Positions 1-64,000 of a stretch of 64,000 nt of DNA are shown in pieces. The position numbers and the translations under genes are program-made. The notes below the pieces were generated by a model. It saw only the letters and a list, made by a program, of their open reading frames with translations, had not been told where the DNA came from and did no database searches. The stretch is taken from contig CAWBQK010000011.1 in NCBI GenBank assembly GCA_963791045.1, forward strand, positions 128,001-192,000, written 5' to 3'. Position 1 is the stretch's first letter. Every line of letters begins with the position of its first letter. This DNA is from Candidatus Latescibacterota bacterium. Its GTDB lineage: Bacteria; Krumholzibacteriota; Krumholzibacteriia; WVZY01.

Positions 1-1404
1 ACACCCTCGGTGGAGGAACAGCAGCGTCTCTGCGATGTGCTGATCGTCCCCGATATGGAGAATGTCAACCTGTCCGACTTCGGCGAGGCGGGGATGATCA
101 TCGCCCGCGGCGAAGAAGCCGCGAGGGCGATCCTGCCGCGTCTGCAGGCGCTTGCCGATTCGTTGAACGCGCTATCACCATCGGCGCCGCCGGTCGAGCG
201 TACCCCGGTTGAGTCATTTCATCTCATCGGTGTGGATGTCGATGGTCTGCAGAACGTCTCCGAAAAGATCGTCCGGAGCGAATTGGGCATCCGGGTTCCA
301 AATTCGTTCAAACCCGAGGATATCGAGATCGCCGTTGGCCGCGTCTACGGGACGCAGCTCTTCGAGCGCGTCGACAGCCGTGTCGACGATTATGGAGACG
401 GATCGCGGCTGGTTGTGAAACTCAAGGAAAATACGGGAAACACGCTTGGAGTCGGCCTGCGATTTGATACGAGGCGAGATGCGTCTCTGCTCCTCGACGC
501 GAGTTTTCGGAATCAACTTGGCGGCGCGGGTACCCTGGCGTTGACCGCGATCATCCGCGATGAGTATGAGTTCGAGGCGAGATACTTCGCTCATCTCGGA
601 TTTATGCGTGCCCTCGGTGCGAAAGCACGTGTCGACGCGCGGAGAATCAATATGAACCTGCTCGAAGACGGCCAGGTGCAGGCTGGATTCCGGTCACATT
701 ATTATTTTGGTGAGCTCGCGTTGGGGTCTATTTTCTCGACCCGCATGTCCGTGGGCGGTGGCGCCCGTGTGGAGTATTTCAACAACGATGTGACTGTTGG
801 CTCTCCGGATCTCGATGATCGATCTGAGTTTTACATTCCGTTCTTCGCGTCAATCATTGTTGACTCCTTCGACCGCACGGTTTTCCCACGGTCCGGGGTG
901 TACGTTGAACTGACGGCGGAAGTCGCCGACGCCCACGTTGGGAGTGATTCGACTTTTTCCAGGATATTTTTTGATTGGCGCGCGGCGATTCGCGTGAGCA
1001 AATCGGTGTCGATCCTCCAGGATCTCTATGTTGGAACGGCCTATGGGTCGAACGTGCCCCTTGCCTACAATTTCTTTCTTGGCGGGAATGACGAGCGATT
1101 CACCCTTCTGGGAAAGGAACAATCGTTCCTAGGCGTGGAGCGCCAGGAGCGGGTTGGGCGCCACGCGCAACTGGTCAAGCTGGGTGTGCAGTGGGAAGTC
1201 CTTCACGGAAAGTACATTCAGGCCTTCTGGAACGCGGGGAACACGTTTGAAGGGGCCGAACTGGAGTTCGGTAAAGGCCGATACATTAACGGCGGAGGGG
1301 TCAATCTCGGAATGGATACCCTGCTCGGGCCCATCGAGTTTGCCATGATGACGAGTTCGATACACAACTTTTTGACATATTTTTCGTTTGGGTATAAGTT
1401 CTAG
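1..1404 (+). CDS. Patatin-POTRA-Omp85 (type Vd/PlpD-like) outer-membrane protein, 5'-truncated by the window
   Basis: N-terminal DVLIVPD...SDF...IIARGEEAA resembles the end of a patatin domain; POTRA-like segment (GLQNVSEK...VYGTQLFERV); barrel motifs DSFDRTVFPRSG, FFLGG, TLLGPI and C-terminal FSFGYKF. Confidence 0.8.
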   Translation, partial: TPSVEEQQRLCDVLIVPDMENVNLSDFGEAGMIIARGEEAARAILPRLQALADSLNALSPSAPPVERTPVESFHLIGVDVDGLQNVSEKIVRSELGIRVPNSFKPEDIEIAVGRVYGTQLFERVDSRVDDYGDGSRLVVKLKENTGNTLGVGLRFDTRRDASLLLDASFRNQLGGAGTLALTAIIRDEYEFEARYFAHLGFMRALGAKARVDARRINMNLLEDGQVQAGFRSHYYFGELALGSIFSTRMSVGGGARVEYFNNDVTVGSPDLDDRSEFYIPFFASIIVDSFDRTVFPRSGVYVELTAEVADAHVGSDSTFSRIFFDWRAAIRVSKSVSILQDLYVGTAYGSNVPLAYNFFLGGNDERFTLLGKEQSFLGVERQERVGRHAQLVKLGVQWEVLHGKYIQAFWNAGNTFEGAELEFGKGRYINGGGVNLGMDTLLGPIEFAMMTSSIHNFLTYFSFGYKF

Positions 1405-1425
1405 CAACGCATCAACTGGGAAGGG

Positions 1426-2553
1426 GTGATAAGCGTGGCCGTTGACGGCGAAGAACGGGTTCTTGGGAGAACATTGCCTCACATGCACCCGTGGGTCAGA
1501 TTCGGTCTCCTGCTCCTGCTTTTATACGCGTTTTTTGTCAGTATTTCGCTGATGGGCGCGTCGTTCAAATTTTTTGGCAAGGGGTTTGCCGAAAAGTTGC
1601 TTATGACGACGTCGAATCCCTTTGCGGGGTTGTTCATCGGCGTCCTTGCGACCAGTCTCGTTCAGAGTTCTTCCACGATCACGTCTATGGTCGTCGCTCT
1701 TGTTGCCGGCGGCGCGCTAAACGTTGCCGGGGCAATCCCGATTGTGATTGGGTCGAATATCGGGACGAGTGTCACCAACACGCTTGTTTCGATCGGACAC
1801 ATATCACGGCCCAGCGAGTTCCGGCGTGCGTTCGCCGCGGCGACGATCCACGACTTTTTCAACCTGATGGCCGTTCTCATTATATTCCCGCTCCAGCTCA
1901 TGACCAATTACCTCGGAGCGACATCCTCTTTTCTCTCCCATCGTCTCCAGGAGTCGGGCGGTTTTGAGCTCATCAACCCGTTGAAGCTCATCGTGAGTCC
2001 CTCGGTCAAAATGATAACGAAACTTACCGGGGAATCGGGAATCTTGATGCTCATAATTGCGGTCATTCTTTTGTTCGTCGCGTTGCGCTACATTGTTGTC
2101 AACTTGAAGGCGCTTGTAATCGGCAGGGTCGAGCAGTTTTTTGACAAGACCCTCTTCAAGAACAGTTTTACGGCGCTTTTGCTGGGTCTTGCACTGACGG
2201 TGATGGTTCAGAGCAGCTCCATCACGACCTCCCTGGTTGTTCCGTTGGCCGGTGCGGGGATTCTGACGCTCACGCAGATATTCCCATTCGCTTTGGGGGC
2301 AAACGTGGGAACGACGATAACGGCGATCCTGGCGTCGCTGGTCACGGGTAGCGAAGCGGCGGTAACCGTGGCGTTTGCCCATCTTTTTTTCAACTTGACG
2401 GGAATCGTGCTGGTCTGGCCGATAAAAAAGGTGCCGATATTTATGGCGGAGACGCTTGCGGCGGCCGCCTTGAAATCCAGGTGGATACCCCTTCTCTATA
2501 TATTAGTGGTGTTTTTCGCCATACCCGGACTTCTAATCTATTTTGTGAGGTGA
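1426..2553 (+). CDS. Na+/Pi cotransporter (NptA/SLC34 family)
   Basis: Two QSSS motifs plus GSNIGTSVT and GANVGTTIT; hydrophobic; start may be ATG at 1483. Confidence 0.9.
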   Translation: MISVAVDGEERVLGRTLPHMHPWVRFGLLLLLLYAFFVSISLMGASFKFFGKGFAEKLLMTTSNPFAGLFIGVLATSLVQSSSTITSMVVALVAGGALNVAGAIPIVIGSNIGTSVTNTLVSIGHISRPSEFRRAFAAATIHDFFNLMAVLIIFPLQLMTNYLGATSSFLSHRLQESGGFELINPLKLIVSPSVKMITKLTGESGILMLIIAVILLFVALRYIVVNLKALVIGRVEQFFDKTLFKNSFTALLLGLALTVMVQSSSITTSLVVPLAGAGILTLTQIFPFALGANVGTTITAILASLVTGSEAAVTVAFAHLFFNLTGIVLVWPIKKVPIFMAETLAAAALKSRWIPLLYILVVFFAIPGLLIYFVR

Positions 2554-2559
2554 TCGACT

Positions 2560-3237
2560 ATGTTCAGATTCAAAGAACTTATCGAATTGTGGAGGTCGGA
2601 CAACCTACTGACCCAGGCCTTGAACGACTCCAACATCATGCTCAAAAGCACCTACGAGATGTTCAAAGAATCGGTCCGATCGCTTCGCCAAAGCGATGGC
2701 GGCGAAATGGCGATGGACATCTATGAAAAAGACAGGATGGTCAATGAGTACGAACAGGAAGTGCGGCGTAAAGTGCTCAAGCATCTTGCCATCACCGGCG
2801 GGGTCAATATCATCCCGGGGTTGATCCTGACGAGCATCGTTATTGATATTGAGCGTATCGGCGATTACACAAAAAACATAATGGAACTGGCCGTGGCACA
2901 CCCCAAGAGGCTCGAAACGGGCCAGTTCGAGGAGGATGTCAAAAAAATAGAGGATGGTGTGACAAAACTTTTCGAAGAAATCATTCCCGTGCTCGAGACC
3001 TCAGACAAAGAAGCGGCCATCGCGCTCATTGACGACAGCCTGTGGATCATCGCGAAGTGCGACGCGATTGTCGAACATCTAATCAAAAACGAAATGCCGG
3101 AATTCACCACATCGACGGCCGTATCCGTGGCCATATACGTGCGATATCTCAAGAGGGTCGCCGCACACTTGAGAAATATCACATCGGGTATCGTCAACCC
3201 GTTCGAGCGAATCGGCTTCAGAGTGGAAGACGACTAG
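2560..3237 (+). CDS. PhoU-domain protein
   Basis: DIERIGDYTKNI and YLKRVAAHLRNI PhoU-like repeats; 6 bp after the Pi transporter. Confidence 0.85.
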   Translation: MFRFKELIELWRSDNLLTQALNDSNIMLKSTYEMFKESVRSLRQSDGGEMAMDIYEKDRMVNEYEQEVRRKVLKHLAITGGVNIIPGLILTSIVIDIERIGDYTKNIMELAVAHPKRLETGQFEEDVKKIEDGVTKLFEEIIPVLETSDKEAAIALIDDSLWIIAKCDAIVEHLIKNEMPEFTTSTAVSVAIYVRYLKRVAAHLRNITSGIVNPFERIGFRVEDD

Positions 3238-3259
3238 TGAGGGACCGCCCTTCCGCCCG

Positions 3260-4153
3260 TTAGGAAATTGAAGGGCGCGTGCGGCCCGTCTTCTGAAGAA
3301 TGACCGCCGCTACGATGATGGCGAGACCCACGATGGTGGATGGGAGAATCTCCTCCCCGACGAGAAAGTGGATGAACACGAGCGAGAAGAAAGGAGCGAC
3401 AAAAATCAAAATGCTCACGCGGGCCGTGTTTTCGGATAACCGGAGCGCCATGAGCCATAACACGAATGTGATACTCATTTCAAAGAGCCCCACATAGGCG
3501 ACGCCGATGAGACCGCGCACATCCGCGATAAACGGAGTCGAAAGCGCCAGGCACGCGGCGAATGACAACGGAAGCGCAAAGAAAAAACCCAGAAAAAGAC
3601 ACACAACCGGATCGCGACGATCGCTCGTGTTGAAGATCCAATAAAGCGCCCACAAAGCGGCGCTCCCAAGCGCGAGTCCAACACCCACCGGATTCGACAA
3701 ACGATACCCAAAGACATCGCCATGCGTGGAAATCACAAACACACCGGCGTACCCGAGAAGGAGCGCGAAGATATCCCTGCCGCTGAGCTTTTGTTTGAGA
3801 AGCGGAACGGAGAGAAGCGGGAGGACGAGCCCCCATGTGAAATTGAGCGGCTGCGCTTCCTGGGCGGGAAGCAGGTCGTACGCTTTGAATAGGATCAGGT
3901 AATACACAAACGGGTTCAGCGCGCCGAGAAGGAACGAGCGGAGGTACTCGCGGCGGGAGCACGATAAAACAAGCGCGAGCTTATTCTGTGAGACGAGGAT
4001 GATTCCCAGTACGAGTGTTGAGAAAAAACACGAGTGGAAGACAAGCTGGGCGGGGTCGACGTATCGAAGGGTGAGTTTGAAAGCCGCCGCGACGGTGGAC
4101 CACAAAAAGACGGCGGCAAGCGCAAACAGGTATCCCTTGTTCTGGTTTCGCAT
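3260..4153 (-). CDS. DMT/EamA family transporter
   Basis: About 10 TM segments; LWSTVAAAFK and LVGEEI motifs. Confidence 0.85.
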   Translation of the reverse strand: MRNQNKGYLFALAAVFLWSTVAAAFKLTLRYVDPAQLVFHSCFFSTLVLGIILVSQNKLALVLSCSRREYLRSFLLGALNPFVYYLILFKAYDLLPAQEAQPLNFTWGLVLPLLSVPLLKQKLSGRDIFALLLGYAGVFVISTHGDVFGYRLSNPVGVGLALGSAALWALYWIFNTSDRRDPVVCLFLGFFFALPLSFAACLALSTPFIADVRGLIGVAYVGLFEMSITFVLWLMALRLSENTARVSILIFVAPFFSLVFIHFLVGEEILPSTIVGLAIIVAAVILQKTGRTRPSIS

Positions 4154-4203
4154 GTGTTTCGCTTCGAGTCCCGGACGGGCAGGTGAGCGCCGGGCGGGTG
4201 TCG

Positions 4204-5076
4204 TTACGTGTCGAAATCCCGGTCCCGCCGTTTCCGGGATATGTCTTCGAGTTGGCGCCTTTCCTTGTCGGTCAGGCTGTCCATCCCATCCGTCGATATC
4301 TTGTCGAGGATCCTCGCAAGCGCCTCATCTTCGGCTTCCTGACGTTTTGAATCGAATCGCTCTTTCTGTTCCGAGACGACGGCCCGGAGTCCAGAGCGGC
4401 GCTTTCCCTCCAGAACTCGCAGGTATGGTGGTTTTTTCAAGAAGTAATAGAGAAGCGTCACACTAAGAATGACGACCACGGCAAAAAGTACGGGGCTTTG
4501 CGTCACGATGTCGGGATGGAGAAAGGCTGTGACGGCGAGTCCGACGATCGCGCCGCCGAGATGGGCGTCATGGCCGATGTTGCCCGTCTGTCTTCGCATT
4601 CCGAAGAATGTAATGATGATAAATATTATCGCGTACACCGATGTCGGGATTGGGACGGGTATGGGAAAGATAAACACACTCCCGCCCGGGAGAAGGAAGA
4701 TCGAGGCGAAGATGACGCCACACACGCCCCCCGACGCGCCGATCGCGCGATACTCGTGACCCTTGTGGAGGTAGAGCGAGAGGATGCTTCCCCCGAGAAC
4801 GCTCGATATGTAGATGACGGCGAGGGTCATTAAACCGAAGACCATCTCGATGTAGCGCGCAAAGAAATAGAAACTGAACATGTTAAAAAGAAGGTGCGTC
4901 CACCCCGTGTGAACGAGGGCGCTGGACACCATCCGGTAATACTCCTTGTACGCGTGGATGCGTCCCGTCGAGAAAAGGAGCCGGTCAACCAGCGATGGGT
5001 ACTTGATTCCGCGATACGTCACATAGGTGGTGACGAGAATCACGGCAAAAGTCAGATATGGGATCGAGTTACTCAT
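4204..5076 (-). CDS. Rhomboid intramembrane serine protease with short C-terminal domain (DUF6576-like)
   Basis: HLLFNM, GASGG (catalytic Ser), HDAHLGG; C-terminal ILDKISTDGMDSLT. Confidence 0.9.
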   Translation of the reverse strand: MSNSIPYLTFAVILVTTYVTYRGIKYPSLVDRLLFSTGRIHAYKEYYRMVSSALVHTGWTHLLFNMFSFYFFARYIEMVFGLMTLAVIYISSVLGGSILSLYLHKGHEYRAIGASGGVCGVIFASIFLLPGGSVFIFPIPVPIPTSVYAIIFIIITFFGMRRQTGNIGHDAHLGGAIVGLAVTAFLHPDIVTQSPVLFAVVVILSVTLLYYFLKKPPYLRVLEGKRRSGLRAVVSEQKERFDSKRQEAEDEALARILDKISTDGMDSLTDKERRQLEDISRKRRDRDFDT

Positions 5077-5207
5077 GGTCGTCGAAGGTCATTATACATC
5101 AATACATTATCCGTGTGCCCGGACAAAATCGGAGAATCGAAATGGTTCCATTGAGCGGGTTTGAGTGCTGCAAACAGCGCCAATATCCAAATCGGAGCGT
5201 TTTTGAC

Positions 5208-5236
5208 TTGTTGTTATAAGACCAACGTCTCATAAT
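5208..5236 (+). promoter_or_regulatory. Putative sigma70 promoter of the TetR gene with overlapping operator palindrome
   Basis: TTGTTG(5208)-N17-CATAAT(5231); inverted repeat TTATAAGAC-caac-GTCTCATAA at 5214-5235. Confidence 0.55.
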
Positions 5237-5242
5237 GAGTAT

Positions 5243-5854
5243 ATGGTATCACAAAATGACCTCAAAACAGGCAGAATCAACCAGAAACAACGGACGCGGC
5301 AAGCGCTGATCGAAGCCGCCGGCGAGATCATTCGCGCAGGGAGGACGCCGGGGCTTTCGGAGGTGACCCGCGCGGCGATGGTTTCGAGGGCGACCTTCTA
5401 TCGGTATTTCCCGAGTATCGATTCGTTGGTGATGGAGGCGACGCGAAGTGACTCCTCGATCCTGGGGGCCGATCTCTTTCCGGATCTGGTCGATGCATCG
5501 GCGGGCGACCGGGTGGCCCGGGTTCACGACGCCCTGTTCGATCTCGTTTCGCAAAACGAGGCCCAGTTCAGACTGCGGCTGCGGTCGTCCCTGGAGCCCC
5601 GGTCGGACGTTACCGGAACCGCACGGGACGCGCGGCGAATTCCCCTTCTTGAACGGGCGCTCGATCCGGTCTGCGGGCAGCTCGATGACGCCATGTATGA
5701 CAGGTTGGTGTACGCGTTGTCGGTGATGGTCGGAGCGGAAGCGTTTGTCGCGCTCGCGGACGTGTGTCTTCTCGAACCCGGGCATGCGAAGGAAATTATG
5801 AACTGGGCGGTGAAGACTCTGACGGACGCGGTCCTGGGCGGCGGCTGCCGTTAG
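5243..5854 (+). CDS. TetR/AcrR family regulator
   Basis: N-terminal HTH: RTRQALIEAA...VSRATFYRYFPS. Confidence 0.9.
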   Translation: MVSQNDLKTGRINQKQRTRQALIEAAGEIIRAGRTPGLSEVTRAAMVSRATFYRYFPSIDSLVMEATRSDSSILGADLFPDLVDASAGDRVARVHDALFDLVSQNEAQFRLRLRSSLEPRSDVTGTARDARRIPLLERALDPVCGQLDDAMYDRLVYALSVMVGAEAFVALADVCLLEPGHAKEIMNWAVKTLTDAVLGGGCR

Positions 5855-5905
5855 AAACGGCAGGGCCCGGGTGTCGCCCGGCGGGAGAGCGCCCTTCACG
5901 GCGCG

Positions 5906-6385
5906 CTAGATAAATGTTTTGAGAATTTGTTTGTGCATCCCCTGGAGTTCGTCGTACGCCTCGTTGATCTCCCCGATTTTTTCCTGAAGCTTCTTGAGGA
6001 GTTGTGACCTCTCCAGGCCATTCCGCACGATGATCAAAAGGTCATCGTTGTCCCAGGGTTTTTCAATATACTGGAAGAGCCCCACTTCATTGATTGCTTT
6101 GATCGCGTTTTCTTTGTCGGCATAACCGGTAAGAATGACGCGGGGGACATCCGGTCTTATCTTTCGCACTTCACCCAGAAAAGTGATTCCATCCATTTCC
6201 GGCATCAAGTAGTCCGACACGACCAGGTCGACGTCGTTGTCTTTGATAAAGGACAACGCTTCCTTTGGGTTCTTGAAACTTTTCACCACGTAATCGGTTT
6301 CCAGGTTGAGAAACGATTGAAGCGATGTAAGAACCATTTCCTCGTCATCCACGAGTATGATAACGGCCTGATTGCTTTCCGCCAT
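5906..6385 (-). CDS. Response regulator (receiver domain plus short coiled coil)
   Basis: LVDDE, SDYLMPEMDG (phospho-Asp), LTGY, KPW. Confidence 0.92.
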   Translation of the reverse strand: MAESNQAVIILVDDEEMVLTSLQSFLNLETDYVVKSFKNPKEALSFIKDNDVDLVVSDYLMPEMDGITFLGEVRKIRPDVPRVILTGYADKENAIKAINEVGLFQYIEKPWDNDDLLIIVRNGLERSQLLKKLQEKIGEINEAYDELQGMHKQILKTFI

Positions 6386-6399
6386 GAATTCCTCCTAGA

Positions 6400-7977
6400 T
6401 CATTGAATCGGCAATAATATACGAAATGTGGTTCCTTTTCCAACTTCACTCGTGACTTCAATCGATCCGTTGTTGTCCTGAACAATCTGGTACACGATGG
6501 ATAGCCCCAGCCCGGTTCCGACGCCCGACCCCTTTGTGGTGAACCCCGGATCGAATATCCGCTCGAGATCTTCGCTCGGGATCCCTTTGCCCGTGTCGCG
6601 GATTTCAACAACAACATTGTCATCCCGTGTGTATGTGTCCACGAAAATATCGCCTTTGCCCTCGATCGCCTGGCTCGCGTTGACGAGAATATTCATAAAA
6701 ACCTGGTTGATCTGGTTCGGGTAGCAGGTTACAGAGGGCAGCTTTCCGTAGTTCTTATGGACCTCTATCCGGTTTTTCAGTTCATGGTGGACCAGCGTGA
6801 GCGTGCTCTCGAGGCCTTCGTGGAGGTCGACCTTATCCTGTTCCGCCTCGTCGAGGCGCGCGAATTTTCTGAGGCTGCGGACGATACTCACGATGCGTTC
6901 CATCGCGTTTTTGTTGATGCTGTTCAGATCCTCGATGCTCGACATGATTTTCATCAGTCCCGGATCCTCGCGAATTTCGCAGGGTATCTCGGGCGCGTCG
7001 ATAATTAGTTTGAGTTTTGCGAGCGCGCGAATCAAAAGATCGTTATTGCTTTTGAGAGCGCCAAGCGGCGTGTTGATCTCATGGGCGACACCGGCGACGA
7101 GATGGCCGAGCGCCGCCATTTTCTCGGACTGAACCAGTTGGGTCTGTTTGTTCCGAAGTTCGAGCGTGCGCTCTTCGACTTTGCGTTCGAGGTCGGCGTT
7201 CGCCTTTTCGAGCTCTTTCTCGAGTTTCAGTCGTTCGGTCACATCGTGAACGACCTGGAGTTCCGACCACGTGTCATCGAGGTTTTTGTAATAGCTTATT
7301 GTGAACTGAAAAACCTTGCCGTCGGGGTAGTATCGCTCTTCGGCATAGACGCCCGTGTCGTCGACGGTGATATGTTTGCAGACCGAACAGTCGTCCGGAT
7401 GATCGAACCAGGTGTACTGTTTCCGCTCGCCTCCGTCCAGGCCGAACATTTCTTTCAACTTTTTGTTCTCGAACTCGACCACCGGCGCGGTGTTTATCCC
7501 TTTTCTCACACCAAGGCCCACGGGCATCATGTCGAGTATATGCTCGAAGTAATCGCGTTGAGCCGTGTGGAATCCCTCGAGCGTTCTTCTTTCCGTTACA
7601 TCGCGGCAGATCCTCTGGATGATCCTCTTATCACCGTATGAAATGACCGATGCGGTGACATCGACGGACAGGAGTTTTCCGGACTTTGTCAAAAAATGAA
7701 CGTCAACGCACGATCCGCCGCCCGTTGTGGAGACCTCTTTGAACAGTTTCTTCGCGGCCTCGTGTTCGGTGGAGGGGTGGGTCTCCCATGCTTTCATCCC
7801 AAGCAGTTCGGCTTCGTCGTATCCCGTCATCGCCACGGCTCTTGGGTTGGCCTCGAGAATCATTCCCGTATCGATGTCGATGGCGAAGATCGCATCACTC
7901 GCGTGCTCGATCATCTTGCGGTACTTTTCCTCGGATTCGCGAAGCTGCTCAAATTCTTTGTCGTTTATATTTGTCAT
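6400..7977 (-). CDS. Cytoplasmic PAS-domain sensor histidine kinase
   Basis: PAS/PAC region; AHEINTPL H-box; NILVNA, DTGKG, FTTK and GTGLGL boxes; no TM segment seen. Confidence 0.92.
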   Translation of the reverse strand: MTNINDKEFEQLRESEEKYRKMIEHASDAIFAIDIDTGMILEANPRAVAMTGYDEAELLGMKAWETHPSTEHEAAKKLFKEVSTTGGGSCVDVHFLTKSGKLLSVDVTASVISYGDKRIIQRICRDVTERRTLEGFHTAQRDYFEHILDMMPVGLGVRKGINTAPVVEFENKKLKEMFGLDGGERKQYTWFDHPDDCSVCKHITVDDTGVYAEERYYPDGKVFQFTISYYKNLDDTWSELQVVHDVTERLKLEKELEKANADLERKVEERTLELRNKQTQLVQSEKMAALGHLVAGVAHEINTPLGALKSNNDLLIRALAKLKLIIDAPEIPCEIREDPGLMKIMSSIEDLNSINKNAMERIVSIVRSLRKFARLDEAEQDKVDLHEGLESTLTLVHHELKNRIEVHKNYGKLPSVTCYPNQINQVFMNILVNASQAIEGKGDIFVDTYTRDDNVVVEIRDTGKGIPSEDLERIFDPGFTTKGSGVGTGLGLSIVYQIVQDNNGSIEVTSEVGKGTTFRILLPIQ

Positions 7978-8005
7978 CGTAACTGGTTGTTGAGAATGTG
8001 CTCCC

Positions 8006-8455
8006 TCAGGATCCGGGCTTTTGTCCGATGTCGACGCCCACCCTGTTCAGAAGTCCGCGCAATCGGCCGACGAGAGATTTCAGGACCCCCTCGATAATTT
8101 GGACGTGATCCGACAAGATGTCGAGAAAATCCTCGCGATAAATACGCAGAACGCGGGTTTCCTCCGTTGCCGTTGCCGTCGTGACCCTCGGAGTGTCGTC
8201 AAAAAGAGCCCAGGTGCCAAAGGCGTCTTTGGATGCGACGACGGCGATTTCCTCTCCATCCCGATCGAGTCGGACGGTCCCGTCGAGGACTACAAAGAGG
8301 GCGTCCGATGGGTCCTCATATTTGTAAATGACTTCGTCGGGCGCGTACGACGCCTCATCCGCGATGGCGGCAAGGTGGGAGAGCTGCTCGGTTGGAATAT
8401 CCGCGAACACTTCGACGTTCTGGAGAAAGATCACTTTTTCGATAATTGTGAGCAT
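8006..8455 (-). CDS. Stand-alone cyclic-nucleotide-binding (Crp/CAP effector-like) protein
   Basis: ATG at 8455 after AAAGGA; EKVIFLQNVEVF, LFVVLDGTV, FGTWALFDDTPRVTTATA. Confidence 0.85.
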   Translation of the reverse strand: MLTIIEKVIFLQNVEVFADIPTEQLSHLAAIADEASYAPDEVIYKYEDPSDALFVVLDGTVRLDRDGEEIAVVASKDAFGTWALFDDTPRVTTATATEETRVLRIYREDFLDILSDHVQIIEGVLKSLVGRLRGLLNRVGVDIGQKPGS

Positions 8456-8532
8456 CCGTTTTCCTTTTCTCTGGGACAATTTTGTTGTCACGCCGCGAGG
8501 ATCCGAGAGAACCCTCCCCGCGCCGCGGCCGG

Positions 8533-11286
8533 CTAGTTCCCCGTTACAAGAAGCGCCGTCTCCCTGACGACGGGGTGTGGATCCGTGGTTGAATCGACGA
8601 CCAATCGCCGAAGCGACTCCGGAGAGTCTTGCGTCGTACAGTAGATCGCACAGGACTTGAGCCACGGGTCGGTTCCGTTGACCAGGTGTTCGAGTGATTC
8701 ATTGACGTCTCTCAAGGACACGCCGAATAGTTCTCTGCCTTTTTGAATCTTCGCATCGGTGGTGATGTTGTCCATGATCGGGAACAGGTACTTTTTAAGA
8801 TCTTTTTTGAGGATATTGTCGAGGAACTCAACGGCACTCGCACGGATATCCTTCCTGGTACTCACGATTCCAAGATACGCGCTGTAAATTTCCCGCGCGT
8901 GAAAGCGAAGACCCAGAAGTCTGAATATCCGCTCGAGATTCTGATCTATCTTTTCTTCGAGGGCCTTAACGAGAAGCCTGCCTGCCGGAGTATCCGGATA
9001 GCCATCGACACTCAGGACCTGGAGAATCGTGTAGTAGGATCGGGTCTCGTCTATTAGCGTGTCGTTTATCGACTGGTGATCCATCTTGAGGTCGGCATAT
9101 CGGGAGTGCAGCGTATTGAGTGCCTTGATTATATAAAACTTGATTTCACCCTCGACCACGGGGAGAATCGTCGCGAGCGCGTCGACCGAAAACTGGCTCG
9201 GTATACGGCTCAGTACGCGGCAAAGCCGCCCGCGCAGCGGTACGGGGACGGTCCTGTCAACGATGTAATCGCCGAGGGTTCCGATCACACGTTCTCCATA
9301 AGCGACGAGCGCATCCTGAGCCGCGCGTCTGCTCCTCTTGTCGGACACGTGTTCGATGATGTGCTGCACATACTCGCGGTCGCCGGTTTTCCCCGCCGCA
9401 CGAATCGCGCGAGCCGTTACTTCTGGCGACGGGTCTTTCATCAATCTCAGGATGTGACCGCGAAAACCGGGCTTTGCCAGGTAGCCCAGCGCGTCGGCCA
9501 CCTGGCCCCTGACGAACACGCCGCTCTCGCCTTCGCTCTCCAGAAGCGCAGCTATGATGTCTTCGGTGACGAGGTTCCTCGCTTCGAGCGACGCGTCCTC
9601 AGCCGCACACCCGATGGCCGCGGCTCTTATACTCACGTCGGGGTCTTCGAGAAATGTCGCGAGGACATCGAGTTTTTCCGAACCGGCGTGCCGGCAAATA
9701 TAATTGATAGCGTCACGCTGTACTATTGGTGAATCGTCAGTGAGAAGTCCGCGCATCTCTTTTGTGAAATCACCATCCTGGTTCTGGAAAATCCGGGCGG
9801 CCCCGTGACGAACCAATTCCGACGGGTGGGCGAGGAGCGGTTTGATCGCGTCGACGATTTTCGGGTCGACTACATCGCCGAGCAGATCGAGCGCGTAAGC
9901 GATCTGGCGTTCGTTGTCACTTGCCAGCGATGATTCCAACGTTTTGAGTGTCGAGGCCTCGGTAATGTTGGTCCGGAGTTCCGCCGGATCGATTTCGCGC
10001 CGTTCGAGCGCTTTTCGGAACGCGTTGACATACTCCTTGCGGACGAGAAGAGTCAGCGCCAGCCAGATGGAGACAAATACCAGAACGACTATGCTGATCT
10101 CGCGAACGCCGAATGCGAGGACATTCACCAGGAGAAGCAAGATCAGACCGGCAATTCCTCTGAACCACCGATCGACAAACATATCGATAAAGATTTTTGT
10201 TCTCTTTTTGACCTCGAGAGGGACGGGGAGAAAGAGAAGTTCACGCCCCGTCTTATCGATCGAGTATCTAAACACGCCGTCCGACCCTTTGACAAGAATT
10301 CCCGCGAGGAGCCCCGGATAGATGAGCATCGCGATGGTTCCGCCAAGAAGACCGAGCGGGAGAAACATAATGACGCCACCCACGCCAAGCACCCTGAGCA
10401 CCCGGTAGCTGAAGAGCAGTTGAAAAACAAACGCGAGCAGACTCAAGCGGCCGTAAAACTGGCCGAGAAACGATGTGAGTTCCTGTTTTGTGGGAAAGGC
10501 CTCGAGTGAGACCGTTTTGAACTGAAAGTCGACAAAGGTTCCGGTCGCCATGGTCATTGCGATGATGCCGACGATGAGCATCAGGTGACGCGATCTTTTG
10601 AGCGTCCGGAATATTTCCGCGTAGCTCTCCTTCTTCTCGTCTCTGTCCCTGCTCCGCGTGGGGCGGGGGAGTTCATGTTCACCGCGGCGCTTGAGTGTCC
10701 AGACGGCATTGACCAGCAGCATGCAGACGGCCAGAAACACCATACAGAAAAAGAGGAGATTTTCGGTCGATACATTCAGATGAGTGATGACCAGGCTTGT
10801 GATTTCACCGCCCGAGAACGCGCCAATGATACCGCCGAGGCCAAAAAGAACGAACAACCGTTTGGCCTGTGTCGCGTCGAAAACGGCATTGGCGAACAGC
10901 CAAAACTGCGAGGTGGAGAGCGCCCCGTAGATGCTTACCCACACATAAAAGAGATAGAACACCCACGGCTCTTGAAAGGTGAGAAGCCATCTCAATATGA
11001 ACAAGTTGACGATCAGTATCAGCGCCGTGGCGTTTATCAGCTGGTTGAGTTTGAGCGATCGGCTGGCGCGAGAGTAAAGCGTGGTCACCGGAACGACTAT
11101 TACCGCGATCAGAATAAAAACGAGCGGGAGCTGATGCGCTCCGAGTTTGACGAGAAAGAGGCTGTCCCTCGCTGGTTTCAAGAAGTAATAGGTGACGAGG
11201 AGCAGGTAGTAATAAAAGAACATCAGGAGAGTCAGTGTGACCTCTCCCTTTCGGATGTCGATTATCGAGGCAAAGAAGCGTTTCAT
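8533..11286 (-). CDS. NTT (Npt1/TLC ATP/ADP-translocase-like) MFS transporter fused to HEAT repeats
   Basis: YFLKPARDSLFL, QFWLFAN..FD..QAKRLF, RYSIDKTGRELLFLP, K.FID.FVDR; C-terminal HEAT repeats (LAHPSELVR, DDSPIVQR, DPDVSIR, DPHPVVRETA). Confidence 0.85.
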   Translation of the reverse strand: MKRFFASIIDIRKGEVTLTLLMFFYYYLLLVTYYFLKPARDSLFLVKLGAHQLPLVFILIAVIVVPVTTLYSRASRSLKLNQLINATALILIVNLFILRWLLTFQEPWVFYLFYVWVSIYGALSTSQFWLFANAVFDATQAKRLFVLFGLGGIIGAFSGGEITSLVITHLNVSTENLLFFCMVFLAVCMLLVNAVWTLKRRGEHELPRPTRSRDRDEKKESYAEIFRTLKRSRHLMLIVGIIAMTMATGTFVDFQFKTVSLEAFPTKQELTSFLGQFYGRLSLLAFVFQLLFSYRVLRVLGVGGVIMFLPLGLLGGTIAMLIYPGLLAGILVKGSDGVFRYSIDKTGRELLFLPVPLEVKKRTKIFIDMFVDRWFRGIAGLILLLLVNVLAFGVREISIVVLVFVSIWLALTLLVRKEYVNAFRKALERREIDPAELRTNITEASTLKTLESSLASDNERQIAYALDLLGDVVDPKIVDAIKPLLAHPSELVRHGAARIFQNQDGDFTKEMRGLLTDDSPIVQRDAINYICRHAGSEKLDVLATFLEDPDVSIRAAAIGCAAEDASLEARNLVTEDIIAALLESEGESGVFVRGQVADALGYLAKPGFRGHILRLMKDPSPEVTARAIRAAGKTGDREYVQHIIEHVSDKRSRRAAQDALVAYGERVIGTLGDYIVDRTVPVPLRGRLCRVLSRIPSQFSVDALATILPVVEGEIKFYIIKALNTLHSRYADLKMDHQSINDTLIDETRSYYTILQVLSVDGYPDTPAGRLLVKALEEKIDQNLERIFRLLGLRFHAREIYSAYLGIVSTRKDIRASAVEFLDNILKKDLKKYLFPIMDNITTDAKIQKGRELFGVSLRDVNESLEHLVNGTDPWLKSCAIYCTTQDSPESLRRLVVDSTTDPHPVVRETALLVTGN

Positions 11287-12543
11287 CGTGACGAGTGCGC
11301 CGCAGTTGCGGGGATGATTATCTGTTCGATGAGTACGGCCGGAGTGTTTGACTTGTCCGGCACTTCATAAACATCGATAGTGATTGCCTCCGAGGATACC
11401 CGAACAAGGCAATAATTGTATACCACGTCTTGTTTTATGTTCGCCACATCAAACCCATATTCCATATAGGCCAGGGACTGCTCCGCCATTTGCTTTTCGT
11501 TGGCGCCGGGTTGAAGCGGTGAGCCCGCCCCACCGCTTATGAGGACGTGCATGTCCGCCGCGAGCGGAGTGTCGTCGACCGCATTCAAAACATTATGTTC
11601 GTAGAGGTGCTGGTGGCTCGAGATGACCGTCTGCACACCGTGCTCGACAAGAAGATCGATGAGCGCCCGGCGCTTCTCGACGATGTTCCTCCCGTTCGCC
11701 GGGTCCGTCCAGTTGCCGTAGTGCCCCGCGAATACCAATGGCGGATGGTGCATGACGATTACCTTGAATGTTTTGTGGCTTGCGGAAAGCTCATTCTCGA
11801 GCCACGCGGGTTCGCCGCCGCTGCTTACAAACCATTTCTCGAACAGCTCGTCCTGGAGATCGTCATCCATGAGCTGGTGTTGATCGATAATGATATCCGA
11901 ATCGACGACAAAGAAATCGGCGTCCGGGGTTTTAAAAACATAAAACGGCTCGTAATCAAAAACCGCTTTGTAATTGGGCATTCCATAAACCGAATCGTTT
12001 GCGTGTTCGTGATTCCCGATGACCGGCAAAAGCGGGTATTCGAGAACGAGCGGGACTTCGAACTTGTTCTGATCGATAAAAGATTTCCACATGTGAGGGT
12101 AACGGCCGTCGGTCGCGATGTCGCCGAGATGCATGATGAAATCAACAGAGGAGCGTTTCGCTTCAGAATAAACGGCGTCCCGCACACGGCGCGCCTGTTT
12201 ATCGCCGTAGTCGGGGACGTTACGGATACCGTTGACACCGCCGATGGCTCCGTTGCCCAGCCAGTACATCTGATAGACGGGAATCAGAATCTGCTTCCAT
12301 GTCCACCAGTTCTTTTTGCGGTAGAACGACTCCTTGACTCGCCAGCCGGGGCGGCTGTCCCCGTAGAAGATGAAGGTTGGATTGTGGGGAAGCGAATTGG
12401 TCTCCAACAGACGTGGTATCTCGTAATAGTCGGGGGAATACGTGTCGCTGAGCAGCCCTTTGCCGGCGACGGGCCGGCCCCCCCATCGCGGTGCAAACGC
12501 ATATGGTCATAATTATGAGACGTGTCGAGCCGGCGAGGGTCAT
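11283..12543 (-). CDS. Secreted calcineurin-like metallophosphoesterase; apparent frameshift in G7 tract near the 5' end
   Basis: GDSR, LGDI, GNHE, MHHP, SHQH motifs. ATG at 12543 has an AAAGGA SD and a signal-peptide-like start that joins the 11283-12407 frame if one G is removed at 12478-12484. Confidence 0.8.
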
Positions 12544-12739
12544 GGAAGTGTCCTTTCGTGGAGTCTTTTCACAATAATGACAACAGGATACGGCTGGTGC
12601 AACCCGATCTTGATAAAATCGTAGAAAATGGAGTATATTGGGTCGGTTCTGGGCGCCCCCCTTTTTGTGGGATTGTCAATCGATGCTCTGAATCTTCCTA
12701 TGTCCTATTTATTATAGATATATCTGATAAACAACCAAT

Positions 12740-13405
12740 ATGTCGTATGCCAGCGGCAGCCATCCGATTCTTCACAACCTTTTTGTCTTACCGAAGTCTA
12801 ACGATTTGACGTTGGGAAATAACTTGGTGGAACCTAGCGATCGAGAATTGGCATCCCGAGCCCAGAAGGGAGACACCGGTGCTTTTGAGGTGTTGGTACA
12901 TCGTTATGACGGAAAGGTGCTCTCGATCGCACATTCTTTTACCAACGACCCGGACGACGCGAAAGACATTTATCAGGAAGTATTCTTAAGGGTGTACAGG
13001 GCCCTTCCGGGGTTTCGGTTTGGAAGCGAATTTTCAACTTGGCTACACAGGATTGTCATGAACGTTTGTTTAAGTCATAAGAGAAAGAAGTCGGCCTCGT
13101 CTCATGCGCCGCTCGACGCCGTGCCCGAACGCGAGATCGATGAGGGCCAGGGCGGTCTTATCTCGGGATCGAGGACAATTTCTCCGGACCGGCTTGCGCA
13201 TGATGATGAAATCAGACGATACGTCAGCGCCGCGGTTGAAACGCTTTCACCAAAAGAGAAGCTTGTTTTTACGCTCAAGCATTTTGAGGGGTACAAGATC
13301 CGCGAGATAGCGGAAATCATGGGATGTGGTGAGGGGACGGCAAAGCGATACCTGTTCACCGCCGTTGAAAAAATGAGAAACAAACTCAAGAGAGTTTATC
13401 GTTAG
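12740..13405 (+). CDS. ECF-type sigma-70 factor
   Basis: GDTGAFEVLV, DAKDIYQEVF, FSTWLHRI, region-4 EIAEIMG; true start possibly 12824 or 12827. Confidence 0.92.
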   Translation: MSYASGSHPILHNLFVLPKSNDLTLGNNLVEPSDRELASRAQKGDTGAFEVLVHRYDGKVLSIAHSFTNDPDDAKDIYQEVFLRVYRALPGFRFGSEFSTWLHRIVMNVCLSHKRKKSASSHAPLDAVPEREIDEGQGGLISGSRTISPDRLAHDDEIRRYVSAAVETLSPKEKLVFTLKHFEGYKIREIAEIMGCGEGTAKRYLFTAVEKMRNKLKRVYR

Positions 13406-13424
13406 GAGCCCAAGAGGCAGACCG

Positions 13425-14450
13425 ATGAAACACGACACCTTCAAAGAATTGATGCGGCTGGCGGTTCTCGACGAGCTCGGCGAAGAGGGGCGGAAGTCTC
13501 TCGAGGGGCATCTCGATGATTGCGCCGAATGCAGAGCCGAGTTCGTGGAGCTCGAGTCGCTCGTGACATTGGTTGGGGAAAGCAGGGCAGCCGAACCATC
13601 AGATGAAATGTTGTGGGAGGCACGCCGGAATCTTAGCGCGGCGCTGGCGGATGAGCCCGTGCCTGGCGTTCAACCGGCGGAGTCGCTATTAAAACGTCTG
13701 ACGCAGGGCATGGCGTGGTCAGGTTCGCGCTCTGCTGTTTCCCCGACCTCTGGAGTTTCAAGCTGGGTCCGCGGTTTCCGCGTGACGTTTGCCGGTGCGG
13801 CGGCCGTGGCGGCCGGCGTTCTTATCGGGTATCTCGCCTTTGGGCGGGTGGCCCCCTCTGCCGTGGATCCGACGCCGGTTGAAACGACACAGCTGGACGA
13901 CCTATTGGGTAAACCAAATTACCGGAATGTGCGGTTCGTGAACGTCGATCCGCGCAATGGCGAAGTTGAGTTCGAGTACGATGTTGTAAGGCCCGCGCGG
14001 TTCAAGGCGGGGATTGATGACAAGCGGGTTCAGCGCCTGCTGGCCAACGTCGTGACAAGCGAAGGCAACCCGGGGGCGCGGCTGGAAGCGATCAACACCA
14101 TCGGGGCTTATATCGAAGAGCCCAAGGATGACAAGATCAAGCAGGCGCTCGTCCATGCAGCTCGATTCGACGCCAACCCGGGTGTGAGAAAGCACGCGTT
14201 GTACGTTCTCTATCAAATGCCATTCGATGACGATATAAAAGAAGCCTGCCTGCATGTTTTGGGCAATGACAATAATGCTGGGTTGCGGATTGCGGCGATA
14301 AACATCCTCGCCGCGGCGACCCTGGATGGACATCTCGAAAACCGGGATCTCTCCGACGCCGTCGGAGCAGACCTCGCGCGCGATGAGAACAAGTTTATCA
14401 AAACTCAGTACGGAGAGTTTCTACAGGAGGTGAACGGCAATGGTGAATAA
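13425..14450 (+). CDS. Zinc-finger (ZAS) anti-sigma factor with TM helix and C-terminal HEAT-like domain
   Basis: HLDDCAEC (HxxxCxxC); one TM; repeated NPG.R..A HEAT-like motifs; follows the ECF sigma. Confidence 0.8.
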   Translation: MKHDTFKELMRLAVLDELGEEGRKSLEGHLDDCAECRAEFVELESLVTLVGESRAAEPSDEMLWEARRNLSAALADEPVPGVQPAESLLKRLTQGMAWSGSRSAVSPTSGVSSWVRGFRVTFAGAAAVAAGVLIGYLAFGRVAPSAVDPTPVETTQLDDLLGKPNYRNVRFVNVDPRNGEVEFEYDVVRPARFKAGIDDKRVQRLLANVVTSEGNPGARLEAINTIGAYIEEPKDDKIKQALVHAARFDANPGVRKHALYVLYQMPFDDDIKEACLHVLGNDNNAGLRIAAINILAAATLDGHLENRDLSDAVGADLARDENKFIKTQYGEFLQEVNGNGE

Positions 14451-15591
14451 ACAGCTGCGATACGGTCTGATGATCGTCTCGGCGTTTGTCATCCTCGCGT
14501 TCGTTGCGGTAACGGCGGGCGATGCAGACACTAAAGACAAATCATTCCCCGTGAAGAAGGGTGGAACCCTTATCGTAGATATCGAGAATGCCGGCGCGGA
14601 TATTCTTGTCAACACGTGGAGCAAAGGTGAAGTCCACGTGCAGGTTATGGGAATTTCCGGCGACGATCTCGGCGATCTCGATATGAGTGAAAGCGGCAAC
14701 ACGGTAACCGTCGAGTTCTACGGAGAGGGCGGATGGGGTAGATCGCGTCAGATGCGGTTTACGATCAGTGTTCCCGAGGCTTTCAATCTCGATCTCTCGA
14801 CTTCGGGTGGCGACATCGTGGTCAGTGACCCGATAAAGGGCGATGTCGAAGCGGCGACTTCCGGTGGAGATGTCGAAGTCGATGTGGTTGATGGAAAGCT
14901 CAGACTTAAAACCTCGGGCGGCGATATTTCCGCTGAAGATGTTCTCCAGGACGCGTCGCTCAAGACTTCTGGCGGCGACATCGAAGTTGGAAACGTCAAA
15001 GGCGAACTCTCGGCGGCAACGGCCGGTGGTGATATCAATATCGGCACGGTTGATGCGGATCTCAGCGCCGCGACGGCGGGTGGCGACATTACAATCCTCA
15101 ATGTCGGCGGGAACGCGAAAATCGCGACGGCCGGCGGTGACATCGAGGTCGGCGAGGTTTCGGGGAGCGCCACTCTCAAGACGGCCGGAGGAGACATCGA
15201 ACTTGGCGGCGCGAGCGGAACGGTAGCGGCGAAGACGGCCGGTGGCGACATCGAATGTTTCAAGATCACCGGATCCGTTGATGCGGCGACCGCCGGCGGC
15301 GATGTCTACGCGGAGCTCGATCCCAAAGGGAACCAGGCGAGCAGTCTCGAGACCAGTGGTGGTGACGTGACGCTCGTGATACCCGCGGGAGCCGACGCGA
15401 CTATCGATGCGCGGATCCGTCTGCGGGGACGCCACTACGACGAAGAAGATTACGACATTACCTCGGATTTCAAGGCCAAGTCGCACGACAAGACTTCCAA
15501 GGATATCCAGGCGAGTTACGTGCTCGGAAAGGGTGGTCCGCGGATCACGCTGGACACCGTCAACGGCAACATTGAGATTAGGAAAAAGTAG
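14440..15591 (+). CDS. DUF4097-type beta-strand repeat (adhesin-like) exported protein
   Basis: Signal peptide; about ten T(S/A)GGD(I/V) repeats at ~19-aa spacing; ends TVNGNIEIRK. Confidence 0.85.
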   Translation: MVNKQLRYGLMIVSAFVILAFVAVTAGDADTKDKSFPVKKGGTLIVDIENAGADILVNTWSKGEVHVQVMGISGDDLGDLDMSESGNTVTVEFYGEGGWGRSRQMRFTISVPEAFNLDLSTSGGDIVVSDPIKGDVEAATSGGDVEVDVVDGKLRLKTSGGDISAEDVLQDASLKTSGGDIEVGNVKGELSAATAGGDINIGTVDADLSAATAGGDITILNVGGNAKIATAGGDIEVGEVSGSATLKTAGGDIELGGASGTVAAKTAGGDIECFKITGSVDAATAGGDVYAELDPKGNQASSLETSGGDVTLVIPAGADATIDARIRLRGRHYDEEDYDITSDFKAKSHDKTSKDIQASYVLGKGGPRITLDTVNGNIEIRKK

Positions 15592-15646
15592 CTGGTCCAA
15601 TTGACCAACGGAGAAGACGGGTCCGATGGGCCCGGAGACCAACCGG

Positions 15647-15679
15647 GAAGGGCGGCGCCACACGCGCCGCCCTTTCTTT
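15647..15679 (+). terminator. Intrinsic terminator after the sigma cluster
   Basis: AAGGGCGGCGC-cacac-GCGCCGCCCTT followed by TCTTT. Confidence 0.65.
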
Positions 15680-15731
15680 ACAAGGAGTTCGGCCACTTGT
15701 CATTGCGGCCGAAGTGTGCTTAGATTGACGG

Positions 15732-16835
15732 ATGCAAATCCAAATCCTGGTCGACTCCGGAGAGTTCTGGCAGAGTCTTAAGGAAGATATCCGCCGGGCG
15801 AAGCAGCACATCTATGTGCAAACACTCTCCTTTGAGGGAGACCGGGTCGGTTCCGGACTCGTGCAGTCGTTGATCTCCTCGGGCGCGGCGGATCGCAGAG
15901 TCCTTGCGGATGATTTCTTCACGCGTCACCGTATCAACGACAAACTTCTGTGTAACCCGAAAAACTGGTTCGACGCGAGTCTCCGTAAGGAACGCGACGA
16001 GACTTTTTCGCTCGTCGACGTGCTCGAATCAAACGGCTGCAAGTTCAAGCTCACCTGTCCGTCCGGTTTTCTTCTCTCGCGATTTCTCCATCGCAATCAC
16101 AAAAAGATCGTGGTCATAGACGATCGTGTCGCTTATATCGGCGGGATAAATTTTGCCGAACATAATTTCGAATGGCACGATATGATGCTTCGGATCGAGG
16201 ACCCCTCGGTCGCACGGTTTCTTCGCGATGATTTCTTGAAAACATGGGACGGCAAGGAGGAAGCCGCACACGGGCGCTACGGCGGTATCGATATGTTCGG
16301 TTTTGACGGGGCGACCAACGAGCGTGCGTTCGAGCCGATTCTTGAGATGATTGGCGGGGCAAAAGAATCGATATACGTGATGAGCCCGTATGTCACGTAT
16401 CCGTTTTTTGGGGCTTTTCGGCGGGCGGTGAAGAATGGGGCTCGCGTTACTCTGGTGGCTCCCGTGGAGAACAACTGGGCGTTCCTGAAGCAATACGCGA
16501 CATGGGAAAGCGCCCGGAGCGGAATCGATGTCTATTTGTATCCGGACGGAATGACTCATCTAAAAGCGATGCTTATCGACGACCGGCGCCTCGTTGTCGG
16601 CTCGTCAAATTTTGACTTTCTCAGTTGGCAATACATGCATGAAATCGTCACGGTTGTTGACGATGCCAATACAATTTCAGAATTTAAAAAGAGAATACTC
16701 ATCCCCGATCTCGAACGATCGACCTTGTACGAAGGCAGTGTGAGCAATATCACCGGCTGGTATCATCATATGTGTTTGAGGGGGCTCACCCGGCTGTATT
16801 CATCGTTGGCGTGGCTGTCAGCTATTGGGAGGTAA
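15732..16835 (+). CDS. Phospholipase D family (cardiolipin synthase-like) protein
   Basis: Two HxKxxxxD motifs (HKKIVVID, HLKAMLID) with GGIN and GSSNFD. Confidence 0.88.
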   Translation: MQIQILVDSGEFWQSLKEDIRRAKQHIYVQTLSFEGDRVGSGLVQSLISSGAADRRVLADDFFTRHRINDKLLCNPKNWFDASLRKERDETFSLVDVLESNGCKFKLTCPSGFLLSRFLHRNHKKIVVIDDRVAYIGGINFAEHNFEWHDMMLRIEDPSVARFLRDDFLKTWDGKEEAAHGRYGGIDMFGFDGATNERAFEPILEMIGGAKESIYVMSPYVTYPFFGAFRRAVKNGARVTLVAPVENNWAFLKQYATWESARSGIDVYLYPDGMTHLKAMLIDDRRLVVGSSNFDFLSWQYMHEIVTVVDDANTISEFKKRILIPDLERSTLYEGSVSNITGWYHHMCLRGLTRLYSSLAWLSAIGR

Positions 16836-16839
16836 CATC

Positions 16840-19674
16840 ATGGCAAGACTGGGATTCGTGGTGCTCGGCGTGTTGTTGACGGTTCTTATGGTGTCGGACG
16901 CCATGGCAACGGTAACCAGGACGAACACCGAAATCGGGCTCGGCAGTTACGAAGTGCCCTTTTACGAGGGGGCGGACTACAGGGGCGATGTCAAATCCCC
17001 GACAGAGTTCTTTGGATTCGAACTCGGTGCTCATCCCGTTGGGTACGCGGAGACGATGGCGTATGCGAACTATCTCGCGAAGAATTTTCCGACGGTGGCG
17101 CTAAAGAAATACGCGGAAACGTATGAAGGCCGGGACCTCGTCTATCTGATAGTCAGTTCGCGTGAGAACATGGAGAACATCTCCGTGATCCAGGAGAATA
17201 TCGGTCTGCTCGCCGATCCGCGGCGGCTGGATGGCGACAAACAGGCCGAGGCGATTATCGAGGACAACCCCGCCGTGGCGTGGTTGGCGTATTCGATTCA
17301 TGGCGATGAACTATCGTCGACCGATGCGGCGCTCCAGCTTCTCTATCACCTGGTGGCCGGGGAAGACGAGCTGACGAAGAAGATCCGCGACGAGGTGGTC
17401 GTGTGTATCGATCCGCTTCAGAACCCTGATGGGCGCGAGCGGTGGATCAAACAAATTCAACAGTTCAACGGGGTCGTTCCCAACGACGATGTGCAGGCGG
17501 TGCAGCACCGCGGTGTGTGGCCGTATGGCCGTGGGAATCACTACCTCTTCGATCTCAACCGGGACTGGTTTACGTTGGTTCACCCCGCGAGTCGCGGCAA
17601 GATCAAGGCGCTTCTCGAATGGCATCCGCAGTACTTCACGGACAGCCACGAGATGGGCCCGCTAAGCACGTATCTTTTTTCACCGCCCCGCGAACCGTTC
17701 AATCCATTCATGATTCCGCAGATTCACAAGTGGTGGAAGACGTTCTCGGAAGATCAGGCGGCCGCTTTTGACAAGTTTGGGTGGAGTTACTACACACGGG
17801 AATGGAACGAAGAGTTTTATCCCGGGTACGGGAGTTCGTGGAGTATTTATGCGGGGGCGATCGGTCTTCTCTATGAACAGGCCGGTGTGGACGGGTCCGT
17901 TGTGCGCCGGCGCGATGGAACGATTATGACTTTTCGCGAAACGGTCCATCATCAGTTTACGAGTTCGATTGCAAACATCGGAACCGTCGCCAACAATCGC
18001 AAGGCGCTGCTTGAAGATTTCTATAATGAAAAGAAACTCGCCGTCGGCATATCCGGCAAGAGCAAGAAAAAGGCCGCGAAGGGGGGCGCGTTTGTTTTTC
18101 CGCCATCGGATAATAGATCGCGTCTCGATCGATTCGTGAAAACGCTTCGCGCCCAGAATATCGAAGTCTCAGTTGCGACCGAACCGTTCAAGCTCCGGCG
18201 CGCGGAAGCGTCTATAGACGGGGCGGTCAAAGACATCGATCTTCCCGCCGGAACGTATCTCGTGCCTCTCGCGCAACCGCTACGGCCGCTCGTCGAGGTG
18301 ATACTGTCGTTCGACATCCGGATGCCGACGCGTGTTCTCGAACTCGAACGCAAGGAACTCCTCAAGCACAACCGCTCGAAGCTCTATGAAATAACGGCGT
18401 GGTCGATGTCGCTGGGATACAACCTCGAGTGTTATTTCTCGGATGAGCTTCCGTCGGTCGATACCGGTGAACCCAGTTTCGAGGAACGTGGGGGAATTGT
18501 GGGCGACGGCGCCGGATTTGGATATGTTGTTGACTCGTCCGACGATCGCTTCGTCACGCTTCTCTCCCGGTTGTTCCGTGTGGACTGCCGCATGTGGTCG
18601 GCGAAGAAGCCGTTCGAGGTCGGCGGCCGTGAGTTCAAAAGGGGCAGCGTGCTGCTCAAGAATACTGCGAACCCGGATCTCGATCCCGACGAACTCGACC
18701 GGTTGGGCCGCGAACTGGGGATCGATATCGTTGGTGTGAATACCGCGCTTGCCACGTCGGGAGCCGATCTCGGTGGTGGGGAATTTGCCTTGTTGGAGCG
18801 GCCTCGGATCGGCCTGGTTGCCGGTTCGGGTGTGTCGACTTCGGGGTACGGCGCGTTGTGGCATCTTCTCGACGCGCAACTCGAATATCCGACTTCGACG
18901 CTGGATATCTCGGCGCTGGGCCATGCCGACTTGAGAAAGTACAACGTCATCGTGATTCCATCTTCGTGGTGGGGCGCCGACGTGTATTCCCGGATGTTGG
19001 GCAAAGCCGGCGTTAAGAAACTTAAAAAATGGATCGACGAGGGAGGGACACTCGTGGCGGTGGGCGCCGCCGCCGCTTTTGCCGCCGATACATCGGTGGC
19101 TCTGACATCGGTTCGTCAGAAACGCCAGGTGCTCAAAAAATACGAGGACTACGAACGTGTTCTCGAGCTTGCCCGGCTTGCCGAATCGCCGGTGGTTGAC
19201 AGCCTTGATTTATGGGAGGCCAATCCACCAGCGGAAAAGGACGATGAGAAGAAGATGCCGAAGCCGGATTTTGAAACGTTCAAGCAGGCCGATGAACTAG
19301 CGAGGCGGTTCAGGCCGCACGGCGCGATACTTGCCGTCGATCTCGACGAGACCCACTGGCTCTCGTTCGGCGAGCGGTCGCCGGTCCCTGTTCTTGCGCA
19401 GACGAGTTACACGTATTTGACCAAAACAAATGTCCAGGTGGCCGGCAAGTTTGCCGCGCAGGACCGCATCCGGCTTTCCGGCGTGTTGTGGCCGGAAGCG
19501 CGCGAGCGGTGGAGCGGGACGGCGTTTGTCACACGCGAGCACCGCGGCAGCGGTCAGGTCATACTTTTCGCCGACGAACCGAACTTCCGCGCTTATTTCC
19601 ACGGCGGTGAGCGTCTTCTTTTGAACGCGATATTTCTGGGCCCCGGGTTTGGAACGAGCCCGGTATTTTATTAG
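16840..19674 (+). CDS. Secreted M14-family zinc carboxypeptidase
   Basis: GGAGG SD; signal peptide; SIHGDE, NPDGRER, DLNRDW, DSHE motifs. Confidence 0.88.
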   Translation: MARLGFVVLGVLLTVLMVSDAMATVTRTNTEIGLGSYEVPFYEGADYRGDVKSPTEFFGFELGAHPVGYAETMAYANYLAKNFPTVALKKYAETYEGRDLVYLIVSSRENMENISVIQENIGLLADPRRLDGDKQAEAIIEDNPAVAWLAYSIHGDELSSTDAALQLLYHLVAGEDELTKKIRDEVVVCIDPLQNPDGRERWIKQIQQFNGVVPNDDVQAVQHRGVWPYGRGNHYLFDLNRDWFTLVHPASRGKIKALLEWHPQYFTDSHEMGPLSTYLFSPPREPFNPFMIPQIHKWWKTFSEDQAAAFDKFGWSYYTREWNEEFYPGYGSSWSIYAGAIGLLYEQAGVDGSVVRRRDGTIMTFRETVHHQFTSSIANIGTVANNRKALLEDFYNEKKLAVGISGKSKKKAAKGGAFVFPPSDNRSRLDRFVKTLRAQNIEVSVATEPFKLRRAEASIDGAVKDIDLPAGTYLVPLAQPLRPLVEVILSFDIRMPTRVLELERKELLKHNRSKLYEITAWSMSLGYNLECYFSDELPSVDTGEPSFEERGGIVGDGAGFGYVVDSSDDRFVTLLSRLFRVDCRMWSAKKPFEVGGREFKRGSVLLKNTANPDLDPDELDRLGRELGIDIVGVNTALATSGADLGGGEFALLERPRIGLVAGSGVSTSGYGALWHLLDAQLEYPTSTLDISALGHADLRKYNVIVIPSSWWGADVYSRMLGKAGVKKLKKWIDEGGTLVAVGAAAAFAADTSVALTSVRQKRQVLKKYEDYERVLELARLAESPVVDSLDLWEANPPAEKDDEKKMPKPDFETFKQADELARRFRPHGAILAVDLDETHWLSFGERSPVPVLAQTSYTYLTKTNVQVAGKFAAQDRIRLSGVLWPEARERWSGTAFVTREHRGSGQVILFADEPNFRAYFHGGERLLLNAIFLGPGFGTSPVFY

Positions 19675-19692
19675 AAATCAGGAGGACGGGGT

Positions 19693-20445
19693 TTGAACCA
19701 TAACCGGACGATTCTGCTGCCGATCATCTGTGTGTTGTTTCTAGCGGTATCCTGCCCTGTATGGGCGGGCGCGCCGATGACGCCGCGCGCCCGCAAAGCG
19801 GACAAGATAATAAAAAAGCATGTTGAAGCATTGGGCGGCGAGGCGAGCATAAGGGCGATCGAAACGCTCAACGTCAGTGGCCGTTTGTCGCGTTCGGGGA
19901 TGGAACTGCCTTTCTCCATGTGGTTGAAGCGCCCGAGGCTCGGCCGGATTGATTTCGATATCATGGGACAAAAACTCGTGCAGGCGTTTGACGGGAAGGA
20001 AGCCTGGTGGGTCAATCCGTTGTTCGGAGTGTTCAAACCGCGGAAAATGCCTGATGAGTTTGCCGAGCCGCTTCGATGGTGGGTCGAGTTTGAAAGCCCG
20101 TTGGTGGACTATTTGACAAAACGGCATCGAGCGGAATACACGGGTGAGGAGGAGATTCCAGGGGGGACGGCCCACGTCATAGAGCTGATACTGGCGGACG
20201 GCGACGTTTGGAAGTTTTACATCGACACCCGAACGAATCTTGAACACAAGCGCGTGTTTGGATGGGAATACAAAGGCGAGGTGCGAGAGGTGGAGACGAT
20301 ATTCACCGAGTTCGAAACGGTCGAGGGTGTCGTCCTGTTCAAGACCATTAAAGGCGTCGGTCCCGACGGTGTCCCCTTCAGAATGACATTCGAATCAATC
20401 AAAGCCAATGTCAGGATCGACGACAAACTCTTCGAGATGGACTAG
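19693..20445 (+). CDS. Exported LolA-like (outer-membrane lipoprotein-sorting-like) protein
   Basis: AGGAGG SD with TTG start; IIKKHVEALGG, QAFDGKEAW, IDDKLF pattern. Confidence 0.65.
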   Translation: MNHNRTILLPIICVLFLAVSCPVWAGAPMTPRARKADKIIKKHVEALGGEASIRAIETLNVSGRLSRSGMELPFSMWLKRPRLGRIDFDIMGQKLVQAFDGKEAWWVNPLFGVFKPRKMPDEFAEPLRWWVEFESPLVDYLTKRHRAEYTGEEEIPGGTAHVIELILADGDVWKFYIDTRTNLEHKRVFGWEYKGEVREVETIFTEFETVEGVVLFKTIKGVGPDGVPFRMTFESIKANVRIDDKLFEMD

Positions 20446-20468
20446 AACCCAAGCGGGCGTTTGGTCGA

Positions 20469-20566
20469 TGATTGGGCTGTCATAGGATCCGTGCGAATCC
20501 GCAGGGCGCTAATATTCGAGATGCGCCCGAGGACCCTGAGCTAAGGATCCTATGACAGCCCGATCA
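20469..20566. repeat. 22-bp inverted repeat enclosing 54 bp (MITE-like or long RNA hairpin)
   Basis: TGATTGGGCTGTCATAGGATCC (20469-20490) vs GGATCCTATGACAGCCCGATCA (20545-20566), one mismatch. Confidence 0.75.
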
Positions 20567-20684
20567 CAAAAGGAGGCGCGGGCTTGCCATCCAAGTAACT
20601 GAAGCGTCTGAGCTTAACACCCCGCACCTCGCTTCGCTCGGGGTAATCGATGACAGGACCCGCGCCGGTAATCGGAAGCCATAA

Positions 20685-21509
20685 ATGATCTATCTCATCA
20701 TTGCCGCGGTCATATGGGGGAGCTCGTTTCCCGTCATCACGTACGCGCTTGGTGATGTTTCGCCGTTTATGTTTCTCCTCGTCCGCTTCGCGCTCGCATT
20801 CGTTCTGCTTCTGCCGCGGTACCGGCGGCTGGACAGGCTCAAAACTCTCTTTCACCGCGACCTCATACTGATTTCGATTCCAAACACGCTTGCGTTTATT
20901 CTTCAATACAAGGCGCAGGAACTCACGACCGCGTCCAAGACCGCCCTGTTTCTAAACTCGAGCCCCATTTTTGTTGCCATCTTCTCGGCGGTTCTTCTCA
21001 AGGATCGGTTTACCTTCCGGCAGATGGCCGCGATGGTCATCGCGTTTGCCGGCGTCGTTGTTACAAGCACCGGTCTCGACTTTTCTGATTTTTCCGCGAT
21101 CAATCTCGGCGATGTCATGTGTCTCGGGGTCGGGTTTTTATGGGCGTTTTTTATCATCTATTCGAAAGGAATGGCCAAAAAACACGGCGCCTACAACATG
21201 TCGCAGGCGCTCTATTTCTGGGCGGCGGCGTCGGCCGTGCCGCTCGTTGGATTCGAGGATGTGCGGTTTTCGTGGGTGGTCGCTCCCGCCGTCGTCTACC
21301 TCTCGGTTTTTACGACGATTCTGGCATTCTATCTCTATCTCAAAGGGGTTCAATCGGTTTCGGCCCTGTCGACATCGATCATCATCCTCGTCGAGATCGT
21401 GGTGGCCTTCCTGATTTCACACTTTTTTCTCGGCGAGTCGTTTTCCACGATCGAGTCGGTGGGCGTAATAATGGTGCTTGCCGGTGTCCTTATGGTGATG
21501 AAAAAATGA
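20685..21509 (+). CDS. DMT/EamA family transporter
   Basis: IWGSSF, RFALA, FLGE motifs; about 10 TM. Confidence 0.88.
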   Translation: MIYLIIAAVIWGSSFPVITYALGDVSPFMFLLVRFALAFVLLLPRYRRLDRLKTLFHRDLILISIPNTLAFILQYKAQELTTASKTALFLNSSPIFVAIFSAVLLKDRFTFRQMAAMVIAFAGVVVTSTGLDFSDFSAINLGDVMCLGVGFLWAFFIIYSKGMAKKHGAYNMSQALYFWAAASAVPLVGFEDVRFSWVVAPAVVYLSVFTTILAFYLYLKGVQSVSALSTSIIILVEIVVAFLISHFFLGESFSTIESVGVIMVLAGVLMVMKK

Positions 21510-21625
21510 CCTCCGCGTCTTTGGGCCACCAAACTAATGTTGACCCCGTTCTAACGTTTTGATATCCTTTGACTTCCCTCTTCGGAAATTGTCCTTATCC
21601 CACCACCCCAACTTAGGAGGGCCGA

Positions 21626-22735
21626 ATGAGGCGTTCTCCATTTTTGGTGCTTGGGCTGATCGTGGCCGTTCTCGCGGTTGGAATCTGGGGATGTTCCGAT
21701 ACAAGCGACTCCCCTGTCGCACCGCAGAATCTGCCCGATGCAAGCCTCTTCAGTGCCAAGAGCATCCAGGTACAATCTGTGATGGCGGTCCAGGATCGTC
21801 ATACTCCGAGCCTGATGGCCGATCCCGAAGTGATCGGTACAGCCACAGGGCTAACGGATGATGGCCGTCTCGCCGTCGTGGTTTTGGTTACCACAGAGAA
21901 AGCACGGAAGGGATTGCCTGCAACGCTCGACGGTGTGCCGGTCAAAGCAATGAAGACCGAGCCGATCCGTGCGTACAAGAAACCTCCACCGGTAACCGAA
22001 GAAGATCCGAAGTCGCGTCTCGACCGGCCGATCAAGCTCGGTTGTTCGGGAGGCAACGCGCTGGATCTGGCGAATGGCTATTGCTGCAGCGGTACGCTGG
22101 GGGCGCTGATCACCAAGGCAGGGAAATTCTACATTCTGAGTAACTCACACGTGCTGGCCGGTGACTTTGCAAGCAGCGCCACCGACCCGGATGTGGCTCA
22201 GATTGGTGATCCAATCAATCAGCCCGGTCTGATTGAGGTTGGTTGTCAGAATATTGCGGCCGACTACGTCGCGAATCTCTCGTCGCTCACGTCGCTCAAC
22301 GGGAGTCTGAATATTGACGCGGCGATTGCCGAGATCATGACGGGTCAGGTCCGTACGGACGGTTACATTCTCGAAATCGGCACGCTGTCGGCTACGACGG
22401 CCACCGCGTATGTCGGAATGGACGTCAAGAAAAGCGGAAGAACTACCGGTTTGACACGTGCGACCGTCTCGGGCCTCAATGCGACGATTACCGTCGGATA
22501 TGAGGACGAGTGCGCGGGCACCGCTTTCACAATTGTGTACACCGGTCAGATTCTTGTTTCCCAGAGAGCGAGCAAGTTCCTCAATAGTGGGGACTCGGGT
22601 TCGCTCATGGTCGAGGATGTCTCGACGAATCCGTCCGCTGTTGGTCTTCTCTTCGCGGGAAGCAGCAGAACGGCGATTGCAAATCCGATCAACGACGTGC
22701 TTTCGCACTTTGGTGCGACGATGGTTGGTCAATAG
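21626..22735 (+). CDS. Lipoprotein trypsin-like serine protease with N-terminal prodomain
   Basis: AGGAGG SD; lipobox IWGC; SGTLG, SNSHV (His), IDAA (Asp), KSGRTTG, GDSGS (Ser), VGLLFAGS. Confidence 0.85.
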   Translation: MRRSPFLVLGLIVAVLAVGIWGCSDTSDSPVAPQNLPDASLFSAKSIQVQSVMAVQDRHTPSLMADPEVIGTATGLTDDGRLAVVVLVTTEKARKGLPATLDGVPVKAMKTEPIRAYKKPPPVTEEDPKSRLDRPIKLGCSGGNALDLANGYCCSGTLGALITKAGKFYILSNSHVLAGDFASSATDPDVAQIGDPINQPGLIEVGCQNIAADYVANLSSLTSLNGSLNIDAAIAEIMTGQVRTDGYILEIGTLSATTATAYVGMDVKKSGRTTGLTRATVSGLNATITVGYEDECAGTAFTIVYTGQILVSQRASKFLNSGDSGSLMVEDVSTNPSAVGLLFAGSSRTAIANPINDVLSHFGATMVGQ

Positions 22736-22790
22736 ATTGAGTGGTTTTCGCGTCCGCGCGTGGCAGCGCGTGGAAGGATAATTTAGGGCA

Positions 22791-22827
22791 TACCCGCTCC
22801 GCTGTCAGGCCGGAGCGGGTAATTTTT
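22791..22827 (+). terminator. Intrinsic terminator after the protease
   Basis: TACCCGCTCCG-9nt-CGGAGCGGGTA followed by ATTTTT. Confidence 0.65.
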
Positions 22828-22885
22828 AAATATTACAAATCGGCGACAGGGCCCGCGCCGCCAACAAACCACGAAAGGATTTCCG

Positions 22886-23119
22886 GTGAGTCGTTCCATA
22901 AAAGAACTTATACACGAGAACGCCGAAAAGCTCATGTCGATACCCGGTGTAATCGGTGTGGGAGAGGGCGCGCTCGACGACGGTACGCCGTGTCTTCTCG
23001 TTCTTGTCGTCGAATCAAACCCTGACATACAAAAAAGCATTCCCGCGGATATCGGGGGTGTTCCCGTAAAGATCGAAGTTACTGGTGAAATCAAGGGGAT
23101 GTCGGAGGATGGGGACTGA
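22886..23119 (+). CDS. 77-aa protein homologous to the prodomain of the upstream protease
   Basis: AAAGGA SD with GTG start; aligns by eye with protease residues ~55-117. Confidence 0.75.
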   Translation: MSRSIKELIHENAEKLMSIPGVIGVGEGALDDGTPCLLVLVVESNPDIQKSIPADIGGVPVKIEVTGEIKGMSEDGD

Positions 23120-23127
23120 GGCTTCGA

Positions 23128-24087
23128 TCAAGGCGCGGAGCCGGGAAAGTCGCGTGATTCTTCCAGAGTTAGCCCGTCCGCTGCCTTCATCTCATCCAAC
23201 CACGCGGCAATTAAATTCCGGTCATCTGTGAGAGTCCGAATGCCTTCCGTCTCAGGCCGGAATCTGTTTTCCCAGGCATGAAAACGATCGTATGCCGGAG
23301 TCATCCTGTCGTAGGGTGTCGGTGGTTCCTCGGCGAGCTCGAGCGATCGATTCGACGCTAACAGCACGACGTACCCGAGCGTGTTTGGCGGTTCGGCCAT
23401 CGGAAGCGCGAGAACGTTTTCAAAACGGGTTTCAAGAGTGGCGGCGACAGACCGGACAATATCGTGGCGCCAGCCGACAGACCCAATGTTTACCATCATG
23501 ACGCCGTCGTCGGCGAGCCGTGACGCGGCGACGTCGATTCCTTCCTTCGTAAGCAGCGGCGCCGGGACGGTCCGGCTTCCAAACGCGTCGACAATGATCA
23601 ACGTCCAGGGATCCCCCTGGAAGGCGAGAAAATCACGCGCCGTCGTCGCGTGAACGCGGGCGACTTCCTTCTCGAGTCCGAACCTTGTCCGGGCGAGAAT
23701 GGTGATTTCTTCGTCCGGTTCGATGACGTCGACCATCCATCCGTCCGCCGCGTAACTTCTTGCCACCGATCCACTCCCCAGGCCGACGATCAGCGCCCGT
23801 CCAGCGGTTTTAAAATACCCCTTGCCCAGATCCAGGACGTGGGCGTAGCCGCACCGGAACTGCCCGGTTCCGATGTCGAACACTGTATGAACCCTGGTGT
23901 CGGCGATAAGAAAACGGCGTCCGTGGGAGTCGACGGCGCTGATTTCACTGAAATTGACCGGTGCGACGGGCCCGCGGCGGCCGCCGTTCGAGAAGAAATC
24001 GCGGATCGATATGACGGCAAATGCCGCTACGGTGAATAGAACCACCAGTACCGCGATACGGAGAATTTGTCCTTTGCCTGAGTTCAT
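23128..24087 (-). CDS. Spermidine-synthase-like SAM-dependent transferase with N-terminal TM helix
   Basis: LIVGLGSGS, VDVIE, IIVDAF, LTDDRN. Confidence 0.75.
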   Translation of the reverse strand: MNSGKGQILRIAVLVVLFTVAAFAVISIRDFFSNGGRRGPVAPVNFSEISAVDSHGRRFLIADTRVHTVFDIGTGQFRCGYAHVLDLGKGYFKTAGRALIVGLGSGSVARSYAADGWMVDVIEPDEEITILARTRFGLEKEVARVHATTARDFLAFQGDPWTLIIVDAFGSRTVPAPLLTKEGIDVAASRLADDGVMMVNIGSVGWRHDIVRSVAATLETRFENVLALPMAEPPNTLGYVVLLASNRSLELAEEPPTPYDRMTPAYDRFHAWENRFRPETEGIRTLTDDRNLIAAWLDEMKAADGLTLEESRDFPGSAP

Positions 24088-24182
24088 CTGTGTCTTCGTG
24101 CTTTGATAGATTGTGCCTGTCTGTCCCGTCTAGTATACTTCGAGTTCGTACGGTATCAATCAATTTTTACATCTGGAGTCAT

Positions 24183-25583
24183 ATGATGGAAATAAAATTC
24201 CTCGGTGGGGCGCGGACTGTGACGGGATCACGCCATCTTGTATCGGTAAACGGCAAGAATATTCTTCTCGAATGCGGTCTCTTCCAGGGACGCCGAAGCG
24301 AGACGTACGAGAAAAACCTCAACTTCGAGTTCAATCCGGCGGATATCGATGCGGTTCTTTTGTCGCACGCTCATATCGATCACAGCGGCAATATTCCCAA
24401 CCTCTACAAGCAAGGCTACAAGAACCCGGTATACGCGACATCGGCGACGGTGGATCTTTGCCAGATTTTGCTCCGTGACAGTGCGTATCTTCAGGAGAAG
24501 GACGTCGAATGGGTCAACAAAAACCGGGCGTCCAAACACGAGAAACCGATCGAACCGATCTATTCGCTCGACGATGCCGAGGAAGCGCTCAGACATTTCG
24601 TCGGCATCCAGTACAACCGTCCGTACAGGGTGGTGCCGGGAGTAATGGCCAGTTTTCACGATGCGGGGCACATCCTGGGGTCGGCGAGTATCGTTCTTGA
24701 TATCGAGGAAGACGGCCGCAAGGTGCGGCTTGGGTTCAGCGGGGACGTGGGACGCAAGGATATGCCGATCATCCGGGATCCCGAGCGTTTGAAAGATCTC
24801 GACGCGCTCATTATTGAAAGCACGTACGGCGACCGGGAACATATCGACGGTTCCGGCGCCGAGGCAGAATTGGCGGATCTGATTAACCGGACCTTCAAGC
24901 GCGGCGGCAAGGTGATAATTCCGGCCTTTGCCGTGGGAAGAACCCAGCGGCTCGTCTACATACTTCACGAGCTTCTCGACAAGAAAATGATTCCCGAAAT
25001 CCCCGTCTACGTGGACAGCCCGATGGCGTGCAACGCGATCGATGTGTTTCGCTCGCACCCCGAGTGTTTCGACCGCGAAGCGTACTTCCACTTTGTCAAT
25101 GACGCCGTCGACATATTTACACCGCCGGGATTCACGTGCGTGCGCAAGGCGGATTCGTCCAAGAAGCTTAACCTCATCTCCGACCCCCACATCATCATTT
25201 CGGCGTCGGGAATGGCTGAAGGCGGCCGAATCCTGCATCACCTGCGCAACAATATCGAAGATGAAAAGAACCTGATTCTTATGGTCGGGTTCTCCGCCCA
25301 ACACACGCTCGCGCGGCGGATAATGGACGGGGATAAGGATATTAAGATCTTTGGCGAGCCGTACCGCGTCAAAGCCGAGGTCGCGACTATGCCGTATTTC
25401 AGCGCCCACGGTGACTGGAAGGACCTCATCGATTTCATGTCCGACAATTCGCCGGACAAACTCAAATCAATCTTTGTGGTTCACGGTGAAGAAAGTCAGT
25501 CGCTGGCTCTGAAGGAAAAGATTGAGAACAAGGGGTTCAAAAACGTTGTGGTTCCGGATCGACTGGAGACGTTTACTGTGTGA
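24183..25583 (+). CDS. MBL-fold beta-CASP ribonuclease
   Basis: FLGGARTVTGS, SHAHIDHSG, AGHILGS, FSGD, ESTYG, PAFAVGR, FSAHGD, VHGE. Confidence 0.93.
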   Translation: MMEIKFLGGARTVTGSRHLVSVNGKNILLECGLFQGRRSETYEKNLNFEFNPADIDAVLLSHAHIDHSGNIPNLYKQGYKNPVYATSATVDLCQILLRDSAYLQEKDVEWVNKNRASKHEKPIEPIYSLDDAEEALRHFVGIQYNRPYRVVPGVMASFHDAGHILGSASIVLDIEEDGRKVRLGFSGDVGRKDMPIIRDPERLKDLDALIIESTYGDREHIDGSGAEAELADLINRTFKRGGKVIIPAFAVGRTQRLVYILHELLDKKMIPEIPVYVDSPMACNAIDVFRSHPECFDREAYFHFVNDAVDIFTPPGFTCVRKADSSKKLNLISDPHIIISASGMAEGGRILHHLRNNIEDEKNLILMVGFSAQHTLARRIMDGDKDIKIFGEPYRVKAEVATMPYFSAHGDWKDLIDFMSDNSPDKLKSIFVVHGEESQSLALKEKIENKGFKNVVVPDRLETFTV

Positions 25584-25632
25584 CGGGCAGACGGAACAAG
25601 ATCGCCCGCGGGGCGGATATGATTTCACAGAC

Positions 25633-25664
25633 AAAAAAAGGGGCAAGCACGCTTGCCCCTTTTT
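25633..25664. terminator. Bidirectional intrinsic terminator
   Basis: A7-GGGGCAAGC-ac-GCTTGCCCC-T5 between convergent genes. Confidence 0.8.
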
Positions 25665-25700
25665 ATTGATTTCTTTTCGCTTTGACCGCGAATTGCCGGA

Positions 25701-26297
25701 TCAGGATTCGGGTTTGAACGATTCCATGAACTCGTAAAAGCTCTTTTCCCAGTGGGCGACGGTTTTCTCGGGACCGATGAGTTTTGCGAACCACGGGCCG
25801 CCGGGTGTTTCAACGACGCCGCCGAGCATCCGGTAGTTGGCCAACAGGTCTTCCCCTCCGCCTTCCATTCCCATACCCATCTGCGAGGGGTTAAAAGATC
25901 CCGTCAGGTCAACGGTGGTCTGCTGAAACCCGTGGACCTCGCTCTTGTTGACCTTTGCCACCGCGGAGGAGGGCCGGCCGTCCGGCTGGGCGAACTGTCC
26001 GTACCAGCGCTGGATGTTGGCCTCGACGCTGCCGCCCGCGCCTGGGAAATGAAATACGTAACACGATCCGTCCTCTTTATCTCCCTCGACTTTGGGGATC
26101 TTGTACTGAGCGAGCCGCATTCCCGAGCTTGGCTCTTCGTCGACCCAACCTTCGGGCGCCGTCCATGTGAGTTGGCCCGTCGACGTTGATTTGGGGGCTG
26201 AAGTGGCTTGCGAGTCCTTCGCGGGTTCCTGCTTTTGTCCGCACGATGCGACAAAAAGCATACATATGGCTATGATCAGATATCTCATGATCGTCAT
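25701..26297 (-). CDS. Hypothetical lipoprotein
   Basis: AGGAG SD; lipobox VASC; PEGW and GGSVEANIQRW.GQF motifs. Confidence 0.75.
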   Translation of the reverse strand: MTIMRYLIIAICMLFVASCGQKQEPAKDSQATSAPKSTSTGQLTWTAPEGWVDEEPSSGMRLAQYKIPKVEGDKEDGSCYVFHFPGAGGSVEANIQRWYGQFAQPDGRPSSAVAKVNKSEVHGFQQTTVDLTGSFNPSQMGMGMEGGGEDLLANYRMLGGVVETPGGPWFAKLIGPEKTVAHWEKSFYEFMESFKPES

Positions 26298-26420
26298 TTC
26301 TCCTGTGAGTCAAAAAATGGGTTAGATTGAGTAGGGGGAAATATTACACGGAAACCGCCGAAATCAAAGCGATTTCTGCCGATGTTTCGAGGCCGTCTGG
26401 AGATCGAGAGCCGGCCCGGG

Positions 26421-27602
26421 TCACCGATCCGGGCCGGGGACGCCTAAGGTTGGAGGGTCGGGCTCCACGAAGTAAATCCATGAGTATTTAATCATATACG
26501 GGCCGTGACACAGCGTGAGGTAATAGTAATCGTAGGGGAGATACTTGCCGGTTTCATCGTTGATAAAGTCGTATGTCAACGAATAGATACCCTCCTCCAG
26601 GGTCTCGTTCACGAGGTAATCAAATACGTTGTCACCACAGTATACGCCGCCATAGCCATATTTCTGGATCGCCACCTTTGTGGGGTTGTCGGCCGCGGCA
26701 CGGAACATTATATAAGTGATGTCGCCCGGGCGGAGAACCCCGGGGCTGAAGGAAAGATCAAAATTCACCCCGAGCGCTTGACCCATGTTCGACAGGCCCG
26801 ACCAGTTGTCGAGTTCATCCACGGTTTTCATTGCAAAGAAATAGAGTCCGTCCTCGACCAGAACCGTCACGCCCAGTGTGTCGAGCTCTCCGGCCGGTTT
26901 GGGTTGATATGACTGAGCGAATACCGACGCGGCTTCCCAGGCCGCAACGCTGAGAATCGGAGACCGAGAATACCGGATCTCGTATCCCGCCGCGGTTCCC
27001 ACATGATAGTCATCTCCTGGTGACGTAAAGATCAATTGATAGTCGAACGTAGTCAGCGCCTCGGCCCTGAGGTCGGTAATGTCGCCTGGGGGGAAGCCTT
27101 CGTCTTTTGTCCGAACCGTCGCGATGTTTGAAAGAGGGGAAGTATTATCGGCTTCGTCCGTGGCTTTTAGTCCAAACCAGTAATCCGAACCCGAATCCAG
27201 TTCCATGACCACGACAGTCTCAATTTTGCCGCTCTCCTGCGGGGGCGGTATCCGCGATGGGGCTACGGGTGTCGCCTGATCCCACGTGTTGTCATCGATG
27301 GCAAATTTGGCATAACGGATGTCGTAACTGGCAGCGGTTCCAGTGTTGCCATCATCGCCGGGAGCGTTCCACACAAGCGCGGCGCTTTCAAAAGTGGGGG
27401 CCTGAATGTGAAGGCTTGTCACCACCGCGGGTGGAATCGTGTCGGGCGGATCTTCGATGTGCGGACCGGGGCCCGTTGGTGCCGGCGTGTCCTCGCCGCC
27501 GCATCCGGGCAGCGCCGCGAACTGCGTTGCGAGTACGAGCGACAACACGGCGACCATGAGAATTCGCGGGATCGTGATTAGACTGTTCTTCTGCGCTGAC
27601 AT
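26421..27602 (-). CDS. Lipoprotein with two fibronectin-type-III-like domains (paralog B)
   Basis: Lipobox LPGC; repeated WNAPGDD/FTSPGDD...Y(D/E)IRY...DE..N.S.LSN. Confidence 0.8.
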   Translation of the reverse strand: MSAQKNSLITIPRILMVAVLSLVLATQFAALPGCGGEDTPAPTGPGPHIEDPPDTIPPAVVTSLHIQAPTFESAALVWNAPGDDGNTGTAASYDIRYAKFAIDDNTWDQATPVAPSRIPPPQESGKIETVVVMELDSGSDYWFGLKATDEADNTSPLSNIATVRTKDEGFPPGDITDLRAEALTTFDYQLIFTSPGDDYHVGTAAGYEIRYSRSPILSVAAWEAASVFAQSYQPKPAGELDTLGVTVLVEDGLYFFAMKTVDELDNWSGLSNMGQALGVNFDLSFSPGVLRPGDITYIMFRAAADNPTKVAIQKYGYGGVYCGDNVFDYLVNETLEEGIYSLTYDFINDETGKYLPYDYYYLTLCHGPYMIKYSWIYFVEPDPPTLGVPGPDR

Positions 27603-27660
27603 CTCGACCTCTTGGTTGGCTGTTCAATGCCTCGATTTCTCCGGAGTAGCGTTTCCGTCG

Positions 27661-28782
27661 TTACTCCACTACTTGGAACCACTCCCGTTGGATTTCCTCC
27701 TCTTCCCGACAAAACAATATGATGTAATAATCCGGCGGAAGATATTCCCTTGTATCCTCGTTATAAAAATCATCAGTGATGTTATAAACTCCGGGAGGAA
27801 ACGTCTCATCGGCAAGTACTTCTAACCGGTACGTCAAATGTGTGCAGGATATCCATCCGACGTCGCTGTACAAGCTTATCTTGAGCGTTTCCGTGATATC
27901 CGTTCTGAAAAACATGTATACCTGTTGTCCGGGCCGCACCTGCTTCGGGCTGAGCCACAAGTCGATTCCAACTCCCAGCGCCGGCGCCGGATTCGACACG
28001 CCTGAAACATTTCCCAGTTCATCGCTCGTTTTAAGCCCGAAGAAATAGCTCCTCCCGGGAGTGAGCCCCGTTGCGACGAAGGTTTCTTCCTCGCCCGTTG
28101 CTTTTGGCGACGGGGCGGATTCGAGTGGTGTCGCCGCATCCCACGCCGTTTCGTCCACGATAGGGTTTGGCGAGTGGCGGATTTCATAAGAGGTCGCCTG
28201 CCCGGTCATGTAATCATCCCCCGGTGCCGTCCACGTGAGCTCGAATCTGGTTTGGTCGATTGCCGTCGCTTTCAGATCCGTCACGGCCGACGGAGGAATC
28301 TCCTCGTTCTTTGTGGTTCCGGTTGCACAGTTTGAGAGTTCCGACCAGAGTCCTTCGTTGTCGACCGTTTTCAATGCGAATGCGTAAAGAGAACCCGAAT
28401 CCAGTCCCAAGACCACTATTGTCTCGATCTGTTTGGCCTGCTTCGGAGCCGGGACGATGGTCGGGTCGAGCGGTTCCGCCTGGTGCCAGTTGATTTCACT
28501 GATCGGTTGATCCGAGAATCGAATATCGTATGCCGTCGCGGTCCCTTCGTCGCCGTTATCCCCGGGAGCCGTCCATACGAGCGCGAGACTGGTGCTTGTC
28601 GGCGCCGCAGTGTGGAGGGTGGTCGTAGCGCCGGGGCAAACGGTGTCGGGCGGCTCCTGTGTTTCGGGTCCGGGCCCGGCGGGCGTGCCGTCGTCGCCGC
28701 CACAACCAGCGATGACAATGGCCGAGACCACCAGTACCGCGGTGATAGTGAACCACACAGATATTCCAAGCCGGGACATCAT
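27661..28782 (-). CDS. Lipoprotein with two fibronectin-type-III-like domains (paralog A)
   Basis: GGAGG SD; lipobox IAGC; WTAPGD twice; collinear with 26421-27602. Confidence 0.8.
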   Translation of the reverse strand: MMSRLGISVWFTITAVLVVSAIVIAGCGGDDGTPAGPGPETQEPPDTVCPGATTTLHTAAPTSTSLALVWTAPGDNGDEGTATAYDIRFSDQPISEINWHQAEPLDPTIVPAPKQAKQIETIVVLGLDSGSLYAFALKTVDNEGLWSELSNCATGTTKNEEIPPSAVTDLKATAIDQTRFELTWTAPGDDYMTGQATSYEIRHSPNPIVDETAWDAATPLESAPSPKATGEEETFVATGLTPGRSYFFGLKTSDELGNVSGVSNPAPALGVGIDLWLSPKQVRPGQQVYMFFRTDITETLKISLYSDVGWISCTHLTYRLEVLADETFPPGVYNITDDFYNEDTREYLPPDYYIILFCREEEEIQREWFQVVE

Positions 28783-29182
28783 GTCGGGCTTCCTCCGAGA
28801 GCGCTTTCTCTATAAGTATATACGGTAAATACAGTGATACGGTTGCAGTGTTTGAGGGCGCGCGGGAGGCGGCCCCCTGTGTAGAGGGGGATACACGACG
28901 AACTTCCCACAACCGTTGTGTGGTTGAGAAAACAGTAAGGGGCTTTAGGCCCAGATCTCATATCAGTCCCCTTGCCCGCGGACGGATTGAGGTTTTCCCT
29001 GGTGGGCTTTCAATTATACACGAAGCCTTTGAACGAGGGCAAGCGAAACGAAATTCGGTCCAAAACCTGCGCCAGTGAAACATTATGGGCTTGGATTCGT
29101 ATTATATTTAATAGCAGGAGGTTATGGGGTCCGCCATGTCACGAAGGGCGATCCTGAGGTTCCGGATTTTGCAAGACCGTGC

Positions 29183-29211
29183 TTGCCATCATTTTTGTTA
29201 TCTGGCATAAT
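29183..29211 (+). promoter_or_regulatory. Sigma70-like promoter, duplicated at 31646-31674
   Basis: TTGCCA-N17-CATAAT with TGn extension, conserved before both paralogs. Confidence 0.65.
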
Positions 29212-29281
29212 TAATATGGACTTATCTCCCACCAGATTCGTACCCCACTCACCGGTCTCCCGTTCAAGGAAGGATCCGGAC

Positions 29282-31615
29282 ATGAGACGAGTCTGTGCCA
29301 TCGTAACGTCCGCTTGCTTTGTTTTTCTTCTACCCCTGTTTGTTACCCCTGCGCATTCGAAAACGCCCCGGGTTCGCATGATCAATGCTGCTGCTCAAGC
29401 GGATGAACCAACCCAACGCGTGTATTTCTACTCGACATCGATGGACGAGGCAAGACTCCTCGCGCTCCGCAAACGGCTGATCGCCGAGGGCGGACAGCGT
29501 GTGAACTGCTTTCTCCCGCGAGTGGTTGTGTGCGATCTGCCCGTGAGGATGAACGCGCGAGCGTTCGTCGGTGGGTCCGATATTAAGATGATGTACGAGT
29601 CGCAGGTGGATGAGCGGGCCACGGATGATTCGATATTCGGGCCTGGGTGGATCAAGCAGTGCTACAGGATGGCTGATGAGCCGACGCCGTCGATTGCCGC
29701 CGCTCCGCCGCTCGATTTTGATTCGATGGGATTGCTGGAAAATTCGGTTATGACGGTGCCGGCGGAGACGGTGTTGAAGACCCAGGTCGCCGCATCGGGC
29801 GACTACCCGAACCCACGGAACATCCAACAGAACAGTGAAATTCTGATCGGCGATGTTCTCGTCAATTTGATTTTCCCGGAGAGTGTTCCGCACCCACTCC
29901 ACCAGGAGGACTGGAAGCCGGAGAACATCTCGGCGGCGACCTCGCAGGCGACGCTCGCCGTGTTGATGTTTCAAACCGAATACAGGAAAGCCGACATCAG
30001 CTTCATCATACGCGCGGAACAGGACCTCGCGGTGTCCGTCGAACCGATAAACCTGCGGTTGCGCGACAACACGTGGATCCCGGAAGTCATGGAGCGGTTG
30101 GGGTATCCGAATGACGGAACGGGTGACCGGCATCTCACCGCGGTTCACGAATTCAATAACGCCAACAGAAAAAAATACGACACGGAATGGGTGTTTACCG
30201 TATTTCTCGTCGATGCGCGTGTGGACTCGGATCATATGTTCGACATGTCGAGAAAGGTCGGCTGGTCGTTCACGGGAGGACCGTTTATGGTGCTCCCTCA
30301 TCCGGCTGGAAGTCTGGCGACATCTCAGGCGTTCAAATTCTATTTTGGAACGATATTCTGGGCGCTCGATGAGGCAGAAAACGCGCAGAACGACTGTAAC
30401 TCGACCGCCGGGTATCTCGACGTCCAGCATCTCAATAAACAAACGGGAACCAACCAGTATGGCGGGGCGATGGGGTGTCCGGGGCAGGGTACGCCCGAGC
30501 CATGCCCCCTGAACTACTCGACCCTTTCGTGGTATTCGGGGCCGCCGTGCGATTACTCCGCAGGGATGATGGGTGTCTCGGACTTCAACCACAATTCGGT
30601 TCCGGACTGCCTGGATGCGGCTCCCATAGTTGTTTTTGAGAACGCGGAGATAGAGACCGTGTTCACGATCACCGCCCCCATTCGATTCACCGCCATATCC
30701 GAGGGCGTTCCCAACGAAAACCCCAAACAGGATCCGGAGACACGGGTGAGTTACGCGGTACCTGTCAAGTTTGTCGGTCGCGCGGATGAGAACGGATTTA
30801 TCATTCAAAAACTGTTTCCGAAGGACGGTGTTTACGACGAGCTGGTGGAGGAATTTGAATTCGCGACCGATCTTCTTCCGGCGGGGATGTCGACATTCTC
30901 GGTGGTTACGCGCAACACGTTCAACGCGATGTCCGAGGCGCAGACTAAGCAGATTTTCTACATCGGGTTGACTTACCTTCATTTTGGTTACACGAACCGG
31001 AATGACGGCAACATGGTCAGGTTCGATCTTCTCGGTGAGACGTTCGACGCAAACCTCGAGCTGCACCGAATCGATGTCGATGGCGCAGGGGAGGATGTTG
31101 TGATTGCCTCGGGCCTCGATCCGCTACACTCGGTGGGCGGTTTTTCGCTCTTCGAGTATTTCGACGATGGTGTCATCCCCGGCGAGCTTTACCGATACTA
31201 TGTCGAGGGGACATTTACGACGACATACCGCGACCAGGATACCACGGTCGTTGTTCGAACCGATGACGCCGAGACACGCGCGATGATTCCCGTGGCCTCG
31301 GGCGCAATGGTATCGAGCGCATCGCCGAATCCGTTCAACGAGAGCACTCTGATCTCGATCATCGTCCCGATGTCATACGACAACCCGGACGCCGAGCTTC
31401 CGATACCGACCGAGTCGACTGTGAATGTGTGGGTGTACGATGTGATGGGCCGGCAGGTGAAGCGGCTCTACTCGGAACAGATTATCGGGCAGGTTTTGAC
31501 TTTGAGATGGGATGGTACCAATGTGAACAACCAGGCTGTCCCCGCAGGTGTATATTTTGTCAAGGCGAGGGCCGCTGGTATAGAAGGGACGACAAAGATC
31601 GTCCGCGTACGCTAA
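29282..31615 (+). CDS. Secreted FlgD-Ig-tailed protein with degenerate zinc-metalloprotease-like domain (paralog 1)
   Basis: ATG at 29282 after AAGGA; signal peptide; C-terminal SPNPFN...YDVMGRQV...WDG...GVYF. Confidence 0.8.
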   Translation: MRRVCAIVTSACFVFLLPLFVTPAHSKTPRVRMINAAAQADEPTQRVYFYSTSMDEARLLALRKRLIAEGGQRVNCFLPRVVVCDLPVRMNARAFVGGSDIKMMYESQVDERATDDSIFGPGWIKQCYRMADEPTPSIAAAPPLDFDSMGLLENSVMTVPAETVLKTQVAASGDYPNPRNIQQNSEILIGDVLVNLIFPESVPHPLHQEDWKPENISAATSQATLAVLMFQTEYRKADISFIIRAEQDLAVSVEPINLRLRDNTWIPEVMERLGYPNDGTGDRHLTAVHEFNNANRKKYDTEWVFTVFLVDARVDSDHMFDMSRKVGWSFTGGPFMVLPHPAGSLATSQAFKFYFGTIFWALDEAENAQNDCNSTAGYLDVQHLNKQTGTNQYGGAMGCPGQGTPEPCPLNYSTLSWYSGPPCDYSAGMMGVSDFNHNSVPDCLDAAPIVVFENAEIETVFTITAPIRFTAISEGVPNENPKQDPETRVSYAVPVKFVGRADENGFIIQKLFPKDGVYDELVEEFEFATDLLPAGMSTFSVVTRNTFNAMSEAQTKQIFYIGLTYLHFGYTNRNDGNMVRFDLLGETFDANLELHRIDVDGAGEDVVIASGLDPLHSVGGFSLFEYFDDGVIPGELYRYYVEGTFTTTYRDQDTTVVVRTDDAETRAMIPVASGAMVSSASPNPFNESTLISIIVPMSYDNPDAELPIPTESTVNVWVYDVMGRQVKRLYSEQIIGQVLTLRWDGTNVNNQAVPAGVYFVKARAAGIEGTTKIVRVR

Positions 31616-31645
31616 ACCGCTATTGGGGGGCCGGGGACACTGTGC

Positions 31646-31674
31646 TTGCCATATGGCTGGTTATCTGGCATAAT
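31646..31674 (+). promoter_or_regulatory. Sigma70-like promoter (copy 2)
   Basis: TTGCCA-N17-CATAAT. Confidence 0.65.
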
Positions 31675-31746
31675 CTCGGGTGAATCGTTGCCCCACCATG
31701 TTTTACCCCCTGCCGCCCGGTTTCCCGTCCAAGGAAGGATTCGGTA

Positions 31747-34080
31747 ATGAGACGTGTCTGTACATTCGCATTGATCCCGTGTGTCCTGTTTGTTCTGGCC
31801 ATTATGGCCGCGCCCGTGGCTTCGAAGACGCCCCAGGTTCGCATGATCAATGCCGCCGCACCCGAATCCGAACCTACGGAACGCGTGTATTTTTACTCGA
31901 CATCAATGAGCGAGAAGAGTCTCCTCGATCTCCATTCACGGCTTATCGCCGCGGGCGCGCAGCGTGTGAACTGCTTTCTCCCGCGCGTGGTTGTGTGCGA
32001 TCTCCCCGTCAGACTTGACGCGCATGCGTTCGGAAATAGAGCCGATATCTCGGTGATCTACGAATCGCAGGTGGATGAAAGGGCGACGGACAATTCTATT
32101 TTTGGCCCGGGATGGGTGAAGCGATGCTACAAGGCGGCCGAAGAACCGACACCGAATATTGCGCAGTCCCCGCCGATGGATTTCGATTCCATGGGTTTTG
32201 TCGAAAATTCGGTTTTGACCGTGCCAGCGGAGACAGTGTTGAAGACCCAGGTGGAGGCCACGGCCGATTATCCGGATCCGCGGAACATCAACCAGAATAG
32301 CGAGCTCCTGATCGGAACGGTGCTTGCCAACCTGATCTTTCCCGAGAGCGTTCCAAATGCGCTCAACCAGGAGAACTGGAAGGCAACGAGCATCGCGGAT
32401 GCGACATCTCAAGCTTCTCTCGCGCTGCTGTCGTTTCAGTCCGAGTTCAAGAAAGCCAATATTAACTTTATCGTCAAGACGGTACAGGATGTGGCGGTGT
32501 CCGTCGAACCGATCAATCTTTATCTGAAGGACAACACCTGGATCGTCGAAGTGATGGACCATCTCGGGTATGCCAACGACGGGAGCGATGATCGGCACCT
32601 CACGGCGGTTCACGAGTACAATAACGATACCCGGAAAAAGTACGGCACGCAGTGGGTCTTTACCGCGTTTATCGCGGATGCCCGGGTCGACTCGGATCAC
32701 ATGTTTTTGAGTTCGAGAAAGGCGGGCTGGTCGTTCATGGGAGGCCCCTACCTGGTCATCCCGCACCCTGCCAGCAATTTGGCGACATCACAGGTTTTCA
32801 AATACTATTTTGGAACGATCTTCTGGGCGGTCGAAGAGGGGATGGGCAGTCAGTCGGCGTGCAACACGACGTCGGGATATCTCGACACCCAGAACGATAA
32901 CAAGCAGACAACAGTCGACAGATACGGCGCGCCGGTCGGGTGTCCGGGCCGGCCCACACCGACACCCTGCGCGTCGAACTATGATTTTATGAAATGGTAC
33001 TCGGGGCGCCCATGCGACTGGACGGCGGGGATGATGGGGATCTCGGACTTCAATCGCAACTCGGTTCCGGACGCCCTGGACGACGGTCCGATGGTGATTT
33101 GGGAGAATGCGGAGATTGAGACCGTGTTTACGGTCAATGCGCCAATCCGATTTGATGTTGTTTCAGAAGGCGTGCCCAATGAGAATATCGCCCAGGCGCC
33201 CGAGACTCGCGTCAACTACGCGGCCCCTATCAAGTTTGTCGGCCGCGCGGATGAGAACGGTTATATCACGCAAAAATTGATCCCGAGGGACGGCGTGTAT
33301 GACGAGCTGGAGGAAGAGTTCGAGTTCTCGAGTGAACTGCTGCCCGCCGGTTTGTCCACGTTTACCGTGGTGACACGCAACACATTCAACGCGACGTCCG
33401 AACCACAGACCAAACAGCTTTTCTACATCGGACTGACCTATCTTCATTTTGGATATACGAACCGGAATGACGGCAACATGGTCAGGTTCGATCTCCTCGG
33501 TGAAACATTCGACGCAAACCTCGAACTGCATCGAATCGATGTTGATGGCGCCGGTGAAGATGTCGTGATTGCCTCGGGCCTCGATCCGCTACACTCGGTG
33601 GGCGGTTTCTCGCTCTTCGAGTATTTCGACGATGGTGTCATCCCCGGTGAACTTTACCGGTACTATGTCGAGGGGACTTTCACGACGACATACCGCGACC
33701 AGGATACGACGGTCGTTGTTCGAACCGATGACGCCGAGACACGCGCGATGATTCCGATTGTGTCGGGTGCCATGATATCGACCGCCTCGCCGAACCCGTT
33801 CAACGAAAGCACTCTGATCTCGTTCATCGTTCCGATGTCATATGACAATCCGGATGCCGAGCTTCCGATCCCGACGGAATCGGACGTGAATGTATGGGTG
33901 TATGATGTGGCTGGCCGACAGGTGAAGCGACTCTACTCGGAGCAGGTTATCGGACAGGTATTAACTTTGAGGTGGGATGGGACCGATTTCAACAACGAAC
34001 CGGCTTCCGCGGGCGTGTATTTTGTAAAGGCGAGGGCGGCGGGTGTTGAAGGGACGACAAAAGTGGTTCTCGTGCGCTAG
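31747..34080 (+). CDS. Secreted FlgD-Ig-tailed protein with degenerate zinc-metalloprotease-like domain (paralog 2)
   Basis: 777 aa, full-length collinear paralog of 29282-31615. Confidence 0.8.
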   Translation: MRRVCTFALIPCVLFVLAIMAAPVASKTPQVRMINAAAPESEPTERVYFYSTSMSEKSLLDLHSRLIAAGAQRVNCFLPRVVVCDLPVRLDAHAFGNRADISVIYESQVDERATDNSIFGPGWVKRCYKAAEEPTPNIAQSPPMDFDSMGFVENSVLTVPAETVLKTQVEATADYPDPRNINQNSELLIGTVLANLIFPESVPNALNQENWKATSIADATSQASLALLSFQSEFKKANINFIVKTVQDVAVSVEPINLYLKDNTWIVEVMDHLGYANDGSDDRHLTAVHEYNNDTRKKYGTQWVFTAFIADARVDSDHMFLSSRKAGWSFMGGPYLVIPHPASNLATSQVFKYYFGTIFWAVEEGMGSQSACNTTSGYLDTQNDNKQTTVDRYGAPVGCPGRPTPTPCASNYDFMKWYSGRPCDWTAGMMGISDFNRNSVPDALDDGPMVIWENAEIETVFTVNAPIRFDVVSEGVPNENIAQAPETRVNYAAPIKFVGRADENGYITQKLIPRDGVYDELEEEFEFSSELLPAGLSTFTVVTRNTFNATSEPQTKQLFYIGLTYLHFGYTNRNDGNMVRFDLLGETFDANLELHRIDVDGAGEDVVIASGLDPLHSVGGFSLFEYFDDGVIPGELYRYYVEGTFTTTYRDQDTTVVVRTDDAETRAMIPIVSGAMISTASPNPFNESTLISFIVPMSYDNPDAELPIPTESDVNVWVYDVAGRQVKRLYSEQVIGQVLTLRWDGTDFNNEPASAGVYFVKARAAGVEGTTKVVLVR

Positions 34081-34156
34081 GCGGGCCCGAGCGTCCGCCG
34101 TGGTCTCCACTTGAATGTGGATTGAATGGCGATGGGGACTCCATCAGACCGATAAT

Positions 34157-34190
34157 ATGGGCGGGAATTTGTTCCCGCCCATCTTGATTT
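34157..34190 (+). terminator. Probable terminator hairpin
   Basis: ATGGGCGGGAA-tttg-TTCCCGCCCAT followed by CTTGATTT. Confidence 0.55.
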
Positions 34191-34279
34191 CATCTCTTAA
34201 ATATGCCAAGCTAACCGGTCATTCGCCCGGCCTACCGAGCCGGCGCCCTGGATTTCATCATTAAGAGGAGTATCAACCA

Positions 34280-35266
34280 ATGTGGGAAGCCGTTTCGACA
34301 TTTGTACGCGAGCACGAGAATTTCGTGGTTACGACTCACATCAACCCCGAAGGCGACGCCATCGGGAGTGAAGTCGCGTTTGCCTGCTTTCTCGAGGGCC
34401 TGGGCAAGAAGGCAACGATCGTAAACTCGAGCGCAACTCCCTCGAATTGTCTCTATCTCGAAGGAGCGGACCGGATTGTGGTTTACGGCGACGGCTTTGA
34501 CCGGCGGATCATGGCCGAGGCCGATGCCGTCGTGATCGTCGATGTCAACAACTGGGATCATCTCGGTCCCTTCAGGGAAGAGCTCAAAATAAGTTCTACG
34601 CCCCGGTTGTGCATCGATCACCACGAGGACGCCGACGTTGATTTCGCCAAGGTCATTGTAAGCGATACCAAAGCCGCGGCCGCCGGACTGCTCGTTTATG
34701 ATTTCATCAAATATATGAAAGCAGAAATTACGCCGGCGATTGCCGATGCGGTCTACACGGCGATCCTCACCGACACGGGGTCATTCCGGTTTTCGAACAC
34801 GGACCGCCGCGCGTTTCTCGCCGCGGCGGAGCTGTGTTCGGCGGGTGTGAATCCGTTCGCGATTTTCCGACAGGTGTATGTAAAAAGCTGGGGTGCGTCT
34901 CACCTGGTTGGTTCCGCGCTTTCCACGCTGGACAAGAACTCGGACGGCAAGATCGCATGGATCAACATCACACAGAAAATGCTCGAAGAGTCCGGGGCCA
35001 TCTATGAGGACAGCGATGGGCTGGTGGAACTGGTTCGCGGGATCGAGGGTGTCGAGCTTTGCCTGATCTTCAAGGAACTTCCAAGCGGGCAGGTCAAGGT
35101 GTCGCTCCGCTCAAACGGGAAGGTCGACGCGTTCGAGATCGCCCGGAGCTTTGGCGGCGGTGGGCACCGGATGGCGTCGGGGATGCGCCTCGACGGCCCA
35201 ATGGCGGACGCCATCAAGACACTCGTTCCGGTTTGCGAGGCCCGGCTCCCCGGCACATCGAAATAA
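34280..35266 (+). CDS. nrnA: DHH-family bifunctional oligoribonuclease/PAP phosphatase
   Basis: HINPEGDAIGS, IDHH, TDTGSF, SLRS, GGGGH. Confidence 0.88.
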   Translation: MWEAVSTFVREHENFVVTTHINPEGDAIGSEVAFACFLEGLGKKATIVNSSATPSNCLYLEGADRIVVYGDGFDRRIMAEADAVVIVDVNNWDHLGPFREELKISSTPRLCIDHHEDADVDFAKVIVSDTKAAAAGLLVYDFIKYMKAEITPAIADAVYTAILTDTGSFRFSNTDRRAFLAAAELCSAGVNPFAIFRQVYVKSWGASHLVGSALSTLDKNSDGKIAWINITQKMLEESGAIYEDSDGLVELVRGIEGVELCLIFKELPSGQVKVSLRSNGKVDAFEIARSFGGGGHRMASGMRLDGPMADAIKTLVPVCEARLPGTSK

Positions 35267-35364
35267 CACTATCCGCAGAGCTGCGGTAATCACCTGTATT
35301 ATAAAAAGTTAGCTCAATACCAGAAAGGCGACGCATGGGCTCTTCGCCCCCCGTTTCTCCGGCC

Positions 35365-35520
35365 GCCCAGGGCGTGCCGGATGCTCTTCTCCATTCCTTC
35401 GGTGATGACGCCGGCGTCGACTTCACCTTTGTCGACGGCTTCCATTATGGCGTCGAAAGGGAGCATTACCGGCTGGAATGGTTCGTTCATATACAAGACG
35501 AGGGCGGCCCCCGGGATTGC
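35365..35520 (-). pseudogene. Internally deleted remnant resembling MqnD (futalosine menaquinone pathway)
   Basis: AIPG..ALVLY..PVMLPFDAIMEAVDKGEVDAGVI joined directly to MEKSIRHAL; no full ORF. Confidence 0.55.
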
Positions 35521-35543
35521 CCGGCAGGGGGGAGCGGTCAACT

Positions 35544-36194
35544 ATGAAATCAAAAAGATTTATAGGGATTGCGGGCGGTTCATGCTCGGGCAAGACGGTG
35601 CTCGCCGAGCGCCTCGGAATACGCCTGCTTGATCTCGAGGTCGGTCGCGGGGGAGAGGGCTCGGAGGTGCGCGAGTGCCCCGTTATCTCCATCGATTCGT
35701 ACTATCTCGGGTTGGCGGATGCCACTGGGGCGGAAATCGAGCGGTACAACTTCGATGATCCCGCGGCGCTCGATCACGACCTGCTTGTCCAACATCTTTC
35801 TCTGTTGGCTTCGGGCCGGCCGGCCGACATCCCTGTGTATGATTTCTCCACACACCTTCGGACTAGTCGTGTGAGACGGGTCGAGCTGTCCGCGTTTGTT
35901 ATCGTCGAGGGGTTGTTTTCGTTGTACTGGGATGATGTCCGGGCGCTGTTCGATACGAAAGTATTTATCGATGTGCCGCACGAAGTGTGTCTTGCCCGGC
36001 GCATCGAAAGGGACACGCGGGATCGCGGCCGTCCGCGCGACGAGGTGATCCGTCGCTACGATACGATGGCGCGGCCGACGTATGACCAGAATGTTCTGCC
36101 GTCGCGGTCGCACGCCGATGTGGTTGTTGACGGGACGCGCCCCGTGGATGAAAGCGTGGACAGGGTTATGAGCGTGATTGAAGGAAGGGTGTGA
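35544..36194 (+). CDS. udk: Uridine kinase
   Basis: IGIAGGSCSGKT P-loop, DSYY, NFDDP.A.D, PVYDF, IVEG, RRIERD..RGR. Confidence 0.88.
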   Translation: MKSKRFIGIAGGSCSGKTVLAERLGIRLLDLEVGRGGEGSEVRECPVISIDSYYLGLADATGAEIERYNFDDPAALDHDLLVQHLSLLASGRPADIPVYDFSTHLRTSRVRRVELSAFVIVEGLFSLYWDDVRALFDTKVFIDVPHEVCLARRIERDTRDRGRPRDEVIRRYDTMARPTYDQNVLPSRSHADVVVDGTRPVDESVDRVMSVIEGRV

Positions 36195-36330
36195 ACCCAT
36201 TCTCTGTCGTTGCACCCGCCACACACGCCAAAACCACCCATGGAGCCACCACCGATAACGTTTCCAATCGAGTGGGCCCCACCTTTTGTTGATTGCTTTA
36301 AGGTTGTGTCGTGTGGGGCGAGGCGGTGTG

Positions 36331-37518
36331 TCAGCTTCGGGGAGTGTCGTTTTGGTTGTTCCCGGTTGGGAATGTTCCTGACAGCCGGTTCAGGCGACTC
36401 ACGATCGCCGGCATCATTTCTATGACCCGGTCAATTTCTTCCTTGGTATTGTAGCGGCTCAATGAGAATCGAACCGAACCGTGCGCGAGCGAGTTCGGGA
36501 CGCCCATTGCTTTCAACACATGCGACGGCTCAATCGCGCCCGTCGCGCAGGCCGACCCGCTCGATGCGCAAATCCCCGCTTCATCCATAAGAAGAAGAAC
36601 CGCTTCGCCCTCGATCCCGTCGAAACTGATGTTCGTTGTGTTTGGAAGCCTCGAATCGGCCGTGCCGTTTCGTACGGCGGTGGGCGTGTTTGCCAAAATT
36701 CCGTTCTCGAGCGCATCGCGAAGCTCACGAATCCGTTCTATCTTTGCCGTCAGGTTGTCGGCGGCCATATCGAGGGCCGCGCCCAGACCGACTATTGCCG
36801 GGATGTTTTCGGTGCCGCTGCGCCGGCCGCGTTCCTGCCCGCCGCCGAGGATGAACGGGCTGGTCCGTGTTCCACGCCGGATATATAGGAGGCCCGTGCC
36901 TTTCGATGCGTGGAGTTTGTGCCCGGAAACCGTGAGGAGATCCACGTGGGTTTGCGTCATGTCGAGCGGGATCTTTCCCGCCGCCTGGACGGCGTCGACA
37001 TGGAGAGGAACCCCGTGGGGTTTGATGACATCAACGATCTTGTCGATCGGGAAGACCACCCCGGTCTCGTTATTCGCGAACATAATAGAAACGAGCGCCG
37101 TGTCATCAGTGATGGACTGGGCGAGTTCGTCGAGATCGAGTCGGCCTTGTGTGTCCACTCCGAGATAGGTGACTTTGTAACCGGTGTCCTCAAGATGGCG
37201 ACAGTATTCGAGCACCGATGGATGTTCAACGCTGGATGTGACGACATGGCGTTTGTGCGGGGCTGCTTCAAGAACACCCGCGATCGCCGTGTTGTTGCTT
37301 TCCGTGCCGCCGCTCGTGAAAATCAGCTCGGACTCCCGGCAATTGAGAAATGCCGCCGATTTTTCGCGGGCCTCTTTGAGAGCGGTCGACGCGACAACGC
37401 CGATCCTGTGCAGGCTCGACGGATTGCCGTAATGTTCACCGAGAAAAGGAAGCATTGCTTCGAGAACCTCGGGGGCAATCCGCGTCGTCGCGTTGTTATC
37501 CAGGTAGATCGAATTCAT
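36331..37518 (-). CDS. nifS: Cysteine desulfurase NifS/IscS
   Basis: YLDNNATT, YGNPSS, SGGTESNN, SGHK (PLP Lys), SSGSAC (catalytic Cys). Confidence 0.9.
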   Translation of the reverse strand: MNSIYLDNNATTRIAPEVLEAMLPFLGEHYGNPSSLHRIGVVASTALKEAREKSAAFLNCRESELIFTSGGTESNNTAIAGVLEAAPHKRHVVTSSVEHPSVLEYCRHLEDTGYKVTYLGVDTQGRLDLDELAQSITDDTALVSIMFANNETGVVFPIDKIVDVIKPHGVPLHVDAVQAAGKIPLDMTQTHVDLLTVSGHKLHASKGTGLLYIRRGTRTSPFILGGGQERGRRSGTENIPAIVGLGAALDMAADNLTAKIERIRELRDALENGILANTPTAVRNGTADSRLPNTTNISFDGIEGEAVLLLMDEAGICASSGSACATGAIEPSHVLKAMGVPNSLAHGSVRFSLSRYNTKEEIDRVIEMMPAIVSRLNRLSGTFPTGNNQNDTPRS

Positions 37519-37524
37519 GCGGTA

Positions 37525-37553
37525 AATATATTAATAACAACGCCTTTTGTCAA
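37525..37553 (-). promoter_or_regulatory. Sigma70 promoter of nifS, likely leaderless transcript
   Basis: TTGACA-N17-TATATT ending 6 nt before the ATG. Confidence 0.7.
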
Positions 37554-37760
37554 GTTTGAGGTTGTAGGGTTTTGCCCGTGGTTCGTATCTTTTTGAATGC
37601 GTTGGGTCTGTGGTGTACGCTATTGGCCGCGGCCGCGGTTGTGATCAGCGAGTGTGTCGGTGACGGCGACGATGGCGGATACCGGTGCCTGCCGAGGTCC
37701 CGGCGATGGTGTCAGCGACTGTGACGGGTGGCATTGAAATCGACTTACAGGGAGACCACA

Positions 37761-38294
37761 ATGACCGACGAGAAACGTGTTGGACTCATAATGGTGAACA
37801 CCGGGAACGGGAAGGGCAAGACGACGGCGGCGCTCGGGACCGCGCTCCGGGCCGTCGGGTGTGAGTTCAAAGTCTTCATGGTTCAGTTTATAAAAGGGTC
37901 GTGGGATTACGGCGAGCTCCACGCGGTCGAGCGGCTGGCTCCCTTCCTGGAACTGAGGCAAATGGGCGAGGGTTTCACCTGGGAGACCAATGATCCCAAG
38001 CGTGACACGGAAGTGGCGAACAAAGCGTGGGATTTTTGCAAGAGCCTGATTGCCCGCAACGAACACGATCTCTTGATATTTGATGAAATCAACAACGCGA
38101 TGGACTATGGGTATGTCAATGTTGACGACGTCGTGGCCACATTGAAAAACAAGCCGGAAGAAATGCATGTGATATTGACCGGCCGCAATGCGCCGCAGGC
38201 GATTATTGATGTTGCCAATCTCGTTACCGAAATGCGTGAGATCAAACATCCCTTCAACGAGGGAATATTTGCGCAGAAAGGCATCGAGTATTAG
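37761..38294 (+). CDS. cobO: Cob(I)alamin adenosyltransferase (CobO/BtuR)
   Basis: GNGKGKTTAALG, QFIKG, GEGFTW, DEI, LTGR, KHPF..G..AQKGIEY. Confidence 0.92.
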   Translation: MTDEKRVGLIMVNTGNGKGKTTAALGTALRAVGCEFKVFMVQFIKGSWDYGELHAVERLAPFLELRQMGEGFTWETNDPKRDTEVANKAWDFCKSLIARNEHDLLIFDEINNAMDYGYVNVDDVVATLKNKPEEMHVILTGRNAPQAIIDVANLVTEMREIKHPFNEGIFAQKGIEY

Positions 38295-38405
38295 CGCGGG
38301 TCGTGCTCGGTCGCGTCCGGTGATCCGGGGAGTTGATGGGGCCGTTTTGGATTGTGGTGATTTCCCCTTCGGGGGAATCAGAACTCAAACACTCGAGGAA
38401 CAAAT

Positions 38406-39197
38406 ATGGATCTCGGAATTAGGGGAAAGGTTGCCGCTGTCGCCGCGGCGAGTCAGGGGTTGGGGTTTGCCGCCGCACTCAAGTTGAGTCAGGAAGGCGC
38501 GCGTGTGTTTATCTGTTCGCGCGACCAGGAACATATTGACGCGGCCGCAGAACGAATTGTCGCCGAGACCGGTGGTGAGGTTTCGGCCCATGTTGCCGAT
38601 GTGTCTCGTGCGAGTGAAGCCGTCGGATTTGTCGAAGGCGCCGCCGAAAAGTTTGGGCGTGTTGATATTCTTGTGACCAATGCCGGCGGGCCGCCGCCGG
38701 GCGGTTTTGACGACGTGGGGTTGGGAGAGCTCGAGAAGGCTTTTCGGTTAACGCTGGAGAGCGCCGTCGCCATGATGAACACGGCCATTCCGCGTATGCG
38801 CGCGGAGAAATGGGGCCGGGTCGTAAACATCACTTCGATAACCGTCAAACAGCCCGAACTGACACTTCTCATGTCGAATACGATGCGGGCGGCTCTTCTG
38901 GGATTCACCAAGTCGGTGGCACGCGAAATCGCCGCGGACAACGTGTTGATAAACAATGTTGCGCCGGGCTATACGCACACCGAGCGGCTCGAAGAATTGG
39001 CCCGGGATCTCGCAGCGCGAAAGGGAATCGGCGCGGGCGATATTTATGCCGAGTGGGAGAGCATCATTCCCGCGCGGCGGTTGGGCAATCCGGAGGAACT
39101 TGCGAACGTCATTGCGTTCTTGAGTTCCGAAGCGTCGAGTTATGTGACCGGAGTGACTGTTCAGGTCGACGGCGGTTTTGTCGCGGGATTGTTGTAG
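38406..39197 (+). CDS. SDR-family oxidoreductase
   Basis: AASQGLG, NAGGPP, NNVAPG, VDGG. Confidence 0.88.
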   Translation: MDLGIRGKVAAVAAASQGLGFAAALKLSQEGARVFICSRDQEHIDAAAERIVAETGGEVSAHVADVSRASEAVGFVEGAAEKFGRVDILVTNAGGPPPGGFDDVGLGELEKAFRLTLESAVAMMNTAIPRMRAEKWGRVVNITSITVKQPELTLLMSNTMRAALLGFTKSVAREIAADNVLINNVAPGYTHTERLEELARDLAARKGIGAGDIYAEWESIIPARRLGNPEELANVIAFLSSEASSYVTGVTVQVDGGFVAGLL

Positions 39198-39471
39198 TTG
39201 TTTTGTTTGTTTTTTTGTTGAGTTGAGTTCGCTTTTTGTCATCGCGCCGACAGCGACGCGCGTTGACCGCTGAACTTTGTTCGTCGTTTTTGTTTTTTTG
39301 TCTTGACGCCTTTTTTGAAGGCGTCTTTTTGAGTTCGACGATCGCTTTGTGTTTTTTGATTTGCGTGCTCATGTGTCCACGACAAGAACGTCTTGAATCT
39401 ATCGAGACGTTTTTGTTTGGTTGTTCGGTTTTTTGTGCTCTCAAGCGTCGTGCGAGATCCAAAAAACCCCA

Positions 39472-39480
39472 TGTTATAAT
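39472..39480 (+). promoter_or_regulatory. Extended -10 promoter upstream of the HNH gene
   Basis: TGTTATAAT is a perfect TGnTATAAT. Confidence 0.55.
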
Positions 39481-39560
39481 ACAAGTGTTGACGATCCTCC
39501 CCGTTGACACATGCAGCTGTCGTAAGTCAACACACGACGTCTTTCCCCGGGAGGTTTCCC

Positions 39561-40831
39561 ATGTCTTACAACCGATCGCTCGCGAGTCTTTCCGACAAAT
39601 CGCTTCTCTCTCGCCTTCACAAACTCGTTACGCGCGAAAAGCAAACCACACTCTCTGTACTAGAGCACCTCGGCGAGGTCGATCGGAGAGATCTTCATCT
39701 CGAGTATGGCTTCAGTTCTCTCTTTGACTATTGCGTCGGCGACCTCGGGTACTCGCGCTCGGCCGCCGGCAGGCGAATCGCTTCAGCCCGATGTATCCGC
39801 CGTTACCCCGAGATGTTCGATCTTCTCGAATCGGGCGACGTTAACCTGTGCACTGTTGGTCTCGTCGCGCCGATACTGGATAACGCAAACAAGGACGTGA
39901 TCTTCCGGGAGATCCGCGGCAAGACCCAACGGGAGGTCGAGTCTATTGTCGCGAGTTTTAAGCCACCTGTCGCGTACCGTGATCGAGTGCGTCCGGTCCG
40001 TGTGGCCGTTTCGAATTTGGGCCAGAACTTCAAGAATCGCCGTAACCCGTTGATTCTAAACTCCCGCTGCGGGAGTAGCAATCGAACAAATTGCGGAATA
40101 GTTGAATCGAGTGTGCAAGAAAGGCTGGGACCGACCAGCGATACTAGTGTCGCAACCGAGCAGACGCAATTCGAGACTGCCTCATGTAAGAAGAGTTCGA
40201 CCAGGGTTGAAAAACGGTTGCTCATTCAGTTCCTGGCAAATGAAGCGTTCATGGGCAAGCTCGATGATGTCAAGTCGCTACTGTCGAACAAGATACCCGG
40301 CGCTACATTCGAAGAGGTTTTTGAAGCCGTCATTGATGAGTTCATCGAACGACACAGCCCGGAGGCGCGTTACGAACGAGGGAGAAACGCCGCGCAAAGA
40401 AGCTTGAAAAACCAAAAGAGATTCGATGCGTCGGAACCGAGGCCAAGGGAAAGATCGGCGAAGGCAAACGCCGAACCGATAAGCAGAAGCCCACGGGAAA
40501 AGGAGGGGCTGTCGGGAACGAACGACGACCGGAGAACCAGGGACCCGCAGTTGAGCGTGAGGGCGACGCACAAAAACGCACGCGACACATCGGTGCGGCT
40601 GTACGAGACGCCGTGTTCAAACGCGACGGCGGGAAGTGCACTTATGTCGGTGCCAACGGCAGAAGATGCAACTCGACGTGGGGCATCCAAATCGATCACA
40701 TCAAACCATTCGCGCGGGGCGGTGGGAACACCAAAGAGAACCTGAGGCTTCTGTGTGGGAGACACAACCGGCTTGCCGCCGAAAAGGTTTACGGCAAAGG
40801 CTTCATGGAAGGTCACTACCGGAGAGAATAG
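39561..40831 (+). CDS. HNH endonuclease with N-terminal helical domain; one frameshift near 40379
   Basis: GGAGG SD; HLGEVDRR..H...G.SSLF.YC..LGYS...A.RR N-domain; shifted frame continues to VRDAVFKRDGGKC...C...IDHIKPFARGG......LRLLC..HN. Confidence 0.8.
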
Positions 40832-40843
40832 ATGTCAAACAAG

Positions 40844-41005
40844 TCACAGCAGGGCCCCGACCGAACATGACTGAACGATAGTTGTGCGCCGGGAATCGGA
40901 CGGGGGCGCTGCATTAGATTTCCGCGCGGTGTAGAGGAACGCGAATAATCCAAGAATCACCAAAAGAAGTGCCACGATCAATGCGATAAGCCTCTGTCGT
41001 TCCAT
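40844..41005 (-). CDS. Small single-TM protein, 53 aa (not in the ORF track)
   Basis: GGGAGG SD just after the thrC stop; MERQRLIALIVALLLVILGLFAFLYTARKS... Confidence 0.55.
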   Translation of the reverse strand: MERQRLIALIVALLLVILGLFAFLYTARKSNAAPPSDSRRTTIVQSCSVGALL

Positions 41006-41017
41006 GGTTGCCTCCCG

Positions 41018-42205
41018 CTATTTGGATGTGCCCGACGCCTCGCCCCAGAGATGATAGTACTTGTAGCCGCTGCCCGTACTGAAGAGCACAACGGACTCAC
41101 CGTCTTTGATCCAACCCTGGCGACGAAGCTCGAGAAACGCCGCGAGCGTCGCGCCGCTTTCCGGCGATACAAAAAGCCCCTGTGTTTTGCCGATAAGATT
41201 GGCGGCATCGATCATGGCCGCATCCGGAACGGCGACGGCGGTCCCATTGCTTTCACGCAATGCCCGAAGGATAAGGAAATCACCCACGGCGGCGGGCACG
41301 CGCAGGCCGTCGGCCACCGTTGTCGCGTCTTCCCACGGATCGGCGAATTCGGCGCCGTCATTGAACGCCTTTACCATGGGCGCGCAGCCGTCCGCCTGGA
41401 CGGTGACCATGCGCGGGCGTTGGGGGCCGATCCAACCAAGCTGTTCGAGTTCATCGAACGCTTTCCACATGCCGACAAGACCGGTTCCCCCGCCGGTTGG
41501 ATAGATGACGACGTCGGGCAGCGACCATCCCATCTGTTCGGCGAGTTCATACCCCATGGTCTTCTTGCCCTCGAGGCGATAGGGCTCCTTCAATGTTGAG
41601 AGGTCAAAGCGGCCATATTTCTCAACGTCCTTCGCCGCTGCCTTGCCGCAATCGGTGATGACGCCGTCGATGAGCGTGACGGTCGCGCCGAGCGCGCGGC
41701 ACTCGGCGATGAATGGCGGTGGAACGTCACGCGGCATGTAGACATGGGCCTCGAGACCGGCGAGCGAGGCGTAAGCGCTCATGGCGCCCGCCGCATTTCC
41801 CGCCGACGGAATCGAGAGCGATTTCACGCCAAGTTCGAACGCGCGCGAAACGCCGAGTGAAAGCCCTCGTGCTTTAAACGACCCGGTTGGATTGTTCCCC
41901 TCGTCTTTTATGTAAAGATTCTCAAATCCGACTTCGCGGGCGAGTCCCTGCGCGAAAATGAGCGGCGTGCAACCTTCGCCAAGCGAGAGCGCGAACCGGG
42001 GCTCCTGGACGGGTAGCAAGTCGAAATAACGCCAGAGGTTGTCCGGCCGCCCGAGAAAACTCTCAGGCGTCAGATCCTCACGCGCCTTTTCGAGATCGTA
42101 CCGGGCAAGCAAGGGCCGTCCGCACTCGGTGCAGAGATTCCACAGTTTGTCCGCTTCGTGTTCTCGGGCGCAAAGACCGCATTCGAGATGGGAAAGGTAG
42201 CTCAT
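41018..42205 (-). CDS. thrC: Threonine synthase
   Basis: N-terminal CxxC...CxxC, LGEGCTP, NPTGSFKARG, SAGNA, EGKKT, PTGGGTG, TGSG.K. Confidence 0.88.
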   Translation of the reverse strand: MSYLSHLECGLCAREHEADKLWNLCTECGRPLLARYDLEKAREDLTPESFLGRPDNLWRYFDLLPVQEPRFALSLGEGCTPLIFAQGLAREVGFENLYIKDEGNNPTGSFKARGLSLGVSRAFELGVKSLSIPSAGNAAGAMSAYASLAGLEAHVYMPRDVPPPFIAECRALGATVTLIDGVITDCGKAAAKDVEKYGRFDLSTLKEPYRLEGKKTMGYELAEQMGWSLPDVVIYPTGGGTGLVGMWKAFDELEQLGWIGPQRPRMVTVQADGCAPMVKAFNDGAEFADPWEDATTVADGLRVPAAVGDFLILRALRESNGTAVAVPDAAMIDAANLIGKTQGLFVSPESGATLAAFLELRRQGWIKDGESVVLFSTGSGYKYYHLWGEASGTSK

Positions 42206-42267
42206 CGGTTCTCCTGATGTTCAGCGCGGTGATATGTCGTTAATAAAAATCTGCTCGTTAACCAGGC

Positions 42268-43092
42268 TCACTCGCTCTGTTTTCTCTTTTTCATACGGGG
42301 TTCGTTGAGTGAGCGCGCGACATTGGTGACGACGGACCGCGGTGCAAGACGGTTGCTAAAAATAAGCAGTTTGTTCTTCGCCCCGGTGGTGACGACGGTC
42401 TTCTTGTTTTTGATGCCTTTGTAGGCAATGCGCGCGACGGTCGGCGCATCCATGGTCATACGCCGGCTAAATAGGGTGCTGCTCTCGACCCCGGCGCGCT
42501 TGTGGAACTCGGTGAGCGTCGGTCCCGGGTTGACAACAGTAACATATACCCCTGTCCCTTTGAGCTCGTTGGCGACGGCCTCAGAGAAAGAAACGACGAA
42601 CGCCTTGGATGCGTAGTAGACCGCCATGAAGGGCCCCGGCTGATACGCGGCGACGGACGCGATGTTAACCACATGGCCGTTTTTGTTTTCGACCATATTG
42701 GGAAGGAACAACCGCGTGAGGTGGGCGAGAGTAGTGACGTTGACCTGAATCATCCCGAGCTGCTCCTCGAGTGGTCGCTCATAGAAGTGTCCGAGCGAAC
42801 CGAAGCCAGCATTGTTTATTAGAAATCGCACATCGACGCCTGCGTCTTTGAGTTCCTGGAATATCTCGCCGGGTGCGCCGGGGTTGGAGAGGTCCTTAAC
42901 AATGACGCGGGATTCGACGCCGAATTCGGATGTGAGTTCGGCGGCGACGGAGTCGAGTTTCTCTTTGTTGCGGGCGATGAGGACGAGATCGTGACCGTCA
43001 CGGGCAAAGAGTTTCGCCAGTTCGTAACCAAGGCCGATCGACGCACCGGTTACGAGGACGGTTCCCGCCGTATTTTCTTTAGAGTCATTCAT
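42268..43092 (-). CDS. SDR-family oxidoreductase
   Basis: TGASIGLG, NNAGFG, YYASK; start 43092 or 43101. Confidence 0.88.
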   Translation of the reverse strand: MNDSKENTAGTVLVTGASIGLGYELAKLFARDGHDLVLIARNKEKLDSVAAELTSEFGVESRVIVKDLSNPGAPGEIFQELKDAGVDVRFLINNAGFGSLGHFYERPLEEQLGMIQVNVTTLAHLTRLFLPNMVENKNGHVVNIASVAAYQPGPFMAVYYASKAFVVSFSEAVANELKGTGVYVTVVNPGPTLTEFHKRAGVESSTLFSRRMTMDAPTVARIAYKGIKNKKTVVTTGAKNKLLIFSNRLAPRSVVTNVARSLNEPRMKKRKQSE

Positions 43093-43266
43093 TTGTTTCA
43101 TCCTTCTTGAACGCTTTGGCCGAGATTTGCCCGGAAACCCGCCACGCACTGGACTTACACCAGGCGCTGCTTCGTGACAGTGTAACCCGCTAGCTTTAAA
43201 GGCGCAAGACCAGCATAAAAACGCAACAGCATGATGGAGAGATCGTCGCCGCGAATCCCTCCAATT

Positions 43267-43305
43267 AACTAACTGATTTACATACATTGGGTTTCATGAT
43301 ATAAT
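43267..43305 (+). promoter_or_regulatory. Sigma70 promoter of the paralog array with upstream AACTAACTGATT motif
   Basis: TTTACA(43277)-N17-TATAAT(43300) with TGn extension. Confidence 0.75.
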
Positions 43306-43414
43306 GGTCAATGAAAGCAACGGGAGCGATCATCTTTTTGCTCATGTCCTCACGCGTTCCCGCCGCGGTCACGATTTCCCTTTGACAGTTGAAGTCGACC
43401 GAAGGAGGAGCAAA

Positions 43415-46400
43415 ATGAAAATCCATGTTGTGGTCGTTTGGTGTGTGGTATTTGCCTTTATCTCGGCGGCCGGTGTCGTCGACGCCAAAAACACCAAAGG
43501 CAAGTACGCGAACTACAACTTTTTTGAACTCCCACAGTCATCGGCTAACCCCCCGGAAATCGGTAATTCGATGTTCAAGGCCGCGGCCGCAGGCACAACG
43601 GTGCTGGGTTGGTGGCAGTTCGATTCGGCGACCGGAACTCCAGACGAGCAGGGATGGACCGTCGTCGACAAAACCGCCCAAACCAAAACATATTTTCATG
43701 TCGATGGACCGCTGTGCAGCGGCGCTACAGCGATCAACGGCGCGCAGTCGATGTGGTGTGGTCAGTGGTCGAATTCGGGCATCCCCTGGTGCGGATGGAA
43801 TGCGCTTCCCGGCTACGGCAATAATTGGGAACAGCGCCTGGTCTCGCAGGAGATCGATATGCCCGCATCGATGACCTACACGGCCGTTTGGGACTGCGAG
43901 CCGGGTTATGATTACATGTATGTGGAATACTGGGATGATGTGAGCCTGCAGTGGGTCGAGATCGCGACGATCAACGGCGGACAGGGATCGTACGACGGCT
44001 CGGGCGGTCCGACCATCGAAACCGTCGCGGCGGCAGCGACGACGACCACCCGATTCCGTTTTCACTTTGTATCGGATGGGGCGTGGAGTGACGAGGATGG
44101 GTTGTGGCCGACTACCGAGGGCGCTTTCAAGGTTGATGATATCTCGACGACCTACGGCGCCGGTCCGACGGTGACCGCGGAGAACTTTGAGGGAGAATCG
44201 TGCGACGCGCTTGCGTCCGACGATGGTTTCTGGACGGCTGAACCGGCACCCGGTTTTGGCGTGTACGGTCATCTCGCATCGGGAGCCTCGATCGTCCAGG
44301 AAGATCCGTGCGCAAGACCTTTGTCAAATCTCTGGGGTTTCTTTGATGATCCCCTGATAACCAATTATGCCTGTGGCGGCTTCCCGCTTCAAGGCGCGAT
44401 GCCCTTCGGCCCGGACGACCAGGGGCTTTATTTGCATAATGAAATCTTTTCGCCGTGGGTGCCGATAACGGGAAGCGGGTCGCAGTACCGCTTTGAGTAC
44501 CTCACCTACCGTGACCTTCCTCTGGACAACCTCCAGTTTTACACCTGGGCAGTTCGAACACGTGACGCGAGCGGCTGTCCGACGAACTGGCAAGATTTTT
44601 CTTTTGTCTACTACGGCGGGCAGAAAGACTGGCTTCGGGCGACGTTTGACGTGGGTTCCATGGTTCCCGGATATGCCGTGGATATTCAGGTGTCGATCGG
44701 AGCGTACGACGGCTGTGTTGTGTGGTGCGGGATCTATGGGACGGGCGCCTGTCACAGCCATGCGCCGGTTCTCGACCAGGTCAAGATCATGCGAGTCGAT
44801 GTTCAGGGCCCGCAGTGGAACGTCCGTCACATCGATTTGTGGCAGGACAATTTCCCCGATGAGGGCGGCGTTGACCCGGCGACAAGCTATGCGCGTTGTG
44901 ACATGGCGATAGACGTAATGCCCAACACCACCTGCAAGATTCTCCCCGGTGACTCTCTGGTCGTCGAAGTAACCGATCCGAACGGTCTGGCGAGCGACAA
45001 CACCGGAGGCCGTGCCGGCCCCGCCGTTTATGCTTTCGTCAAAGTGACGGATCGTTTTGGCAATCCAAAGGCGGGCAAGAGTGGTCTGGCCATCCAGTCG
45101 CCGGACAACCAGTCGTACAGTGGCGATACGAGCGCGGGACTCCTTCGGTGGCCTTTTGTGCCCGGAGTCGCCCCGGCCGGCTGGGACGCCTACCGGATGG
45201 ACGAAGTATTCACCGCGGGTGGGGGTCTCGTGAGTGACCGTTTCTGCGTCGACCTTATGGATCTTGGGACGGGCGCAACGGGGCCGCACTACAATCATGT
45301 CAATGAGAACGTGGTGGCCAATACCGGTATTTTCACGCCGGGTGACGTAATCAACTACGTTCTCGCCGCTCAGAACTCACTGGGTCAATGGAGCTACCTG
45401 TATCGAACGTTCAACGGTCAGGGCACCATCACACGGACGACCAGCGTGAACGAGGCCATTGCCGATCCTATGGAATGGTCGGTACTCCCCGACGCGGGAC
45501 TTCTCCCCGGCGATGAGGGTGACATTCTTTTTGTCGACGACGCCGACGACCGCGGCGGCCCCGCGCAGTTGTATTTCGACTGGGCGTTCAGGTATCTGAA
45601 TATCGAGGACCGTGTCGATCGATTCGACGTCCTCGGCCCCTCCTCCGCTGTTGGAAACAGCCTGGACTCGCGTGTGAAAAACTTCTTCCAGCAGATGATT
45701 GGTGATCCCGTTGAAATTTATCAAAAAGTCCTGTGGAACTCGAGTGACCTTAGCTCGGGCCTGATGGGTGACGGCGGTTCGGCCTGCGGCGGAAGCGGAC
45801 CCATGAAAGAAAACGACTATGCGCTCGCTGATGTCTTCCTGCTCTACCACGGGGACAATCCAGGTTGGGCGGCGTGGGGTGACGACATGGCCGAAGAATG
45901 GTCAGGGCTCACGGGGGCCGGTGCGGTCAACGTGAAGAGCGTCTGGATGAACCACGCGCTGGTCGGCGGCAGTCATGTTCTTCTCGGCGAAGCCGTTTCG
46001 CCCGTCGTGTATCAAAACACCGGTTCCCCGATCGGCCCTGTATCGATGCTCGCTTATGGGGGCTGTGCCGTTATTAACGACTTCGACGTCCTGTCCGCCA
46101 CCGGCGCTGCGTTCGATGCGATGTCATACGGGGCCGTAGACGCCGCCAATGCCGCCGTCGTGGCTCAGGCGACAGGTAACCACGTCGGCACAACGGCTCG
46201 ATACGTACTGGCGGGTTTCGGGTTCAACTACATCCGTTCCGACGGATTGGGCGGTCCACCGGATAACGTGACACACCTGCGTGACATTCTTATTTTCTTC
46301 CAGAACATCATCGACGAGCCGATCGGCATCGATCCGGTGGCGTTCTCGAACTCACTCGACAACGCGTATCCGAACCCCTTCAACCCGTCGACGACGATAA

Positions 46401-46627
46401 AATACACAATCGCCGAGCGCGGGCACGTGAGCCTGAAGATCTACAACGCGGCGGGACAACTGGTTCGCAACCTCGTCGACGAGATGCAGTCGCCGCAAGA
46501 GGTCGGATTCTCGAAGACCTGGAGCGGCATGAACGACCAGGGCCAGCCGGTCTCGAGTGGCGTGTATTTCTATAAATTGACTGCGCAGAACTTCACACAG
46601 ACGAAGAAGATGGTTCTTCTGAAGTAG
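43415..46627 (+). CDS. Large Cys-rich secreted protein with FlgD-Ig/T9SS-A-like C-terminus (copy 1, intact)
   Basis: AAGGAGG SD, signal peptide; EPGYDY...RFRF.FVSDGAWSDEDG beta-sandwich-like region; ILFVDD region; NAYPNPFNPST...SGVYFY...KKMVLLK. Confidence 0.85.
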   Translation: MKIHVVVVWCVVFAFISAAGVVDAKNTKGKYANYNFFELPQSSANPPEIGNSMFKAAAAGTTVLGWWQFDSATGTPDEQGWTVVDKTAQTKTYFHVDGPLCSGATAINGAQSMWCGQWSNSGIPWCGWNALPGYGNNWEQRLVSQEIDMPASMTYTAVWDCEPGYDYMYVEYWDDVSLQWVEIATINGGQGSYDGSGGPTIETVAAAATTTTRFRFHFVSDGAWSDEDGLWPTTEGAFKVDDISTTYGAGPTVTAENFEGESCDALASDDGFWTAEPAPGFGVYGHLASGASIVQEDPCARPLSNLWGFFDDPLITNYACGGFPLQGAMPFGPDDQGLYLHNEIFSPWVPITGSGSQYRFEYLTYRDLPLDNLQFYTWAVRTRDASGCPTNWQDFSFVYYGGQKDWLRATFDVGSMVPGYAVDIQVSIGAYDGCVVWCGIYGTGACHSHAPVLDQVKIMRVDVQGPQWNVRHIDLWQDNFPDEGGVDPATSYARCDMAIDVMPNTTCKILPGDSLVVEVTDPNGLASDNTGGRAGPAVYAFVKVTDRFGNPKAGKSGLAIQSPDNQSYSGDTSAGLLRWPFVPGVAPAGWDAYRMDEVFTAGGGLVSDRFCVDLMDLGTGATGPHYNHVNENVVANTGIFTPGDVINYVLAAQNSLGQWSYLYRTFNGQGTITRTTSVNEAIADPMEWSVLPDAGLLPGDEGDILFVDDADDRGGPAQLYFDWAFRYLNIEDRVDRFDVLGPSSAVGNSLDSRVKNFFQQMIGDPVEIYQKVLWNSSDLSSGLMGDGGSACGGSGPMKENDYALADVFLLYHGDNPGWAAWGDDMAEEWSGLTGAGAVNVKSVWMNHALVGGSHVLLGEAVSPVVYQNTGSPIGPVSMLAYGGCAVINDFDVLSATGAAFDAMSYGAVDAANAAVVAQATGNHVGTTARYVLAGFGFNYIRSDGLGGPPDNVTHLRDILIFFQNIIDEPIGIDPVAFSNSLDNAYPNPFNPSTTIKYTIAERGHVSLKIYNAAGQLVRNLVDEMQSPQEVGFSKTWSGMNDQGQPVSSGVYFYKLTAQNFTQTKKMVLLK

Positions 46628-46670
46628 AGGGTTGGGAACGCAAGAGGCAAAAATTCTTGAGGGGAATGAG

Positions 46671-49600
46671 ATGACTCAAAGATCACTTAGGGTTTTTCTG
46701 TGTGTCTGTTTTGCGACAGGGTTCCTTGCATCCGCTTCGGTTGCCAAAGACGTGACCGACTACCGGCCGCGGCCCACATTCATCGAACTGCCCCAACCCG
46801 CGGCGAATCCACCGGAGATCGGCATTCCCATGCGTCAGGCGGCCGCCTCGGACACCACTCTTCTTGGGTGGTGGCAGTTCGAAACCCCGGCGGGGGTGCC
46901 GGATGAACAGGGGTGGACGAAGATCGACAAGACGGCGCAAGAAAAGACGTACTTTCACATCGACGGCCCGGCGTGCAGCGATATAACCGCGGTGAGCGGG
47001 GTCAAATCGATGTGGTGCGGTCAACGGCCGAGTTCGGCCGATCCGTGGTGTGGTTGGGCGGCGCTCCCCGGTTACGGGGGTAGCTGGGACCAGTCGCTGG
47101 TCACGCCGGAAATCGCGATGCCCGCCTCTATGACATACACGGCTGTTTGGGACTCCGAGCCGGGGTACGACCGCACGTTTGTTGAATATTGGGATGACGC
47201 AAACGAACAATGGGTTGAAATCTCAACGGTAAACGGAGGGCAGGGATCGTACGACGGTGCGGGGGGACCGATTGTCGAAACCGTGTCGGCCGCCGCGACG
47301 ACGACAACACGTTTCCGATTTCACTTCGCGTCGGATGGGGCCTGGGACGACAGGGACGGTTTGTCTCCGTCGGACGAGGGCGCGATCAAGGTCGATGATA
47401 TTACGACCACCTACGGAGCCGGTCCCACAATCGCTTTTGAAGACTTCGAGGATGAATCGTGCGATGCCCTTGTCTCCAACGATGGGTTCTGGACGGCGGA
47501 ACCCGCACCGGGCTACGGCATCTTCGCACACCTGACCTCGGGCGCTTCGGTTATCCAGGAAGACCCGTGTCGGCGTCCGATATCGTTCCTTTGGGCCTTC
47601 TTCGACGATCCGCTCGTGACGAACTACGAGTGCGGCGGTTTCCCGCACCAGGGCGCGATGCCCTACGGCCCGAACGAGAACGGGCTTTACCTGGACAACG
47701 AGATCTGGTCGCCGTGGGTGCCTTTGACGGGAAGCGGTGACGAATACCGCTTGGAGTTCCTCACGTATCGTGACCTTCCGCTGGACAACCTTCAGTGTTA
47801 CAAATATCACATCAGGACGCGTGGCCTCGACGGCTGTGCCGGTCAATGGGACGACTATGCTTCGGATTTTTACTATGGTGGGCAAAAAGACTGGCATCGT
47901 TTTACGTTGAATATCTCGTCCCTGATCGCATCGGGCGCCGTGGACGTCCAGGTGGCGGTCGGGGCGTGGGATGCGTGCCGCTGGTATTGTGGCATCTACG
48001 GGACCGGGGCGTGTCACAGCCATGCCCCGTTAATCGACCAGGTCAGGGTGTCTCGCATCGATGTCCAGGGCCCGCAGTGGAACGTCCGTCATATCGATCT
48101 GTGGCAAGACAACTTCCCCGAAGAGGGCGGCGTCGATCCTGCGACCGGTTATACGCGGTGTGACATGGCACAGGATATCCTCCCGAGCTTGAACGGATCG
48201 ATTCTTCCCGGAGATTCAATTGCAGTCGAGGCGACCGATCCGAACGGGTTTGCCGTGGACAACACGGGCGGAAGACCGGGAGTAGCGATTTACGCATTTG
48301 TCAAAGTGACGGATCGTTTTGGCAATCCCAAAGCGGGGAAGAGTGGCACAGCGATCCAGTCACCCGACAACCAGGGTTACAGCGGCGACTCGAATGCGGG
48401 GTCTCCTTCGGTGGCCGCATGTTGCCGGAGTGGCGCCGACCGGATGGGATGCGTACAGGATGGACCGGTGCTACACACCCAATGGCGGTGTGGTGGCCGA
48501 CCGGTTCTGCTGCGACCTCATGGATCTGGGATCCGGCGCGACCGGTCCGCACTACAACCATGCGAACGAGAACACGGCGGCTAACGTCGGTATCTTCACG
48601 CCGGGTGACGTGATCAACTACATCCTCGCGGCGAAGAACAGCCTGGGACAGTGGAGCTACATGTACCGAACGTTCGGCGGTCAGGGTGAGACCACCCGTA
48701 CGAGGAGACCTGAGCGACGGCCACTTGCCGATCCGATGGAATGGTCGGTGCTTCCCGACGCGGGTCTTCTCGCTGGCGACGCCGGTGACATCCTCTTTGT
48801 CGATGACGCAGACGACCGTGGCGGCCCCGCGCAGCTGTATTTCGACTGGGCATTCAGGTATCTGAACATCGAAGACCGTGTCGACCGTTTCGACGTGCTC
48901 GGCCCGTCCTCCAATGTTGGAAATAGTCTGGCCTCACGTGTCAAGGACGTATCCAGAACCAGATGATCGGTGACCCGATTGAGATCTATCAGGCGGTTCT
49001 CTGGAACTCGAGTGACCTTAGCTCGGGTCTCATGGGTGACGGTGGCGCGGCCAACGGCGGCAGCGGTTCCGAAAAGTCCGACGACTATGCACTCGCTCGA
49101 CTTCTTCCTGAACAACCACCCGGACAATCCGGGTTGGGCTGCCTGCGGGCGACGACATGGCCGAAGAATGGGCCACCTTGACGGGCGCCGGCGCGCTCAA
49201 CGTGAAGAGCATTTGGATGACCCACACACTCATCGAGTGGGGACCACAAACTTGTCGGGCGAAGCTGTTTCCCCACTCGTCTACCAGAACACCGGGGTTC
49301 CCCGATCGGCTCCGGCACTCGATGTATCGCGTATGGCGGCTGTCCCGTTATAAACGACTTCGATGTCATGTCCGCCACGGGTCGCCGCGTTTGATGCGAT
49401 GTCATACGGTGCCGTCGATGCCGCGTAACGCCGCGGTTGTGGCCCAGGCGACGGCGAACGCGTGCAGGCACAACGGCGCGCTACGTGCTCGCGGGCTTTG
49501 CGTACAACTACATCCGTGATGATGGCTTCGGGCGGCGCCCTGGATCGCGTAACGCCACCTGCGCGACGTCCTTGTGTGCTTCCAGAACATCATCGACGAG

Positions 49601-49909
49601 CCGATCGGCATCGACCCGGTGGCGTTCTCGAACTCACTCGACAACGCGTACCCGAACCCGTTCAACCCGACGACGACGATAAAATACACAATCGCCGAGC
49701 GCGGGCACGTGAGCCTGAAGATCTACAACGCGGCGGGACAACTGGTCCGCAACCTCGTCGACGAGATGCAGTCGCCGCAAGAGGTCGGATTCTCGAAGAC
49801 CTGGAACGGCATGAACGACCAGGGCCAGCCGGTCTCGAGCGGTGTGTATTTCTATAAATTGACTGCGCAGAACTTCACACAGACGAAGAAAATGGTTCTT
49901 CTGAAGTAG
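46671..49909 (+). CDS. Large secreted paralog (copy 2), many frameshifts after ~48400
   Basis: ORF pieces 46632-48584, 48319-48966, 48963-49181 and 49574-49909 tile copy 1. Confidence 0.75.
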
Positions 49910-49959
49910 GAAGATCGCGCGTGGTTGGTGTTGTCCGCGGTATAAAACAGTGGGCAAAA

Positions 49960-49996
49960 CAAAAGGGGCCGGCATTAATTGCCGGCCCGTTTTTCT
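49960..49996. terminator. Intrinsic terminator, duplicated at 53679-53707
   Basis: AAAAGGGGCCGGCA-ttaat-TGCCGGCCC-gTTTTT. Confidence 0.7.
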
Positions 49997-50049
49997 TGAT
50001 ATTTCTCAATAGCTTAGTTGACGATCGTCTTTCGTTCGTCTCAGGCGTA

Positions 50050-50088
50050 AACTAACTGATTGACGATTAAGGGCGTTTGTGTTATTAT
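50050..50088 (+). promoter_or_regulatory. Sigma70 promoter of copy 3 with upstream AACTAACTGATT motif
   Basis: TTGACG(50060)-N17-TATTAT(50083) with TGn extension. Confidence 0.75.
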
Positions 50089-50370
50089 ATGGCCCTCTAT
50101 GCGTTGGGGACGTCATCTTCTGGCCCAACACCCATCGCACCGTCCCTTCATCGACTCAGACCAGCTAAGACATGTTAGCAATTCGATATTCTTGCCAGTC
50201 CATCACCAGCCTGGTGGACTGTTCTGTGCGCGCCGACGAGGAGGTGATGTGAGTCGTAGCGTATGTCGGGCCAACTTTCACGCTGGTTTTTGGGAATGTA
50301 TCGCCTTAAATCGAAGCGCAATTCAAATGAGTTGCGTCCACAAGGAAAGCAACGATGGAGGAATGACAGA

Positions 50371-53300
50371 ATGAAGAAAGTGTTCCTTGTGTCTCTGTGT
50401 GTAATCTTTGCACTTAGCGTCGTCGCTTCAGCTTCGTTCGCGAAGAGACACACAAGGTAAATATGCCAATTACAATTTCACCGACCTTCCGCAAGCGGTT
50501 TCGAACCCAGCGGAAATCGGTGGCTCAATGTTCCAGGCCGCAGCGGCCGGAACGACCCAGCTTGGTTGGTGGCAGTTTGACAGCGCCGTCGGCGCACCTG
50601 ATTTTCAGGGTTGGACCGCAACCGACATGACCGCCCAGCTCAAGGCTTACTTCCACGTTGATGGTTCCGGTTGTAGCGGCATGACGCCTGTCACCGGTCT
50701 CCAGTCAATGTGGTGTGGCGAGCCTGCGGGTAGTGGCGATCCGTGGTGTGGTTGGGGCACGCTGCCCGGTTATGGAAATAACTGGTCACAGGCCCTCATA
50801 ACGCCGGTTCTTGTAATGCCCGCACAGATGACCTATACGACCATTTGGGACTCCGAGCCGGGTTATGACTACACTTACGTGCAGTACTGGGATGACGTCA
50901 ACATGCAGTGGGTTGACGATGCCAACATCAACGCTGGTGCCGGCTCCTATGACGGCGCGGGTGGCCCGCTTGGTTGAGACTGTTGTCGTACCGTTACGGC
51001 AGGTCGATCACCAATACGCAGTTCCGGTTCAACTTCCAGTCCGATGGGGCGTGGAGTGATGAAGACGGTCTGTGGCCGACCACAGAGGGTGCCTTCAAGG
51101 TTGACGACATCACGACAACCTACGGCTTCGGTCCCTCCAGTTGAACTGAACGTCGCCGTCTTTGAAGGCTGGAAGCCTGTGGCGATGTTCGCCACAATCG
51201 ACGGTTTCTGGAACGCCGCACCGGCTCCCCCGTTCGGACTTTATGCCCAGCTGCATTCGGCTGCCAGCATCGTCCAGGAGGACCCGTGTCTGCGTCCGCT
51301 TTCGAACCTTTGGGGCTTCTTCGACGATCCTCTGGTCACCAACTATGCGTGTGGTGGCTGGCCGCTCCAGGGTGCGATGCCTTATGGACCGGACGTTAGC
51401 GGTCTTTACATGAACAACGAGATCTGGTCGCCCTGGGTGGCCAACACAGGTAGCGGTAGCCAGTATCGTATGACGCTGCTTACCTACCGTGACCTTCCTC
51501 TCGATAACCTTCAGTTCTACGTCTGGGCGATTCGCACACGCGACATCACCGGATGTCCGACCACCTGGGACAACTTCAACTTTGTCTATTATGGTGGCCA
51601 GAAGGACTGGATCCGTACGACGTTCGAAGTTGGTAACTTCGTACCAGGTGGCGCGGTTGACGTTCAGGCGTCGATCGGTGCCGTCGACCAGTGCGGCGTA
51701 TGGTGCGGTATCTACGGAACGGGTGCCTGCCATAGCCACGCTCCGGTCATCGATCAGGTCAGACTTGTCCGTGTCGATGTCCAGGGCCCGCAGTGGAACG
51801 TCCGTCATATCGACCTGTGGCATGACAACTTCCCCGAAGAAGGCGGAGTTGACCCTGCAACGAGCTTTGCCCGTTGCGACATGGCTCAGGACATTCTTCC
51901 CGGCACAAACGGCTCGATTCTTCCTGGTGACTCACTGGCTATCGAAGTGACCGACCCGAACGGGTTGGCCGTCGATAACACCGGTGGCCGTCCGGGCACC
52001 GCCGTTTATGTCTTTGTTAAAGTGACCGACCGCTTTGGCAACCCCAAAGCCGGAAAAGCCGGTCTGACAATCCAGTCGCCTGACTTCGACGCCTACGTGG
52101 GCGACCCGAACACGGGTCTCCTTCGTTACCCGTTCGTGGCTGGCCTGGCTCCCGCCGGTTGGGATGCCTACCGGATGGATGCCTGCTACACCTCAGGTGG
52201 CGGCCTTGTTACCGACCGTTACTGTGCGGACCTCATGGATCTCGGCTTCGGCGCGACCGGTCCTCACTATAACCATACGAACGAGAACTCTGCGGCTAAC
52301 GTTGGTATCTTCACACCGGGGGACGTAATCAACTACGTCCTCGCGGCTCAGAACTCACTGGGTCAGTGGAGCTATCTGTACCGTACGTTCGGCGGTCAGG
52401 GTGCCATCACCCGTACGACCAGCCTCGCGACGGCGACAGCCGAGCCGATGGAATGGTCAGTTCTTCCTGACGCGGGTCTTCTCGCTGGCGACGCCGGTGA
52501 CATCCTCTACGTGGATGACGCCGACGACCGTGGCGGCCCCGCTCAGCTGTATTTCGACTGGGCATTCAAGTATCTGAACATTGAAGACCGTGTCGACCGT
52601 TTCGACGTGCTCGGCCCGTCCTCCAATGTTGGAAACAGTCTGTCCTCACGTGTCAAGGCCTATCCAGAACCAGATGATCGGTGACCCGGTTGAGGTCTAT
52701 CAGAAGGTTCTCTGGAACTCGAGTGACCTTAGCTCGGGTCTCATGGGTGACGGTGGCACGGCCAATGGCGGCAGCGGTTCCGAGAAGTCCGACGACTATG
52801 CGCTCGCCGACTTCTTCCTGAACAACCACCCGGACAATCCGGGCTGGGCTGCCTGGGGCGACGACATGGCGGCAGAGTGGGCGACCCTCACGGGCGCCGG
52901 CGCGGTCAACGTGAAGAGCGTCTGGATGACCCACGTACTCATCAGTGGAGACCACAAACTCGCCGGTGAAAATGTGTCTCCCAAAGTGTACGACAATACT
53001 GGGGGTTGGCCTGGGTTGGCTGCAGCGCCACCTTCCCCCGCGGCTTTCTATGCCTATGGCGGCTGTGCCGTTATCAACGACTTCGATGTCATGTCCGCCA
53101 CGGGTGGCGCGTTTGATGCGATGTCATACGGTGCCGTCGATGCCGGTAACGCCGCTGTTGTGGCCCAGGAGACGGCGAACGGCGCTGGCACTACGGCGCG
53201 GTACGCGCTCGCCGGGTTTGGGTTCAACTACATTCGAGACGATGGTTCGGGTTTCGCCCTGGACCGCGTAACCCACCTTCACGGCGTTCTGGTCGCTTTC

Positions 53301-53627
53301 CAGAACATCATCGACGAGCCGATCGGCATCGATCCGGTGGCGTTCTCGAACTCACTCGACAACGCGTATCCGAACCCCTTCAACCCGTCGACGACGATAA
53401 AATACACAATCGCCGAGCGCGGGCACGTGAGCCTGAAGATCTACAACGCGGCGGGACAGCTGGTTCGCAACCTCGTCGACGAGATGCAGTCGCCGCAAGA
53501 GGTCGGATTCTCGAAGACCTGGAGCGGCATGAACGACCAGGGCCAGCCGGTCTCGAGTGGTGTGTATTTCTATAAATTGACTGCGCAGAACTTCACACAG
53601 ACGAAGAAGATGGTTCTTCTGAAGTAG
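50371..53627 (+). CDS. Large secreted paralog (copy 3), several frameshifts
   Basis: GGAGG SD; MKKVFLVSLCVIF signal peptide; pieces 50408-50977, 51044-52684 and 52581-53627 tile copy 1. Confidence 0.8.
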
Positions 53628-53706
53628 GAAGATCGCGCGTGGTTGGTGTTGTCCGCGGTATAAAACAGTGGGCAAAACAAAAGGGGCCGGCATTAATTGC
53701 CGGCCC
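53298..53706 (+). repeat. Near-identical direct repeat, other copies at 46298-46627 and 49580-49988
   Basis: About 330 bp encoding the C-terminal domain is shared by all three genes; copies 2 and 3 also share ~79 bp of downstream DNA including the terminator. Confidence 0.9.
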
Positions 53707-53736
53707 CTCGTAATTCTATCGCCGCGAAACTTAAGG

Positions 53737-53877
53737 TTAACCCTTCTCGCCCCGCGCGATTTTTGCTTTCAACCCTTCTAGTTCCTGGGCGATTGCCCGC
53801 TGCTTCTTGCCCATGTCGAAGAGGTAGACAAAAACGGCGAACCAGATTATCGCGTATGCAACAAACATCCAGGTCAT
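53737..53877 (-). CDS. ccmD: Heme exporter protein CcmD, 46 aa (not in the ORF track)
   Basis: GGGGAG SD; MTWMFVAYAIIWFAVFVYLFDMGKKQRAIAQELEGLK; directly after ccmC. Confidence 0.75.
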   Translation of the reverse strand: MTWMFVAYAIIWFAVFVYLFDMGKKQRAIAQELEGLKAKIARGEKG

Positions 53878-53943
53878 TGATTTCTCCCCTTATTGATAAG
53901 TGTCATTGGCGGCGTCCGCCGCCGTCCGGCGCCAGAAAACTGA

Positions 53944-54639
53944 TTATTCTCCCTGTTCCAGGAGATCCTGGAGATCGTCGATCTCATCGCGAAGCGCCTG
54001 GAGACGGAGCCGGTATCTCAAAATCGTAAAATAGAGCAACGTAAAGGTTGCGATGCAAAACAAGAGTGTCATGAGCATCGAACCCTCAAGTCCCGAATCG
54101 TCGCCACCCGACATGACCGGCTGGGGATGCTGTGTCCGCCACCACCGGATCGAGAAATAAACGAGCGGAACGTCTATAAACCCAATGACGCCGAGCACAG
54201 CCGAAAAGGTCGCGCGCCGCTCAGGATCCGACATGTAATGACGGAGCATGATGTAAGCCACGTAAATGAGCCACAGCACCAGCGTGAGTGTCAGCCGCGC
54301 ATCCCACGTCCACCACACGCCCCACACCGGTTTCGCCCATATCGGCCCGGTGATGAGGACGAGCGTACAAAAGAGCACGCCGATCTCAGCCGAAGCGGAG
54401 GCGAGTGTGTCCCACCGCTTGTTGCTCCTGATGAGATAGATCAGGCTGAACACAAATACCATAAAGAAAGCGAAGAACGCCAACCACGCCGACGGCACAT
54501 GGAAGTAGAAGATCTTCTGAACCTCTCCCATTGTGGCCTCGGTCGGGACATACATGAAGACGAGATAGATGCTCACCATCATCGCGACAAGCGTGAGCAC
54601 GGTGAGCACCAATCCAAGGTTGTCTCTATTCGTATTCAT
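53944..54639 (-). CDS. ccmC: Heme exporter CcmC
   Basis: IFYFHVPSAW, WAKPVWGVWWTWDARLT (WWD domain), WWRTQHP. Confidence 0.93.
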   Translation of the reverse strand: MNTNRDNLGLVLTVLTLVAMMVSIYLVFMYVPTEATMGEVQKIFYFHVPSAWLAFFAFFMVFVFSLIYLIRSNKRWDTLASASAEIGVLFCTLVLITGPIWAKPVWGVWWTWDARLTLTLVLWLIYVAYIMLRHYMSDPERRATFSAVLGVIGFIDVPLVYFSIRWWRTQHPQPVMSGGDDSGLEGSMLMTLLFCIATFTLLYFTILRYRLRLQALRDEIDDLQDLLEQGE

Positions 54640-54645
54640 AGTGCG

Positions 54646-55311
54646 TTATTCCTGGAGAATGTACCCAAACGTCAAAAACGACACGGTTACAAAAATTACA
54701 TCGTACGTAACGAGGAGCCTGAACCAGAAAGTCGGATCGGTGTCCGCGCCAAGAGCATACGCCGTTGCTTCCACCGAGGCGATCAAAATCGGAATCGTAA
54801 TAGGGAGCAAAAGGATCGGCAGGATCACCTCACGCATCCTGGTGTGGACGGCGATCGCGGAGAAAAGCGTTCCGACCGAAGAAAAACCGACGGACCCCAG
54901 AAAGAGAACCAACAGCAGGTAATGGAGCTTGCCCATGATATCCACATTGAAAAATATGGCGAAGAGCGGCAAGAGGATGATCTGTGTTATGAGCATGAAG
55001 ATCACATTGGCGAGGCATTTCCCAAGATAGATGCCGCCGCGGTCGACCGGCGCAATCTGGAGACCCTGGACGCAGTTTTCATCCCGCTCGAGAGCGAACG
55101 AGCGGTTCAGCGACAACGTTCCACCAAACGCAAACGCGATCCAAAGGAAGCCCGCTCCCATTTTCACCGCTTCTTCGGATGTAAGATCCAACGTGAAGTT
55201 GAAAATGACGAGGACCATGAGCGAAAAGACAAACGACGCGCTAAAGGCCTCTTTGGTCTGAAGCTCGATCTTGAGGTCTTTCCACAATATTGTCGCGATC
55301 GTCCGCCACAT
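54646..55311 (-). CDS. ccmB: Heme exporter CcmB
   Basis: KDLKIE, NRSFALE, ILPILLLP..IP.LI. Confidence 0.9.
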   Translation of the reverse strand: MWRTIATILWKDLKIELQTKEAFSASFVFSLMVLVIFNFTLDLTSEEAVKMGAGFLWIAFAFGGTLSLNRSFALERDENCVQGLQIAPVDRGGIYLGKCLANVIFMLITQIILLPLFAIFFNVDIMGKLHYLLLVLFLGSVGFSSVGTLFSAIAVHTRMREVILPILLLPITIPILIASVEATAYALGADTDPTFWFRLLVTYDVIFVTVSFLTFGYILQE

Positions 55312-55331
55312 AAAACGTTCTCCCGGATAGC

Positions 55332-56105
55332 CTATCCGTTCAGAATCTGCAGGTACTCGCTTCGGAACTCATCAAATGTTCTTTCCTCAACCGATGTCTG
55401 ATAAACCACACGACCTCTGTCGAGCACCACAACACGGTCGGCGTGCCGCCAGCCGCGCTCGATATTGTGCGTCACCATCAAAAGCGCACCCCCGGCTTCC
55501 TTGAATTGTGTGAGAAATGTATCGAGGATGGCGGAAGCCCGTTCGTCGAGTCCCGTAAATGGCTCGTCGAGCATGAGGATTCCGGGGTCGTGAATGAACG
55601 CGCGGGCGAGAGAGACTCGCTGCTTCATCCCACGGCTCAGAGCGCGAACGAGCACGGATGTTTTCGCCTCGAGATCGACTTGTTGAATCATCTCGCGAAC
55701 GCGCTCGTCCCGGTTTTCTATCTCGTATAGGCGGGCGTAGAACATCAGGTTGTCGTAAACCGAGAGATCCTTGTAAAGAAGGCTGTCGTGCGAGACAAGA
55801 CCGATTCTGCGACGAAGATCTTCGTCGGCGTCCTTCACGTTCTTGCCAAAAAGAATCACGTCACCGGTGAACGACCGGATGATCGACGAAACGATTTTGA
55901 GGAATGTGGTTTTGCCCGCGCCGTTCCTGCCCACAATCGTGAGAAACTCCCCTCGCGACAATGTCAGCGAGAGGGATTTAAGGGCGGTAAAACGGCCGAA
56001 AGTTTTCGTGAGGTCGCGCGCTACAAGAAGCTCGGAATCACTAGACCTGGGTTGTTCCTTTTCGCTTTCGCGCCGGCTTTGATTTTTGGGGTTGAAGTTT
56101 GTCAA
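55332..56105 (-). CDS. ccmA: Heme ABC exporter ATPase CcmA
   Basis: GRNGAGKTT, LSRGMKQR, LDEPFTGLD; true start probably near 56048, where AGG stands in place of ATG after an AAGGA SD. Confidence 0.88.
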   Translation of the reverse strand: MTNFNPKNQSRRESEKEQPRSSDSELLVARDLTKTFGRFTALKSLSLTLSRGEFLTIVGRNGAGKTTFLKIVSSIIRSFTGDVILFGKNVKDADEDLRRRIGLVSHDSLLYKDLSVYDNLMFYARLYEIENRDERVREMIQQVDLEAKTSVLVRALSRGMKQRVSLARAFIHDPGILMLDEPFTGLDERASAILDTFLTQFKEAGGALLMVTHNIERGWRHADRVVVLDRGRVVYQTSVEERTFDEFRSEYLQILNG

Positions 56106-57297
56106 TTTTGTAGATTGTTCGTGCGAGTTTTTCTACGAGATCACCGCGCGTGCTCTTGTAAAGTTGATCGGTCAAGGTGCCCGTCGCGTACAGATCATCG
56201 AGTTTCGCGATCTGGCCTACGAGCGAATGCCTCTGCGTCGTCATTACGATAACCTGTGAATCCGGGTCCGGTGACGATTTTGTCCCAAGAGCCGCAACCA
56301 GGACAAGCAAAAGCGCAAAGCCGATAATGATAATAATTGTAAATTGTTCCCAGCCGGCCTCCAGGTTCATGATTTGATGCCCCGACTGCTGCTGATTCGC
56401 CGGAGCCCGGCCGTGAAGATGTGCCTCGCCTTTCCTGAAGGTCAGGGGAAGCGTTGAGGATTTGGGCAGCGACTCAAAACGGAACGACCTGAATCCGTGG
56501 GTCTCCCCCGGTTCGGGGAGCTCGAGACCTTTGCTGCTGACCTCCATCGACGGATCCTCGGTCATGACCACGAGTTCGTTCAGACCGTACTCGAGCGTCT
56601 CTGTGTAATCGTATCTCTCCGTCTCGTAATTCATGGAGTACGAAATGCCGACCCTGGTCTCACCGGGTTTGAAAGCATGTTCGATGGCGGAGATGTTGGG
56701 TTCGCCGGTCGGTTGGGGAGTCACCGTGATCGGTATCCCCAGGTCGGTAACAAACATCTGTGTAATCTCGATATTGTCGTCGGGGATCATGACGCGGAAT
56801 CCCGCGCCTTTTCCAAGGATGGTCCTGGGCGGATTCGACTGATTGTTGATCAGGTAAAGTCTGTCCACGGAGAGAGTGTCGTGGCTTCGCCTCGCCATAA
56901 AATGAGGGAGCGATACCTGGACACCTTCCCAGGAAGTTGTCGTCTCATATACTTTGACTTCAACCGCGTCTCCCAATTCTTCGGGATTCACGACCTCGGT
57001 GTATACGATACCTTTGTAATTCACCTGAAAGAGAAATACCGATATATCCTCTTTGAGGTTCTTGGCGACAAAATTGCCCTGGGCGTCCGATTCGATTTCA
57101 CCCTCAGTGGCCATCCCGTGGCGAGGGTCGACGACTGTGACCTTGATGACGCCGGCGGGCTCGCCGGTCGTGCCGTTTATGACCCGTCCCTTGATATCGA
57201 GGGCCGATGCCGTGCCCGGCGACGCTATCATGACCGCGATGGTCAGTACGGTGAACAAAAGGAAGGAACAAACGGATATCAGTCTCTGATTATTCAT
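56041..57297 (-). CDS. Exported membrane-anchored protein in the ccm operon (carboxypeptidase-regulatory-like N-domain, CcmI-like helical C-tail)
   Basis: Signal peptide; IKGRVINGTTG...SDAQGNF; C-terminal TM then IAKLDDLYATG.L....Y. Confidence 0.65.
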   Translation of the reverse strand: MNNQRLISVCSFLLFTVLTIAVMIASPGTASALDIKGRVINGTTGEPAGVIKVTVVDPRHGMATEGEIESDAQGNFVAKNLKEDISVFLFQVNYKGIVYTEVVNPEELGDAVEVKVYETTTSWEGVQVSLPHFMARRSHDTLSVDRLYLINNQSNPPRTILGKGAGFRVMIPDDNIEITQMFVTDLGIPITVTPQPTGEPNISAIEHAFKPGETRVGISYSMNYETERYDYTETLEYGLNELVVMTEDPSMEVSSKGLELPEPGETHGFRSFRFESLPKSSTLPLTFRKGEAHLHGRAPANQQQSGHQIMNLEAGWEQFTIIIIIGFALLLVLVAALGTKSSPDPDSQVIVMTTQRHSLVGQIAKLDDLYATGTLTDQLYKSTRGDLVEKLARTIYKIDKLQPQKSKPARKRKGTTQV

Positions 57298-57358
57298 TTT
57301 GAATATGTTGTCCTGTTATGGAAAAGTGCTCAAGAACGAAAGAGGGTAACCCGTAAAC

Positions 57359-57709
57359 TTACTTGATGCGGCGTTTCGATTTCACTTCGCCCTCGATCAG
57401 TTCTTCGATTTCTTTCCTGATTTTGAGTCTATCCAGTGTTTTGGATACCTCATCGATTTCGTCAACGTATCCTTTGCGCAGGGCCGAGTAATCCTGCTCG
57501 GAAAGCTTGCCCATTTCATGTTCGAAGTCGAGTTCCCTCATATTCTCCTCGATCCGCGCTTTCTTGAGGTTGAGGAAGTCGAGCTGTTTTGTGTCTCCAA
57601 ATTCGAACATGTCATCGAGCTGGTGCAGCTTGCGCTGCCTTCCGAACAAAGGGTACGTGATGAAAATAACTGCCGCGATGCCGATAAGGACTATGCTGAA
57701 ATATTCCAT
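57359..57709 (-). CDS. Small CcmI-N-terminus-like membrane protein
   Basis: N-terminal TM ending YPLF; MRELDFEHEMGKLSEQDY..LR. Confidence 0.65.
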   Translation of the reverse strand: MEYFSIVLIGIAAVIFITYPLFGRQRKLHQLDDMFEFGDTKQLDFLNLKKARIEENMRELDFEHEMGKLSEQDYSALRKGYVDEIDEVSKTLDRLKIRKEIEELIEGEVKSKRRIK

Positions 57710-57723
57710 TTTACATCATCACC

Positions 57724-59769
57724 TTACATCTTATCCGCTGTTGTGAGAAGCTTGTCGAGGGCCTTGCGTCCGCGCACCGAACGGCCGGTGGACGAATCGG
57801 GCAGGATGCAGATCAGTGTGCCGAGACCGAGCACGACACCGCCGAGCCACAACCACGCGACGAGCGGATTCCGGTAAACCTGGATGACGGCGTCGCCCGT
57901 GTCCTGTGAGATTCCAGCGAATACCACGTAGAGATCATCCTGGAGCGTGCTCCTCATGGCGACTTCGGAAGTTGCCTGGTCGCTTGCCCTGTAAACGCGT
58001 TTTTCCGGATAGAGCATCCCGACCGGTTTGCCGTTCTTGGTAACAGCCAGCGCCGCCTCGATGAAATAATAAGTTCGGTGTTCTTTTCTTCCAGGTCATC
58101 GAAAACGAGTGTGTACGGTCCGACCGACAACGAATCGCCTACGCTGACATCGCCGGATGTGTCCTGGTTGAAGGCCGAGCCGGCAAAACCCACAAACATC
58201 AAAACTATACCGAAGTGGACAATCGCTCCGCCGTAGCGCCGTTTGTTGCTTGGCGACCAGATTGAAAGCCGCTGCCGGACTGATTCACCGCGTGCCCGCA
58301 TTCGGGCGCCAATTCCGCGGCCGAACTCGATCACAATGGTCAGCGTTACGAAGATCGCCAGGAAAAACGCCATCAACGGCGCCAGATCCCGGATGCCCAT
58401 CAGAAACAGCCCCACCGCCGCAACGAAGACTTAAAGTGAGCGGCCAAATGAAATTCCTCCGCATGCTCTTCCAGGACGTTTTACGCCACGCGAGAAGCGG
58501 CGCGACGCCGGTGAGGAAGAGAATGAAGAGACCCGAGAGGCACGTAGATCCGATTAAAGAACGGCGGGCCGATGGTGATTTTATGTCCTGTAATTGCTTC
58601 AGAAAAGACTGGGTAAACCGTACCCCAAAGCACCGCGAACGTGGCGCAGAGAAAGACGAGGTTGTTGAAGAGAAAACTCGCCTCACGAGATATCGCCGAA
58701 TCGAACGAGCTTTCGTCTTTTGAGATAATCGAGCCGTTTGAGATATCAAAATGACCGATCCCACCGCCGCGAGCGACAGTGAATCCGACGAAATAAGCGG
58801 CCGACGTCCGACTCTGCAAACGCGTGGACCGAGGACACCACTCCGCTACGTGTGAGGAACGTCCCAAAAATGCAGAGCAGATACGTCGCCATAATGAGCG
58901 ACGATGTTCCATATCTTGAGCATGTTCTTTTTTTCCTGGACGATCGCCGAGTGCAGAAACGCCGTTCCGGTCAGCCACGGCATAAACGATGCGTTTTCGA
59001 CAGGGTCCCAGGCCCAGTAACCACCCCACCCAAGTTCCACATACGCCCAGGCCGCACCAAGAATGATCCCGATACCAAGAAACCCCCATGCGAGCAGCGC
59101 CCATCGCCGGATCAGCGTGATCCACGCGTTACCCAGCTCCCGGGTGACCAGCGCGGCAAGCGCGAACGCCGCCGGTACCACGAACCCGACGTATCCGATA
59201 AAAAGAACCGGCGGGTGGATCACCATGATCGGATGCTGCAGGAGCGGGTTGAGCCCGCGGCCGTCATTGCGGGGTAAAGGGCATTGCGTGTGCGTCACCC
59301 TCGTGGATAATCCCGAGACGGACGAAACGGGTTTTCGACAAATGTATGTCAACAGATCAGAAAAAAGAGTGCCGTTGATGGAGATGATATCCAACGCCAC
59401 CGTAACGAGATCGCTGCGGCGGTGCCGGTTTTGAAAAGTAATGATCGCGGAAAAGATAACAAGAACCCAGGTCCAGAAGAGCAACGAGCCCTGTTGTCCG
59501 CCCCAGAAAGCGGCGAGCTTGTACGCCATAGGCAGGTCGGCGTTGCTGTACTTGGCGACGTATCTCGACATTGAAATTGTTAACGTCGCAAACAGATAGA
59601 AAAGCGCGATCGAGGCGGCTGTGACCAGCAAACAGGATGCGTATACCGCGTATTCGCCGGATTTGACCAGTTCGCGACGGTGCGTACGCCATCCCAAAAA
59701 GAGCGCCAAAACGGCGTAGAGCGTGACCGAAAAGGCGAGGGTCAAAGCTAGATTGCCAAAGTTCGCCAA
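57724..59769 (-). CDS. ccmF: Cytochrome c heme lyase CcmF, multiple frameshifts
   Basis: [71 protein letters not shown] spread over frames. Confidence 0.9.
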
Positions 59770-59872
59770 AAGTTCCTCGATTACCAAATTAGGACGAAGG
59801 GATTTCAAGAATGATTGTATCAACCGGATGCTCGCGCACCCACGAGAGACATTGCTGCCAACGGCGTGCGTG

Positions 59873-60286
59873 TTACTTCCCGAGGCTTGTGCCGTGTTCT
59901 CGGATTGGTATTTGGACGCGCACTTGGCCTGGATTTGTCTGGCCTCGAATGTGCCGTCCTCTCTGGTACTGCCTTCGCAGACCGCTTCGACACCGTCTTT
60001 GAACGTGTCGGGTACCGGCGCGCTTCCCGTATACACGCATGCGAGTGTTGAGTTCGTCTTGTTCGAGGCGGAAGTGCAAGTCTTTGCCGAGTCGGACGAT
60101 GGTGCCATCGGTGACGATGCCGGCGACTTTTATACGTTTGCCATAGGCGTCGTCACCCATCTCGTCGAATTCCTCGATGGTTTTGTAATACGCCTTGCCC
60201 TCCTCAAAGCCGGATAAGCCAAAATACGACAATGCGGCGATAACGGCGACGACGCCAAATATGATTCTGTAGTTCTTGTGCTTCAT
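59873..60286 (-). CDS. ccmE: Heme chaperone CcmE, CxxxY variant, frameshifted
   Basis: N-terminal TM, YYKT, RIKVAG.V, PDTFKDG..AV.EG, AKCASKY. Confidence 0.85.
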   Translation of the reverse strand: MKHKNYRIIFGVVAVIAALSYFGLSGFEEGKAYYKTIEEFDEMGDDAYGKRIKVAGIVTDGTIVRLGKDLHFRLEQDELNTRMRVYGKRAGTRHVQRRCRSGLRRQYQRGRHIRGQTNPGQVRVQIPIREHGTSLGK

Positions 60287-60481
60287 GCCTGTCTCTTTCT
60301 CAGATGTTGTCGATCCTCCGATGTGGAAAATCCAGAGGGGCTGATTTTGTGAATATAATAAAAACCGTCGCCGCTGACAAGAGTTAAACAGCCGCTTGAG
60401 ACAATCAAATTTACTAAATTTCTTGAGAAACATCAATTATTATATGCAGGCGATTACTGCGGCGACGGAACAGGCCAACTA

Positions 60482-63400
60482 CTAGCGGTTCACGACGGCG
60501 TTCGGCCATGGTCCGCAGCAGAGCACGGGGACGGTGAAAACGGTGATCAGGACGACCGTCATTCCGCCAAATGACGGGATGGCCATGGGAACCATGATGT
60601 CGGCCCCGCGGCCGGTTGACGTAAGTACAGGAATAAGAGCGAGTAAGGTGGTTGCTACGGTCATGATCGCCGGGCGGATTCGTCGTTTGCCCGCCTCGAT
60701 GGTAGCTTCGCGGACCTCGAGGACGGTGGCCGGACTGCCGCCGCGCGAACACCTGCCGGAGGTACGTCGAAATGATCACGCCGTCGTCGGTGGCGATTCC
60801 AAAGAGTGCGAGAAAGCCCACCCAGACCGCGACCGACAGATTGAGCACCTTGATATTAAATAGTTTCGAAGTCGATCGCCAAGCGGCCCCGAGAGGGGCA
60901 GTTCAGGAACCAGTCCTGGCCGTAGAGCCAAAGCATCAGGAATCCGCCCGCCCAGGCAACAAAAATACCGGAAAAGACGATGCCGCGGTCGCAACGTGAT
61001 GGAACTGGAAATATAAAATCAGGAAAATAATGACGAGCGCGAGCGGGAGCACGACGCTCAGTTTCTTCTCGCGAGCGGACCTGGCTCTCATAGCTTCCTG
61101 CAAAAGAATAGCTCACGCCTGCGGGGATATTGAGTTCACCGCTCTCGATCTTCGACGCGAGGTAGCGTGAGGCATCCTCGACGACGTCCACCTCGGCGTG
61201 CCCCGGTTTCTTGTCAAAAATCACATATCCGACCAGAAAGGTGTCTTCCGATTTGATGACCATCGGGCCGCGAACAAACTCGACCTCGGCCAGCTCGGAC
61301 AACGGAATCTGGGCGCCGCCGGGAGCGGGAACGAGAATCCGGCCGATGTCCTCGATCGTGTTGCGGAGTTCCCGCTGGTAACGCACCCTTACCGGATACC
61401 GTTCGCGTCCCTCGACCGTTGTGGTGAGCGGACTTGCCGCCGATGGCGACTTCGATCACATCCTGGACCGCGCGGATACTGATCCCATGTCTGGCGATGG
61501 CTTCCCGGTCGATTCGGATCTCGAGATAGGGTTTGCCGACGATCCGGTCGGCGATGACAGCGGACGGGTTCGACCGACGGGACTTCCTTGAAGAATCGCT
61601 CGATTTGCAGGCCGACCGCTTCGATCGTTTCGAGGTCGGGGCCCTTGACTTTTACGCCCATGCGGCGCACGCATCCCCGACTGGAGCATGACAAGACGCG
61701 CGGCGATCGGCTGGAGCTGTGGGGCGGAGGTCGTTCCGATGAGTTTGCCCGCCTTGATGATTTCATCCCAAATGTCATCGGGCGTTTTGATGTGGTCGCG
61801 CCAGTTCCGATAGGGGCGGCCTCGGTCGGTCGGGAACGAGGTTGCCGGACTCGTCGCGGACGAATTCGCCGACTCATTATCATACTTGAATTCTGACGCG
61901 GCGTCCGTACGGATCCGACGATGTACTCGGATTTGTAGTTGATCACCGTTTCGATCATCGAGATCGGCGCCGGGTCGAGCGGAGATTCCACGCGTCCGAG
62001 TTTACCCACGACCGATTCGATCTCCGGAATTGCGGAGAACGCCTTGTCCTGCGAATTGGAGGACATCGAGCGCTTCGCCAATCGATGCGTGCGGCATCGT
62101 CGTGGGCATGTAGAGGAAGGAGCCCTCGTCGAGGTCGGGCATGAATTCCTTGCCGAGTCCCGGGAAGGCGTGGTTGAGCGCCGTATACGGCGCCGTTCGT
62201 CGGATGATGTCGGGGGCGAAGCCAAAAAGGCGGTCGAACCCGAGCCAGATTGTGACGCCGGTTATCACTAGCGCGAGGGGAAGCGCGAGGAACAGCCGTT
62301 TGTGATCGAGTGCCCAGCGAAGAACCGGTTCGTAGATTTTCTGGAGAAGATAAAAAAGAAAAAGTATCCCGCCGAGAAGGGCGGCGACAAAGACTACGTT
62401 CAAGACTGCGCCCGCGCCGACGCCGAGCGGCAGCCAGTGCTGTGCGAGAACCACGGCGACCACGAGCGCCACCATATAATTGAAATACACGTGCGCCCGC
62501 GAGCGAATCCGCTCGGGCAGGCGGGATTGAAACTGAAGGACAGCGGCAAAAAGAACAAGGGCGATCCCGGTCATCCAGAATGTTTTAACAAGTGCAAACA
62601 CTCCGGCGAGTACAAGACCGGCGCGGAGCCATATGCTCGATCGCCCTCTTTTACGGTTCGTGAAAAGGATGTGCGCGACCGGCGGAATGATGGTGAGCGC
62701 CACTATGACCGACGCGATGAGCGCGAATGTTTTTGTATAGGCGAGCGGACGGAAGAGTTTTCCCTCGGCGGCCACGAGCGTGAATACCGGCAGAAACGAC
62801 ACGACGGTTGTTGCCACGGCGGTCAAGACGGCGCTTCCCACTTCGGTGGCGGCGTTGAAAATCACATCGCGCTTGTTGGCGTCGGGCGGCGCCCGATCGA
62901 GGTGTTTGAGGATATTTTCGGTGATCACAATCCCCATGTCGACGATTGTGCCGATGGCGATCGCTATCCCTGAGAGTGCGACGATGTTGGCGTCCACTTT
63001 GAAGAGCTTCATCGCGATAAAGACCATCAACACGGTGATCGGCAACAGCCCCGAGATGAGCAACGAACTTCGCAAGTGCATCACCATCATGAGGACGACG
63101 ATGATTGTGACGAGGATCTCGTCGATGAGCGCCGTGTTGAGTGTGCCCAGCGTTTCGTAGATTAGTCCCGAACGGTCGTAGAATGGGATGACGGTGACCT
63201 GCGACACGCGCCCGTCGGCCAGAGTCTTCCTGGGAAGCCCGGGGGAGATTTCTTTAATTTTGTCTTTAATGTTGCGGATTGCTGAGAGCGGGTTCTCGCC
63301 GTAACGGACGACGGCCACGCCGCCGACAACTTCGGCGCCGCCTTTGTCGAGCGCGCCGCGGCGGAGGGCGGGACCCAGCGCGACGTTTGCGACATCGACG

Positions 63401-64000
63401 ATTCTTATTGGGACGTTTCCCGTTTGTTTGATGACCGAGTTCTCGATGTCGGAGAGAGTTTCAATGAAACCGAGTCCGCGGATGACGTATTCGACGCGGT
63501 TGATTTCGATGGTCCGCGCGCCCACGTCGATGTTGGAGGACTTGACGGCGTTAAAAACCTCGGTGAGGGTGACGTCCGCCGCCCGCATGGCTTCCGGGTT
63601 TACATCGATCTGATATTCCTGGACAAAACCCCCGACAGACGCGACTTCGGCCACGCCTTTCGCCGAGAGGAGCGCATACCTCACCGTCCAGTCCTGGATC
63701 GAACGAAGTTCGTGGAGATCCCAACCGCCCGTTGGGTTGCCGTCTTTGTCGCGACCTTCGAGGGTGTACCAGAACACCTGGCCGAGGGCCGTGGCGTCGG
63801 GGCCGAGCGCCGGTTGGACGCCGGCGGGGACCGTCCCGGCGGAAAGCGAGTTTAGCTTTTCGAGCACGCGGCTGCGCGACCAGTAAAACTCGACGTCGTC
63901 CTCGAAGATTACGTAGATCGAGGAAAACCCAAAGAATGAGTAACTGCGGATGGTCCTTACCCCGGGGATCCCCAGAAGCGCCGTGGTCAGCGGATATGTT
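60482..64000 (-). CDS. cusA: CusA/CzcA heavy-metal RND efflux permease, 5'-truncated, frameshifted
   Basis: LGPDATALGQV, NIVALSGIAIAIG, EGKLFRPLAYTKT, EFMPDLDEG, VGFLALFGIATDDG, PMAIPSFGG. Confidence 0.88.

Follow-up and report, generated by a model that had tools for sequence, protein, structure and literature searches.

Five genes on the minus strand of the 64-kb stretch of DNA analysed here (the window) form a single operon-like unit, which is a local, reduced form of a module spread over many bacterial lineages (Table 1). As shown by homology, the core of this module is a predicted inner-membrane protein belonging to the NTT (ATP/ADP-translocase) transporter family, with a C-terminal cytoplasmic HEAT solenoid of ~490 residues, together with a dedicated cNMP-fold protein. 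Our preferred explanation, to which we assign a probability of roughly 0.45 on comparative-genomic grounds, is that a nucleotide exchanger and its cNMP-fold subunit are wired to a dedicated two-component pair. The recurrence of the arrangement across lineages provides testable leads for a transporter family lacking an assigned function.

Table 1. Features of the five-gene unit, in window positions.
Feature	Positions	Strand	Details
Metallophos ORF	11283..12407	-	374 aa, TTG start; Metallophos 51 bits
Metallophosphoesterase body	11283..12482	-	Pfam Metallophos 3.1e-13; tblastn of relatives extends to 12482
Signal-peptide-like N-terminal piece	12483..12543	-	ATG 12543, frame differs from enzyme body
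G7 homopolymer	12478..12484	-	site of frame break
NTT-HEAT	8533..11286	-	917 aa; TLC 67.4 bits, HEAT_2 80.1 bits
NTT (TLC-type) membrane domain	10009..11286	-	residues 1 to ~426; Pfam TLC 1.4e-18
Cytoplasmic HEAT-repeat domain	8533..10008	-	residues ~427-917; HEAT_2 1.5e-22, HEAT, HEAT_EZ
cNMP-fold protein	8006..8455	-	149 aa, ATG start; cNMP_binding 66.9 bits, 1.6e-18
Phosphate-binding cassette FGTWAL...PRVTTA	8174..8221	-	FGTWAL itself 8204..8221
PAS-HisKA-HATPase kinase	6400..7977	-	525 aa; PAS 51.5 bits, HATPase_c 91.2 bits
Receiver	5906..6385	-	159 aa; Response_reg 95.7 bits, 2.5e-27

All five open reading frames were judged to be real genes from the ORF list and Pfam. The Metallophos and NTT-HEAT frames share a 4-bp ATGA overlap (11283-11286), and the remaining genes follow in order at gaps of 77, 28 and 14 nt. 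Pfam curated cut-offs were applied, and every domain call lies above them with the exception of the kinase HisKA domain, which falls just under (25.6 bits, cut-off 26.9). The co-directional layout, junction sizes and domain assignments of an earlier sequence-only reading agree with this spacing and these Pfam calls. Between 5000 and 13500, neither predicted terminators (14, against 10.3+-3.6 in shuffles) nor promoters (8, against 4.6+-2.7) were in excess, and Rfam yielded zero matches between 5000 and 14000. A Na/Pi cotransporter gene and a PhoU gene lie 2.7 kb past the receiver.

The membrane domain of the transporter is homologous to that of the canonical NTT ATP/ADP translocases (plastid NTT1; Npt/Tlc of Chlamydia and Rickettsia), with a phmmer match to the solved plastid NTT1 (9j3j, E 1.1e-15, residues 106-426). 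In contrast to these, the window protein adds the 490-residue HEAT domain, whose sequence matches in the PDB are alpha-Rep HEAT-like repeat proteins, and comes from a free-living lineage. Its score against the NCBIfam profile of true NTP/NDP exchangers is far under the cut-off (56.6 versus 387.2 bits), so nucleotide transport by this protein is an extrapolation. The available portion of Major, Embley and Williams (2017; PMC5381601) describes NTTs as nucleotide antiporters whose characterised members act as importers in intracellular bacteria, and presents NTT-HEAT(-cNBD) proteins of free-living bacteria, cyanobacteria, Chlamydiae and oomycetes in which, as in the window, an NTT domain is followed by C-terminal HEAT repeats and the cNMP-binding domain is fused or encoded a few nucleotides downstream. 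There, the function of NTT-HEAT and NTT-HEAT-cNBD proteins is given as not known, and cNMP-dependent tuning of transport is proposed. That portion of the paper covers the NTT-HEAT/cNBD pair only, with no mention of the kinase, output-less receiver, REC-PP2C proteins, exported phosphoesterases, Omp85-like barrel or kinase-fold lipoprotein described below.

In the window, AAGGAAAA precedes the ATG of the cNMP-fold gene, which the sequence-only reading correctly recognised as a separate gene. A separate gene behind the transporter is the commonest state: the cNMP-fold gene was adjacent to (54), fused to (7) or nearby (8) NTT-HEAT in 69 of 69 informative loci, and both the pairing and the separate gene behind NTT-HEAT are already described in the available part of PMC5381601. 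Longer proteins matching the cNMP profile (n=29) were nearly all NTT-HEAT-cNMP or HEAT-cNMP, and none of the 29 contained a kinase or receiver domain. These gene fusions suggest that the cNMP-fold protein would dock on the HEAT C-terminus as a regulatory or sensing subunit of the transporter. The FGTWAL cassette, found where Crp-type domains have FGE, was also read correctly but is no local oddity; it is shared across the family (Glu in 0 of 62 sequences) and matches PKG cNMP domains by position. Because the phosphate-binding Arg is kept in the cassette of these proteins and the ribose-binding Glu never is, the predicted ligand is probably a small molecule that bears phosphate, and not cAMP or cGMP bound in the canonical way.

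The kinase is soluble and contains a PAS domain, a second PAS-like region, a DHp domain with His299 (7081..7083) and a catalytic domain, and its H-box is conserved among 16 aligned orthologues. Across loci the DHp-CA core is common and the sensor part varies widely: it may be missing altogether or consist of one membrane anchor, PAS, PAS-PAS, PAS-GAF-PAS-PAS or 7TMR-DISM. Most module kinases have their own sensor domains. Relatives also include kinases of 270-323 aa reduced to the DHp-CA core, lacking any sensor domain or having one membrane anchor only, which adjoin the transporter upstream (L037, L040, L043, L048, L051, L060) or downstream (L019, L039, L071), several of them translationally coupled to an NTT-HEAT-cNMP fusion. 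As these kinases lack a sensor domain, a relay from the transporter/HEAT/cNMP complex to the kinase becomes plausible, in favour of this part of the sequence-only reading; its esterase step is weakened (see below).

CheY, DivK and Spo0F are single-domain response regulators. The window receiver likewise has the five catalytic residues (phospho-acceptor Asp58, 6212..6214) and no output domain, and differs from them by ending in a conserved ~40-residue helical tail, which aligns to the linker in neighbouring REC-PP2C paralogues. No variation is seen at D13, D14, D58, T86 and K109 across 36 sequences (mean column identity 69%), and across lineages the receiver is 55-79% identical to the window copy, compared with 33-69% for the transporter. 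Of the longer receiver relatives, the best 120 are mostly REC-PP2C, along with hybrid kinases, REC-sigma54 activators and a single REC-TIR; none of these 120 has a HEAT, TLC or cNMP domain, and therefore no fusion among them links the receiver to the transporter.

Eighty related loci were surveyed, with denominators that vary with flank coverage: receiver and kinase counts use the 57 loci having at least 3 kb downstream, and five-gene counts the 56 loci having both flanks. Loci were split by NTT identity to the window into the window's clade (at least 37%) and a distant clade (below 37%). The output-less receiver (~160 aa) was found in 41 of 57 loci, all of them belonging to the window's clade (41 of 42; distant clade 0 of 15), and a kinase sharing the catalytic core of the window kinase in 37 of 57. 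In those 41 of 42 clade loci the receiver lies within 6 kb through several gene orders and strands, although synteny is partly inherited and 41 loci are not 41 independent events. The receiver-bearing loci carry the lineage labels Latescibacterota, Krumholzibacteriia, Zixiibacteriota, KSB1, Calditrichia, Nitrospirales, Acidobacteriota, Eiseniibacteriota and Fibrobacteraceae. Among the Nitrospirales, the cNMP gene is placed in the kinase-receiver string and not behind the transporter. The conserved synteny of the loci suggests that the kinase and the output-less receiver form a cognate pair, dedicated to this transporter unit. The sequence-only reading had staked its model on conservation of the arrangement in other genomes, and such conservation was found: all five genes occur in order in 7 of 56 loci, and NTT-HEAT, cNMP, kinase and receiver together in 37 of 56. 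The 15 loci of the distant clade (Balneolaceae, Bacteroidales, Nitrospira) have the transporter with neither kinase nor receiver, so the signalling pair is an accessory of the module and does not belong to its core.

The phosphoesterase gene as assembled is either broken or mis-assembled. Similarity to relatives extends beyond the TTG at 12407, still in the Metallophos frame, as far as 12482 within the G7 run (tblastn), and the gene end at 12543 proposed earlier does not stand, since that ATG is out of frame with the Metallophos ORF. Because the frames differ and the break falls in the G7 run, the window's single G/C run of that length, the leader meets the enzyme only via a one-base frame change; if the run were one G shorter, the two would merge to ~419 aa. 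Eleven close relatives (410-431 aa, 37-62% identical) have a hydrophobic leader with a lipobox Cys at its end, followed by a K/R-G-L-V motif, and the window protein has Val where the Cys aligns. The "exported esterase" of the sequence-only reading is thus right as to the phosphoesterase domain, whereas its export requires read-through across the frame break.

Metal-ligand motifs are kept across the 12-sequence phosphoesterase alignment. The top PDB folds for the AF2 model (pLDDT 83.1) are purple acid phosphatases (best match E 1.3e-13, TM 0.69 on target), with the cyclic-nucleotide phosphodiesterase Rv0805 farther away (E 9.2e-8, TM 0.51), and mammalian purple acid phosphatase type 5 is both this best structural match and the best match by sequence (E 1.4e-4). 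The modelled enzyme is therefore closest to a purple-acid-phosphatase-like enzyme, predicted to be exported as a lipoprotein in relatives. This proximity, and its presence upstream of NTT-HEAT in only 11 of 65 loci, weaken the earlier proposal, in which it processes an extracellular (cyclic) nucleotide for the transporter. A Tyr ligand is a defining trait of purple acid phosphatases. The window esterase shares the dinuclear-metal motifs of the type 5 enzyme (1ute, 5uq6), but is just 14% identical to it, reads G-D-I-A-T-D-G without the Tyr ligand at the second motif, and carries a conserved hydrophobic insertion of ~45 residues that is low-confidence in the model.

In many relatives the module is extended by two further genes, one for an Omp85-type barrel and one for a lipoprotein predicted to have a Fam20C-like kinase fold. 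The latter (family C4, ~575 aa, no Pfam match) occurs at 36 of 80 loci (30 of 49 when those of at least 20 kb are counted), mostly immediately upstream, the gene order being Omp85-like, C4, (esterase), NTT-HEAT. The lipobox Cys, the Lys of the IKFD strand, the Asp of the D-F-G motif and the Asp and Asn of the H-x-D-x-K-x-x-N loop are kept in 33 of 33 aligned sequences. Only kinase folds were matched in the PDB by the C4 AF2 model (pLDDT 87.7), the best being the secretory-pathway kinase Fam20C (E 9.3e-5, prob 0.99-1.0) and the secreted H. pylori kinase CtkA (prob 1.0, TM 0.47-0.56 on target). C4 and the matching Omp85-like gene are absent from the window by HMM (E <= 1) and tblastn.

The model of the sequence-only reading, a nucleotide or organophosphate scavenging-and-sensing system, has the exported esterase trimming an extracellular (cyclic) nucleotide, NTT-HEAT importing or sensing the product, and HEAT/cNMP relaying it to the kinase and receiver. 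We consider this doubtful. Secreted phosphoesterases and outer-membrane uptake proteins do recur near the module in relatives, including PAP2 (21/80 loci by HMM), a second Metallophos family (12/80), TonB-dependent receptors upstream (L009, L010, L013, L014) and, co-directional after the receiver, a class-B acid phosphatase, TonB-dependent receptor and type I nucleotide pyrophosphatase (L039, L057, L071); the window's own Na/Pi cotransporter and PhoU genes fit as well, as does import by the characterised NTTs of intracellular bacteria in the available text of PMC5381601. However, the products of a phosphomonoesterase, which the esterase model most resembles, are nucleoside and phosphate and not NTT substrates, the esterase is infrequent, and the kinase-fold lipoprotein is left without a role. 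Free nucleotides are also scarce outside host cells. An opposite direction of traffic, in which the transporter would run ATP-out/ADP-in and feed periplasmic ATP to extracytoplasmic phosphoryl transfer, seems unlikely. In this scheme C4 would perform the transfer in many relatives, the exported phosphatase would oppose it or clean up, and the cNMP-fold protein and kinase-receiver pair would meter export against the energy state of the cell. It draws on the frequency, position, conserved motif residues and kinase-like modelled fold of C4, on the recruitment of two unrelated Metallophos families, one per clade, and on antiport by NTTs (PMC5381601, available portion), for which the gradient in a free-living cell would favour ATP efflux; the literature searched contained no report that connects NTTs with periplasmic ATP or kinases. 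Against it, ATP would leak through porins, the TM of C4 to kinases is low (0.21-0.30 on query) and its kinase activity, substrate, location and use of nucleotide are putative, and the window has neither C4 nor its barrel, so that here the scheme is extended from relatives.

The signalling pair could instead control the transporter rather than listen to it, with the kinase sensing a cytoplasmic cue via PAS and the phospho-receiver and liganded cNMP-fold protein binding HEAT to gate transport. An output-less receiver must act via protein binding, HEAT solenoids are protein-binding scaffolds, most module kinases have sensors of their own, and tuning of transport by cNMP has been proposed (PMC5381601, available portion). 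This wiring is nonetheless improbable to a similar degree, as the sensor-less kinases of 9 loci show no evident input besides a partner protein, no receiver-HEAT fusion occurs in the best 120 longer receiver relatives, and no HEAT region is conserved solely in the receiver-bearing clade. Very improbable is that the kinase and receiver are mere neighbours serving an unrelated pathway; the receiver subfamily is promiscuous (PP2C, sigma-54 activator, HD-GYP, TIR and kinase outputs) and the pair is absent from the distant clade, but retention of the receiver near the transporter in nearly all clade loci, through many lineages, gene orders and strands, argues otherwise.

UhpC of E. coli is a transporter homologue that acts as the sensor for the histidine kinase UhpB. 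In the preferred reading, a transporter complex wired to its two-component pair, the kinase core would read the state of the transporter/HEAT/cNMP complex (its occupancy or flux) as UhpB reads UhpC, the PAS domains would feed in a cytoplasmic signal, and the phosphorylated receiver would be a diffusible output whose possible targets include the transporter itself; the phosphoesterase may act on periplasmic-side phosphoesters of the same nucleotide traffic. As in UhpC-UhpB-UhpA, where the genes for a kinase and a response regulator accompany that of an MFS-fold transporter relative, the transporter here lies with such a pair, and the kinases of some relatives have no sensor domain of their own. 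The two systems differ in that there is no sequence relationship between them, the window receiver has no DNA-binding output, and a HEAT scaffold and cNMP-fold subunit would stand between transporter and kinase.

The five module ORFs are arranged head to tail on the minus strand of the window, with a 4-bp overlap at the first junction followed by gaps of 77 nt (between the NTT-HEAT and cNMP-fold genes), 28 nt and 14 nt, and a purine-rich stretch precedes the start of each gene. This layout bears out the five co-directional, tightly spaced genes described in the sequence-only reading, and Pfam returned the same domain assignments for all five (see table). Comparison with shuffled sequence gave no excess of terminator-like or promoter-like signals between the module genes, and no Rfam family, riboswitch or RNA motif was detected in 5000-14000 at E <= 1. 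Promoter-like hexamers (TTGGAA, 16-18 nt, TATATT/TATTAT) lie at 6414..6443 on the minus strand, within the 3' end of the kinase gene and a short way ahead of the receiver start; shuffles contain sites of this kind no less often.

Coordinates of the five module genes along the window, with the source of each domain assignment
Feature	Coordinates	Strand	Source
Metallophos ORF	11283..12407	-	Pfam
TLC + HEAT protein, 917 aa	8533..11286	-	Pfam
cNMP-fold protein, 149 aa	8006..8455	-	Pfam
PAS-HisKA-HATPase kinase, 525 aa	6400..7977	-	Pfam
Receiver, 159 aa	5906..6385	-	Pfam

An alignment of 25 relatives of the transporter retrieved 80 loci from species-representative genomes, 70 of which hold a full-length NTT-HEAT protein of at least 850 aa. 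In these loci ORFs were called and searched by blastp against the window proteins, and the neighbours were clustered; two ORF clusters, C14 and C17, were discarded as antisense shadows of the cNMP and receiver genes. Of the 57 loci with 3 kb or more downstream, 41 have the receiver and 37 a kinase with the same DHp-CA core. When the loci were divided by transporter identity, the receiver was found in 41 of the 42 with a transporter at least 37% identical to that of the window (the exception being L027) and in none of the 15 below 37% (Balneolaceae, Bacteroidales, Nitrospira). The esterase lies directly upstream in 11 of 65 loci. The four-gene core of the arrangement recurs in 37 of the 56 loci with both flanks, and the complete five-gene order in seven of them (L001, L003, L006, L008, L020, L024 and L025).

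The window transporter matches PF03219 (TLC) over residues 92-419 at 67.4 bits, with a cut-off of 21, and is homologous to the solved plastid NTT1 (9j3j, E 1.1e-15; 9j3n, E 5.8e-9). Its score of 56.6 bits lies below the TIGR00769 level of characterised NTP/NDP exchangers, for which the cut-off is 387.2 bits. According to Pfam, the NTT domain and C-terminal HEAT repeats reside in a single polypeptide, as in the NTT-HEAT(-cNBD) clade. At least 894 database relatives at E <= 1e-3 were recovered among the candidates scored, the named ones coming from Latescibacterota, Zixibacteria, KSB1 and similar lineages. When HEAT-domain conservation was compared in 20-residue windows between 51 sequences of the receiver-bearing clade and 19 of the clade that lacks the receiver, no docking surface peculiar to the former emerged. 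A second, HEAT-less NTT of ~446 aa sits directly upstream of NTT-HEAT in L053, L059, L061, L064, L069, L070, L073 and other loci of the distant clade, whose transporters fall below 37% identity; such short NTT neighbours were found in Balneolaceae. Loci L053 and L070 belong to cultured carriers, Fodinibius sediminis DSM 21194 and Rhodohalobacter sp. 8-1 respectively.

The cNMP-fold gene accompanies the transporter in all 69 loci that were informative for it, meaning those with a fusion or with 700 nt or more of downstream sequence: 54 genes are adjacent on the same strand, 7 are fused to the HEAT C-terminus and 8 are nearby but otherwise arranged. When longer proteins were searched with the cNMP-fold profile, 29 matches were obtained at E <= 1e-10, nearly all of them NTT-HEAT-cNMP or HEAT-cNMP proteins, and a kinase or receiver domain was found in none of the 29. 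The window protein itself scores 66.9 bits against PF00027 (cut-off 27.5), the alignment profile reaches E-values as low as 9e-37 against PKG and PKA-R domains, and alignment to the PKG cNMP domains confirms the register of the cassette.

In cyclic-nucleotide-binding domains, the cassette Glu that follows F-G contacts the ribose 2'-OH. Cassette statistics covering 62 sequences (that of the window, 54 separate genes and 7 fused C-termini) yielded the consensus F-G-[T/V/A]-W-A-L-F-D-x-x-P-R-[V/L]-x-[T/S]-A, in which the cassette Gly (G80) is kept in 60 sequences and the phosphate-binding Arg (R90) in 58. The residue after the Gly is Glu in 0 of 62; it is Thr in 38, Val in 11, Ala in 6 and another residue in 7, with Thr81 in the window, and the next position is Trp in 59. 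The FGTWAL cassette that had been singled out as unusual is therefore present and lacks the Glu, but it is a trait of the family and not a local one. Because the Arg is kept and the Glu lost, these sequences suggest that the ligand is a phosphate-bearing molecule, bound otherwise than canonical cAMP or cGMP.

The window kinase carries His299 within a conserved H-E-I-N-T-P box, with HATPase_c at 91.2 bits and HisKA at 25.6 bits, just below its cut-off of 26.9. Across loci the DHp-CA core is constant while the sensor part varies, being PAS-PAS as in the window (16 aligned), PAS only or missing altogether; PAS-GAF-PAS-PAS sensors occur in Nitrospirales, and 7TMR-DISM kinases lie directly upstream of the transporter in 11 loci. 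The sensor-less forms comprise soluble DHp-CA kinases of 270-283 aa (L019, L039, L071) and kinases of ~300 aa that have one hydrophobic segment at the N-terminus (L037, L040, L043, L048, L051, L060). Each gene of the latter type directly precedes that of the transporter, which in five of the six loci is an NTT-HEAT-cNMP fusion. Since a kinase lacking a sensor must receive its input from a partner, the neighbouring transporter complex is the evident candidate, and on grounds of synteny these kinases would be the best support for the relay from transporter complex to kinase that had been proposed from the sequence.

In the receiver, the acidic pocket (D13, D14), the phospho-acceptor D58, T86 and K109 show no variation among 36 sequences; identity to the window copy is 55-79% across the aligned set, in which the helical tail is likewise conserved. 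Among the longer relatives of the receiver profile, the best 120 showed no HEAT, TLC or cNMP domain, and hence no receiver-transporter fusion. The best longer relative listed, P0149 (413 aa, E 8.9e-94), joins this receiver type to TIR domains, and others are joined to PP2C, sigma-54 activator, HD-GYP or kinase modules. Complex prediction with the HEAT region (425-917), the cNMP-fold protein and the receiver, scored on the receiver as partner, gave ipSAE 0.00 and 0.00, values that speak neither for nor against binding.

The interval given in the sequence-only reading ends at 12543, where an ATG opens a signal-peptide-like reading in another frame than the Metallophos ORF. As assembled, an export signal in frame with the window esterase is absent, and the frame breaks at 12478-12484, a G7 run that is the sole G/C run of 7 in the window. 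Relatives align in the Metallophos frame past its TTG start as far as 12482, inside this run, and removing one G would yield a protein of ~419 aa. Eleven close relatives (37-62% identical) measure 410-431 aa and carry a lipoprotein leader in frame; their lipobox Cys aligns with a Val in the window. The break may stem from a slip in assembly or a genuine mutation, or may mark a slippage site. The window's other frame breaks, in the AcrB-like and CcmE genes, lie away from homopolymers of 6 or more and so weigh neither for nor against an assembly error at the G7 run.

Among 12 aligned esterase sequences, the dinuclear-metal motif positions (G-D, G-D-x-x-x-D-G, G-N-H, H-H and H-x-H) show little or no variation. 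Purple acid phosphatases carry a Tyr metal ligand in their second motif, G-D-x-x-Y; the corresponding motif here, G-D-I-A-T-D-G, is without it. The nearest solved sequences are purple acid phosphatases (E 1.4e-4), which are also the best matches to the AF2 model (pLDDT 83.1; E 1.3e-13, TM 0.69 on target), followed by PhoD, GpdQ, Rv0805 and sphingomyelinase-like enzymes. Rv0805 (3ib7, E 9.2e-8, TM 0.51) is preceded in the ranking by about 30 entries for purple acid phosphatases, from E 1e-13 to 2e-10, although fold rank does not fix the substrate. On the strength of the model, the assignment leans towards a phosphomonoesterase rather than a cyclic-nucleotide esterase. Between the first two metal motifs, at ~12210..12347 (-), lies a conserved Trp/Tyr-rich hydrophobic insertion, which the model renders with low confidence as a helix (pLDDT about 45-54) and which may associate with the membrane.

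Many relatives encode two further proteins beside the transporter: a Pfam-less lipoprotein family of ~575 aa (C4), in 36 of 80 loci, and an Omp85-like barrel of ~446 aa, found by HMM in 35 of 80. Their usual order is Omp85-like > C4 > (esterase) > NTT-HEAT; otherwise the pair is convergent downstream. In 33 C4 sequences, including L024:7018-8718, a lipobox Cys, a kinase-type Lys, H-x-D-x-K-x-x-N and D-F-G are invariant. The C4 model (pLDDT 87.7) matches kinase folds only, best Fam20C and secreted CtkA, at low TM-scores. This kinase fold emerged by structure only and not by sequence profile, as the C4 profile gave only weak, chance-level matches to repeat proteins among PDB sequences; in the protein atlas all C4 clusters were 'hypothetical', and the leads to Fam20C (0.79) and HipA (0.78) fell below threshold. 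PAP2 is present in 21 of 80 loci and REC-PP2C in 10. A second Metallophos family occurs in 12 of 80, where proteins of ~1,250 aa join it to an Omp85 barrel. Such fusions (~1,170-1,270 aa; L052, L053, L059, L061, L065, L075, L079), with an N-terminal phosphoesterase and a C-terminal barrel, have a layout reminiscent of passenger-barrel secretion, and their genes adjoin NTT-HEAT and cNMP. A relationship of C4 to the middle of these fusions was considered and rejected, as hmmsearch gave no match. Calditrichia loci have a class-B acid phosphatase, a TonB-dependent receptor and a nucleotide pyrophosphatase as neighbours. The window contains no C4, PAP2, REC-PP2C or Omp85-like protein of the relatives' type.

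The most economical account of these comparisons is that exchanger, cNMP subunit, kinase/receiver pair and exported phosphatase belong to one wired system. A nucleotide exchanger would bear a dedicated cNMP-fold subunit on its HEAT scaffold, this unit would be wired to a dedicated kinase and an output-less receiver, and the exported phosphatase would act on the periplasmic side. Signalling from transporter to kinase is favoured because sensor-less kinases exist, and would amount to a new transporter-coupled sensing system; control of the transporter by the receiver, or both directions together, could hold.

The direction of transport may be read in two ways. Import or scavenging fits some relatives, in which phosphoesterase and uptake genes are present. 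The kinase-fold lipoprotein C4, found in many relatives, fits an unlikely but consequential alternative, in which NTT-HEAT would export ATP (ATP out, ADP in) to the periplasm and so energise extracytoplasmic phosphorylation. The Fam20C-like lipoprotein kinase, with the Omp85-type barrel, would carry out the phosphorylation in many relatives, exported phosphatases such as the window's esterase would be the opposing activity, and the cNMP-fold subunit and kinase-receiver pair would meter export, tuning it to the energy state of the cell. If true, this would give bacteria an equivalent of the ATP supply of the eukaryotic secretory pathway, would challenge the view of an ATP-free periplasm and would bear on energy-requiring chemistry beyond the cytoplasmic membrane. 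Literature searches on periplasmic ATP or kinases, and on Fam20 with periplasm, found nothing relevant among the papers listed.

The NTT-HEAT/cNBD pair is already published. Major et al. 2017 report NTT-HEAT proteins as widespread, including in cyanobacteria and Chlamydia, with no member of assigned function; they describe the NTT-HEAT/cNBD pairing in split and fused forms and propose cAMP-dependent tuning of ATP uptake, with no member characterised (PMC5381601). Our literature searches found no functional study of NTT-HEAT, and they brought up no published account of the conserved signalling pair, of sensor-less kinases, of the altered cassette shared by the family or of the C4 neighbourhood. 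The whole assessment is based on comparative genomics only. The survey turns a bare domain fusion into a candidate partner set for direct tests. This set comprises a dedicated cNMP-fold subunit with a non-canonical cassette, an orthologous and sometimes sensor-less kinase core, a very conserved output-less receiver, recurrent exported phosphoesterases and, in many lineages, a kinase-fold lipoprotein.

Several other features of the window were recorded. At 12740..15591 (+), divergent from the esterase across a 196-bp gap, are an ECF sigma factor, an anti-sigma protein (zf-HC2 + HEAT repeats) and a DUF4097 protein; a sigma/anti-sigma pair is likewise upstream in the close relatives L002, L006 and L025, and its placement is probably inherited synteny. 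A phosphate-uptake set at 1..3237 (+), 2.7 kb beyond the receiver gene, consists of three consecutive genes, one for an Omp85_2-family outer-membrane protein whose 5' end lies beyond the window, one for a Na/Pi cotransporter and one for a PhoU-domain protein; the HMM of the relatives' Omp85-like family gave no match to this Omp85_2 gene. An AcrB-like gene at 60417..63999 (-) occupies three or more frames and is interrupted by stops at 62002-62004 and 61456-61458, and a CcmE domain at 58849..60436 (-) is split across two overlapping frames; these breaks are either pseudogenes or assembly errors. Finally, two proteins encoded at 43304..46624 and 52581..53624 (+) have C-terminal type IX secretion sorting domains, which fits an organism of the FCB group.
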